64,000 bases of DNA from Octopus sinensis (lineage: Eukaryota), in assembly GCF_006345805.1 (NCBI RefSeq), contig NC_043004.1, positions 77,686,001-77,750,000 of the forward strand. Direction: 5' to 3'. The position numbers and the translations under genes were made by a program. The notes under the pieces are model-generated. The model was not told the DNA's origin, searched no databases, and was given only the letters and a program-made list of their open reading frames with translations. Every line of letters begins with the position of its first letter. Position 1 is the first letter of the stretch. Below are positions 1 to 64,000 of the stretch, one piece after another.

Positions 1-907
1 AAATGACATTAGCCACATTACAACAGTTATTTACAGGAGGTACTCTGTTGTCAAATGTGAACAAGTAATTAGTCACATGGATGTCACAAAGGTGTAAAAT
101 TAGCTGAACAGTTGAGTCAAATGTAAATCCACTGAATCTGGGCCAATATTCTAATGCATTTTCCGATGAGAGACTAACTTTACTTTTCAGACTTCATAAG
201 CCGTATCAATATTTTGTTGCATATATTTTAAATTTATAAATTTAAAATCCTAAAGATTTAAGTCATGATTCTTCCTTAATAAATCCTCAATATTATGACT
301 AAAAGGGACAAAAAAAAAAAAGGTGGGATGAAGTTTTCTACCGAAAGGGAAGATGTAGTTGTTAGATGGATAATATGCAAGGTAAGTGACTATATCATGC
401 ACAGATGCCTCTTTAACCAACCAGTAAATTGAAATGATGCACATTCCTAGACAACAACCAGTTGCAAATAAATGTAATCGCTTTGCTCTAATGAGCCAGG
501 CTACAAAAAGAAATCACATGAGATCCAGGTTAGAAATATCCATTTCACAAAATCCAAGTTGGAGGTAGAAACTCATATCGCACAGTTTCGATATGATGAA
601 ATTTTTTTCCCAGTTCAGAAACGAACTTGAAACAATACCTTGTTCTATTTTCTTTGACAGAGACCAACAATAGTGACTAGTATGGCCCATGATGAAACGT
701 TGGTAAAAACTGATGTGTCAAGCACAAAGCAATCACCATAATGTCAAAGTAGAAACAATGTATAACATAGATGAGATGAGATTAGAATCCACTACAGAGG
801 GATAGTGACTAATCAGTATAACCACCTGGGTCCTGCAACATCAGAACCCTTTGAAACTCGGTGCTATGTTGTTTACCAGATAAGAGATCAACCTAAAAAA
901 TATAATG

Positions 908-1105
908 TCAGGACTTTTCTTTAATTTTTGTGTCATGACTTGTTTTATTGGAAATTTGAGCCTCTGTACTATTGAATGGTGCAGATGATGTGGGTGGTAT
1001 TAGATTGCTTGGAGAGTTGGTTGATTTAGAACTTTGAATTGGTCCCTGTGAGAGCGATGCTTGTGACTGTTGCAGTACTGGGTACACTACGAGGGAATGC
1101 TGGTC
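908..1105 (-). CDS. MLLT10: AF10 terminal coding exon (DQHSLVVYPVLQQ...HDTKIKEKS*), 198 nt
   Basis: tttcctag|GAC acceptor; phase 0 gives 65 aa plus TGA at 910-908. A phase-1 reading would give a shorter GPAFPRS...NSKF* end. Confidence 0.75.
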   Translation of the reverse strand, partial: DQHSLVVYPVLQQSQASLSQGPIQSSKSTNSPSNLIPPTSSAPFNSTEAQISNKTSHDTKIKEKS

Positions 1106-4100
1106 CTAGGAAACAGAAATAAAATGAAAAAATATTAAAATATTATATATAAAATAGCTTTACATGTCGAAATCATTAAAAAAAACCTAACTGAAATTCA
1201 GATAGTTGGACTAGTCAATAAATACAACAGTAGCATTTTAGCCTTTTTTAAAAGAGAAGCCTTGTAAGTGAAAAAGAACCCCTAACCTCTAAAATTTCTA
1301 AATCCTTTAACTGGAAAATTAATAGTAACAGTCAAAAAAATTTTTAATTATAGTATAGTGTTATCCAAGATAGTTTAAAAATTTTTTCCTGCCAGTTTAA
1401 AGGAATGGTAATATTGCAAATGGATGGAAATCTAAATACGTCACCATGGAGTAGATATTTGTATAATAGTTTTCAGCTATAATGTTAATAACTTAAGTTA
1501 AAACCCATTAAATAAAACAATTTAAAAGAAAAAAAGTTATTCATTTTATATATCACTTTTCTGCTTGAAATTTTAAATAAATAAAACTGAAATGTTTCCA
1601 TACACTGAAAGGAGGAGAAAGGACAAATCTGACACTGAATTACAAAATAACTTCTAGCCAAATTGTAACTTCCATTAGAAGCATTTTAAAAATATCTGGT
1701 TCCATTTCGCCAGTAATATAAAGACTTGAATAAGTTTCATTAATTGAGATTATCCAGGCAATTAGTAGACAATAACTTCCTCTAAGAGTGTTTAAAATCT
1801 GGAAACAAAAACCTAAGGAGATAACTCCAATAATATCAACTAATCAGAATTTATTTTTAAAATTAAGTCAACACACACAGAAGTGGATCTTGTCTTTTTG
1901 TTTTTAGGTAAATGTTGCTAATTTTAAAATGTGCGTGTGGCAATAGCTGCTCTGTAGAACGAATTAAAGTCTAAAACAAACAAGGTAAATTTCTAAGACC
2001 AAATAAAGGTTAGTTGTTGCAGAAAATACAAATATATAAACATTAAACATTTCCAACATGAAATAACACAAAAATAAATACCAAACTGATATGCAAAAAA
2101 ATTAAAATATGAATGACTAACTGGAGTACTGGATAAGTCATGTTGAAGTCGAGAGGAGTCCAAAGTTGATCCTACTAGCACACTTGAAGACCGACTAAGT
2201 GAAGTTTGTATAGGACTACAACCTGACTGCTGAAGACTGTGGCTACTTCCTTGATATGAACCTACAATGTATAAATATACACACGAGTTAATCATGACGC
2301 TTTCAATACAATTCAGAACAGGAAACTGAAACAGAGATGAATTGATCTCTTGTAGCTGATGTAATAGTTAAAATATTTTCAAGATAACCAGATATCAAAT
2401 CCATTCAACATCTTTCAGCATTCAATACTAAAATACTAAATAAAGCTTTACAATTGGTTTTACTTTCAAAAACATTCAAAGATACACTGCAATACTTCTA
2501 GAAAATGCAATACAGAAGATAACTGTATTTGTTTTAACTACTTTTGGAAAAAATAGAAACTATAGGCAAATAGCGACTAAAGAGTAGTAGAACTGTCATA
2601 ATTACCAGTTTTATTAAATAATCATCGTTTAACGCCTGTTTTCCATGCTAGCATGGGTTGGACGGTTTGACCAGGATCTGGGAAGCCAGAAGGCTGCACC
2701 AGGCTCCAGTCTGATCTGGCAGTGTTTCTACAGCTGGATGCCCTTCCTAACGCCAACCACTCCATGAGTGTAGTGGGTGCTTTTTACATGCCAGGCGAGG
2801 CTGGCAACGGCCACAATTGGTTGGTGCTTTTTACATGCCACCGGCACAGAAGCCAGTCAAGGCGGAGCTGGCATCGGCCACATTCGGATGGTGCTTTTTA
2901 TGTGCCACTGGCACAGGGATCACAACTAAATATTTAATAATTTAATGAAGAAATATTTTTAAAAATATGAGTACGGAATCTTAATCGGATTACCATTTGG
3001 ACTTGAAATGTGCGTTCGTCCTGGGGTGGATGATTGCTGTTGAGCAGGACTATGATGAGATGGAGTATGACTATTACTGACGCTATCCTGGAAAAGAAGA
3101 ATTCACAGAGAAGATAGAGACAAGCTTGAATTGTAAACAAAATCCATAATACATTACAATATATCACATTTAACGATATAAAGAACTGGGTGCAATTACC
3201 TGAGCTAGGTTTGTTTCAGTGCAGCCTGGATTCTGATAGGGCTGTTGTAATAAAGCACATGGAGAACCAGTAGCTTTTGCTAGTAGCTGTGATGTGTTGA
3301 GAGCACTCAATGGTAATGCAAGTCGGGCATTCAAAGCAAGCAGATGGTCTCGACGAGCTGTTAATGATTTAATACAGTCTTCAAGTCGTCGATTTTCTGT
3401 TTTTAATTGATGCAAGAAACTCAGAAGAGAAGCAACTGCAACAGAACAAGATTTTGTAAGGAAGAATGAAATAACAATTCAAATATTACAGCTCCACAGA
3501 TGGAATAACAATTCAAAATTACAGCTTCATACTCTAAAGGTATATTATTAGTTAAATTTAGTTCATTTAAAACAAGTACTTTATTCCCTCATTGCTCCTT
3601 AACCTTCTAATCAAATCCCTTAACTTATTTTGGATAAGGTGACATAGACAAGAAAACTCAGCATGACAAGAGGATAAAGCTTCAAATCTAAATACACATA
3701 TAAAAATGTGTGGATATATAAATATACAATACCTCAGAGGGTATGCTTAATGCAGTCCACCACCCTACTACACACGATGCAGGTTACATATTTAAATAAT
3801 ATAGTCTGGAAAAAATATTTTTCCTTTCTCTTCTTATAGTGTTTGTAAAATGAAGTGAAGTTTGCAAGGCTTGCTAAAATTCCATGCTTCTTTCAATGTT
3901 TAAATTAGTATTTAAAATTTTCTTGCAAATCACAGAAAAAAAAAAAAAAAACCCCAACTATTTCATGGAGTTGCTTCTTCCATGAGATTTGCATTTAAAT
4001 TTTCTTCCTCTTCTTCATAAACATTATTTGACAATTTCAAAAAGTGTCTTATTTTCAAGATCTTTTGAATGAGAGTTAATCACTCACAACCATTAGATGT

Positions 4101-7100
4101 ATAAGAAGTTTTAAATCCATGGCTTTTCCCCATTCTGAACAATGCCTTCTGTAAAATTTTAAATCAATGATTCAAAACCAGAAGAATCATTTGACAAAGT
4201 CAGCACAACATACTGCCACATAGAACATATTGCCAGTACTAAGTTCAGCCCAATGTGCATTAATGTTTTGGAATATATTTCTCATCTAAATTTTCCAATG
4301 TGTTGCAATAATGATAAAGTTTTTCTTCCTGTTGTAATTTTAAAAGTTTTGTTAAAAGTTCACCATAAATAAGAAGCCTTTAAAAGTGCCTTGGTGCAGT
4401 GGTTGTAATACAAAATTTAATGGCAGAAAATTTATATGTTCATTTAAGTTAATGAAAATGTAATAGTAATAGATAATTAAAATTTGGACTATCCCTACAA
4501 AACAAAAATAATTTGTAAACTGGCAAAATAGCTAGTTCTAAAATCTCTATAAATTCCTGAAAAGGCATGTTTGTTGTCACTTCAACATGGCTGTTCCATA
4601 CGGAACGATGTTACTACAATATTTTTAACCCCAGAAGAACACCTTCTCCAGCTGGTTAACAACACAATTTGTGTCCGATGTATTGATGGAGAAGGTGTTC
4701 TCCTGGTCAAGTGTATGCATGATGCACAACTCCCGTATGATTCAGATATGGAAATATTTCTTTTCATGCCTATAGAATAGAACATAAGTGGTATCTTCCT
4801 TTTTCAGCAATTTCTGGATTTTTTAAGAAAAATATTTTAAAACATTTTGCTTGAAGTTTTACTAAAACAAAGTTACAACTTACTATCGAAATGCTGACCC
4901 TGTTCCATCAAAAACTGAGACCCCAAGTCCCATTGGTGTTCCAATAATTGTTCCATAGACTGAACAAGCCCATTTCTGAAATGAAACATTATCTGATAAA
5001 TATTGGTTTCAAATTTTGGCACAAGGCCAGCAATTGCTGAGGATAAGTGGATTACATTGACTTCAGTACTCAACTGGTACTTATTTTATCGGCCCTGAAA
5101 GGATGAAAAACAAAGTCTAACTAGGTGGAATTTGAACTCAGAATATAAAGATGGACAAACTGCTGTTAAACATTTTACATGGCATGCTAACAATTCTGCC
5201 AGCTTACCGCCTTATTATTTGATAAATATAAAATACAAAATAATATAAATATTAAAATACAAAAAAAACCAAAAACTAATGAAACATTTAACAGAATAAT
5301 TAAAGATGACACATTTTTGGAAAAGTAAAAAAAATTTCAAACACTTAATTTTGAAAGCCTTTATTTTTTAAATTGAGAAAATAGTGAGCAAATTCCAAAA
5401 GATAAAAATCTAGATTACTAATCCTATGCTACTTTTAAAATTTCAAATACTTTTATATTTGCATGTATTTCAATAAACTGCAACTGATGCTGACATACCA
5501 AAATCAGATGCTTGCCATTTAGAAGGGCATCCAACTGTAAAAATCATGCCTAAACTAACCTCACCTGTGCTAGTGGCATGTATAAAGCACTGAATCCACT
5601 CTGTGGAGTGGTTGGTGTTAGGAAGGGCATACAGCCATAAAATCCCTGCCAAAACAGAAACAGTAGCCTAGGGTAGTTTTTCTACCTGGCTGGCTCCTGT
5701 CAATTGTCCCATGCATGCATGAAAGATGGACATTAAATGATGATGATGGTGTATGTATGTGTGTCATTATCATCATTTAACGTCCGTTTTCCATTCTAGC
5801 ATGGGTTGGACGGTCTGACCGGGGTCTGGTAAGCCATGGAGACTGCACCAGGCTCCAGCCTGATTGGGCAGTGCTTTTACAGCTGGATGCCCTTCCTAAC
5901 GCCAACCACTCCGTGAGTGTAGTGGGTGTTTTTTACGTGCCACTGGCACAGGGGCCAGTGCAGGCGGCGCTGGCATCTGCCACATTCAGACGGTGCTTTT
6001 TACGTGTCACCGGCATGGGTGTCTTAACTGCAATTTCCATTTGAATTTTTATTTTGATGTACTTGACTCAATAGGTCTCCTCAAGAACAGCAGGTCACTC
6101 TACGATCCAAGGCTAGCACAGCAGGCCATCCTGCGAGCCATATATATATACGCACACACAAAAAAAATATGGTGAACATTGAGGATCTGCTGTTGGTGGT
6201 AGCAGCTCATCCCTTGAATCCAAGGATTGATTTCTCCTCCTGGACGAATATTCAGACTATTAATGCTAGTAGTGAACATGGCTAATGAGGACAATCCTCA
6301 CCTAGAACACACGTTTTTTGATGCAATGATACAAAGCCCAAGTTTCCCAACCATACAGAAGCATGGGATATAACAACAAGCTTGGTAAACTATAATCTTT
6401 GTTTTTGAATACACGTTTGGCTAGTGTACCATGAGCTGAGTAAACTGTTCTGATTCTTTGTTCCACATTTTGCTCAGAGATGCATTAGGCAGAGAGCACA
6501 CTTCCAAGGTAACTTGCTCCAGTAGTGTGCCTCAAATGATGATGTCAAAGTCTGAAAGGGTAGAATTCAGATTTAGTTGGGTGGGAATTTGAATATTTTT
6601 AGTATTTACAGTGAGCCCAAAATGTTGATATGCATTGGTGAAATTATCGACAGCTTGATACAGTTCTAAACATGAGTGGTTGAGTACCATGTTGCCATCA
6701 ACATACTGGAGTTCTGAGATTCACTTGGTACTGGTGACTTTCTTTGACCGAAAATTCACCAGGTTGAAGGGTTCTCCATGAAAACAATATCTGATATCCA
6801 CACCTGGCTGATCCAAAGACAGTTCACAGATCATCACAGTAAGGTATAAGAAGGAAAGCATAGGAGCAAATATGCAACCTTGTTTCAATCCATATGTAAT
6901 TGGGAGTTCTTCTGAGAGGAGATCATGATAAAAGGCATAGTCACACCATCATGGAGAGCGTGGATCAGAGAGACGAAATTAACAAGGACCATCCATCATG
7001 ACTGGTCTTGGTGCACTGTCAAAAGCATTTTCCAGATCATAGAAGACAAGGAAAAGGGATTTTTGTTACTCTCAACAATCATGTTTGCCTGGGACAGATG

Positions 7101-10100
7101 ATAATGTCTATAGTTTCATGAGATGCTCGAAAACCACACTGATATTCTGGAAGGACTCTTTCCATGATGATCTGGAGATGGTTCAAGATTATTGAAACAA
7201 AGAACTTTCCTACAATAGCAAGTAGGGAGATTCACAATAGTTTCCGCAGGATTTTCTATCTTCTTTCTAGAATATACTAATGATGACGGCATCTTTAAGA
7301 TCATTAAAGACATCTTTAGAAGAGTTTAGTTGGCAGCAGCAGACCACCAAGTTGCAGCAATTCAAATGGGATGTTATCAAGTCCTGGAGCTTTATTTACT
7401 TTCAAACATTTCACTGCCATCAGGAACTCTTGATACAACAGAGTAGTCTTCATCCAAAGTTGTAAAGGTTAGAAAGGGATTTTCTCAGAAAGTCTTTTGC
7501 TGTTGTTGACTTGCGATTTAGCAAAACAAAAATATTCCTCCCAGCAGTCTAGGATGTTAACATTGTCTGCCATTTGATGATTTTATAGGACCAAACAGTT
7601 GTTGATTCCAGCGCCTGCCACTTCAAGCTTTCCTCCATCTGAAAGTCATGTTTCACTCAGTGCAGCAATGTCAATGTTGAGCCTGAGGAGATAAGAGACA
7701 AATGCAGTTTGTCTTTTGGATCAGTCTGAGTTGTCAGAGTCCAAAAGGATTCTCATGTTCCATGTTCCTACAGTTAGTTTCGCTTTGGCCTTAGGGTTTC
7801 AGTTGGTTGCAGAAGGATGATGACCCACTGGGTGCAGCTACTCAACCAGGTGGTAAGAATCCTGAGTAGTCACTGGGTCTTGGGAAAGCAACATCACACA
7901 CCTGCCACCCACCAACAGGTAGATCACCTAAATTTGCTCCCATTATCCTTATCCTCTTGCTGTTGGACTTGACAAATTTTGGTTTAAGCATGGAAGGAAG
8001 AAGCAGGAAAGTAAGACAAACAGTAGAAACAGAAAATCCAAAGTCAGGGAGCTGATGGTATAGGTTTGATTAAGGTGGATTACAACTTGCAGGGTGACCC
8101 ATGCACTGAGGTTTCAAGAGCTTCTGCAGTACATAAAAGACAAGACAGACAGGATCTAAAGATGAAACTGCAACAGACTGCCACAGATTCTAAGTTATAG
8201 TTGAACCGTGCCTCCACAGCCAGCTCCATCTAGCCATAACAATATGAGAGGTTCTTCTTTAGCTTCTTCGTACACTTTTGGAGAGTTGCTGGTTGATGGA
8301 GGAGAGTCAGCCTGTGGCTCTCCTTTGACAGATGCTGCTACCCATCACACCCTTCCCAAAGCGACATACTCAGAGAGGAGTCTTTGGTCAGCAACAGCCC
8401 AACCATGTCCTGGGAGGATGGGGGGGGGGGGGTATATGGTCTCCTGTTTCTGGCTCTACATGGAGACAGCCCAGATCCTAGTTTGCTTCTATAGGTACTG
8501 CTAATATCACAACAGTTACAAGCATTGGCCCAAATGTTAGATCATCATTCTTAACACTTCCTCAATTGCAGACAATAAACTTGTCAGTGGATTATGTGAC
8601 AACCAGCATGTAGACAAATGTACACAGCAGACTAAGCTCAAAATAATTATATCTTGAATACCTTGTCATAGAAAAGCCATGCAAAAGAGAGTGACTATTT
8701 TCTGTGCCTGACTGACAATGACAGACTGATGAAAGGTTTGTGAAAACTGATTAGATCATTCGAGAGGACTGTATGTAGAAACAGCATCAAGTAACAGTTT
8801 AGATCCTTCTGGAAACACTTAAAATATTTCACTTACAGCAAACAGCTAGTTATTTGCCAAAGTTTTTTTGAGTATAAAATTTCAGTTGTGAGGAATGAAT
8901 AATTTGTTTCTATATCAAGCAAACATTGAAAGAAACTCAACAGATAATTGAAAAGTGTCAATTAGCAAAATAAAATAAATGGATAAATAAATCACTCACC
9001 CTACATTCTCATTTAGTAGCTTTTCACTGTTAATCGAAGGGAAAATTTTTGGTGGTCCCAAAAGGCAGCCAACACTGAGTGGAGACGTGCCTTCATTGGC
9101 TAATGGTGGAGCTGTTAAATAGAGAAAATAATTTCATTTATTAAAAATATTAAATTTCTAAATATCTCAGAGAGATATAAGCGGTGGTGGAGCGATAGAG
9201 CGGTTGTATACTGTCAACTTATCATGACAGTCCTGTAAAGGGAATCACACTCACTGCTATTTAGCCCTAAGAAGCATCGACGCTTCCTGTCAGCTTTGAC
9301 ACATTTCCTGTGTCCTTATATTTAAGAAGGAGAGACAAGCACCCCCAACAGCTAGGCCTGCATCCAGAGACATGCATGTTTCAGAGTCTTGCTCATCATC
9401 AGTCTGGTGTAGCATGGCCCTGCTTGTTGAAGATGCTTGTAAAGCCTTCGTAAATAGATATATTTTCAGTGAAGTTTATTCACTGATCCCCAAAATTAGA
9501 AATATTAAATTTCTAAATATCTCAGAGAGATATGAGCAGTGGTGGAACAATAGAGTGGTTGTATACTGTCAACTTAACGTGACAGTCCCATAAAGGGACA
9601 CAGGAAATGTGTCAAAGCCGACAGGAGGCGTCGATGCTTCCTAGGGCTAAATAGCAGTGGTGTGATTCCCTTTACAGGACTGTCACGATAAGCTGACAGT
9701 ATACAACTGCTCTAAATTTATTTAGAATAAGTGGAAAAAGTAAATAAATAAATTTTTTAAAGTTATAACTAATTCCAATAATACAACTTTAGAAATGTAT
9801 TTCAGTTCAACTTTTTATCATTAAAACTTATCTTCCCATTTCTGGAGTTAACAAGCTTGACCAGCTAGAATTAGCAGCCAGGTCACAAACAAATGTCTTT
9901 AAAAGATATTAAATAACTGTGCTATGTTCTATACATTTGAAATAAAAAAAAAAAGTAGGAATACTTTTCAGTCATAGTCTTGCTTTAACAACAACTGGTA
10001 TAAAGATGAACAAGAGGTAGCAATTAAAGCATTTATTGTCTATTATCTATGTTGTTAAAATCATTTTAATGGTGTTTTACACAAGATATAAAATACAAAT

Positions 10101-13100
10101 TCAAAACATAAAAAAAAAAGAAATTGCAATGCTTTCAAAAATTTGTTAACTAAACCTATGTTAAATTTAGTTATATTCTAGAAAAAACATTTAATGCTGT
10201 ATTATTATACTTGGAGACGGTGGGGCTTTTTTTGTTTTTTGCCACTTAAACATACACACATTATTTATTTGATCTTCACTTTAGTTTTTGCTTGCATTAT
10301 TTTTAGTTTATGTCCATCAAAGTTCCTTTGTCACAAATTCTGTGACAAAAGAACTCATCAGCACCTCTCCTTATCCTGTTTATTCCATTTTTGCCTTCTG
10401 TAGTATGGATCACTATCTATGAATGTATTAATGTCTGTATATGTGTGTGTGTTTGTATTTAGTATGCGTATCGTCATCATCGTTTAACGTCCGGTTTCCA
10501 TGCTAGCATGGGTTGGATGAATGACTGAGGGCTGGTGAACCAAATGGCTGCACCAGGCTTCAATCTTGATCTGGCAGAGTTTCTACAGCTGGATGCCCTT
10601 CCTAATTCCAACCACTCCGAGAGTGTAGTGGGTGCTTTTATGTGCCACCGGTACGGGGCCAGTCAGGCGGTACTGGCAATGACCTCGCTCGAATTTTTTA
10701 CACATGCCACCAGCACAGGTGCCAGTAAGGCGTCATTGGTAATGATCACGCTCGAATGGTGCTCTTGGCACCCTACTAGCACAAGTGCCAGTAAGGTGAT
10801 GCTGGTAACGATCACGCTTGAATGGTGCCTTTTAAGTGCCACTGGCACAGATGCCGGTTAGCCGCTCTGTCAATGATCACACTCGTATGGTGCTCTTTGC
10901 ACCCCACTAGCACGGACGCCAGTCATCGAATTTGATTAAAATCATTTTAATGGTGTTTTATTTTTTCTTCTCTTTCTTGTTCCATTTTTAGTATGTGTGT
11001 CTTGCGTGTGTCATTCATTTATTTTGCTTCATTCTGTTTTTAGTTGTCAGGTTGCATAGTGTGGTGAAGTGGAGGGGTGTCATTACTCCATTCACGTTTC
11101 CTGTTGGTCTATTTTCTATTATATGTGGTCTCCACAATCTGTTTGAGTGTTGTGTCTGTTTTATGTGTTGATAAGATCCTAGCATCCATGTCGTCAACAA
11201 AAACTACATGTTCTAATTGAGCGTGTTGGCAGAGGACTGAGGGGCTTTTCTCCTTCAGGAGGTCCTTGATACATAGTGATTTAGCAACTAGTCTTAGGTA
11301 CCACATTCAGTGAATATATATATCATCATCATCATCACCATTTAATGTCTGTTTTCCATGCTGGCATGGATTGGATGATGTCACAGGAGCAGGAAAACCA
11401 GTGGGTAGTGCCAAGCTCTATTGCCTGATTTGGCATAGTTTCTATAGGAAAGGATGTAGTATGGTGCCTATTCTGCTCTCATGTGATCAGAGCTGCTCAT
11501 TAGTACTATACATAGGGAAGTAATGAGTGTTAGGCGATGAGATGTGAGGGGAAAATGCTTGATGAGCTGATAGAATGGAGGTGGAGCAGAGCCCGGCACA
11601 TATAAGCATTACTAAGGTGGATTTAGGATAGCAATTCTGCTGTGGTAGACGGGTCTTCTTGAGCACAGCAAGATGCCAGTAACCTCAGTCCTTTGTCATC
11701 TCCTCCATAAGGCTCAGCACCTTGAGTTCAGCCTTCAATACTTCATCCCATGATTTTCTAGATTTCCCTCTTCCACAAGTTCCTGCTACTTTGAGTGGTC
11801 AGCACTTCTTTTATGCAAATTTTCTCACCCATACACACCACAAGACCAAAACAGCATAGTCTTCTCTCTTGTACACTACATAGAATAGATATGCTTCATG
11901 AAATGGCACTGGTTTGAGTTAGAGCATGGCAAATAATCAGTCTAGCAGATCACAGAAAAATATACAAGAACAAGGGCAAAGACTTACAATAACAGCTGTA
12001 TCTATGTGTACATGTACACATATTTACTAGGCACACATCTATATAATAAAATATTTTATGCACAACAAGGAAGTTTACTTACGAGTAAGGTTTGGTGATG
12101 TAGATGTTTCTAAATTTGAAGTTAAATGGGATCCAGTAACAACTGATGTTGCCAATATACCATTATTCTCCAAATCTGAATGAGAAACAAAATTTGAACA
12201 GGAAGTGAACTATTTTAATTACAAAAACAAATATACACTTATTGACATTTATTTTACAGCCAGCCACAAGTAGATGGCAAGGTCTGAAAATTAACAACTG
12301 AAGTCTACGCTATTTTGATCAACTTCAAAACTTTATGGTAAAATTTTCTTAAATTGGTGATAGTCTGCATCAGTAAAATCAGTCAATAGGAAGATTCAAA
12401 ATAAGTAAAGTTCATTTGCTGTGATGAGTTTAGCGTCTACTGGTTCAAGCCTTAACTCAATCAAGATTGAGTAAAGAATGGTGTCGTCATTCAGATTAGA
12501 AGCATTCTTTCTATACCAGCGATGCACGTTTACATTCTTATTACATTCAGTCTTCTAATTTTAAAATTCATCAGTTTTTCTGATACATGCTTAATGATGA
12601 ACCATCAAAACCACATATATACAATTAAGTGTATACTGTAGAAATCCATATAAAATTTTATTGTCACTAAATTATCCAACTATTTATTTATTAATTCAAC
12701 AATAATATTTACAATTACACTTTCTATGTTGTTGTACAGGGTTTATGTTAATATTAGTAATAATTGAATATTTATATATGTACTCATGGATATGGATTAT
12801 ATTTATATATATATATATTCAAATGTGTGTGTATTTTGTTTTATATTTATATTTTTATGATTGTACTTTAAAATCTCTGACGAGGCCTAGAGATATATAT
12901 AAGTACCTCATTTTCAACTGCCTATCACCTCAATACACTTGACTAATATAGGTACAATGAGATACTATTATCTATAGGCTGAAACAGCTGTAAGTGATTT
13001 TAATAATTTATATTCATGTTTTTTAATAATTACTAGTATTCTTATCTTATATGCATTGAATAATATACTATATGTATATTATTATGGTTGTCGTTTTGAT

Positions 13101-14142
13101 AAATAAATAAGTCAACATTTTAATGTCCTAAAGTTGAACCAACTAATGTGCTTCTTCATTTTCTTATTTGCAATATAAATTAATGATAAAATATTTCTTT
13201 ACCTTCACCCATTTAATACAATAAGTAAGTTAATTGCATTGCAATTAAAAACACTTGTGTATTAATAACAGGGTATTATACCAACAGTATATTGGATAAA
13301 TATTATCCCTTAGTGAGTTGGATCCATAACCCCTAATTTACTTGGTGTTACATACAATATATATAAATATAAATATATATATATGTATATATATATATAT
13401 ACTAGCAAAGATACTCAGCATTGCTTGAGATTAAAATGGTATAGTTTTCATTCTTTTACTTGTTTCAGTCACGTGACTGTGGCCATGCTGGAGCACCGCC
13501 TTTAGTCAAATCGACCCCAGGATTTGTTTTTTGTAAGCCTAGTACTTATTCTATCAGTGTCCATTGCCGAACAACTATGTTACGAGGACGTAAACATAGT
13601 AACATCGGCTGTCAAACGATGGTGGGGGTACAAACAAACACACACAAATATACACATATATACAAGTCTTCTTTCAGTTTGTGTAAGAAATCCACTCACA
13701 AGGCTTTGGTTGGCCTGACACAAATATGTATATATATGAGCGTGGCCGTTTGCCAGCCTCGTCTGGCACCTGTGTCGGTGGCACATAAAATCACCCACTA
13801 CACTCTCGGAGTGGTTGGCGTTAGGAAGGGCATCCAGCTGTAGAAACACTGCCAGATCTGACTGGACTGGTGCAGCTTTCGGGCTCCCCAGACCCCAGTT
13901 GAACCGTCCAACCCATGCTAGCATGGAAAGCGGACGTTAAATGATGATGATGATGATGATATATATATATATATATTTAGGACAGACTTCTTTCAGTTTC
14001 CGTCAACCAAATCCACTCACATGGCTTTGGTCAGCCCAAGGCTATAGTAGAAGACACTTGCCCAAGGTACCACACATTGGGACTGAACCAGGAACGATGT
14101 GGTTGAGAAGCAAGCTTCTTATGACAAAGCCATACCCACACC

Positions 14143-14186
<44 letters not shown>

Positions 14187-17100
14187 GCATATATAGTTGA
14201 AATTTACAGAAAAACAAAAGATGAAGACAGGTGTATAAACAACAAGCAGGTGTGTTAGTTTGATGCTTGGGAAGGTCAAAAAGTCTTTTACGTTTTGAGC
14301 CTAGGCTCTTCAACAGAAAAGAATGAGAAGAAATAAACAGAGAGAATAAAAAGAATTGTGGAGTTAGAGATCAATCATGGCAATACATGCATACACATAT
14401 ATATAGGTGCGGTTGGGTTCCAAAAGGGCCTCAGAGAGTAGTGTTCCTGCCTTTCTTAGCTAGCTTTTCACTACATTTCTTAAAAATCGTAGTAGAGGCC
14501 TTGGTCACAGGGACCACTCATGACTAGAAACTGAGGTTGGGAGTAAGCAAGGGCATGCTCCCCGCAGAAAATCCAGCTCCAAAAAGCCTCATGATAGCAA
14601 AGGAGAATGGGCACCAGCCAGTCCGCCCAAAGGTTGGGGTGGCTGCACCTGCCTACTGCAGTTGCTATGGCATTGAGGTAGATCCAGCCACCCTCGTTAA
14701 CAGGGATAAAACCTGGATTTAAAACACTGGATGATGATGAGATATATATATGTATGTATCTATCTATATACTAGCAGAGATACCCAGCATTACCCGTGTC
14801 ACATGGAATTGAAGAATTAGACTTTTTGGATCTTTTCCTTTTGACGGCAGTTTTCAACACAATTTCTAGTTAACTAAACACTTTTAATCTTCATATACTG
14901 GTAGAATGTGTCAAAATAAAACATCTTTTTCTCTTAGCTTTCTTGAGAAAATTGTAATTTGTAAGTTTAACGTAGTTTAATTTTTCGAATTTTAACCAAT
15001 CGATGGCCTATATATTGTTCTTTCTGACAGTGACTGGGGATGAAGACCTCTCAGTATGAATTAGAAAAGGAACTACAAGACTTGTCCAGATAAATTAACT
15101 GAGTCACTCAGTTCAAATCACACTTGCAAATGGAATACCTGTAATTTATTAGAGGTTAACTCTTTCATATTTTCCAAATAACTGACACAGAGTTCAATAA
15201 ATAAACCAAACAATGATAAGAATAAAAGTGATGTGATACTATCTGTTGTCCAGTTTCCATTGAAGAAACTTAAATAGTTCATTACAATAATTTTTACAAC
15301 TTCCATAATTTCCACGAGTCTTTTACAGCTCAAATGTCATTTCTCAATTTTTTATTTTTAAATTCATGATATCTAAAAGCATGTACCATTCTCATTTCAT
15401 TTCTCTAATTTTCTATGAGGGGAAAACATTTAGCTATAAAGATATCTAAACCAATAAATGTAAATAATTGGATTTGAAAAATTATCTGAACTTACATAAG
15501 AAAATTAAAAAAGATAAACATTAAAAGACAGGGACTTACTTGTTTGGCTAAAACCTGAAATCGACACAGGTCCAGATGCACTTAAGCTTTGAAAATAAGG
15601 GCTACCACCAAACACATTATAATTTGGATTCCTGTAATAAAAAAATAAAATAAAATAAAATTTATTATTGTAATTGATAAAAGCTATATACGAAAGTAAA
15701 TATAGAAATAAAAGATTAATGATAAAAAAATAGAAATGCCAGCATATAACTTTAGTAAACCAATACCAAGTGAAGGTTACCATTCAATTGTCAATAAAAT
15801 AAATATAATAGAGGAGAGTTAAATAGTTTCATGAACATAGGAGCTTGGGAGGCCTGCTCTGGTCCTAATTCCCACAGTTGTATATGCATGATATAAAACA
15901 CTCAAATGCATTAATACTGCAACCAAATCTGTCAAAAATTTCCACTGTTTTAAGTTATAGTAATTGTTTTAAGCTCAAATAATAATATGTCCCAAAACAG
16001 GCAGAATTAATTGAATTTAAAATGAAACCAATATAAGTTATGTAAAAATTAAGTGGTAGATTTGGACAGTGCAGTTGACAGGAAGCAATTTAAAAACCCT
16101 GAATTTGAACCACGATAATGATTAAGTATTTTCATAAACTTTAGTTCAATGAAAGGTTATGGTATCAGCTGTAAATTAAGGCCAGTGCTAGAAATTATGC
16201 AGTATAAGTCATGTTGGTTATGTGATTACTCATATTAATGTACACTGGATGTGTACCTCATATTGTAGTGATAGCAAAACAAAAAATTTCAGAATATTTT
16301 AAAAACATTCTCTGTACCCTTCATTATTGTCATTAAATAAGCAAGGAAAAACCTTTGAGACAAAAACACAGAATACTATTTTACTTTCATTTTTTTTTTT
16401 TCGGTGTGGGAAGGGGGCTTCACTCACAAAAGAAATGTAGCTCTCTCTACATCATAGTAAAGATGATACTTCAAAACAAATAGAGACTGAAATAAAATCA
16501 ATACTTTTTTAAGAACATGTCTATATAATAAGTAGCTAGCAAGAAGCACTGAAGATTACATTGCCATGACGATAGTTAACAAGACTAAAATGTTAAGAGT
16601 TGTCCAAATTGCTTGTTTGACCAGAGAATGACATTACCTAACCACTAAGAAAATTCCCCAATCACTGTATTTAACTCTATTAAGATTAGTTTTGTGCCTT
16701 ATGTTTGATAAATTAACTTCACTAGTGGTGGTGTTATAATAAACCAGTAGTTGGCAATATAAAAAGGTTATTTAGTCATGAAAACTTAGCCAAAATCATT
16801 CTCAAAATACATATAAATAATTTTCTTTCCTAATAAGAAAAAATTAGATCAGTAATGGTGGATGGAAACAGCATAATTAAAACTGGGACCTGCAATGATG
16901 TGGAATGTAAAAATTTGACTAGACTTTCTTGAATTACCAAATCATCATCTTCATTGTTTAACGTCCTCTCAAACAAAATAAATAAATGCGCTTCAGAATA
17001 AGTATATTATGCACACCACTTTAAAAGTCATAAGGTTTCTATGCTATAAACAGAAAGTCCAACTATGCAAAAAAAAAAAAATTACAGACCACCATATATT

Positions 17101-20100
17101 TAGTGTGTGTGTGTGTGTATATATATATACACATACACACACACACACACACTAAATGATGTGTCTTGAAAAAATATAATTTCTTATGACTTATACAAAA
17201 CCTCAGGTTTAAGAAAATTTTAAAGGTTTGTTTCATAGAGAACATGTGAGTCTTACATTTTCAAATCAAAATTTTGTGGCCTGATAAAGTGATTTTACTT
17301 GTCTTCCCTTTAAGATTGTTATAGCTCACATTTTTTATTCATCCTATCATATAAATCTTATTATCATAACATAAATTTGTGTTAGTACTTGTATTTGGAG
17401 ATGGTCATTTTCTTTTTCTTTTTTTTTTGCCAATTAACCACAAACTATATATTCATTCTTCACTTCAGCTTTATTATTATTATTCCCATTTTAGTGTTCT
17501 TTATCTGAAATCTTTTGTCACATATCCTGTGATCTTTTCAGCAACTTACCATCCCATGTGTCTTCTCCTGTTGAGAGTCACTGAAGAGGTCACAGGATGT
17601 GTGACAAAAGATTTCAGATGAAGGACACTAAAATAAGAATAATAATAATAAAACTGAAGTGAAGAACAAGTATATAGTGCATGTAGTTAATTTACAGAAA
17701 AAAAAGACCATCTCCAAATATATATTTCTTTACTACCCACAAGGGGCTAAACATAGAGGGGACAAACAAGGACAGACAAAGGGATTAAGTCGATTACATT
17801 GACCCCAGTGCGAAACTGGTACTTATTTAATCGAGCCCGAAAGGATGAAAGGCAAAGTCGACCTCGGCGGAATTTGAACTCAGAACGTAGCGACAGATGA
17901 AATACCGCTAAGCATTTCGTCCAACATGCTAACGTTTCTGCCAGCTCACCACCCCAACAAAATCTGTTTCAACACAGAATTTCACATGAGGAATCTTGCT
18001 AAACAAATACATGTATTAGTACTGTTTATTGGTCTCTTTCTACATAATGTAATGCAGCTTAGAATGGATGTTAAGATTAAATATATTTGAATACAGTTCT
18101 TCACAAATATGAAAAAGAGATATATAAATGTGGCATATAAAAACTAACACTTATGCAAAATATAATGCAAGAAATTATATTTTCTCAAGAAGCATCACAT
18201 ATGTAAGCAGGGAGTGAAAAAACAGTTCTCGTTTCTCTTTTGTATAATTAAAATCTCCAAATACTGTTTTGAAAAATAAATGAAGAAAAAACAAAAAAAA
18301 ACAAAAACAAAGAAGAGAGTGCATGATTTATCTATTTTGCAGCATCTACTTTATCCATTTTGATAATTCAGGAAAGTAAATGTACATTTTTACATTTCCC
18401 ATTATTGCTAGTCTCAATATTAATTATACCACTTTCATCAATGCTAAAAAATTAAATCTTACCCAAGTGGACCAGATGTGATGGGAGCATCTGATTTTTT
18501 CTGCGCCAAAGTTTTCTTGCTGTCAGAGGGAGACATGTCTGAAGAAGATGATGGTGATGTGGTAGCCAAAATATCTTTATTACTTTTGCTTTTGTTATTG
18601 TTAGACGACAGCTGGCATTTGTTCTTCTTGTTTTTCTTATCTTGTTTTTCTGCAGATCTTTACAACAGAGAAGAGGAATAAGTACTTTGTAAATATAGAA
18701 AATTAAAAAGTAAACAAAAAAATATGAACAAATATTTATATACTATTTAGTTTAGGGAAATACTAATTAGACATTATAAGCACAAATTTTAGTCTGAAAG
18801 AACAATAGGCTATACCAGTAGACTTGTTGGGGTGAGGGTTTCAGTCTCAAATTAGTGTATAATATCTAATAACATTTTTATTAAAATCATCATCATCGTT
18901 TAAGGTCCACTTTCCATGCTAGCATGGGTTGGATGTATGACTGAGGGCTGGCAAACCAGATGGCTGCACCAGGCTTCAATCTTGATCTGGCAGAGTTTCT
19001 ACAGCTGGATGCCCTTCCTAACACCAACCACTCCAAGGGTGTTGTGGGTGCTTTTACGTGCCACCGGCACAAGGCCAGTCAGGTGGCACTGGCAATGACC
19101 TCGCTCGAATCTTTTACACATGCTACCGGCGCGGGTGCCAGTAAGGCGATGCTGGTAACGATCACGCTCGAATGGTGTTTTTTACGTGCCAAACCATTAA
19201 TTTACAAATTAGGAATCAGTACTGTCTTTAGCCTCAACAATTCCTTATATCCCTTCTGACAATAGTACAAGTTCAGGACATGCTAATGAATTGGTATCTT
19301 AACAGACTTAATCAAAAACTGCAGTAAACTTCCCAAGCCTGATGGAATGAGATAAAGTTCAAAAGTCTGAAAACCAATATGGTAATTACCAAAATACTAG
19401 TTAATACCAATAAGCACAAAATCCCAGAGTAGGAAGGAAATAAAAGCTGCACACTCAATGGAACATATAGAAAATAGATTCTCTCAATGTCTGGGGGGAT
19501 CCTTAGAAATAGTAGATAGCTTCCATTACCTAGGCAACCAAATTAGTAGTGGAAGAGGAAGCTCCAAAAGCATAGTTGCTAGAATAAAAATAGGCCGGGC
19601 AAAGTCCAGAGAGCTGCTACCTTTGTTAGTAACATATGGACCTCTCCCTCAAAATGACAGGCAGATTGTATAATGCCTGTGTCCGAACAGCTATGCTGCA
19701 TAGCAGTGAAACATGGGCTGTGACTACATAGCACATCAAAGGTTTGAAGGAAATGAAACCAGCATGCTCTGCTGGATGGATAATGTCAGTATGCATGTAC
19801 AACAGAGTGTAAATGATTTAAGAGAAAAATTGGGTATAAGAGGCATGAGATGTCGTTTGAAAGAGAGAAGATTGCATAAAGTGATCTCTGATTGTGGAGG
19901 GAGCCTGTGGAAAGAGGAGACCAAGGAAGATGTGAGACAAAGTGATGAGAAAGGATCTTCAGCTATTCAGTCTCACTAAGGAAATTACAAGAGAGTGAAA
20001 CATTTGGTGATTTGTTGTGCTACAGAAGACACGACAAGTTAAGTCAAATCATATCCTTTACAGCCATAACCCTACTACCTCTCACAAAATTCTGTCCTCT

Positions 20101-23100
20101 GGTAAGCCTCATACACAACCATTTCTCCAACACCTCTACCAGCCACTGCCCCCCCCCCCAGTACAACATCACTTGCTGTCTCTAAATATTTCCCCTCACA
20201 CACTTATGGTACATCTCCTCTATCCCCTCTGTACTACCTACACTCATCTACCTCTGCTCTTTGTCAGTAGACCCTATCTTGGTCTCTTTCTCTTTTTCTC
20301 TATCTCTGTCCCACCTCCCTCTGCTTCCTTGTTCTACTGAGGTAGCCAAGTATCTTCCTTGTAGTAATAGAGCTATCCCTGACCCCCTATCATATTCCAA
20401 CCTCTTGTCTGGCACACGGCCACTTTCACTCTCTTGTCTTGCAGGCCTCTTGGCAACCCCATGAGTACTTGTGCCAGCACCACGTAATAAGCACCTGGAC
20501 TGGTAGCATGTAGAAAGCACCCATGCCAGTGCCATGTAAAAAAGCTCCACATAAGAAGAGCACCTGTGCTGGTTCTGCATAAAAAAACACCCAGTACATT
20601 CTGTAAAGTGGTTGGCATTAAGGAGGACATCCAGCCATAAAAACCTTGCCAAAACAGATGACTGGAGCCTGGTGCAGCCCTCCGGCTTGCTAGATCCTGT
20701 CAATCCACCCAAACCATAAACAACTTCAAATGCATTTTATGTACAAGTAGTTAACAGTAAGAGCAATAGATAAAAATGAGATCCATGAACTCCTCAGATG
20801 AATTACTAGATATAATTGATTGTTGCTAATCTAGAATGGCTGAATCAAGTAAACAAGGAATGAAAGGAATTCACAGAAAAGTTACTACTGCTGGCAACAG
20901 ATTTCTTCTATAGAAAATTAATTGGGATGAATCGTAAGAAGTTTAATGCTATAGAGTATCAAGTGGGTCATTACTCTGAGTATGTCTGTAGAGGCTGGGG
21001 AGAAAGTTTTTAAGTATAGTTTTTAAGCCCAAAATGGCTTGAAAGTCAAAACATGCCGGCGGGAAATAACATCACTAGTTGAGACAAGCTGACACTGAAT
21101 CAGCTTCACTGACTGACAGGTGACGGTCGTTTAGAGAATGCGCGGGCTAAGACTACGCGCCTTCACTAGCCAGTTAAGGTGAGACAGTGTCATGTGACAA
21201 CTTGCTGGGGCTGCCTGCTGGAGCCTATGCGACAGGTATTTAAAGGGAAAAATTTGACAAGTCAGTCAGTCATCGGCTGACACTCACTGATGCTACATCG
21301 AAGAGGCCAGAGAACAGAAGAAAGAAGACATGCACCCAACACCAGAGCTGAAGACAGCTCTGAATGGGGGGGGGGGCTGCCACATCAAAATGGTAGAGGA
21401 GTAGGGGCCGAAACCGGACGTGGTTCCTCCTGATGATGTCTTGAGCTAACTGGATCCTATAAAGGAGCTGTTGTGGTAGCAGACCACGAAACACGGTTGT
21501 AATTCCTCCTATAGTGGAAGTACAATGTTAATCTGCATATAAAATTTAACAGCTCAAGTGAGTGAAATGAGTGGTTGAATATTAGAAAGTAATGTACACA
21601 AGAGAAAAAAAAAAAAAAGAAATGACATGTAATGTCATTTGAAGATGAATGCTAATGACAAAAGATTGAAGCAGGTGACAATGAGCAGTAAAGCAAACTT
21701 GTTCAAGTTATGCAAGTATGAGTGGGACAAAAACAATACTTAATGACTATTACTTGTTAAAATCAGTATTCTATAAACTTCTGCAGCTTTGGTCAGTTAG
21801 ATCAGATCTCTTACCACAAAATGTGAAACAGAAAGTATAAAAGATATGTCAGACTATACTATATTGTCATGGTTGTAGTGCTACCATGTCGTATTTTGCT
21901 TATGTCTTAAAGAAGAGAGAACAGTACTAATGATTCTATGATTAGTGGCAGGGAGTTATCCTCATATCCACAAACTAACCTTAACTGCTTGCAACAGAGT
22001 CAACTTAAAGACACCCACAAACTGAGTGATGGTGTCAAACTGGGCAGTGGATTGAATCTAGGTTTTATGCTGCTTTTGACTTTTTTTACTTAAAATTTCT
22101 TACAGTATTAAAAAATATACATATTACATTGTCTAGTAAATAAAATTAATATTATAGCACCTTAATCAGCATTTATTCTGTATTTATAAATGAAATTTAT
22201 ATAAATCTCAATAAAATTGAAGCACTGGGAAATGTTTATCTATGGGAGTTGTTTATTAGCAAATTGTCTTAAGAACCTTTGTGGCAACAGGGTCTGGGCA
22301 GCTTTATTATACATCGTAATTTGGGTTTAGATGGTTACCAGTGGAAATAAGTCAAAAGACTGAGAGAGTCAAAGCACTCTAATAGAGTAAATATATATAC
22401 ATTTATATGTATGTATGTGTGTATTGAATACAGGAATTAAAATAATCAAAATCAAAGCTCATTTCAATCAAAAACAAAAATATATACGAACTTATCATAC
22501 ATGAAAATTTAATATATATCAGCAGCTTAGCCAGTGTGTGTGCTGCCCTAAAAATGCCAACCCCATAAAAACATTGCTTTGGACAGACTATTTCCCTCCC
22601 CCCTCCCCCAGCAATACTACCTGATATATACAATTCAATTTACTTTAAAAGAAAAGAAATTCACATTTAAGCATTTTACAATGTGGAACAAAATACTTCT
22701 CATAATAAAGATATTTGTGATAGCAATATCATTAATGATAATTTCATATGGACTTTAAATTTCAAGAATGTTTAAGCTGAGAAGAAAATGGAGATAAGTA
22801 AGAATTTCAAATAATGTACAAAAATAATTAACCCTAACTATAGTGGCCTATATGAGTTAGATTGCATATCTCTCTCTACATATAAACGGCAAAATGTCTG
22901 TCTGTGTGTGTGTGTCCTTTATACAAATCCACAATTTTTCAGTTAGAGGATTCGCACTTTCTATGGTCATTCAAAACCGTCCAAGGGTGGTCGTGCACAT
23001 CTTTACATTTCCCCAGTCACCCTACAAACCCATTAAAAAATCAATAGAAGTGACTTTTTTGTGAACTTTCTATCCAAAACCCAATCAAAATGCCCGAAAC

Positions 23101-26100
23101 TTGATACGCCAATTGAATGCCAGCTAGCCGTATGTGATTGGTCGGAGATTTGGACAGTACTCGCGTGTATGTGCATACGCATGCAGCTGTATATGCATGC
23201 ACTAGCAGTATGACCAGGCAACGCCGGGTCATAGTGCTAGTGATAATAATATTTTTGTTTGAGTCCAAAGAAATGATAATTAACATTTTCACATTTTATA
23301 TATTTTAGTTTTATTATTAAAAAAATAAAATGCATTCATTTTTCTTTGATCTTTCAATCAACATTTTTGTTATTACATGGCTTACATTATTAAAAGTATA
23401 TATCAGACTAATGTTTTACAAACTATTTGACAGAAATCTTTTTTTTTTTTAAATTTGATCTTCATAACTTAACCCAAACCATTCTGTCTATTTCAAATAA
23501 AAAGTTTCTATTAACAACAATTCTTGTGGAACTATTGGTCAACCCACAGGAAAACAAGACCAAAATAGTAGTTTGTCATGAAAGTAGCAAGGGTAAATTA
23601 ACTTGCTGTCATTAACAAAGTGAAATATAGCACATCCCCTAAGTCATTCCTGACTTTCTGATTTCCCTGAGAAACAAAATCTGAATTGCACTCAAGTTTT
23701 TTAAAAGTGATTATTGTAATTTATGAAAGTGCTATAAAGGAAAAACAAGTTGCCAAATATAAACAATAATCCGAGGAGGTAACTTCTTAAAAACAATGAA
23801 AAATTGAATTAATAACAGGGAATAATCAAAATCAAAATCAAATTCGATGACTGGCATCCGTACTAGCGGGGTGCAAAGAGCACCATATGAGTGTGATCAT
23901 TGACAGAGAGGCTAACCGGCTTCCGTGCCAGTGGCACTTAAAAGGTACCATTCGAGTGTGATCGTTACCAGCGTTGCCTTAAAGAGCACCATCCGAGCGT
24001 GATCGTTGCCAGAGCGGCTACCTGGCCTCTGTGCCGGCGGCACGTAAAAGACACCATTCGAGCGTGATCGTTACCAGCATTGCCTTACTGGCACCTGTGC
24101 CAGTGGAATGTGTAAAAGATTCGAGCGAGGTTGTTGCCAGTACCAGTGGCACATAAAAGCACCCACTAAACTCTCGGAGTGGTTGGCGTTAGGAAGGGCA
24201 TCCAGCTGTAGAAACTCTGCCAGATCAAGATTGAAGCCTGGTGCAGCCATCTGGTTTGCCAGCCCTCATTCGACCAACCCATGCTAGCATGGAAAGCGGA
24301 CGTTAAACGATGATGATGATGATGGGTCAGATACTTCACATGTAAGAATGTTCTTACTATGTTATAAGTCAATACTTCAGATACCGTAACAGTTTGTTAC
24401 ATCTGTATGGTGATGGAAGCAACATATAAGGGGTAACTTTACATTAAGGTGAGGAACATACAATTTCCTAGAATTCAGACCATTCATAGATCCAGCAAAA
24501 TAAAATGGAAAAGGTGTTGCGAAGGAGGATGGCAAGGGAGATGCACTGGAACAGCCCCTGGCTCACAGGACTTGCATTTGTAGATACCCATCTCCACCTG
24601 AATAGCGGTGAGCAGGGATATGGTCTGGGGGCAGTGCCACAGACTTGACCATAAACCTCTCTATTCTACTTGTACGACACATCCCATATCTGATTTGTCG
24701 AGTATTTATCTATGTTGATAATAGTCTCATTTACTGACTTTAACGACACCTGTCACCTCATAACTATAAGACATGCTGTAGAATGCTATAATTGTGACTA
24801 ATATTTGTTAAGTTTGTTTTAAACAAACAGTAAAACAGCCATTTGATGCATTAGAAATATGCAGACAATTAAATTAGTACTAAAGTGAAAACAATAATAA
24901 TGGACACCCAAAATAATACTATATATTTCTTTTTTTTTTTTTGTTGCATTCATTATAAGCTAGAATTTCAAATAATGTACCAACTGATCGTGGCCGTTAC
25001 CAGCCTTCCCTGGCACCTATGCCAGTGGCACGGAAAAAGCACCATCCGTACGTGGCCGATGCCAGCGTCGCCTTTACTGGCTTCCATGCCGGTGGCATGT
25101 AAGAAGCACCAATCGTTCGTGGCTGTTGCCAGCCTACCCTGGCACATAAAAACCACCCACTACACTCACGAAGTGGTTGGCATTAGGAAGGGCATCCAGC
25201 TTTAGAAACACTGCCAGATCAGACTGGAGCCTGGTGCAGCCTCCTGACTTCCCAGACCCCGGTTGAACCATCCAACCCATGCTAGCATGGAAAACGGCAT
25301 TAAACAATGATGATGATGATGTACAAAAATAATTTACCCTAACTATAATGATCTATATGAGTTAGATTGCATATCTTTAATATTTTTGTTTGTGTCCAAA
25401 GAAATGATAATTAACATTTTCACATTTTATATATTTTAGTTTTATTAATAAAAAAATAAAATGCATTCATTTTTCAATCAACTATTTGACAGAAATCTTG
25501 TTTTTTTTTTTTTAATTTGATCTTCATAACTTGACCCAAAACATTCTGTCCATCTCAAATAAAACGTCTCTACCAACAACAAACCTGCTGTAAAAACCAC
25601 ATTTTTTTTTGTCTGTTATATAGAAAAATTAAGGTTATTTTTATATCACTAAGGCAATAGCTAAAAATTCATGCTCTAAAAATTACTTTGCCTTCAACAA
25701 ATTCTTCAGCCTTTTTCTCAGCACTTATCCAAAGTTATAGAAAGAACTTGCAAATGAACTTTATATTACCCTGATAAATAACTTTTCTCAACTAGTGAAT
25801 TACTAAATTTTCACTCCAACATTTTTAATATGTTTCCCAGGCAAGGCACAGTATAGTAGAGAATTTATCTTCACTTTGAAAACGTTACTTTCAGTAAAGT
25901 TATTTCCCTTGACATGTGCAATGCGTTATCAATGTTTTACATCTGTAGTGTGCAGCCATTTCAAATAGTGGCTGCCAATTCGTAGTAGCTGGCAATATGA
26001 TGTAATGTTGTATTGCCGAAGAAATATGATTGTCATTTTCCCCATTGGTTGAAATAACTGCTCATATAGGAATTCTGAAAATTAGTTAAAGAACATTTTT

Positions 26101-29100
26101 ATATGATTTCAATTCTTTAAAGTCAAGTTGAGCAGTTATAAAAACCCTGGATTTTAGGGAAAACTTTAGTGTTTGTGGGATGCTACTAAACTCCATGACA
26201 CTCACTCCTTTGAGACATTGGCTATTTTTTATGCCATGTCTATGATAAAAATCCAACAAGACTTATTTGAATTGTTGTGAACTATTATAGTTAGTATGAA
26301 GAATTAGCTAGTGTGAATTTTAAGCCATAATTCTCTATGACAAAATTACTTTACTTTCAAATTGTATTATAAATGCTAAATGTACATAAATAAACTAATG
26401 TAGTAATTATTTTCTTTTTCTTCACGTGCTTCAACTTTTTAATGAAATTTATTTCAGTAATTATGAAACTGTATTTTTTTTTATAGCGGTTAAAAGAACA
26501 TAAATTTATTTCATAGAAACTTTAAATTCTTCATGTCATTTAAATTGTCCCATAAAACCTCGGTTTATTTCATGTAACCAGGAAAGACTACAGTCTGCTA
26601 CAAATTTAATATGACCAACACTGTAATACTACTACTCATAGGACAAGAATTCATTCTTTCAATTTAATACAATTAGCATTTGCACATGCAAAGTACCATA
26701 CCCAGATTTATACCTATATAACACAGAATTTATATGTAGTTATTTATGTTCCAGCTATACTGATGATCATGATTCCCATAAGCGTTGAACCTATTATCAT
26801 TAACTAGTCAATCAACTTTCCTCATTGAACTCCCATAATACAAATATGTTTTATGCCCAAAATATAGTCACTAATTTGAGTAAGATCTCAATCATAGTTA
26901 TAAAATTAGTTTTTGATAACCATATCTGTGTGACACTAAAATGATACAAGTGTTGCTATCTACTTTATTTTCAAATTAGAAATAATACAATTTTATATAC
27001 ACCCTTCAAATTCCTAGTCTCTGAAAAAGAAAAAAAAATCCAGGATATTGACAGAGATAGAACAGTTCAGTATTTAGTTTCAGATTTCTATAGTCTAAAT
27101 TTGAATCCAATCAGAGCAACTTTTCCTCTTTTTCTCCCAAAAGTTGATAAATATGCATTAAAAATGACCGAACCAACGAAACTCTTCCATGACAAAATTG
27201 TTTGCAAGTAATCAATATTATGAATAGAATAATTTGTTCTTAATTTTTATGTTGTTATTATATTTAATATAAATACATTAATCTTAATTCTGCCTTCAAT
27301 AGATGTTGGCCATTTTTCTATGTATGTGTATATGTTGTGTGTATTTATATACACAATATAAAAATATGCAAGGTAACCAAGCAACGTTTAACCAGCACTA
27401 TTGAGTTGTGTACATGTGTTTACATAACTTGGTTACAACTAAAATTTAAAGGAGACGTTATCAACATATGCAAATATATAAAACAATAAATTAACAATAT
27501 CTTAATAATAAATGGGACCATAAGTAGGATTGTTAATGACCAAAACTGAAGTTTAATTCTCTATGCCAATACAGTGACAAGCAATAAGAAAGCATTTTAC
27601 TTTCAACAAACACAGATGTGATAGAGATATGTAATTTTTTTACCTTGATCGCTGTCTTTTCCCCTGAGTCTGCTCAAGGCTGCTATTTACAACTGTTGTT
27701 ACACCATTAAGTCCGGTTGTTGAAGCACTTACATGGTTACCACTAAGATAACTGTCATAGTTACTGGAAAATGTTGTTTGAGGTTGAGAAGAAACCATAC
27801 TATTTTGAACAGTTGTAACGGTAGTTGTAAAGGATCCATTTGATGGTGAAGTAAGTAAACGACTGGCTTCAGGTAACACTGTGAAGCGAGCATCCATAAT
27901 AAGCTTATTTTCTGATGCAGTCAAAGTAGATCCAGGTCCTTTGGAAGCTAGATCAGAACTGTGTTGTGATGTTACTGAAGAATCACTTCTACAGCTGTCG
28001 TATGATGTGGTAGTAGGTGGAACAGAATGATTCTTACTTTCAGCTTCAGTAAATCCATCGAATTCTCCAGGTGCTGTGAGAGAGGAATCAGACTGTGTCT
28101 GATTTGACCCTTGAGGTGGAGTAGACAATAATTTAGGAGGTCTGCTTCTATCATGAGCAATATTAGGAAGAAGACGTTCCCGATCAGAACTTGTTAATGA
28201 GCTGGGATGATTAGACAAATTACTTGGGTGGAAATAACTACTATCAGCTTTCATATCACGGAGCTGAAAACAGAAAGAAAAACTTAATTAGCATTGCTTA
28301 TTTATCTAGAAAATGCTTATTTTTGAAAGCAGATACAACAGAAATTAAGATATTGAACCTTCACTTCTTATATCATAATATATCCATTTAACACCATTGT
28401 CCCATGCAAGAATGAGTTCAAACAATATAAGCCAAATGCTCATAAAAGCCCTCACTTATATGAGACCAAATTTTATGGCAGAATGTCTTTGCTTTTTGTC
28501 AGTGAGGGATTTATTTTTTATTCCATGCACAATAATAGTTACATCAATGTTCACTCATACACACATGCATCTATGTATGTATGTATACATAAACACACAC
28601 ACACACATACTTATATACAGCGGGGGTGCAAAAGTAAGTATCACATCAATGTTATAATACTTAATTCATTAAAATTATTGGCACATTAAATTAGTTAGCC
28701 TAATTTTTAATATCTTCAGTGTCATTTATCATAATAATACATTTATCACAATTATCTTTTATCTTTTACCAGTTGCAGCCAGAGGGTGAGGCCATGCTGA
28801 TCTACCGCCTTTACTGCATCTGGGGTTTTTCCAGTATTGCTTCTGGTGAAGTAGCGAGTTGGACATTGCTGCTCTTCTTTGTATCTCCTGCCATGATTTG
28901 GGTTCATCCTGTATTACAGATAAAAAAAACTGCCCAGACATTTTTTAAAGACTTCCATGTCTACACCTTGTAGATCCCTGATGTTCTGTGATAAGGCATT
29001 AAAAAGCTGTGGTCCCTTGAATCCCAAGCCCTTACAATATTAGGTTCGTATCCTCAGTGGAGAAGATGGGACCTTTGGTACTGTGCAATGCTGGGATTGT

Positions 29101-32100
29101 TGTAGATTTCGATTCCGAAATTTGGAGCTAGACCCTCCATTATTTTCCATATGTATAGCACTACACATCTCTCACATCTCCTCTCCAGGAAGTAAAGTGC
29201 CAGTTCCTTTAACCTCTCCCAGTAGCCCACGTGTTTTACGGAGCCCGTCTTCTTTGCGTAGTGGCATTGGATTGCCTCTAGTTCCACAATTAGTTTTACG
29301 CTCTGTGGTGACGATAGTTGGGAGCAGTAGTCCAGACAACTGAGGACAAAGGTTCTCCAAAGCAGAAGCATTGTGTCTCTGTTCCTAGTCCTGAAGGATC
29401 TAAAGATCTAACCTGCCACCTACCTGCATAGTGTTGTCATCTGAGCAATGTGCACATGGAAAGTTGCATCAATATTCAAGTGGATTCCCAGATTGCACAC
29501 TGACTAACTCTGGGATTACATTGCCCGCTGGTCCCATGTATTCCAGTTGTAGTTTGTTTGTGGGCTGATAGCAGAGTGCTTGAAATTTCGAAGCATTTAA
29601 CTGCATATTATTCTCATCTGCTTACGTATATATAGTGTTCAGGTCATTCTGCAGTCTTAGGATGTTGGTAGGATCCTTGACCGTCGGTGTAGCTGGTGAG
29701 TGTGACTGACTCTAAGGCTGACGGCATGTCCAAGAGAGCTACCACAAACAGTAGTGGTCCCAGCACTGTTCCCTGGGGGACTCTGCTGAGGATTGTGACA
29801 CTTCAAAGAGAGCACCATTTGCTGTGATAGCCTGACATCTGCCTTACAGGAAATCATGCGCCACTCTCCCAGTCTACCAGTGATTCCATGGTCATGCAAT
29901 TTGAAATATCCCATGCTCAACTTTGTCAAAAGCCATGGCAAAGTTGAGATATATGACATCCACATTTAAGTGGTTGAGCTGTTGTTTTAGTATGCAGTTG
30001 AAGTGCCGTAGTAGCTGTGTTAGACACCTCCTTCCAAGACGGAAGACGTTGCATGTCTGTTAGCAAGCCATTTTCTTTTAGGAACGTAGTCAGTCTTTTT
30101 CTGACAATGCGTTCCATGATCTTGCAAACATCTGAGGTCAGAGAGAGAGGCGTGTAGTTTATAGCATCTGCTCTGCTTCCACTTTTGTGGACGTAGCAGA
30201 TTATTCTTTCTTTTAATGTTCAAGGAAATGTACCACATTCAAGGGAACTCAAGAAAAGCATTTGCAGCGGTTTTGCAAGAGCTTTCTTAGCTTTCTTGCA
30301 TGTTTTTAACAGAATTGCTGGGAGCCCATCGGGGCCTGTTGCAAAGTTTGGGTTCATCTTGTCAATGGCCGACAATACATCCTCCTCTGCAATGTCAATA
30401 ATAATCTTTTTATTGTAACTTTTAATTTTTTTGATAAAAATAAGTATTGTAGGAGTTTTCTTTTTTCATGAGTGTATACCTACTTTTGCACCACCCTATA
30501 TATATGTGTGTATGTGTGTATGTATGTATATATATATATATATATATATAGACATGTATGACACATGTACAAACAGCCATGCTACATGACACTGAAACAT
30601 GGGCTGTGACTGCTGAGGACATGTGTAAGCTCGCAAGGAATGAAGCCAGTATGCTTCAATGGATGTGTAATGTCAGTGTGCATCCATATTTCATTATACA
30701 GTTATTTGCAGTATTCTTCCCTTGGACCTACACATTTTGGCTGCATCTGCTGCACGTTTACGTGTGCATCTTGATGTTAATTGTTGGTGCAGCTTCTTCA
30801 GGGTCATTGTTTGCTGCTGTTCGAAGATCATCTGAAGAAAACTATGAGACTGACTGAATAGGAATCTTTTAGGTGTTGGTATTACTATAAACGGTTATAT
30901 TTCCTCATGACCTGAAGATTACCTCAGTCAGTTAGGTATTTATTGCTGGGTTTGGGCTTAATACGTCAAGTTTAAGGGTTCCTATGAACTCCTTAGTATT
31001 ATAGTCCAGCTTATTATTCTGCTAATTTAGAAGAGTATTCTTATTTATTTTTTGAGGTTTTCAATTACATTTCTGGTTTATTATTTATTTCTATAATTAT
31101 TAATCTATAGGTTTATAATTTCCTTGTTATATATGAAATTAAATATCCTACCTATAGTTAATTTTATTAAATGCAATCATAACACAGACCTAATTTTATA
31201 TATTACAGTGGTGCTATTCTAGAAGATAGTATAATATTAAAAGAAGGCACAATAATAATAATAATAATTTTCAATAGTAACAATGGCAAGTTATGTACCT
31301 TAGCCTTTTCTCGTTCCAACCGAGAAGGAAAATTCTTTTCTGGTGTAGTTTCTGGTGTGCTAGTCTCACAAGAAATTGGTTTAAATGCTGGAATGGTTTT
31401 GATGTTGGCATCTTTCTTCTGAAAAGATGATAAAGTAGTCTAAAAAAATATAGCATCAATCTATACAAATGTACCATGTTAAAAAAATGCATAACCAAAG
31501 ATAATAGCTGTAAATTAATCAAATATGATGATGATGTATACAGAAAGAGGATAACGGACACATGGATGGTGTTTGTTAGTTAAAAATTGCTGCAATTTGC
31601 AGGAAATTGGTTGTCAGTCATTGATTCTCTATTTACTTTAATTTTACATTCAAGTAACTGCTTCAACTTGTTTGCTACTTCATTTTTGTTAATTCTAAAT
31701 CTAATTATTAAAAAAAAAAGGTAATCTTGTACAATTAGAGATTAACTTGAGATCCTCAGAGATTAACTAGTGATAAAGATGAAGGGTAAATTCTTCTACC
31801 GAAACTAAAAAGCAGAGCATTGCATATAGCAAAAATACTGAATAAACTTTCTCTTTCATCATATTTCTGACATATTCTCCAGTATTAGTTTCATAAATTT
31901 ATAAAACTGATTTGAACGAAACATTAAATTCACCTAACAAACTGTTAATATCCTATCTATGGCAGGAGTGGTATAAATATAAAAATTAGAAACTTCAAAT
32001 ATTTTAGAAAAAGATAATTCAATATTTAGAGTTTGTTGGGGTTTCGTGTGGAATCTCTTAATCCCCTAAATGTTTATATCTGAAATCCACTTAATGCATG

Positions 32101-35100
32101 TCTGGCCAACTTCACAGATTGCCTGATATCTAACCACTATAGAGTGAAGTGTTAGACAATGCAATATGAATTAGTCTGGCACCAGAGCACAGAGCAGGCC
32201 TCTGGCTCATAGAACCCTATTAATTCATCTAACTTAGGCTAGCACAGAAAATAAATATTAAATGATGATTTTATTTTTTATGTGCATACACACACATGAT
32301 GATGATGATGATGACAGACACTAATTAATGATACTTTCTTTCTCTAGCTGCAAATAACCAAATATAGCATTAAATATATCACAGGATAAAAATGAGGGAA
32401 AACTGACACATTGGGCATATAGAGTTTCCCATCATTGTGGATTAGCCATTTTTCTGCTATTGTCTGACTTCAGCTTTGTTTGTATATGGAGAGCTAAAAA
32501 TGTATAACATGTATTTTCTACTCCAAAATCAGATTCATTTCATAAATTCTTTACAATAACAATGTAGGCCATGTCTGAAATGTGATTGAAATTAAAGTCT
32601 ATTCTATACTTCTCCGTGAAATGCACTTTCCTCGTAACTAATATAGGAAATAAAATCAGAACTTGGTTTGAAATTATTTAACTCAGCCATGTTTATACAA
32701 AATATGTGCATTATATTAGCTGGTTTCTATTCACTGAAAAAGAAAGAGAACTACAGGCATATTAAAGACCTCCATGCTAATTATGAAGAAAGCATCAAAT
32801 TTTTGTTCAATATCAAAGAAAGATGTACAAAGGAAATCAAAACTGTGTAACAGTCAAAAACTAAGCACACAAAAATGTAGTTACATTTTTGGCACACACA
32901 CACAGGTAACCAAAACTTTAACCCTTTAGTGTTTAAACTGGCCATATCTGGCCCAGATATTCTACATGTTTTATATTCAAACTGGCCATATCTAGCCTCT
33001 CACACCTAACCTACATTGACATTCTAAAAATAGACAATCACATCATTGAAACCTCAAAGCTATAAGATAATGCATAATCAACCCTTTCGTCACTGTATTT
33101 ATTTTGAGATGTTCTGTGTTTCTTTCAATTATTTTAAGCTAGTGTTGTGAACATAAATTGTGACTAAGGTTTGATGGAAGATTTTAAATCAAAACTTATG
33201 AAAACAAGACATTTGTACTACAGAGCCAGTTTCAGCCGGGTTAGTAACAAAAGGGTTAATTCAAAACAATTTGAGTGAAAAAGTATTACATTTAACAGAG
33301 TAATCTGAACACTAAAGGGTTAAATGCACTAGATATAAAAAGAAGTTAGTAGCTGCAGATGTTCAAAGACAGAAGAGAAATTTGATTTTTGAACATACAA
33401 TAAAAAATTTGCAAGAAAAGCAAGTGACCTACATATGCAAGTAAGCACTGGCTGCACTGGTATGGATGTGAATGAATGAGGAGTGCTGAGAGAAAAAATA
33501 CTATACAGTAACAGCAGAAAATAACTATAAAAAAAGGAACACTAAGGAAATAATGAAGTTTGTTCTCAGAATGTAGAACCTCACATAAGGCAAAATGCAG
33601 ACCTGTCCAATACAATGCCAATATGAAAAAACAGGAATTAAACTTCTTATGACAATGAAACTAATTTTATAACAGTACTGAGCAGAGGGTAATACAAGAT
33701 TTTGGAAAAAGCAATATTAATGCTAAAAACTAACAAAAGATCTTTATAACTTTTTAAAATAAATTATAAAAGAATTTTTAGAAAATACTAAAGTACACTA
33801 ATTTCAAGTATAATTGTATATAATTAATATTTCAAACCAAATATGTACATATACATGCATAGAACCTCATACAGCCTGTCACATGGTTGGCTTGTTGACT
33901 AAACTGGCAACCTCACCAAGCAAACTTGCTAAAGAGGATAGTTACGGGACACCCTGTGGGGTAAAAAACATGACCCATCAAAGGGCAGAGGAACTCACAA
34001 GAGTCAACAACTATCCGAGTGAGGTCTGCTGTTCATCAGTCTCATGGCATACTTGCACCAACTGTCGGTGTCAGCAGTACCAAAAGTGTGAATGGTCCCA
34101 TACAAGCTGTTACCACTTTAAACAAGTAACTCAGTGGGCTGCCCAAGAGATTTGATTACTCTACATTTTACAAGATCATCCTGAGAAAGGAAAAGAAAAG
34201 GAAAATTCTTCGGTCCCTTTGCATTGAATACAACAACAGAGTCCATCACATGCATATAAAGCTATTTACTCCGTTCATTTGCAAGGTATTTTTGTATGTA
34301 TCAAGATTGTTTCAAACATCTTAATATGATTATTAACCCCTTTGATACCTACCAGCCCAAGGCTGCTCTTGCTTCTATATGAACTTTTTATATAAAGTGA
34401 TCTAAATTAAAATTTCGCATTAAAATTCCTTGTTAATTTATCTTCCAATTACCAGCTTAGTAATGGCCAAGACATTTTACCAAATTCTTTATTTTCAAAA
34501 TTAATTGAAACAAATGCAATGTAGTTCAACAGAAATATGGTAACAAAAGGGTTAAACAATGTTTAAGAATAACTTTGCTACCACCTTCATTTTTATTCAA
34601 ATCAAATATGATAAAACCAACCTTCTATTTGAGGAAGCATGTAATTGAACATTCAAAAATAGAACAAAATCTTCAAAGAAATATTGGATATGTTCATAAA
34701 AAATAAGATGACTCACCAATTTTTTATAATGATACATACAGTATCCACAATATTTAACATTGTCACCATAATTTCCAGCTTCTTCACATAAAAGACCTTG
34801 TGCTTGAGCACTGAAAGAAATGTAATTATTCAGATAGAAATCAAACAAAAACAAAATTTTGGTTAGTGAAAACTAATCAAGTTACAAAATTCTTATTTTA
34901 ATTCAAGACTATTTCAATTGTATGTATTGCAATTTAGGCTGTAATGGAACCGTTTCAAGTTAAAAGAGAAACAGTATGGACTTTCACAACCTTACCAGGT
35001 GACATGGAAATTTTGTTTACATCCATTTTTGTTGCATTGCATACAAGCCCCTGTAGCAGCTTTACTTTCACGACTTTGTTCTTCACAAATATAACACACC

Positions 35101-38100
35101 TGAATGACAAATATATAAATATTCAGAAAATCAATATTTTACTTTTAAATTATATTACATACTTAATTATCCAATTATACTCACTCATTTGAAAACAACA
35201 ACACATAATTTTATAACCTTTATTAAATTTTCAGTAAATATATTTAGTAGAAAAGGTTACAGAAATTTTTATTACTTAAAAGAAAAATTAAATTTGATCA
35301 AATATGATTTTAGAGTAAAAAATTGAAAATAATTAAAAACAGACAAAACAAGCAGAATGTAGTCAAATATTACAGTGTACACCATTGTATAGACATGACC
35401 CTTTTACTTTTTTCTTTCCCTGTTTTCTCAAGCTAACATGAACAGGTACGAAAATATGAACAATTGCTAGTAATCATGAACCTCATTCATTTTTATGTCC
35501 ATTTTTCTTTATGCTAGCATGGGTTACATATATTACTGAGGTCTAGTTTTACAGCCTGATGTACTTCTTGTTGCTAACCCCAACCTGATTTTCAAGAAAT
35601 TCAACACAGCTTCCAAGACTCATAATTAACAGATGATTTGTTGACAAGGAAATGAGAGTAGGATCACCATATGTAGCTCAGTGATTTTTTTTTGAAGAAG
35701 TACAAATGTAAACATTCACATAGACATGTGTGTGTGTGTGTGCATGCACACATCATTGACATCATTTGACATTCCCTTCCATAGCTATCTTAACTACCTA
35801 TCACTCACAATCTCTTCCACTAATGAATATTATCCTCCTACACTTTTAGCTGCCATTCCCAAGCACTCCCCCCTCCCCAGCTCATTATTAACCATCATAT
35901 TCCCTCAATTTCAACCCACAACTATTCACATCTTTCCCTCTCTTTATTCACAGTCAATACTGTCTCTCATCTCTCTCTCCTTTACCATATTGTCACTCCA
36001 GCCATGCTGTTTCCCCTTTCATATTCTGCAATTACTTTCCTACTCACCTTGAAAAATACAGACAAGACAAAGTAGTGAGGACCATTTTGTATTGTGAAAA
36101 TAAAAGGCAACTTCACTAATGTTGGTGCCATGAGATGCACCAAATACATTCTGTAAAGTAGTTGTGGAACAAGCCCAGTGGCTGTAGGGTTTAGAGAAGC
36201 CTTTATTCTTGTTTTGTTAAGGACACCACAAGCTCTATAATACAGCTGCCATGATAAAATGTACCCCTGTCCATTGTAAAATAGTTAATGTAGGAAGAAC
36301 ATTGAACTGTAGAAATTGAAATATACTATGAGATGTGTACTCCTGAATCATCTATGAGGGCAATGACACCAATTAAGAACTGATTCAGATCATAACAACT
36401 CACTCAACCCATGCCAACATGGAAAGTAGATGTTAAATGATAAGGCTTCATCAAACTAATTAATTTCTCTCATGTCCTATTTGATGAACTTCTTCTCCAA
36501 ATACCCTCTACCACCAACTTACAAAATAAACTTATGGTAAAGGAGTTCACTAAGAAAACGAAACGAGAAAAAAATTTTTTTTTGCAAGTATTTATTTATT
36601 CAAATGTAATGAAATCAGTGGACCTTAACTTCACCTGAGTTTTATATATTATTCTATTATTTCTTTGATTTTAGTCACTGGACTGTATGTAGCCATGATA
36701 AGGCACCACCTTTTATTTTAATTAATCACAGCAATCCCAGTATATATTTCTGTCTGGAACCATTTTATTGATTGACTAAGTTGCCATTCTAAAACAATAT
36801 TGGTTATCTTTATCTATCAATGTTGTCAAGCACATAAATGCTAGCATACAAACTGGCCTACATTCTGGTGGCACGTAAAAAGCACCAACTGATCGTGGGC
36901 GTAAAAAACACCCACTACACTCATGGAGTGGTTGGTATTAGGAAGGGCATCCAGCTGTAGAAACACTGCCAGATCAGACCGGGCCTGGTGCAACCTCCTG
37001 GCTTCACAGACCCCAATCGAACCGTCCAACCCATGCTAGCATGGAAAGCAGACATTAAACGATAATGATGATACATACATCATACACAAACATATGACAG
37101 CCTTCTAAACAGTTTCCATCCACCAAACTCCATTCTCAAAGTATTAGTCAATCCAAAGCTATATTAGAAGAAACTTGCCTAATGTGCCTTGAACCCAGAA
37201 ACATTTAACTGCAAAGCAAAATTCTCAACCATACTCGCACCTATATCTCTACACTACTTCATTAAAATTGTGTTTGTTGTCACACAATCCCATCTTCAAT
37301 AATCACATGAGGATGATTCTTTCATGAATTGAAGGTAAAGATAAATTATCACATTGTCAATGTTGATGTGGAATTAAAGCAAAAAAGCTCAATACCAACA
37401 TACCTTGTTTTAACCAATTAGCTAAAACAATTTACAAAAACATTTTATGATGTCCAAAATTTAAACAAAAGCATTTAAAACAAAATTCAAATGAGAATAA
37501 ATTGGAAAAATTACAAAATATTGAGTTGTAAAGAGAATAAAAAACACAGTTATTACTTTGTCTCTAACCTTATTGAACCTTTCTTGGGGTACATTCTTTA
37601 ATACAATTGGTTCCATAGTTTGTACATTAGCAAACCATGCTTCAGGAATAAATAGTGCACAAACAACATGACACCACCCTAGAAAATAGAAAAGTAAGAA
37701 TTATTGCACCAAATTCAAGTAAAATTGGAATATGAGCTGATACAGACAGACACATAGATATTTATACAGAAACACACACTCAAAGTCAGTAGAAGATTTA
37801 TCTTTATTGAAAACTCCTCTGATAACAGGAATAAGCTTTCAATAATGAGCATTCTAATAAGTTGCAATTGTAATTTTTATCGATAAATAATTATGAAAAT
37901 ATTTATCAATAAAAATTACAATTGCATCCAAACTTCTTCCAGTAACATCATAATCATTGGTTAATACAATTGTATTGGCATCCTTTCTGTCTCGGGAGAC
38001 AATGGAGTTGCACATGAAGTAGTCTAGTCCGGCTTTTATATTTCATGTCCTGATACATTTCCTGCTGTGGCTGTGTAGTCCTATCCTGGACAAACACTCC

Positions 38101-41100
38101 CTCTGGCAGGTACCGCAAATGTAGCGAAGACTGTTCCTGGCTGGTTGTAGTGCCAGTCTCTTGTTTACGTCTCTTCCTTTCTTTCCATTTCTCCTCTCTC
38201 TCTCTGTCACTCTTTTGTATTCCCTCTTTTACGGTACATCGCCAATCTCCACGGTTGCTGGCAATTGCTTCCCAATTGCTAATATTGATGTTGCAGGCCT
38301 TCATATCCCTTTTGCAAACATCCTTGTAACGTAAGATCGGTCTACCCACAGACCTAGTACCCCTAGCAAGCTCTCCGTAGAGTATGTCCTTGGGGATTCT
38401 GCCATCTTTCATACGGCTAACATGCCCAAGCCATCTCATACGTCTTTGTGTGAGGAGTGCAAACATGCTTGGTATTCCTGCTTGCCTGAGGACATCTTTG
38501 TTGGGGATATGATTCTGCCATTTGATGCGGAGGATTTTTCGGAGGCAGCGCAGGTGAAAGATGTTTAGGCGACGCTCTTGGCGTGTGTATAGCGTCCAGG
38601 TCTCGCTTCCATACAGTAGAGTGCTGAGTGCACATGCCTGGTAGATCTTCATTTTCGTGGTCTTGGTCAGCTTATTGTTGTCCCAAGCCCGTTTGGAGAG
38701 TTGGGCCATCGCAGCAGCTGCCTTGCCAATGCGTATATTGAGCTCAGTGTCAAGGGATAGGTTGTAGGTGATGGTAGAGCCCAGATAGGTAAACTTCTCC
38801 ACCTCTTGTAATCTGTGGTCTCCAATATGTATGTTTGGGATGTCCGATGTAGCCTGGCCCATGATGTTGGTCTTCTTAAGGCTGATAGCTAAGCCAAAGT
38901 CGTTACATGCTTGCTCAAAACAGTTAATGAGCCTTTGGAGGGCTTCTTCTGTGTGTGTTACCAGAGCGGCATCATCAGCAAATAACATCTTTTTGATCAG
39001 GACGTTTCTGATTTTGGTCTTGGCACGCAGGCGTGAGAGATTGAATAGTTTCCCGTCACTTCTACTGTGCAGAAACACTCCATCATCTGATGTCTGAAAG
39101 GCATGTGAAAGTAAGAGCGAGAAGAAGATGCCAAACAATGTATTAACCTAACTTTGGTTAATACAATAATAGTAGTAATATAGCCAGTAACATAAGAACT
39201 GATTGAAAACTTAAGAGAATACCATATTTATTTGTAATATGCACTCGTGTATACAACACACCAATAATAATGGACAATAAAATATTGGGAAATGAAACAG
39301 TTTAGTTTTAGAGCAATGTTTCCCCTAATTTACTGCTGTAGGTTTGTGCCAAAATTTGTACACAATGCTAATTTCTGCACATCTATGTGCGTAAAAACCA
39401 CTCAAATCTTTTAATTTAAAAACGTTCAATTTCACCTTACCTTGTGTATATTTTCCTCCTTTCCCAGCTATAAAATGTGAGCATTCACATAAGCACACAG
39501 CTTAGAGAGAACACTGTTCTAGACTACAATACATACTGACTTTCTATAGTATTTCAATGTATAGAAAAAGGAATGTTTAGTCAGATTTATTATAATTACT
39601 GTATAAAATACTTTGGAAAAATTCATACTTCTTAAATGGGAGAAAATGTTAATTCCAAAGTGACCTTTGCACTTTACAGTTTTAGGCCTTAAAAGTGTAA
39701 CATTTGTAAAGTCAATACAGTGGAAATCACACAATCATGTTTTTTTTTAATCAATTTGATTTTGATAGGTGAGTGCTTAAATACGTTTTTACTCAATTTT
39801 ACTATTCAGTTTTTTTCAGTGAAGCACACACTATAATGTCACAGGAGGACAAAGCATTTATAGTTTAAGGATGGATTTTTAAAAAATACATCTAACTTTT
39901 TTTGTATTATGCATTATTTTACTTAAATGGTCTCTTATAAAGCAAACATTCAAAGTCTTCATTTTTTGTTTTTAAATTTAAAGTAATGGGAATCTTAAAA
40001 TGAAACAGCAGTTTCAATTTTCAGATAATAAAAAAAAAACATTTAAAATCATTCCATTTTCATGAGAAACAAATTGTTGACATTGTATAAATTTTTATCA
40101 AAATGAAAATCATAAAAGAGTGTTTCACTGCAACAATACCAACTTTATTTTCTCAATATTATTATTAATTATTACAAGCAAGCTTTTGCTATATTTTGAG
40201 GATATTAGATCAATACAATCCAATGTGGGTATATTTTTCAGATACAATAAATATATATTACAACATTATATACTGCACCATTAGATAGATTGCACCACTT
40301 TTGTGTTTACGGCTTAGCCCTGCAAACATAGATATTGCAATGAGTTTCTATGATCTATACTCAGAACAGACAAACAAACCAGGGTTTTTAAATCAGAACT
40401 CCCAACTGACTGGCAATATATGCAGCATCAATAGAAAACTGCCTATATTTTTTTTTTGTACATGTAAAAGCATATGACAGAATAGTTGGGTTATATGGAA
40501 ATCTTTGCTCAATGACCTACGCACTATATGCACAGCTATAAGAGACTTTATGCATCAAGAACTCTGCAATTACGTTTGAATTATGAATTACACACTCTAA
40601 AGTAGATATCTCCTCTACCTATCCACTAACTCAAATATATCAGTGGCCACCACTCAACCATATCTTATTTCTACAGTTGTCACCTACTCTTCCCTACATT
40701 CACTACTTATCCCTCAACATTTGTTATCTGCTATATTCACCCTCTCACCCTTTCTCTATCTCTCATTCATGTAATCCCTACCCACCCACACTTCCTGTTC
40801 TTCTGTCCCCACTCACTTCTGCTCACCTTATATCTTGAAAGTCCACCCTGACACTTCACCACCACTATTTATAAAATCTTTCTAGCTCCAACCTAACCAC
40901 ACCAACCCTCTCTCTTGGTTTCTTGTGGTAGAACTACAAGAAACCAGTTCTGTTCTGGCTCCTTTCACACGTTGAACCCTAATTCAATAGCATAAAGCCA
41001 TCTCCATCTTTATTGTAGCCCCACCCAAAGGGAATCTTAGTCTTGCAGACTACATGGCAACCTCACTAGTGCTGGTGCCATGAAATAAAGGACCCAGAAG

Positions 41101-44100
41101 CTGTAAATTGGTTGGCATTAAGAAGGGCCAGAACAGACATCAGAGCACAATGTAATCTTTAGAATCATCAGTTCCTGTCAAACTATCCAAACTGTGTCAG
41201 TATGGAGCATACGTACATACATACATATACTGTTGCATTTCACTGCTTACTGTTCAACTTTTGTGCTAGCAATCTATCATGAAACATTGTCAATTTCAGC
41301 CAAGTCCAAACTATTTTCCTGTGTTAATATGTCTTAAAATTCAACTCTCTTGCATTTTCTCTCTCTTTCTCACACCAAACAGCAAATATCATGCAGTTTG
41401 CAAATGTATAAACTAATTATATTTATTATGACTTCATAATAATGGTTTAAATGTTCTCTTACAAACCAGAGATGAATCTAACATCACAGAATATTTAATA
41501 AAGCTGAAGGAAAGTATTATTGTATTTAAATGGACATTAAATGATGATGATGAAAGATGATAATACTTTCTATTGGCTTTATTAAATATTCTGCAATTCA
41601 TAAGAAAATATTAAAATCATTATTATAAAGTTGTAATAGAAATAATAATCCTTTCTACTAAAGGCATGAAGCCTGAAATTCTGGGGAGGGGTTTAGTTGA
41701 TAACATTGAAACTCCCACCCTCACCATCATGCTTAACTGATACACCAGCAGTTTTTGAGGGGAGGAGGAAGTCAATTACATCAACCCTAGTATCTGACTG
41801 GTATTTATTTTATTGACTCCAAAAAGATGAAAGGCAAGGTTGACCTTAATGGAATTTGAACTCAGAATGTCCAGATGAACAAACTGCTGCTAAGCATTTT
41901 GTCTGGAATGTTAACAATTTTGACAGCTCACCACCTTAAAGAGAAAACTCACATCATTCATGACAATTAAATATCCTATCTGCTGTAAATCATACACCAA
42001 GGTAATATCACAATAATCATCATCATCATCATCGTTTAACGTCTGTTTTCCATGCTAGCATGGGTTGGACGGTTCGACCAGGCTCCAGTCTGATCTGGCA
42101 GTGTTTCTACAGCTGAATGCCCTTCCTAACGCCAACCACTCCGTGAGTGTAGTGGGTGCTTTTACATGCCCGGAGAGGCTGGCAACGGCTACGATCGGTT
42201 GGTGGTTTTTACGTGCCACCTACACGGAAGCCAGTCAAGGCGGCGCTGGCATCGGCCACGTACGGATGGTGCTTTTTACATGCCACCTGCACAGGTGCCA
42301 GGGTAGGCTGGCAACAGCCACGAACAGTTGGTGCTTTTTAATAATAATTTTATTTCATTAGAGCACTTTTTCCAGTCATTAGAAATTTCAGGTAGAGAAT
42401 ACAGCATATGTGTCTGCACTTTTCACCCACTTTCCCAACACCTACCCAACTCTTACCACCATCTTTAATGAAGATATACAATTTGTTCCCCTAGCAACTC
42501 ATGATCTTTTCCTCTACATATGATGTATGGGTCTACTTGTTTCTGCCATCCCACACTTATGTGCACATGGATGTATGTATGTGCATGTATTATATTACAT
42601 ATATAGATATGAAACATATTTGTGGGGGGAGTTATACAGACATTCTTGGTCATTGTTTGCTGTGCATCTTCTCTCCTAACAAACCAGAAACCCCTCCTCC
42701 AACTCCCTCATTTTCCCCATTCTTCTTCTCTTCCTTTCCCTTCTTCTTGCAGGCATTTGCAAGAGCCTTCTGCCAGCTTGAAAGTGTTCACACAAATCTT
42801 CCTTTAAATTGCTGACAGTAGTTCCCCAACTACCCTTCCACTCTTCCTGCCAACTCCACAACTTTAGAGCTGCTACAATCCATTTTGGCCTGTAGACATG
42901 TGCTGTGTGCAAGAGGTAAGATGGCAGAGGACCTCCACAAGACTCCGCACAGACAAAGAACAAAGGCACAAATTCTACTAGGTAGACAGTAGTGATGGAG
43001 TGGACAGCCTAGGCATACTTTTGGCTGAGAAATGAGTAGATAAATTAATTGAGGCAGTCAGAATGTGATAGAATAACTGAAATGATACTAGTTTTGGATA
43101 AACAACAATTTCTGCCTAAGTTGACAGACAAACAGGACAATTTCATGAGCTCATTTTGCAGATTACCTCAATGACAAATGACAATGAACTTATTATCATG
43201 GCTGGTGACTTCAATGGAGATCCAGCAGCATTCCAAAGGATTCCAGGGTATACATAGAGGTTACAGCTTTGGTTCTAGAAATGAGGAAGGAACAAAGCTG
43301 ATGGAGTTCTGTAATGCAACTGACTTGATGATCAGTAACACTAACTTCACAAAATCTGACAGCTACCTGGATCACCAATCAATCTGTTTGGCACACAAGA
43401 CTGACTACATTCTCAACTGAAAACAGGATAGACAGATTTTGTGAATGCAAAAACTTCCCCTGGTGAAGAATGTACTACCCAACATTAGTTGGTAACTTCA
43501 GACTTACAGCTACAAGGACCCAGAGACATAGACCAATCTGGAAAAGGTAGATATGAAAACCTAGAGATTCAGCAAACAATCAAAAATTTAGAGAGGCTTT
43601 AGTTAAAGGTTTGACAAGAAAGACAGAGATGTATAACAAACTTCTTAGAGAACAACCTACTGAGGTGGAACAGTGAGGTTGAAAGAGGTATAAAATGAAA
43701 AGACAAGCTTGGAAGGACTGGAAAAAGAGAGGCTGTAGGAAATTGTACCAGAAGCTAGTTGTCAGATCTACATAGTAAAAGGAAGAAGTAGGAAAGGGAT
43801 TTGCTAACAATGTGAGGATGAAAGGCATGAGGAATTCCAGACTGTAAGACAGTGCATCAGAGAAAATTAAGAGGCTCTATGTGAGAAGAGTTCAAAAAAG
43901 CATGTCAGGATTTCTGATTGCAAAAGGACATTTCAGACTGCTACCTTACACTGTGGAACAAAGTAAAGATGTATGTCACTGCCTTCCCAACATCATATTT
44001 TGTAGATCAGGGCTTCAATGCAGCTGCCCAGATTCTTTCTCAAACAAACAAAACAGGCTGAAAATTATTGAAAGCTAGGATCTAAAACTACTTCTTAGAA

Positions 44101-44990
44101 CCTTTCAGCCAGATGCACAATGTACATCCATTGCATTGAAAATATGAAAACAACATAGTTACAAGTGAAATGCTAATTTACTCTTTCATGTTGTATAAAC
44201 AAATAATGGGCTTAATAAGGTTAAGTTATATTTGTGAAATACAGTTGTCTTGAAATTGCTACAGAAAGAGGTCTATGTTGGCAGCAGGACACACACACAC
44301 ACACACACACACTAGAAATGTGACTTGTGTACCAAGGAGTCAATACTCCAAAAAAGTTTAGGGACCACTGATTTATATAATTATGAAATTTGCATACATA
44401 ACTAATATAAAAGTGTGTGTTATCAACATCATCAGGAGAAAAGAATGAAAAACAATTTTTTAAAATTCTTTTCTCCTGATGATATAGGTAACACATTACT
44501 TTTAATTAACTAATTATATATGTTAATAATGCAATTATATAAATGATGTTTTCTACTGAAACAGCTACTGAACATAAACAATGAATTATTTGTAAAAGCT
44601 ATGCGTTTCTGCTTTTCGTTCTAAATAGGTTGCTCTCAAATATTGTGTTAGGCAATCCTCTGTGTGTGTGTGTGCGTATATACTAGCAGTATAGCCTGGC
44701 TTTGCTCAGGATTAAGTTAGGATTATTAAACTAATCAAGCTCTTTATTTCAAAGCAAACTAAGTAACATCGACATCAAATTTGAGTGAAATCCGTTGAAA
44801 TTGGTAAACTTTTGGCTGCAATTTTGCAGACAATTTGATTGGGAAATCCCATAAGGAACCGGTTTATCGATTTTTTCCACACATGGATTGTTTTTTTTTT
44901 TTTCATAACCCTTCCAGCAAGGAAAATAGAATGCCCAAAAGGGCCTCCGATCCTCTGTGTGAGAAGTGGTTGTGTTCAGATCACGACTAA

Positions 44991-45024
<34 letters not shown>

Positions 45025-46051
45025 CAAAAAATCAAAACAAATCAAAATAGATGAACATCAATGGAATTTGTATCTCTGTGGTACCAGTGCCGGTGGCACG
45101 TGGCACATAAGAAAACCATCCGAACGTGGCCGTAGCCAGTACTGCATCGACTGGCCTCCGTGCTGTGGGCACGTAACAAGCACCATCCGATCGTGGCCGT
45201 TTGCCAGCCTCATCTGGCACCTGTGTCGGTGGCACATAAAAACACCATCCGAGCGTGGCCGTCTGCCAGCCTCGTCTGGCACCTGTGTCGGTGGCACATA
45301 AAAACACCATCCGAGCGTGGCCGTCTGCCAGCCTCGTCTGGCACCTGTGTCGGTGGCACATAAAAAACACCATCCGAGCGTGGCCGTTTGCCAGCCTCGT
45401 CTGGCACCTGTGTCGGTGGCACATAAAATCACCCACTACACTCTCGGAGTGGTTGGCGTTAGGAAGGGCATCCAGCTGTAGAAACACTGCCAGATCTGAC
45501 TGGACTGGTGCAGCTTTCGGGCTCCCCAGACCCCAGTTGAACCGTCCAACCCATGCTAGCATGGAAAGCGGACGTTAAATGATGATGATGATGATGATGA
45601 TGATATATATATATATATGGGCATCACACACACACACACAAACATATATGTACATACACCTATTGCATACATGTTTTTGCACGCCTCTGCCCCTGCCACT
45701 GTCCCACCACCACCTCCTACTCGAGTAATACCATCAGTTGAAGCAAATTTGGCACCCGGAAATAAGTTTTGTAACAGGAATAGAGAAGCCTGCCTTCTCC
45801 CGCAGAGATGTGAAAGTCATATCTCTCCTTTTGAAAACATGAACAGTTTCGAAACATTGTTTACAAAATAATAGCTGATCGTTTGCAAAGAAGAGTGTCT
45901 ACAGTCAACACGTAGGTCTTTTGCTCTGGTAACCTCTGCTCTCTCCCATGTTCACGCACGACCAGCTATATATCGCTATGAGTAGAGCAACAGATTCAGC
46001 TAATTTGGAAATTAGTTTTGGAGAAACGGAGAATATCGTTTATATTGTGTG

Positions 46052-46112
<61 letters not shown>

Positions 46113-48057
46113 TATATATATGAGCAACACATACACACACACATTGCATACATGTGTTTTGTATGCATACATGCTCGTGTGTGTGTATGTGTGATTGAAG
46201 CCATTCACACATACATACATACATACATAACACCTGTCTGTCTGTTTTTGCCTGTAAAAAGACGAAATTTTAAAAATCTGTTATCTCTCTTGCTCTCTCC
46301 CTCTCTTTAGACTGTAGCTAAGAGGGGACTTAATTCATATTTGCTTTGTAAACAATGGTGGGTTTCTCCGCCGTAAAAATTTAGAAGTCATGGCTCAAAA
46401 TTATTTACGGGTATCACTAGGGAAATTAATTTGACGAAAATACAGCTAGGGTCATGACAAATGTCCTCCTAAAATTTGAGCGACATGCGTGCTAATTTGT
46501 GGATGTGCATAAACTACAATCATGTACACACACACACACATCCTGCCTTATATATATACAGATACATATATATACACACACACACATACTGTCAAACAAG
46601 CAGAGATGTAAGAGTTATTAGGTGTCTTCAGTCTTGTTGAGAATGTGACACTTCTCTAGTATTGGTATCATGAAAACAAAAGCACCCAGTACACTCTGTA
46701 AAGTGGTTAATATTAATAAAGGGCACCCGTGCAAAAAAATGAAACACGATGAAGTCCTTCAACCCATTTACATGAACAATGCCTCTATATGTTCAATCCA
46801 ACCCATGCTATCACATAAAGTGAACATAAATCAATGGTGTGTGTGTGTGTGTACACCAGTGCAACAGCTCATCCCACCACTGGTACCTTAATAATAACAG
46901 TACTTTTAAAGCACATTAGGAAATCAAAAAGACAACGAAAGGACTAGCAATATTACCTGTTAGTCACTATCCTACACCAATCCAAAAGACACAAAATAAT
47001 TCTGATCTGCCAACGCCTTCCCAAATTCAAAACAGATTATCCCCTTCACTAATGCATAATAAATAACAGTTGATGTCGATGGCTTAATGATCATTTAAAA
47101 ATGAAGCAAATAGTGTTTTGATATTTTTGTACCACAAAAAAAAAAGTACATAATATATTTATGTGCACAAATTAGGTACAATAAGTCTACTAATACCAAA
47201 ATCCAAAAAGAAGCATTCAGCAAATCTATTCGTCTGTAACAAATGCTCATGTTCCTCTTTCTACCAATCTACCAAAATCTCTGTATACTCTCAAAATAAA
47301 TATTGTATGACTTTCAAATGGAAAATAAATATCACATTACCCTAACCAAGAAGACAATCTACTCACAATTTAAAAATCCCTACTTCAAACATCCTTGAAG
47401 GAAAATGCAGAACTACTTCTTAGGATGCTAGACATATCAATAAACAAAACTTCACATTTATGGTCTCTTTAACAGATTCACGAGAACAGATAAATAATCA
47501 CTTGAAATAAATCTATGGCATAACAACACTAGAAAACAATTCATAATGACATTGTATACATCAGTGCCAAAATACAAATAGGACATAATTTATAAACATG
47601 TCAGACAAATCCCATGACAATACACTAGCACACATCAGACCCAAGTTTCTCTCCTTGTTTTTTCTGTGTCCCTTTCTGTAGAAGAGCGTAGGCTCGAAAC
47701 GTAAAAGACTTTTTCTATTCCTGAGCGTTATACTAATACATCTGTTTGTTTTGTACACCACCTGTCTTCGTCTTTTTCGTAATCTCTCTAAAGAAAAATA
47801 TAACACTAGTTTACAAAGAGTTAGCTACTCTTAAGCTTCTAAAGCTTCTAACACAAATAACATCAAATTACAAATCATCCTAAGAAATACTCTCTGTAGC
47901 TTCCTAAATTTGTCCCTATCTGATCTTCATAACACACACATCACCAAAATCACTGCTCATCCCACAAACTAAATAATGAAAATAAACTACAAAATTTCTT
48001 ACCTCCAGTATCAGTTCTCTTGAGAGCACCTTCTTTTTGAGGACAAAGTTCACATCT
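908..48057 (-). CDS. MLLT10: AF10/AF17-family chromatin reader (PZP + OM-LZ), 5'-partial; 15 coding exons, 784 aa in window
   Basis: Exons 48003-48057, 37569-37678, 34996-35099, 34717-34810, 31299-31418, 27644-28263, 18463-18657, 15540-15631, 12083-12175, 9000-9111, 4884-4975, 3200-3435, 2994-3087, 2122-2261, 908-1105. All are GT-AG, phases chain correctly and lengths sum to 2355 nt. Motifs RCELCP..GALKRTD, WCHVVCAL, FHVTCAQ..GLLCEE and EQLLEHQW...IASLL..LHQLK are diagnostic of AF10/AF17. Invertebrates typically have a single co-orthologue of MLLT10/MLLT6. Confidence 0.95.
2122..2261 (-). CDS. MLLT10: AF10 exon (GSYQGSSHSLQQSG...DLSSTP), 140 nt, phase 1 to 0
   Basis: ttgtag|GT acceptor and CCA|gttagt donor (moderate strength). 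Confidence 0.75.
2994..3087 (-). CDS. MLLT10: AF10 exon (DSVSNSHTPSHHSPAQQQSSTPGRTHISSPN), 94 nt, phase 0 to 1
   Basis: ttccag|GAT acceptor and ATG|gtaatc donor; 112-nt upstream intron. Confidence 0.85.
3200..3435 (-). CDS. MLLT10: AF10 leucine-zipper exon (IASLLSFLHQLKTENRRLEDCIKSLTARRDHLLALNARL...), 236 nt, phase 1 to 0
   Basis: ttgcag|TT acceptor and CAG|gtaatt donor; heptad Leu pattern of the AF10 LZ. Confidence 0.95.
4884..4975 (-). CDS. MLLT10: AF10 octapeptide-motif exon (NGLVQSMEQLLEHQWDLGSQFLMEQGQHFD), 92 nt, phase 2 to 1
   Basis: tttcag|A acceptor and GATA|gtaagt donor; the family OM is EQLLERQW. Confidence 0.95.
6180..8490 (-). mobile_element. Degenerate RTE-clade LINE (endonuclease and RT remnants)
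   Basis: Minus-strand remnants LTVGTWNMRILL, NIDIAALSET and GLKQGCIFAP with many stops. Confidence 0.85.
9000..9111 (-). CDS. MLLT10: AF10 exon (PPLANEGTSPLSVGCLLGPPKIFPSINSEKLLNENV), 112 nt, phase 1 to 2
   Basis: ttaacag|CT acceptor and AGG|gtgagt donor; supplies the phase change needed before the OM exon. Confidence 0.85.
9146..9713. mobile_element. Penelope-like pseudo-LTR arrangement (direct plus inverted repeats) carrying a hammerhead
   Basis: About 95-bp direct repeat (9146-9240 vs 9500-9595); 9196-9315 is inverted relative to 9596-9713; hammerhead lies between. Confidence 0.5.
9364..9407 (-). ncRNA. Type I hammerhead ribozyme motif (near-canonical)
   Basis: Minus strand: CCAGA (stem I) CTGATGA T GAG-CAAGA-CTC T GAA ACATGCATGT C TCTGG (stem I'). 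Core CUGAUGA/GAAA/GUC is intact, stem III is a perfect 10-bp palindrome, and a U-U pair closes stem II. Confidence 0.7.
11100..11305 (-). mobile_element. Possible Penelope-like ORF C-terminal remnant
   Basis: DARILSTHKTDTTLKQIVETTYNRK loosely resembles GIY-YIG C-termini; weak. Confidence 0.3.
11640..11950 (-). mobile_element. RTE LINE ORF2 C-terminal remnant
   Basis: GRGKSRKSWDEVLKAELKVL...AVLKKT on the minus strand. Confidence 0.7.
12083..12175 (-). CDS. MLLT10: AF10 exon (LENNGILATSVVTGSHLTSNLETSTSPNLT), 93 nt, phase 1 to 1
   Basis: attcag|AT acceptor and CTC|gtaagt donor. Confidence 0.85.
13440..14140 (-). mobile_element. tRNA-headed SINE with ccttgggcaag central domain, interrupted at 13738-13960
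   Basis: Head at 14140-14070 with B-box-like ggttcagtccca; degenerate relatives at about 36650-36780 and 37085-37230. Confidence 0.65.
14200..14380 (-). mobile_element. Short non-autonomous repeat, probably Penelope-like pLTR
   Basis: Reverse-complement homologue of 47635-47790; carries the minimal hammerhead. Confidence 0.5.
14285..14320 (-). ncRNA. Decayed minimal hammerhead-like motif, same family as 47672-47707
   Basis: tttt CTGTTGA A GAGC-CTAG-GCTC AAA ACGT A aaag; G12 has changed to A at a CpG. Confidence 0.4.
14420..14740 (+). mobile_element. Distinct GAT-tailed retroposon fragment
   Basis: GC-richer body ending aaaacactggatgatgatga. Confidence 0.45.
14770..15050 (-). mobile_element. 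Non-autonomous Helitron-like element
   Basis: Minus-strand 3' end cgggtaatgctgggtatctctgCTAG|t; similar ends at about 13400 and 44682. Confidence 0.5.
15540..15631 (-). CDS. MLLT10: AF10 exon (NPNYNVFGGSPYFQSLSASGPVSISGFSQT), 92 nt, phase 2 to 1
   Basis: ttacag|G acceptor and ACAA|gtaagt donor. Confidence 0.85.
17392..17720. repeat. Fold-back inverted repeat, about 140-150-bp arms and 39-bp spacer
   Basis: 17392-17541 is an imperfect reverse complement of 17581-17720; a third family copy lies at about 10207-10365 (-). Confidence 0.85.
17725..17955 (-). mobile_element. tRNA-headed SINE with Deu/Nin-like central domain
   Basis: Minus strand: A-box-like ggtgagctggcag, B-box-like gagttcaaattcc, core gcctttcatcctttcggg..ataagtaccag. 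Other copies at about 5065-5215 and 41690-41935. Confidence 0.8.
18463..18657 (-). CDS. MLLT10: AF10 exon (SAEKQDKKNKKNK...PITSGPL), 195 nt, phase 2 to 2; basic NLS-like stretch
   Basis: gtaaag|A acceptor and TGG|gtaaga donor; stop-free. Confidence 0.8.
19450..20715 (+). mobile_element. RTE LINE 3' portion: ORF2 remnant, pyrimidine-rich 3' UTR and tandem-unit core
   Basis: VDSFHYLG, ARIKIGRAKSRELLPLL and EKLGIRGMR, followed by the shared ggttggcattaaggagg core. Confidence 0.85.
22800..25582 (+). repeat. Local direct duplication (22800-23520 vs 24960-25582), each copy carrying a different insertion
   Basis: Shared agaatttcaaataatgtac..., ccaaagaaatgataattaacattttcac... and aactatttgacagaaatc... 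blocks. Confidence 0.9.
22869..23240 (+). mobile_element. Non-autonomous Helitron (Lep1-like architecture)
   Basis: 5' TC, microsatellite near the 5' end, hairpin atgacc-a-ggc-aac-gcc-g-ggtcat (23210-23232), 3' CTAG, A|T target. Confidence 0.8.
27644..28263 (-). CDS. MLLT10: AF10 large Ser/Thr-rich exon, 620 nt, phase 0 to 2
   Basis: Overlaps ORF 27640..28254; ttttcag|CTC acceptor and TCAAG|gtaaaa donor; ends in basic GKRQRSR. Confidence 0.85.
28618..30498. mobile_element. Tc1/mariner-type non-autonomous element (TIRs, TA TSD) split by the CR1 insertion
   Basis: ta|cagcgggggtgcaaaagtaagtat at 28618 versus atacctacttttgcaccaccct(a)|ta at 30498. Confidence 0.65.
28760..30405 (-). mobile_element. 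Degenerate CR1-clade LINE inserted inside a Tc1/mariner-type MITE
   Basis: RT remnants MERIVRKRLTTFLKEN, FVLSCLDYCSQL and GPQLFNAL...RAAMSNSLLHQ. Confidence 0.85.
30555..30685 (+). mobile_element. Short RTE RT fragment
   Basis: VQTAMLHDTETWAVTAEDMCKLARNEASMLQWMCNV. Confidence 0.75.
31299..31418 (-). CDS. MLLT10: AF10 exon (KKDANIKTIPAFKPISCETSTPETTPEKNFPSRLEREKAK), 120 nt, phase 0 to 0
   Basis: ttttcag|AAG acceptor and AAG|gtacat donor; open frame, phase-compatible with both neighbours. Confidence 0.85.
32922..33319. mobile_element. piggyBac-like MITE (TTAA|CCCTTTAG...CTAAAGGG|TTAA) with a second MITE nested at 33082-33255
   Basis: Terminal inverted repeats and TTAA TSDs are visible; inner TIRs CCCTTTCGTCACT / AGTAACAAAAGGG. 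Confidence 0.8.
34337..34552. mobile_element. piggyBac-like MITE
   Basis: ttaa|cccctttgatacc ... ggtaacaaaaggg|ttaa. Confidence 0.7.
34717..34810 (-). CDS. MLLT10: AF10 exon, PHD2 end (AQAQGLLCEEAGNYGDNVKYCGYCMYHYKKL), 94 nt, phase 2 to 0
   Basis: tttcag|T acceptor and TTG|gtgagt donor; matches AF10 GLLCEEEGNGADNVQYCGYC. Confidence 0.95.
34996..35099 (-). CDS. MLLT10: AF10 exon, PHD2 (VCYICEEQSRESKAATGACMQCNKNGCKQNFHVTC), 104 nt, phase 0 to 2
   Basis: attcag|GTG acceptor and CTG|gtaagg donor; PHD2 Cys/His pattern. Confidence 0.95.
37569..37678 (-). CDS. MLLT10: AF10 exon (GWCHVVCALFIPEAWFANVQTMEPIVLKNVPQERFNK), 110 nt, phase 1 to 0
   Basis: ttctag|GG acceptor and AAG|gttaga donor; matches AF10 GWAHVVCALYIPEVQFANVSTMEPIVL. 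Confidence 0.95.
37971..39153 (-). mobile_element. Young 5'-truncated RTE-clade (BovB-like) LINE with 14-bp TSD
   Basis: ORF 37954..39138 has RT motifs (SDGKLFNL, MLFADDAAL, RWLGHV); TSD TTGGTTAATACAAT at 37957-37970 and 39154-39167; the C-terminal CxxC zinc finger (YICGTCQRECLSRIGLHSHSRKC) is in a shifted frame. Confidence 0.95.
39441..39467 (-). CDS. MLLT10: Candidate 27-nt in-frame alternative microexon (AGKGGKYTQ), phase 1 to 1
   Basis: ttttatag|CTGGGAAAGGAGGAAAATATACACAAG|gtaagg: strong donor, multiple of 3, stop-free in the required phase, TGC motifs upstream. No transcript evidence is available. Confidence 0.55.
43100..44080 (+). mobile_element. Degenerate RTE LINE endonuclease region
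   Basis: MAGDFNG-like and RNEEGTKLMEFCNATDLMISNT motifs with stops. Confidence 0.7.
44682..45000 (-). mobile_element. Non-autonomous Helitron-like element
   Basis: Minus-strand 3' end cctgagcaaagccaggctatactgCTAG|t; (TA)n at the other end. Confidence 0.5.
45030..45605 (+). mobile_element. RTE-type 3' UTR retroposon copy with five tandem 62-bp units
   Basis: Unit ggcacataaaaacaccatccgagcgtggccgtctgccagcctcgtctggcacctgtgtcggt; 3' palindrome CCATGCTAGCATGG; (GAT)n tail. Confidence 0.9.
46053..46121. repeat. (TA)n microsatellite
   Basis: Directly visible; similar tracts at about 14143-14208, 44992-45020 and 63923-64000. Confidence 0.95.
47635..47790 (+). mobile_element. Short non-autonomous repeat, probably Penelope-like pLTR
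   Basis: Homologous to 14200-14380; contains gaagagcgtaggctcgaaacgtaaaagact. Confidence 0.5.
47672..47707 (+). ncRNA. Minimal type I hammerhead-like motif with A6U core variant
   Basis: cttt CTGTAGA A GAGC-GTAG-GCTC GAA ACGT A aaag: 4-bp stems I and II, loopless palindromic stem III, GUA triplet. Confidence 0.5.
48003..48057 (-). CDS. MLLT10: AF10 exon, Zn-knuckle start (RCELCPQKEGALKRTDTG), 55 nt, phase 0 to 1
   Basis: ttccag|AGATGT acceptor and GGAG|gtaaga donor; sequence matches AF10 RCELCPHKDGALKRTDNG. Confidence 0.95.
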
Positions 48058-49199
48058 CTGGAATAATGTCAAAAAAAGAAAAGACAAGATAACAGAGTAA
48101 AAACTATATAAAGATATATTCAACAAATTGTGGGTAACTGACAGACCAAGCAATGCAAATATATATGCCACCAACAGAAGCATTTAAAAAAAAATTTATA
48201 TTAACATTTTATTCATCAAGCAAAGCTGATTAATAGTTAGTTGCACATTTTTTTAGTATCTATTAAAAGGCTATTTTCAATAGCAAAATAAAAAAAGAGA
48301 AAAACAGGAGAATGCTAATATCCATTTTACCAAAACATGTATCTAGATAATTTTGAGAGAGTATGTTGTTCACACCAGTCAACATGTTTCTTTCTGCAAT
48401 TCCTCTCTATAAAGTGCAAGACCGAGATTCATTTCATGATCTTCAAGGAGTAGATGGAGAAGTTTGCACCAGAAACTACTTAGATTGCTGAAAAATTATG
48501 CCTACTGAGATGTAACATAACTAAAAGCTTATGCTTATAAGCAGTCAAGTGTCTTAGGGTTCTTTTCACCAAGCTGTTTAAAGTGTTGTGAACCATCTGG
48601 TGTGTTTCACCTTAGGCTCAAATATCATGATCTTACCAAAGATTTCAAGTATCAAATCCAATAGATGTACCCCATTGTAGATAAAATGTATAATGCAGCC
48701 CTCATCATTAAGTTCAAGGATATAAATCAATAAGAACATCAAAAACCCAGTTTCTCTTAATGTAACTAAACTGAAGTTAATAAACTAGTAACAGAAAGAG
48801 GCATCATACAATGTTGACATATTAATAGCATATGCTAATGATGAAAAATTCAAAGTTACTACACACCAGAAGCAATTTAGCAATTTCTGACGGGATTTGA
48901 CAAGAAACTGGAATTTTCTTCCTTGCCAGACCCCCCTGGCACCTGTGCAGGTGGCATGTAAAAAGCACCCACTACACTCGCGGAGTGGTTGGCGTTAGGA
49001 AGGGCATCCAGCTGTAGAAACACTGCCAGATCAGACTGGAGCCTGGTGCAGCCCCTGGCTTCCCAGACCCCAGTCGAACCGTCCAACCCGTGCTAGCGCG
49101 GAAAACAGACGTTAAACGATGATGATGATGATGATGTTTACAGTGAAACTGGAAAGACATTTCAGATCAATCTACTTCTTGCCTAAATGAGTCAATGTA

Positions 49200-49830
49200 A
49201 AGGCATATCTATTACTGTTGCTTCTTCAGGTTTTAATGCTACTGTCCTTCTTAAGGTTTGTACAGCACATTCTGCTTTGAAACTCCTCCTGAATTTGAGT
49301 ATAAGTAATGTACCTGATTAGAAAATTGCCAAAAATTCAAGGACTAGACACCTCAACAAATACCAAGTGATTGTCTGAGAGGAACGTGTGATGGTTCATA
49401 AGAGAATTCTGGAGGCCCTGGGCAGAACATTGCAGAACTTGTGTGACCACAGATCTCAAATGGGAGAAGCAGTTGCATTGTCAGTTATCCCAGAAGTAAA
49501 AATTCCAATGGAATCCATGCTTGCCTTAAATTGTCACTTTGGAGGTTTGAGGTTCAGTCCCACTGTATGGAACTGTCAGCAACTGTCTTCTACTATAGCT
49601 GCAGGCCAACCAATGCTTCTTCATACCAAGAAAGCAGATAAGACTCTCTTTCCGTCAGTAATTCCATTTGCTGCACCCAGTGTAAGCTATGGACACAATA
49701 AGAGGTACAGTGGAATCACAAGTAAATTAACAGATAAATCGCCTTTGTATGTGGCAGATGTGCAGGAACAAGAGCAGATAGGACTTAGGTTCTCCCAAAT
49801 GCCCAGAAGGCTCTCTTGAGGTTGTAAATA
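49200..49830 (+). mobile_element. Degenerate Helitron PIF1-like helicase fragment
   Basis: ISITVASSGFNATVLLKVCTAHSALKL and MVHKRILEALGRTLQNL resemble Helitron AVASSGIAATLL..GRTAHS.FKL and MAHKxxLEALDRTL. Confidence 0.7.
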
Positions 49831-51235
49831 GGTACTGTCACATAGGTAAACAAATTAGCAATGGTGGAGGGTGTTCTGAAAGTATTGTTTCTAGAATAAG
49901 AACTGGGTGGAGGAAGTTCAGAGAGATATTACTTCTGTTGGCAACAAAAGGACTCTCTCTCAGAGGGAAAGGTAGATTGTATGATGCCTGTGTACGAACG
50001 GCTATGCTCCATGGTAGTGTGACATGGGCTCTGAATGCAGAAGACATGCATAGACTGGAGAGAAATGAAAGCAGTATGCTCTGTTGGATGTGCAACATTA
50101 GAGGACAAAGTACAAATGTGTTGAGAGAAAAGTTGGGCATAAGAGGAATCAAATGAAGCATGCAAGAGAGAAGACTACATTGGTTTGGACATGTGATGCA
50201 TATGAACGAAGACAGCTGTATAAAGAAGTGCCAGTCACAGAAAGTGAACAGTATTTGAGGTGGAGGGAAACCCAGGAAGACATGGGATGAAGTGACAAGG
50301 ACTGATCTCAGGATGTTGGGGCTCAAGGAGGAAATGACAATGGACCAAGATGTCTGGCGATATGAGATTCTAGAGAAGACTCACCCACGTCAGCAGAACT
50401 GAGTTCTAGACACACTGTGTGTTTCACCCACAAGTAACAACAAATCTTTCACACACCCTATCCAAACAAACCAAACTACATCTCTTCTCCACATTTACTC
50501 TTTCATACACTATGATTATGTCCCACTGCCCTGCTCACTGTATTGTGCTACCCCCATTCCCTCTATATACCCAGGTTCTCACCAGTCACTGCATTCCCCA
50601 CACCCTGCCACTTATAATATGACCTCCCTATATTGAAGGTATGCCTTGGCACTTGCTACCATCTACCTCTCCCTTCCTTTACTCTATCATCCCATCTATA
50701 TTCTGATCCTTGCTCTTTTGGGTATGCCCAGGCACTTTGCAACCATCTCTCACCTGCACTCTTGCTGTCTTCCACTCTCTCTCTTGCTTCTCTCTCTAGC
50801 TGAGTAACTATGTATCTCTTTTACAGTAGCACACATGTTTCTGTCCTCATACATGATCATTCTCTTTTTCTCTCTCTGGCCAGGTAACCATGTACCATCT
50901 CTACAGCAAGACACCTGTTTCAGTCTGTCACAAGACCACCTCCTCCAATGCCCCCTCCCCTCTTAAAGGTTCTTTGTCTTGCAAGTTACTTGGTGACCCT
51001 GCCAGTGCTGGTGCCATGTAAAAACCATGCCCAAACTGACCTCTCCTGTGCTGGTGCCACATAAAAAGCACTCAGTCCACTCTGTGGGGTGGTTGGTGTT
51101 AGGAAGGGCATCCAACTATAAAAACCATGCCAAAACAGAGGAAAAAGCCTGTTGCAGTCTTCTGCCTGGCCAGCTCCTGTCAAACCATCCAACCCATGCC
51201 AGTATGGAAGACAGACGTGAAACAATGATGATAAT
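49830..51235 (+). mobile_element. RTE LINE 3' portion: ORF2 remnant plus complete 3' UTR with GAT-like tail
   Basis: LSLRGKGRLYDACVRTAMLHGSVTW and EKLGIRGIK, then 3' UTR ending acagacgtgaaacaatgatgataatg. Confidence 0.85.
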
Positions 51236-51994
51236 GACAAAACTCAAAAAATCCCAGTGTATATATTTTTACATTAGGTGGAGGGTGTTTGCATCCCCAT
51301 GTGTGCACATTTGCAAATAAAGTCACCATTCATACAAAAATTTTGCAATTTGTCAACAATCATCAATGTAAACATATCTGGTCACTGATCTGTTCATTGT
51401 TTCAAGGACTAAGGGAAATATTACCTTACTTGCATACAAGTGAGAGTTGGCAACTGGAAGAGTATTCTGTCAGACCCATGCAAACATGGAAAAGTAGACA
51501 TTAAAATTATCTAAGAGAAGAGTTTCAAACCACATTACCCAATACGATTTTATTACCACAAAATTCTGTTATTTTAGCATTTTTCTTCATTTTGTCAACA
51601 TAATCATAATCTACATTCGTGGAAATGTATTTCTGCAAAATTTCATAACAGAACAAGCATTTTAAAGAGAATAACAAAGAAATATTTCGTTTTTGGATTT
51701 GGTTTGTAAGATTCTTTATATGAGTTTGTGTGTTGAAGCATATTGTGTTGTGTCTGGGGAGAGTCATTTTCAAGAAATGGACAAACTACTTACTAAGTAA
51801 AAATATAGTTCTATGAAAAAACGCACTAAATTGGGTCTTCTGGAGCCCCAAATTGGCATGGAATTGTTGTAGTGAGAATGTTGGTTATTCCCTCACTGTT
51901 TTAACGTGTGTAGAGTGACATCCACATTTTACCTAGCAGTTATCCTTGTACATGTAAATTTCTTATTTTTATTTCCTAAAATTTTCGTTGCATG

Positions 51995-52031
51995 TTGCAA
52001 CCTTTTCAATAATTTATTGAAAAGGTTGCAA
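51995..52031. repeat. Perfect 37-bp palindrome (18-bp arms, 1-nt spacer)
   Basis: TTGCAACCTTTTCAATAA-T-TTATTGAAAAGGTTGCAA. Confidence 0.95.
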
Positions 52032-52639
52032 GACACAATGAAAATTTTAAGAAAATAAAAATAAGAAATAAGTGGAAATTTTACTGGTGAGTATGTTAAA
52101 TAATAAGGCACAAAAAGAAAATGAATCTCCCCAGACACAACAAAGAAATAAATTTGTAGGAAGACAACAATCTGAAACTCTTAAACAAAAGAATTTGTAC
52201 TGACATAATTGTACACAACACTCTTGAAAATGTACCTCTGCAAAATTTCATTACAAAATATGCATTTTACAGAAAGTTGTGAAGAAAATCAAGAGAGGTG
52301 GAGCAGCAAACTGCAGCTGCACATCATTATCGTTATCTCAATACATCTATCTTCCATGCTGGTATTGTTTGGACAGTTTGATAGAAACCAACAGGAAGGA
52401 GGAGGACTGTTGTGTGCCAATGTCTATGCTGGCATTGCTTCTATAGTTGGATACCCCTCCTAATGCCAACCACTTTACAGAATGCACTGAGTGTGTTTTC
52501 TAATCACACCAGCATTAGTGAGGTCGTGTAGCTTCCAAGACAAGAGAGAGATGAAACAAAAGATGACAACATGTAGGTGCAAGTGTGAGGAGAGAGAGAG
52601 AGAGAGTGATATCCTAATATGGACAAGACAGTAAGAAGT

Positions 52640-52870
52640 GCATACTTCTGCTGTATTAAAAAATGCCTTTTGAAAGACCTTGTTTATATTGTTTATAAAG
52701 CCAAAGTATACAACAGCAGAAACACCACCAAAACACACTTAACGTCTGCTTCACACAACACTTACATACATTCAAGATAAATGCATGAAGAACTCAACAG
52801 CATTATCAAAATACACCTGGCATCTGAAAGATAGCAATATTAACAACCAAGTGGATTATTGCAGCACAAG
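52640..52870 (+). mobile_element. Penelope-like GIY-YIG endonuclease remnant
   Basis: KNSTALSKYTWHLKDSNI resembles the PLE GIY-YIG segment TxLSKYxWxLKDxN; disrupted. Confidence 0.6.
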
Positions 52871-52919
52871 CAGGAGCCTACAACAGACGCGGTACAAGGT
52901 TTTTCTGACGTATATATTC

Positions 52920-53090
52920 CTCCCTGGATGGGATGCCAATCCGTCACAGGATTACTCAGTTTTACCAGCTGAGTGGAACGGAGCAACATGAAAAGAAATG
53001 CTTTTCTCAAGAACGCAATGCATTGCCCAATCCAGGAATTGAAACCACAATCTTATGATCACAAGTCCAACATCCTAACCATGCACCTCC
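52920..53090 (-). mobile_element. Degenerate tRNA-headed SINE
   Basis: Minus strand: ggttaggatgttggact...ggtttcaattcctgg head and ggattggcatcccatccaggg core. Confidence 0.5.
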
Positions 53091-54749
53091 ACTAAGAGTA
53101 GGTATCACTATGAATTTTTGAAAATATTGAAAAGTAATTTCTACTGTATTTCATGAACAGCATTGAAAAAGAAACATTCTGATACCTCATTGGTGAAATT
53201 TAGATATTTAGGAAATATGACAATTTGAATGGTCAGCAGATTGGTCAAAATCTTGCCTAACTGGCCTAAATTAGCTTCATTTATGCTGTCATATCTTCAA
53301 ACTACACATATTAATAATGTCCAGCAGTTGCCCCTTTTTCTTTTTTTTTTTTTTTCAGGTTCTTGGAAAGGAAACTTGTTTTTGACAAATATTTAAATAT
53401 TTATGTAAAGCCTATTTTGTTACATGTAACAGTCAATTTCGTGGTGTTTTCAGACTAGCTAAGTCCAAAAGTACAAGCCACAGGGACCTGAGATTTTGGG
53501 ACATGACACCATTTCAATAAAATTTTAATGGACTATTAAAAATGGCTATAAATGGTGTTTCAAATCAGGACACCCACATAAGTTGGATTTTCTGTCTTGA
53601 CAGGGATTTTTCTATCATGGCCTTGGAAATTATGGAGAGGAGGAGAGTTTTTTTGTGAAAAAAAAATGATTTTTTTTTTCACACACCCCTCCTTTTCACT
53701 CTTCTCTGGACCAATTTTGGCCATTTTGTTTTTCACACTACACTCTTAAAAACAATGGGAGAAGCCTTTTTGGTGGAAAATAATTTTGAAAACATTTTCA
53801 AATGAAAAAGTGTGATTTAAGTGAGATTTAGCAGTGGTTTCTAGTACATCCCACAACCTAGTACCTTTCTTAGAATTGCATGTAGACCTAGATTAAAAAA
53901 CAAACAAAATCTGAAAACTTGTTCCTTGCTTAAGCTTTAAAAACATAATTTGAAGACATTAAAAACATCTGTAACCCAGAGAGAGAATAAAAAACCTAAA
54001 ATGAATTTGTAAATACTACCACAAATCAGAAGAAAAAAAAGAACATAACAGCTGACTTTAACTACAAAATTATATTCATTGCACAATAAAATTTTTATTG
54101 GCAAAATATTTCTCAAAGGCAAACAAAATTTACATGTACAAGAATAGCTGCTAGGTAAAATTTGGATGTCACTCTACACACGTTAAAACAGTGAGGGAAT
54201 AACCAACATTCTCAATACAACAATTTCTGCCCCATTGATTTTTATATCAAAATAAAGCAAAAAAAAGTCCCCTTCATGACTATAATTTTCAACACAAATC
54301 GAGTTATAGCAATCTAGTAGATCAACAGTCAGGAAAAAAGAAAAAGGGGACAAACTTGGTGAATGGGTGGAGATACCAGAATGATTAAAGGACCTGGGCA
54401 TGGTACATAAGTATCAGATTTTGATCAGAACTGTATAAGAAGAAAGTTCACATCCAGAAAATTGAAATGATAATTTTCCACAGAAAAAAATGTATTTTGA
54501 CATGAACACAATCAAACAAAAAGCGTTTCTGCATGGTCAAGCTATGCTAGTCTCCCTTTTATGGTGCTCTATAGTGATACCTACTAAGGGTACTGCTCAT
54601 CCCATATGAGGAAGGAGCCCTAAATAAAGCACACTTCACCCCATATTGCCTGATTTACAGCAAGCAATGGACATGCCACATGTGCAATCAGAAAAATTAA
54701 TGGCATTAATTGCTCTTGAACCTGGACTTAATGAAGACTGACTTGCTGA

Positions 54750-57700
54750 AAAAGAGGGACTGAAAAAACAAGACAAGTTAGCTACACATTCTACTGGTAG
54801 GATAAAGAAATACAGAAGCCAGTTAAACAGTGTTGGCTTTTGCTATGAAAAGTTCTTTTGCTGCTTAATTGGAATTTGTTCCCAAAGGAGTTAATAACAG
54901 AACGCCACTGAGAATTCCACAAAGAGGAATATGTTCCCACCATGACCATGATCTTGAATCTACATTGTCATCCATGTCAATTTCAGATCATATATTTTCA
55001 TTTGGTGACTTCAATGACACAGGTCACTATGTGGCAGGCTCTTCCTTTAAAGAATGCCAAGACAAACTTTTGCATTCCAGCAAGATGCAAAATATCTTTG
55101 ACACAACTTTATTCCACATACTAGCATATGCTGGAGTATATAACTGTGAGAAGGCACAATCTCAGTGACCTGCAGATAGCAAGATCTATGTTTGAAACTG
55201 AATGTAGCACTGAACACTGGTTCACAGTTATTACAGTGGAGGTGGAATTTAAAATCAGGAGATACTCCTCAGAGCAAGCAGAAGGCAGGGAATCTATATT
55301 CATCATTTCAAAATGCCTTAGAAGTCTGATGACAAATAATACACAAAAATGTTTTGAAAGCCTTTGTGCAATCTATGGTCCAGCTCACATGGGTGTTTCA
55401 CCCATCTCCACAGCAGATTGAAATGCATGTATCACAGTCAAAGAAGCAATACATGAAAGATGGGCTGAACTTCCAAAATGTTCTAAACAGACCGTCGCAA
55501 GTAAATGAAGAATCTACAAACAATCTAGTGTAGTTTTCCTTCGATGCAACCTTAATGAAAATCCCACCCTTCTTGAAGCCAGTGAAACTATCAGGCTACT
55601 GTCTTTTCATAAAGAACCAAGCACAGATTCAATTCCTGTAGAAATATATGCTTATGGTGATGAAATGTTCATTGAAAAATTGAGCTATTTTCATTGATGT
55701 GGTCAATAGGTAACATTCCCCAACAATTCAAGGATGCTACAATTATTCACCTGTATAAGAACAAAAGTGACAGGCAGTCATGTTGTAATCATAAAGGTAT
55801 TTCCCTTTTATAAATTGCTAGCAAAACCATGGCAAGAATACTCCATGATTCCCTCATTCACTATCTTACCACCAACAAACTCTGACCAAAAAGGCCAATA
55901 TGATTTTCATTATATTGATATGATCTTTGCAGTAAGACAGAACCAGAAGTGTACAGGGCAGAATAAAGTCATGTATCCAACTTTTGTTGATCTCATGAAG
56001 GCTTTTGACAATGTGTGTTGTAGTGGCTTGAGGAAAATCCTTGCTAATAGTTGCCCGTCCATGTTTGTGAATAAGATGCACCAGTTTCATGATGGCATAC
56101 TGGTGAGTGCTAGGAACATCATCATCATCGTTTAACGTCCATTTTCCATGCTAGCATGGGTTGGACGGTTCGACCGGGGTCTGGGGGAAGCCAGAAGGCT
56201 GCACCAGGCTCCAGTCTGATCTGGCAGTGTTTCTACAGCTGGATGCCCTTCTTAACGCCAACCACTCCATGAGTGTAGTGGGTGCTTTTTACGTGCCACC
56301 AGCACAGGGGCCAGAGGAGGCTGGAAAACGGCCACAATCGGTTGGTGCTTTTTATGTGCCACCAGCACAGGGATCACAACTACAATTTCCATTGATTTTT
56401 TATGTCAATGTACTTGACTCAATCGGTCTCCTCAAGCACAGGGTCGAAACAGTGTTTCTTTACTTGCCACCTGCACAGGAGTCAGTCCAGTGGCACTGGC
56501 AATGGCCGGGTGCCAGTCATAGGATTTGGTTCAATTTCGAAATGGAAACATATCAATATCATTTTCTGTCACCTATGGTATGATATAGGGTTGCATCATA
56601 GCACCTACTCTTTTCAATATCAGGTTTTCTGCCATGTTGCTAGAGGTTTATAGACCACCACCTGAAATTAACATTAGGTACAGGAAAGACAGCAAACTGT
56701 TTAATCTTGACAGATTGTAAATAAAACCAAAGTATCAAAGTGTCTGAACTGCTATTTGAAGATGATGACGGGCATGAGCACCATACAAGCATGATCATTG
56801 ACAGAGCGGCTAACTGGCTTCTGTGCCAGTGGCATGTAGGAGGCACCATTCGAGCGGGATCATTACCAGCATCGCTTTACTGGCACCTGTGCCATTGGCA
56901 TGCATAAAAAAAATTCGAGCGACGTTGTTGCCAGTACCGCTTGACTGGCCCCCATGCTGGTGGCACACAAAAGCACCCACTACACCCTCGGAGTGGTTGG
57001 CGTTAGGAAGGGTATCCATCTGTAGAAACTCTGCCAGATGAAGACTGGAGCCTGGTGCAGCCATCTGGTTTGCCAACCCACAGTCAAACCGTCCAACCCA
57101 TGCTAACATGGAAAGCGGACATTAAACGATAATGATGATGATGTAAATTGCTTGCACAAAATAAGTCCAGCACTGCAACCATGTGTTAAACAATTCTCCA
57201 GAGTCTCCAACAACTCTGGCTTCTCTATCAATAAAGCAAAAATAGAGATATTGCATCAACCAATTCCAGAACATGCACAATGTATACATCCTGGAATGGA
57301 AGTGAGATTATACTGAAAAATGTAGACAAATTTAAATATCTTGGAAGTGCACTCCTAAAACGCCTGTATTGATGTTGATGTGCCATCACTTACTGGTAAG
57401 GAAAACGCAGCTTTTAGAAAACTGCTGCATATACAATTCTGTTATCCTTCCACATCTCCCGTATGACATCAAACCAGACCCATGCTAAAAATTTTTTATT
57501 ATTTCCAATCCTCCCACAGAATCTTCATAAGGAAGATTATAAGCATGAAGTGGCAAGGTAAAATGCCAATACAGAGACTCTCATGGCAAAATACTTGGTT
57601 TGTTTGCTAAGCTTTTGAGCAAATCCAGGTATGTTGGGCTGGACATGTTAACAGAATATCTACCACAGGCAACCTTCTATTCTAAGGTTACAAATGGAGA

Positions 57701-57960
57701 GCACCATGTTGGTACGCCACATAAAAAATTCAAAGATGCATTAAAAGCAACCTTGAGCGGCAGCAAAATCAATCTAAATTCATAGAGTGACGTTTCCTGG
57801 AGGTTTTACATGAGTAAAGCTAACACCAGGAGTTCAAAGGTGTTTGAATCTTTACAAATTTCAGTATCAGAAGCCAAAATGGATACTTATAAATCAGCAT
57901 AACAACTCCGGTACAAGTGAACATAATGTGTGGCCTGCAACAAATACCTCTCTACCAGAA
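54750..57960 (+). mobile_element. Degenerate RTE-clade LINE interrupted by two younger insertions (56117-56560, 56765-57142)
   Basis: Remnants FGDFN, FVDLMKAFD, KDSKLFNL and KKFKDALKATL are collinear across the insertions. Confidence 0.85.
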
Positions 57961-58183
57961 CAAACCAACTCAGCCACAGCAAAACAAAATGAAGCTATCT
58001 TCAGTTTTCTACCACCTCTTATTTTTGTTTTTCTTTTGCATCTAAACTATTATCAGACAGATGGACAAACTATTGTGTGTGTGCAGGTAGGTGTTTGTGC
58101 CCCCACCCCACCGCTTGACAATTGCTATTGGTTAGCTGTAAATGTTCAGAAAAAAGAGACTGATAGAATTAGTGCTAGGTTTA

Positions 58184-58406
58184 ACCCTTTAGTATTCCCA
58201 ATTATTCTACCAAATGTGATGCTTGTTTATTCACATTGCATTGAATTAATCCTGCATTATCTCATAGCTGTGAGATTTCTGCGATGTGACTCTTTACTTT
58301 GGGAATAATATTGTAGGACAGGGTAAGAGGCTGGATCTGAATGGTTTTGAACAAAAAGGAGGTAAAATACTTAGGCCGGATATGGCCGGTTTGAATGCTA
58401 AAGGGT
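58184..58406. mobile_element. piggyBac-like MITE, inverted and un-nested relative of 32922-33319
   Basis: ttaa|ccctttag ... ctaaaggg|ttaa; internal homology to the outer 32922 element. Confidence 0.75.
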
Positions 58407-60279
58407 TAAAGAAAAAGGAAGTACTGGGGTTGATTTGTCCAACTGAACCCTTCAAGGCAGTGCCCCAGCATGACAACAGTCAAATGACTGAAACAAGATA
58501 AAAAATATAGCAAGACTATTCCTCTATTATTCTCTTACCCTCTCATCAACTGGTGCTAAGCCACCTTCCTCAGTACTACTTCCCCTCCCAGTCTTTTTCT
58601 TGCAAGTTACTTGGTGACCCCACCTGTGCTAGTACCACAAAAAAAGTATCCAGTATGCTGTTTCATGGTTGGTATTAGGAAGGGAATTCAGCCACAGAAA
58701 CCATTCCAAAACAGACAATAGAGATTGGAACAATCCTCTGGCTTGCCAGCTCTTGTCAAACCATCCAGCCCATGCCAACATAGAAAGCAGACATTAAATG
58801 ATGATGATGATAAATTTACCATACTTATTTCATTTCTGCCTAGCCATTGCTAGGTATTCCACGTTTTTCAATTCCATGCATAAGTGCACTTTTCAGCTGC
58901 ATCGTACAGTACAACTTTCATACAAAAAGCTAAACAACACTTTCAATTACTAAACTTCTTTTCTCTTGGAACTATACTTCTGCCATAGCTATTGCTAACA
59001 TTACTTAGAAACCCTGGTAACAGAAAGCCTCTGAGCAATACAAGGATTTCAAATCACCAGTATGCCTTCTACAAATGATCCTGTCATCATCATCATCATC
59101 GTTTAACATCCGTTTTCCATGCTAGCATGGGTTGGACGGTTCGACCGGAGTCTGGGAAGCCAGAAGGCTGCACCAGGCTCCAGTCTGATCTGGCAGTGTT
59201 TCTACAGCTGGATGCCCTTCCTAACGCCAACCACTCCGTGACTGTAGTGAATGCTTTTTACGTGCCACTGGCACAGGTGCCAACCGAGGCTGGCAACGGC
59301 CGCGATCGATTGGTACTTTTTACATGCCACAGGCACAGAAGCCAGTCATGGCGGCACTGGCATCGGCCACGTTCAGATGGTGCTTTTTACGTGCCACCGG
59401 CACAGGGATCACAACTACAATTTCCATTGACTTTTGCAAGAATCCAATTTTGTGTTCTTTTACAAGTTCTGAAACATTTTCTGCAACTCAACAGATTCTT
59501 CTTTGAGAAGTAGGACACTATCATCACCACCATCATCTTAAGATTTACTTTTTCAAACTTGCAGGGGTCAAACGAAAGAATGTTGGAGCAGAGTTTTCTA
59601 TGGTTGGATCGAACTAATTATTTCCAAACAAAGTAATAATCTCACATGGAAGAGGACGCATGGCGTTCGATCATATAATAACAATTTAATAAATAAAACA
59701 TATGCATACATACATACATATATGTACATACCTACATCTATATGTATATATACATGCATATATGAGTACAGGACACCACAAATAAACGTAGAACACAACG
59801 AGAAACGAAAACATAAAAACAAAACATGGAAACGGACTTTTTTAAACAACGAAAAAACAGAGTACAAGACATACAACACAAGGAACATTCCCCTTCTTCA
59901 GCTGCCCCTGCTTCGACTTAATAATCTCAGTCTATTGAACAACAAACAGTCAAGACAGGGTTATGCAAAGAACTAGACACGAACAACACCATATGAATAA
60001 GTCATTATTTACGAAGATATCCCTTGTTTGCAATCAGTTAATACACATGAAGACAAGATGAAATAAAAACTCACACATGTATATGTATGTGTGAGTGTGT
60101 CAGTGTGTCTTTTTCTTGACATTACATGATAGTTGCAAATGAGTGTCGCTGCCATTCATTTCCAATATTCTGCCAAAATATGTCTACCCACAGGGAAATA
60201 TTAATGTGTTTGGAAACAGGTGAGGATTGGTGACAGGAAGGGCTCCAAATGCAGAAAATTTACCTCAATAAACTCCATT

Positions 60280-62330
60280 TGAACAATAGGTGACTAAGTG
60301 AAGTACTAAATAAACAATTCCAAAGTGTCTTCACATCTCCACTGGGAAATATGCAAATAAGTAAGCTTCATGAGTTCTTTGACTCTGCAGATCGACATGG
60401 GAAAGAGGCAACCATCAATTACATCAACACACTGTAAGAACATGTAATATAGGCCACTGATGAGATGACCCTAACCTCAGTAATGGGCCCAGATGGATTT
60501 CTAGCTGTTCTTTTATAGACACACAAGGTGTGCAGATACTTTTTCAAAGTTTCCTTGCATGTGGCAAACTTCCCAAAATGTTAAAAGAAAATATATGTCC
60601 TATCCATTTAGAAGGAAAGAAAGCACATGCTAAAAATTACAGGCCTATCTCTCTGATTTCACATGTTAGCAGTCATGGAACACATTGTCAGAAGAAGGCC
60701 GAGCACATTCCTCAAAGAAAGTAACTTGCTCACAAACACACAGCATAGCTTCTGTCCTGGGAGGAGCAGCCTCATACATCTACTACAACATTATGACTGG
60801 ATATTGAAACAAGAGCTCGACCACAGAAATGTGGATGCGATATATCTCAATTTCGCTATTGCCTTCACCAAAGCTGATCATAGGACGATATATTACAGTG
60901 TGAGCTTCATATCACTGGAGAATAAGGAGAGTGGCTGCATCACTTTTTAAAAGGCAGAAACCAGACAGTTGCAACCAACAATGCTTTCTCTAAGAGGTCA
61001 ATTCTCAGCGGAGTCCCTCAGGGAACTGTACTGGGACTACTACTGTTTGTGTTGGCTCTCTAAAACATGACCTCAGCCACTATCACCAGGTATACTGATG
61101 ATACGAAAGTATCACAAGTGACCAAACTAGCAGAAATACTTGAATACAATATGCAAGTGGGTTAATGGAAAATAACATGCAGTTAAATGCTGAGAAGTTT
61201 CAAGCACTCCACTATCAGCCCACAAACAAACAATCAGAATACACAAGACCAGGAGGTAGTGTAATCCCAGAGTCAAAGTTGATGTCTGACCTGGGAATCC
61301 AAATGAGTAATGATGCAACATTCCAATATGCATATTACCAAGATGGTAACACCATGCAGGTGGGTATCTGGATTGATTCTAAGATTATTCAGATCCAGGA
61401 AGACCCGGCAGCACATAAAAAGCACCATCCAAATGTGATTAATGCCAGCGCAGCCTTGACTGGCTTCTGTGCCGGTGGCACATGATCTGCTGTGCTTGAG
61501 GAGACCTTATTGAGTCAAGTACATCAACATCAAAATAAATATCAAATGGAAATTGTAGTTGTGATACCTGTGCTGGTGGCGCGTAAAAGGCACCATCCGA
61601 GCGTGGCTGATGCCAGCACCACCTTGACTGGCTTCTGTGCCGGTGGCACATAAAAAGCACCCACTACACTCATGGAGTGGTTGGCGTTAGGAAGGGCATC
61701 CAGCTGTAGAAACACTGCCAGATCAGACTGGAGCCTGGTGCAGCTTCCTGGCTTCCCAGACCCCGGTCGAACCATCCGACCCATGCTAGCATGGAAAACG
61801 GACGTTAAACGATGATGATGAGGAAGGAGACTATGATACTTCTATGGAGAACTTTCATTCTCAGTTGTCTGGATTACTGCTAACTGTGGTTACCACAGAG
61901 TGTCAAACCGATGGTGGAACTCAAAGCAATCTGGAGCCAATACACAAAGAAAATTGACTCAGTTCAACAGATGAGCTACTAGAATTTAAAGGAACTGACG
62001 CTCTTCTATTAGAGAGAAGGCACACAAAATATGCAATGATGTACATATGGAAGATCGTGGAAGATCTAGCTCCCAACTTTGGAATTGATAGCTATACTAA
62101 CCTACAACAGGACAGCACTGCAGAACACCAAAGATCCCATCTTCTCTATCTAGAATAAGGGCCCAGTACTGTATCAGCTAGAGTTTCAATGGTCCATAAC
62201 TATTCGACATTCTGCCATACAACCTCAGAAATTTGAGGTGTAGATGTGGAAGTCTTCAAAGGTACCACATTGCGGCAGGAATCACAAAGAACAGTTCTGT
62301 TCAATTTGCTTCTTCACCAGAAACAACACA
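60280..62330 (+). mobile_element. Degenerate CR1-clade LINE (same family as 28760-30405), interrupted at 61395-61820
   Basis: NYRPISLISH, GVPQGTVLGLLLF and YTDDTKV remnants; continues after the insertion. Confidence 0.85.
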
Positions 62331-64000
62331 GAAAAAAAAATCACACTGAAAGATTGTGCCCCAGCAGGGCTTCAGCTTCTGGCTGAAACCAATAAAAGAT
62401 ATACATACATACACTAATGGGCTCTTAGATTTAGTTTTCCTAGAATCCACTTAACTATAGAGTGAAAGTCTTTCTTCAGATCAACAAATGTATAGACTAT
62501 TTTCTTTATAAATATATCTCCAGAATATTACATCTGTGGCTCCACAACTCAACACAAACCTAAATATCATTGTATCTACATTAGCTGTATTCTATAGTAA
62601 CTTTCCGAAAATACTTAGTTGCATACAGGAAGATTTAATGTGTCATTTAACTGCTCCTTTTTTACACTTAATACTCATATCTCACTATTAAGCTGTATCA
62701 CTCTTTATACATGCTTCATATAGTCTACTTTTGAGCAGAAAAAAAGAATTCCTTTGTCATTCAAAATAACAGTATAGACTGACAGGCGAAAACAGGCCTT
62801 GATTGCCATAATGCACCTATGTGAGCAATCACTAAATGGTACTACGTGGAATGTGGTCCTAGACTGGTTATCTCCTTGGTATTGATACTAGTTATTCAAC
62901 ACTGCACAAACATTGTAAGAACATTTCAGCTGACGGTAAAATGATCAGCAGAGCAATTGTTTTTCAACTTTGGTTACCAATAGCAAAAAGAATTCTGGGT
63001 CAATTTAACTGGTTGACAAGCATTTTTAGCCCATCTTTTATATTTAATTTTATCGTTATACAAAACAGAGTTCAATGAAACTGGTATATTTTAAAATACC
63101 ATATTCATTTCTTTGTTATATAATTGATAAAAGTTAACACACTGAAATACTTTTTAAAGATATAATTTATGAGCGAAAATTCAAATACGTAAATATGAAA
63201 TCCTGTTTACATTATTGAAATAATTACGGAAGTTGGATGGCAAGATCGGTGGCACACCGAATGAGAATATATTCTGGTATTTAGGTTCACCCTTCCATTT
63301 ACCGAGTTCAATAACGGCAGGAGATCCTCTCTCTCCTTTTTCTAACCGAAGACCTCATTACCGAAATAAGTTTCAGAATTCAAAAGCTTTAACAGATTAT
63401 ATGACGTAAAAAGCATTCTAAAGCCTCAGTAACTGAGATTTAAAACGTATTTTTATAATATTTTCAAATGCCTTAAGGGAAATACTTTCACCGAGACAGA
63501 CGAAGTGGTGATAATAAAGAATCTTAAAAAGCAGGCATGGCTTAGATGATCATTGAATAGTAAATAGCGCTCACATTCTTTTGCTTAAGGCTGCCAACCA
63601 AGCCGCAGTTACTTCCTCATTTTGCACAGTAAAAAAGCACTAGGATTACTCTGCACATATTTTTTGAACGATCAGTTAAAAGCAAAGACAAGAAGTGTTT
63701 AATAAAAATGTATGCTGTTTCGAGAGATGGGAGGACACTTGCTTCAGTCCCTATCCATTGGTGCTACTACTACTATACTATCATTATTATTATTATTATT
63801 ATACGAGCTAGTAAAGCAGAGCTACTACAAACGGTTTAACAACAACGCTATAACTATTACACATTTGATAAATAAATAGATTACAGACGGATATCAAGAT
63901 AATGTAGAGAAATCCATCTTCATATATATATAATATACATACAATATATATATATATATATAATATACATACAATATATATATATATATATATATAATAT

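Follow-up and report, generated by a model that had tools for sequence, protein, structure and literature searches.

The hammerhead-like motif found in our window (the whole 64-kb stretch of octopus DNA analysed here) is probably the hammerhead-type module of a self-paired, non-autonomous retroelement of ca. 355 nt, which resembles the non-LTR retrozymes of metazoans and was most likely copied by Penelope-like elements. It is a type-I motif of 44 nt on the minus strand (9407-9364), where it reads CCAGA-CUGAUGA-U-GAG-CAAGA-CUC-U-GAA-ACAUGCAUGU-C/UCUGG, the slash marking the predicted cut. All the parts that the earlier note had named, i.e., the type-I elements, the palindromic stem III, the position of the cut and the U-U at 10.1/11.1, are there and can be read directly in the letters of that strand:

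9364-9407, minus strand: the whole motif, the only descriptor match in the window, with 1 mismatch against the 25-mer of its repeat family
9407-9403 with 9368-9364, minus strand: helix I, CCAGA with UCUGG, by direct reading
9402-9396, minus strand: core CUGAUGA, by direct reading
9395-9383, minus strand: helix II, with U10.1 (9395), GAG (9394-9392), loop CAAGA, CUC (9386-9384) and U11.1 (9383)
9382-9380, minus strand: GAA, followed by the palindrome ACAUGCAUGU (9379-9370)
within 9379-9370, minus strand: helix III (ACA/UGU) and tetraloop UGCA, both inside ACAUGCAUGU
9369, minus strand: C17, with the predicted cut between 9369 and 9368

The window copy has everything expected of a type-I core (C3 U4 G5 A6 N7 G8 A9, G12 A13 A14, A15.1-U16.1, H17, and an open helix I) and lacks a Watson-Crick 10.1-11.1 closing pair (normally G-C). 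Our own type-I descriptor matched the 64 kb a single time, at this motif. By chance, 0.0025-0.006 matches would be expected per window, which amounts to ca. 100-250 per 2.7-Gb genome, so that a lone match would mean little. The motif is not a lone match, because it is the consensus of a repeat family: the complete core is also found in the family consensus and in the 111 exact genomic occurrences of the 25-mer CTGATGAYGAGCAAGACTCAGAAAC, the reversed control having 0. When the 44-mer was folded thermodynamically (MFE -7.3 kcal/mol, z = 0.10), the hammerhead fold was not obtained; in an 81-nt context, folding predicted helix I (P ~0.9) but neither helix II (P 0.13) nor helix III (P 0.001).

The motif sits inside a dispersed repeat that spans 9140-9714 of the window. 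The features in and around this repeat are:

9140-9494, minus strand (the sense of the motif): full 355-nt unit of the non-autonomous retroelement, delimited by sharp homology edges, copy extents, and target-site duplications and ends
9495-9598, minus strand: partial upstream unit, a pseudo-LTR-like terminal repeat; direct copy of 9140-9243, 90% identical, at a spacing of 355
9590-9714, plus strand: inverted 5'-truncated piece, reverse complement of 9196-9321; inverted repeats 93-95% complementary, homology edge at 9714
9349-9429, minus strand: extended helix I around the motif, from alignments, pair counts, a blind covariation scan and consensus differences
9000-9111, minus strand: putative AF10-like exon, supported by its open frame and by AG (acceptor) and GTGAGT (donor) borders only

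The family has a unit length of ca. 353-355 nt and about 1,500-2,000 copies in the genome (1,274-2,049 first-look candidates), at least 41 of which were scored, with 87-94% identity. The 5' ends of the copies are scattered from 9598 to 9355 (in window coordinates), that is, the copies are 5'-truncated, while their 3' ends fall at one of two fixed places, about 9136-9142 or 9190-9197, and the 3' end of the window unit, at 9140, is the fixed end of the family. Target-site duplications measure 8-20 nt, with (TA)n/(TC)n as insertion targets. In the window and in other copies alike, there are partial tandem ends and truncated pieces in inverted orientation; the partial unit at 9495-9598 does not contain the hammerhead motif, and the same over-unit-length extents were seen elsewhere in the family. 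Most copies comprise 1.1-1.3 units with one motif, many of them in inverted pairs, and there are a few dimers with two motifs ca. 300-350 nt apart (L002/L043 and L066). No long tandem arrays were seen among the copy extents examined. Judging from these insertion traces, the combination of truncation, duplications, microsatellite targets, partial tandems and inverted pieces is the signature of Penelope-like retrotransposition. Partial tandem ends, inverted 5'-truncated copies, variable target-site duplications and a bias towards microsatellites have been described for Penelope-like elements (PMC8557442). The earlier note had placed the motif with those of Penelope-like elements and retrozymes that carry a palindromic helix III, and the surrounding DNA agrees with that. 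Penelope-type machinery is present in the genome, with at least 147 GIY-YIG matches, some of them in open frames of 780-883 aa. It also contains RF00163 matches elsewhere, in other repeats, that reach 48 bits, and no sequence similarity was found between the family and ten RF00163-bearing hammerhead loci of the genome. A tRNA-derived SINE on the plus strand was considered and rejected, as ARAGORN finds nothing and the polarity of the truncation is the opposite. As a curiosity, the antisense strand has a cloverleaf-like fold.

Folded as a circle, the consensus 353-nt monomer reaches -135.9 kcal/mol (z = -8.6) with 69% of its bases paired, and the window unit (9140-9494) has a z of -5.3; the GC content of the unit is 41-44%. 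Both strands fold well and therefore folding alone cannot pick the strand. When G.U and C.A intermediates were compared to identify the strand, the two pairs gave mixed results. In the consensus, a long helix I ends in the motif, which has all 11 hammerhead core bases and consists of a 6-bp helix I (UCCAGA/UCUGGA), a 4-position helix II and a helix III of 1 bp closed by a palindromic tetraloop (CAUG or CUAG). This is the helix III of most copies; the window copy carries the duplicated CAUG of its subfamily, which gives a helix III of 3 bp. Folding does not predict helix III. The distal strands of helix I (9429-9424 and 9419-9416) pair with 9354-9349 and 9358-9355.

Across 86 copies, two of the six consensus helix I pairs changed in a compensatory way, the proximal one (C-G 55, U-A 15) and the sixth (U-A 54, C-G 11, U.G 6), and so did one distal pair (G-C 43, G.U 18, A-U 18, A.C 5). 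The centre of the tetraloop was AU in 59 copies, UA in 24 and something else in 3, the palindrome being kept through the change from CAUG to CUAG. Cells with a double change numbered 59, versus 23 +/- 3.6 after shuffling, a value reached in 0 of 500 shuffles, and in a blind covariation scan compensation was seen in all three of the predicted pairs with variation in both columns. Of the other variable column pairs, ca. 4% look compensatory as background, since the subfamilies are linked. Helix II gave no covariation, GAG/CUC being invariant across the copies. The compensatory stem changes among genomic copies that the earlier note had proposed looking for do therefore exist, in helix I and in the tetraloop, between subfamilies. 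Selection acting at the RNA level on helix I and on the palindrome is what these alignments show, under the predicted pairing.

Among the 86 copies, positions 10.1/11.1 are C.A in 55 (64%), U-A in 28 (33%) and U.U in 2, and the window copy has U.U. The usual purine, G10.1, belongs to the A9/G10.1 metal site of hammerheads, and this G is absent in the family because position 10.1 is a pyrimidine. None of the Rfam hammerhead models (RF00163, RF00008, RF02275-RF02277) matched the window at gathering score, nor was there any hammerhead match at E <= 10 for the window copy, three consensus-like copies of its subfamily or four majority-type copies. The missing Rfam match and the irregular 10.1/11.1 pair both count against a hammerhead. 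The description of the motif as near-canonical is not supported, with no Rfam hammerhead model scoring it and with apparent decay at 11.1 and in pairs of helix I.

These same observations feed the main competitor of our interpretation, which we take to be a real, if clearly lesser, possibility. This would be that the motif is a look-alike without catalysis, a long hairpin of a structured retroposon RNA kept for recognition by reverse transcriptase or for RNA stability, in which the letters of the core are a relic or a coincidence. The silence of the Rfam models on the window, the subfamily and the majority copies would fit, as would the lack of a 10.1/11.1 pair in the majority of copies and the pyrimidine at 10.1. 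Besides, covariation is confined to helix I, the extended rod and the tetraloop, which a plain hairpin would need too, and some 4% of unrelated variable column pairs seem compensatory anyway. A loose descriptor like ours would find its ca. 100-250 chance matches in any such genome. A pile-up of 5' ends at the predicted cut, as a footprint of in vivo cleavage, is also absent: only 1-2 of ca. 30 copies end there, and the 5' ends near it are spread over 9355-9382 and beyond. However, all 11 core bases together with A15.1-U16.1 and C17 abut both strands of a helix I that covaries, and from base frequencies we estimate the chance of such a core on a given hairpin at ca. 2e-7. Canonical metazoan type-I hammerheads are built with these helix sizes (6/4/1) and a palindromic tetraloop (PMC4209133), the change from CAUG to CUAG keeps a palindrome that matters only for a dimeric helix III, and an active axolotl hammerhead tolerates U.U at 10.1/11.1 (PMC7229834).

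In the interpretation that we favor, the copies were most likely made by the reverse transcriptase/endonuclease of Penelope-like elements, which we infer as the mobilising partner, and the master copies would self-cleave after C17. A module built in this way, with a helix III of 1 bp and a palindromic tetraloop, is of the type whose cleavage takes place in the dimer, upon tandem transcription of two units. The window copy, in which 10.1/11.1 is no longer a pair (U.U) and helix I lacks its sixth pair and some of its distal pairing, would at best cut the intron weakly and on its own after 9369. One could go further and imagine a live cephalopod retrozyme, with a hammerhead that has neither the purine at 10.1 nor the classical A9/G10.1 metal site, cleavage as a dimer, abundant circular RNAs of ca. 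353 nt, and sense intronic copies that occasionally nick host pre-mRNAs. We find this extended version rather doubtful.

The earlier note had also placed the motif in sense within an intron of an AF10-like gene, and this is borne out, because the minus strand carries frames for extended-PHD exons (37461-37700 and 34597-34872; Pfam zf-HC5HC2H_2), for the octapeptide motif ('MEQLLEHQW', 4873-5085) and for a leucine zipper (3170-3478). The further suggestion was that the window copy, if active, could cut the nascent intron and compete with splicing upstream of the OM-LZ exons. On such a reading, this copy would be an active ribozyme that the host exploits or suffers from. It is true that the copy is intronic and in sense to the gene, that a 3-bp helix III with a tetraloop could permit action as a monomer, and that the 3' end of the element is merely 28 nt upstream of the putative acceptor of exon 9000-9111. 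A preprint of 2026 reports that vertebrate retrozymes are depleted from introns, a hint that genic retrozyme copies can harm (10.64898/2026.07.22.740005). Against this, the window copy is in no way distinguished from its ca. 1,500 relatives. It differs from the consensus of its subfamily at 18 of 345 aligned positions (ca. 5% divergence), among them 11.1 (A to U), the sixth helix I pair, lost by a T to A at 9408, and three changes that weaken distal helix I (G to A at 9427, T to A at 9425 and an extra G at 9420). On the alignment, these differences look like neutral decay and not like preservation. The hammerhead motif is moreover solitary, with no second copy in the 64 kb, so that the dimer route usual for such hammerheads is closed to it in cis. 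In the ribozyme-in-intron experiments of Dye et al. in 2006 and Fong et al. in 2009, it was reportedly fast cleavage alone that disturbed co-transcriptional splicing. A role of this single drifted copy, one among about 1,500-2,000, in AF10 splicing is therefore very improbable. Nothing indicates host use or a splicing role, and the window copy is best described as an ordinary intronic transposon insertion. Reading the motif as an intronic snoRNA-like element of the box C/D type, with CCAGA/UCUGG as terminal stem, UGAUGA as C box and CUGA as D box, can practically be dismissed, since the Rfam matches over 9368-9405 (SNORD109A, 13.6 bits, E = 5.5; sR41, 9.9 bits, E = 5; 10-17 bits with majority-type copies included) are well under the gathering thresholds (35 and 54 bits), CUGA is shared by the window copy with just one other copy (CAGA standing in its place in the family consensus), the supposed D box is 12 nt away from the terminal stem, and the motif has merely 44 nt where box C/D RNAs have ca. 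60-90 nt or more.

For the AF10-like gene this is an ordinary finding, a decaying intronic transposon copy. If the family cleaves, retrozyme-type circular-RNA biology would extend to cephalopods, and there would be a natural hammerhead with a pyrimidine at 10.1, useful for examining the metal-site requirement. In cephalopod repeat catalogues, hundreds of short families now go together under the label "unclassified SINE", and the 2026 repeat annotation of Octopus vulgaris (PMC13282606) leaves ribozymes unmentioned.

Several known systems can be compared with this one. The amniote intronic hammerheads HH9 and HH10 (Rfam RF02275/RF02277) are likewise type-I, in sense and in an intron of a protein-coding gene, but they are single-copy, deeply conserved and near-canonical, whereas the octopus motif belongs to a multi-copy young repeat that Rfam does not match; the best HH9 match in the octopus genome lies elsewhere and has 35 bits, below the cut-off of 52 bits. 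Penelope-like elements have minimal hammerheads in their pseudo-LTRs (Cervera & de la Pena 2014, PMC4209133), and these share the partial tandems, inverted 5'-truncated copies and microsatellite targets, as well as a small palindromic helix III, a presumed dimeric action and a helix II with an irregular base at its 5' end. These hammerheads differ in having a helix II of 6-8 bp and a helix I of 4-5 bp (3-4 bp and long, respectively, in the octopus motif), and, unlike the elements that carry them, the octopus element has no open reading frame. The axolotl Rtz_353, with HHR_Amex2, is active in spite of a U.U at the base of helix II, the monomer cleaving weakly (22% in 1 h) and the dimer far better (PMC7229834). 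It resembles our element in its unit of ca. 350 nt, in a helix III made of a short stem and a tetraloop, and in the U.U of the window copy, although the octopus family has this U.U only rarely, as a derived state (2 of 86 copies), and Rtz_353 is a vertebrate tandem satellite of ca. 60,000 copies with recognisable loop-loop contacts.

The closest relatives in kind appear to be the metazoan non-LTR retrozymes, which measure 170-400 nt, those of mussel included, with repeats of 350-390 bp (Cervera & de la Pena 2020, PMC7229834). The octopus copies depart from them in being dispersed, with 1.1-1.3 units, few dimers and no long tandem arrays, and in having Y.A or U-A at 10.1/11.1 instead of G-C, with the family missed by the Rfam hammerhead models. 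In the octopus, circular RNAs and cleavage are predictions. The likeness extends to the low GC content and self-paired monomer, the type-I hammerhead-shaped motif in each unit of 353-355 nt, the target-site duplications of more than 4 nt, the mollusc-type host, and the presence of Penelope-like elements and minimal hammerheads in one genome. The octopus family is a modest addition, a further instance of the retrozyme-like elements that are already known.

Read directly from the minus strand, 9407-9364 gives CCAGA CUGAUGA U GAG CAAGA CUC U GAA ACAUGCAUGU C UCUGG, with the predicted cut-site base C17 at 9369 and U1.1 at 9368; all the elements of the hammerhead described in the earlier note were found there. 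Our own type-I hammerhead descriptor matched the 64-kb window at this site only. However, a lone match is of little weight, since a semi-analytic estimate using the window's own base composition predicts 0.0025-0.006 chance matches per 64 kb, or ca. 100-250 per 2.7-Gb genome. Folded alone, the 44-mer did not form a hammerhead (MFE -7.3 kcal/mol, z = 0.10). Across all 64 kb no Rfam family reached its gathering score, and at E <= 10 the region 9250-9520 gave no hammerhead family, only snoRNA-like matches at chance level.

The motif belongs to a dispersed repeat. A 111-nt query around it retrieved 1,274 first-look candidates in the genome, among them at least 41 scored copies with 87-94% identity, and the downstream flank as sole query retrieved 2,049. 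The exact 25-mer CTGATGAYGAGCAAGACTCAGAAAC occurs 111 times in the genome (reversed control, 0) which, given ca. 10% divergence between copies, would extrapolate to a family of roughly 1,500 copies. The window repeat is sharply bounded, with homology edges at 9140 and 9714, and contains:

9714-9590: inverted 5'-truncated piece, reverse complement of 9196-9321
9598-9495: partial unit, copy of 9243-9140
9494-9140: full 355-nt unit, motif sense

In other copies the 5' ends are scattered from 9598 down to 9355, the 3' ends are fixed at ca. 9136-9142 or 9190-9197, and identity to the consensus declines steadily with distance upstream from the motif. The copies have flanking target-site duplications of 8-20 nt, and many were inserted into (TA)n or (TC)n microsatellites; about a quarter of the loci have a tandem or head-to-head arrangement. 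The copy ends, truncation and target-site duplications are signatures of retroposition, and the RNA sense is therefore that of the motif-bearing strand. Five copies (L027, L029, L094, L125 and L126) have a common foreign 5' junction, AATAAAGAGA(A/G)AA joined to GGCCATGC, directly upstream of distal helix I, which suggests a chimeric subfamily with another 5' module.

A structured RNA is predicted for the element as a whole. Folded as a circle from cut site to cut site, the 353-nt consensus monomer reached -135.9 kcal/mol with 69% of bases paired (z = -8.6 vs dinucleotide shuffles), and the window unit had z = -5.3 (antisense strand, -4.9), at an element GC of 41-44%. On the antisense strand, ca. 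9180-9258 (+) folds like a cloverleaf with an acceptor-like stem and three arms. A tRNA-derived SINE on the plus strand was rejected, as ARAGORN found no tRNA and the truncation polarity of the family argues against it.

The majority-type structure was read from 60 copies chosen by the 25-mer alone. In most of the family helix III is ACAUGU or ACUAGU, i.e., one A-U pair and a palindromic tetraloop (CAUG or CUAG), and in the window subfamily CAUG is duplicated (ACAUGCAUGU), giving a 3-bp stem and a UGCA tetraloop. Consensus helix I has 6 bp (UCCAGA/UCUGGA) and is extended past an internal loop by GGCC/GGCC and then CAGCUA/UAGCUG; helix II consists of Y.A, G-C, A-U and G-C with the loop CAAGA. 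Across an alignment of 86 copies, a distal helix I pair was G-C in 43, G.U in 18, A-U in 18 and A.C in 5, a proximal one C-G in 55, U-A in 15 and C.A in 9, and the tetraloop centre AU in 59, UA in 24 and other in 3. Double-change cells numbered 59, vs 23 +/- 3.6 in column shuffles (0/500 reached 59). Because subfamilies are linked, we also scanned all 300 variable-column pairs blindly, and 15 of them looked compensatory (background ca. 4%), including 3/3 of the predicted pairs with both columns variable. Matches outside the prior model were the sixth helix I pair (U-A 54, C-G 11, U.G 6) and a pair of the extended rod (A-U 46, G-C 14). Compensatory stem changes among genomic copies, proposed in the earlier note as a test, were found in helix I and the rod. 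From the covariation, selection in the master copies has maintained helix I, the rod and the palindromic character of loop 3. Neither helix II nor the core differs between subfamilies; this is uninformative in the 50 copies chosen through these same parts, and suggestive in the 36 flank-chosen ones, where only 10.1 varies.

On balance we favour a genuine hammerhead, active as a dimer, as the nature of the family motif. That it is a non-catalytic look-alike or relic seems to us less likely, even if several results speak against a working ribozyme. Neither the window copy nor its subfamily nor the majority variant is scored by the Rfam hammerhead models, and positions 10.1/11.1 are mostly C.A (C.A 55, U-A 28 and U.U 2 of 86 copies, the window copy among the last). 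A pyrimidine at 10.1 is without the N7 that helps to bind the A9/G10.1 metal. Besides, there is no clustering of copy 5' ends at the predicted cut site, and no long tandem arrays were seen among the copies examined. However, the axolotl HHR_Amex2 tolerates U.U at the helix II base, as in the window copy, and cleaves, its monomer by 22% in an hour and its dimer much better (PMC7229834).

The minus strand around the motif bears the following frames:

37461-37700 (-): extended PHD finger, stop-free, reading WCHVVCALFIPEAWFANVQTMEPIVLKNVPQERFNK, Pfam zf-HC5HC2H_2
34597-34872 (-): extended PHD finger, stop-free, reading GLLCEEAGNYGDNVKYCGYCMYHYKKL
9000-9111 (-): putative exon, open frame, AG acceptor, GTGAGT donor
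4873-5085 (-): octapeptide motif (MEQLLEHQW), stop-free
3170-3478 (-): leucine zipper, stop-free

The extended PHD, octapeptide motif and leucine zipper are what we take to be hallmarks of the AF10/AF17 family. Since these AF10-like frames are on the minus strand, the motif is sense and intronic, as the earlier note had placed it. In 9112-9140, the 3' end of the retroelement (9140) precedes the AG, the putative acceptor of exon 9000-9111, by just 28 nt, so that this intron may have its branch point or polypyrimidine tract on the transposon edge or in its interior. An intronic LINE fragment, with a 397-aa open RT-domain frame (37954-39147 (-), Pfam RVT_1, E = 4e-8), adjoins the extended-PHD exon frame 37461-37700, and other RT-like frames lie at ca. 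6.3-6.9, 29-30.5, 49.4-50.4, 55.7-56.1 and 60.5-61.4 kb. A very abundant short repeat with the stop-free reading LQSDLAVFLQLDALPNANHS, probably the dominant SINE of the genome, occurs at least 16 times in the 64 kb on both strands:

Plus strand: 2671-2937, 5781-6044, 10529-10861, 18945-19259, 42059-42361, 56155-56583, 59079-59513
Minus strand: 13580-13936, 20248-20736, 24071-24265, 25134-25352, 36841-37035, 45032-45574, 48877-49092, 56810-57121, 61542-61841

Against its subfamily consensus, the window copy shows 18 differences over 345 aligned positions (p = 0.052, JC 0.054), which for an octopus host would make it roughly 15 My old on the Octopus vulgaris repeat calibration (JC 0.065 for ca. 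18 My; PMC13282606). Of these changes, five substitutions, together with one indel, fall within the motif or helix I:

9383: A to U, position 11.1
9408: helix I, sixth pair
9427, 9425 and an extra G at 9420: distal helix I
9365: reflects the subfamily mix in the consensus

This is the share expected under neutral decay. There is no second family copy within the 64-kb window, so no dimer is possible in cis; with its 3-bp helix III the copy may still cut weakly after 9369. Ribozyme-in-intron experiments indicate that slow intron cleavage need not alter splicing. The earlier proposal that the cut competes with AF10 splicing is not borne out by a solitary, apparently neutrally decaying copy on which the AF10-like gene shows no sign of depending. 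The locus is an ordinary one.

Machinery for Penelope-type mobilisation is present in the genome. GIY-YIG gave at least 147 genomic matches, some within 780-883-aa open frames with identical scores (e.g., C10:27570372, C6:82399801, C1:207477583, C3:65736423 and C6:12733272), which resemble young Penelope-like elements that may be intact. Other short repeats, with no sequence in common with ours, carry canonical type-I hammerheads (RF00163) of the form GUACCUGAAGAGACCCAGAACGGGUCGAAACAUGUGUCGUAC at 34-48 bits, above the Rfam cut-off:

C13:29988995-29989039 (L009): hammerhead
C16:25146363 and 25146794 (L014/L015): tandem pair, 431 nt apart
L010-L018: further loci

The best HH9-type match in the genome (C12:50750397-50750463, L019) reached 35 bits against a cut-off of 52 bits, with a plausible core (CUGAAGAG...CGAAAUC).

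The insertion signatures of the family match those described for Penelope-like elements, i.e., pseudo-LTRs, inverted 5'-truncated copies alongside and preferential insertion into microsatellites (PMC8557442), and together with the retrozyme-like unit they support the Penelope/retrozyme class originally assigned to the motif. Its helix sizes and palindromic loop are those of canonical metazoan type-I hammerheads, with their 6/4/1-2 plan, small palindromic loop and dimeric action in tandem transcripts (PMC4209133). In unit length, GC, self-pairing, target-site duplications and coexistence with Penelope the family also fits the non-LTR retrozymes, repeats of ca. 170-400 nt (350-390 bp in mussel examples) with low GC, highly self-paired RNA and target-site duplications >4 nt, which coexist with Penelope-like elements (PMC7229834). 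The element is apparently an undescribed retrozyme-type family of this known class.
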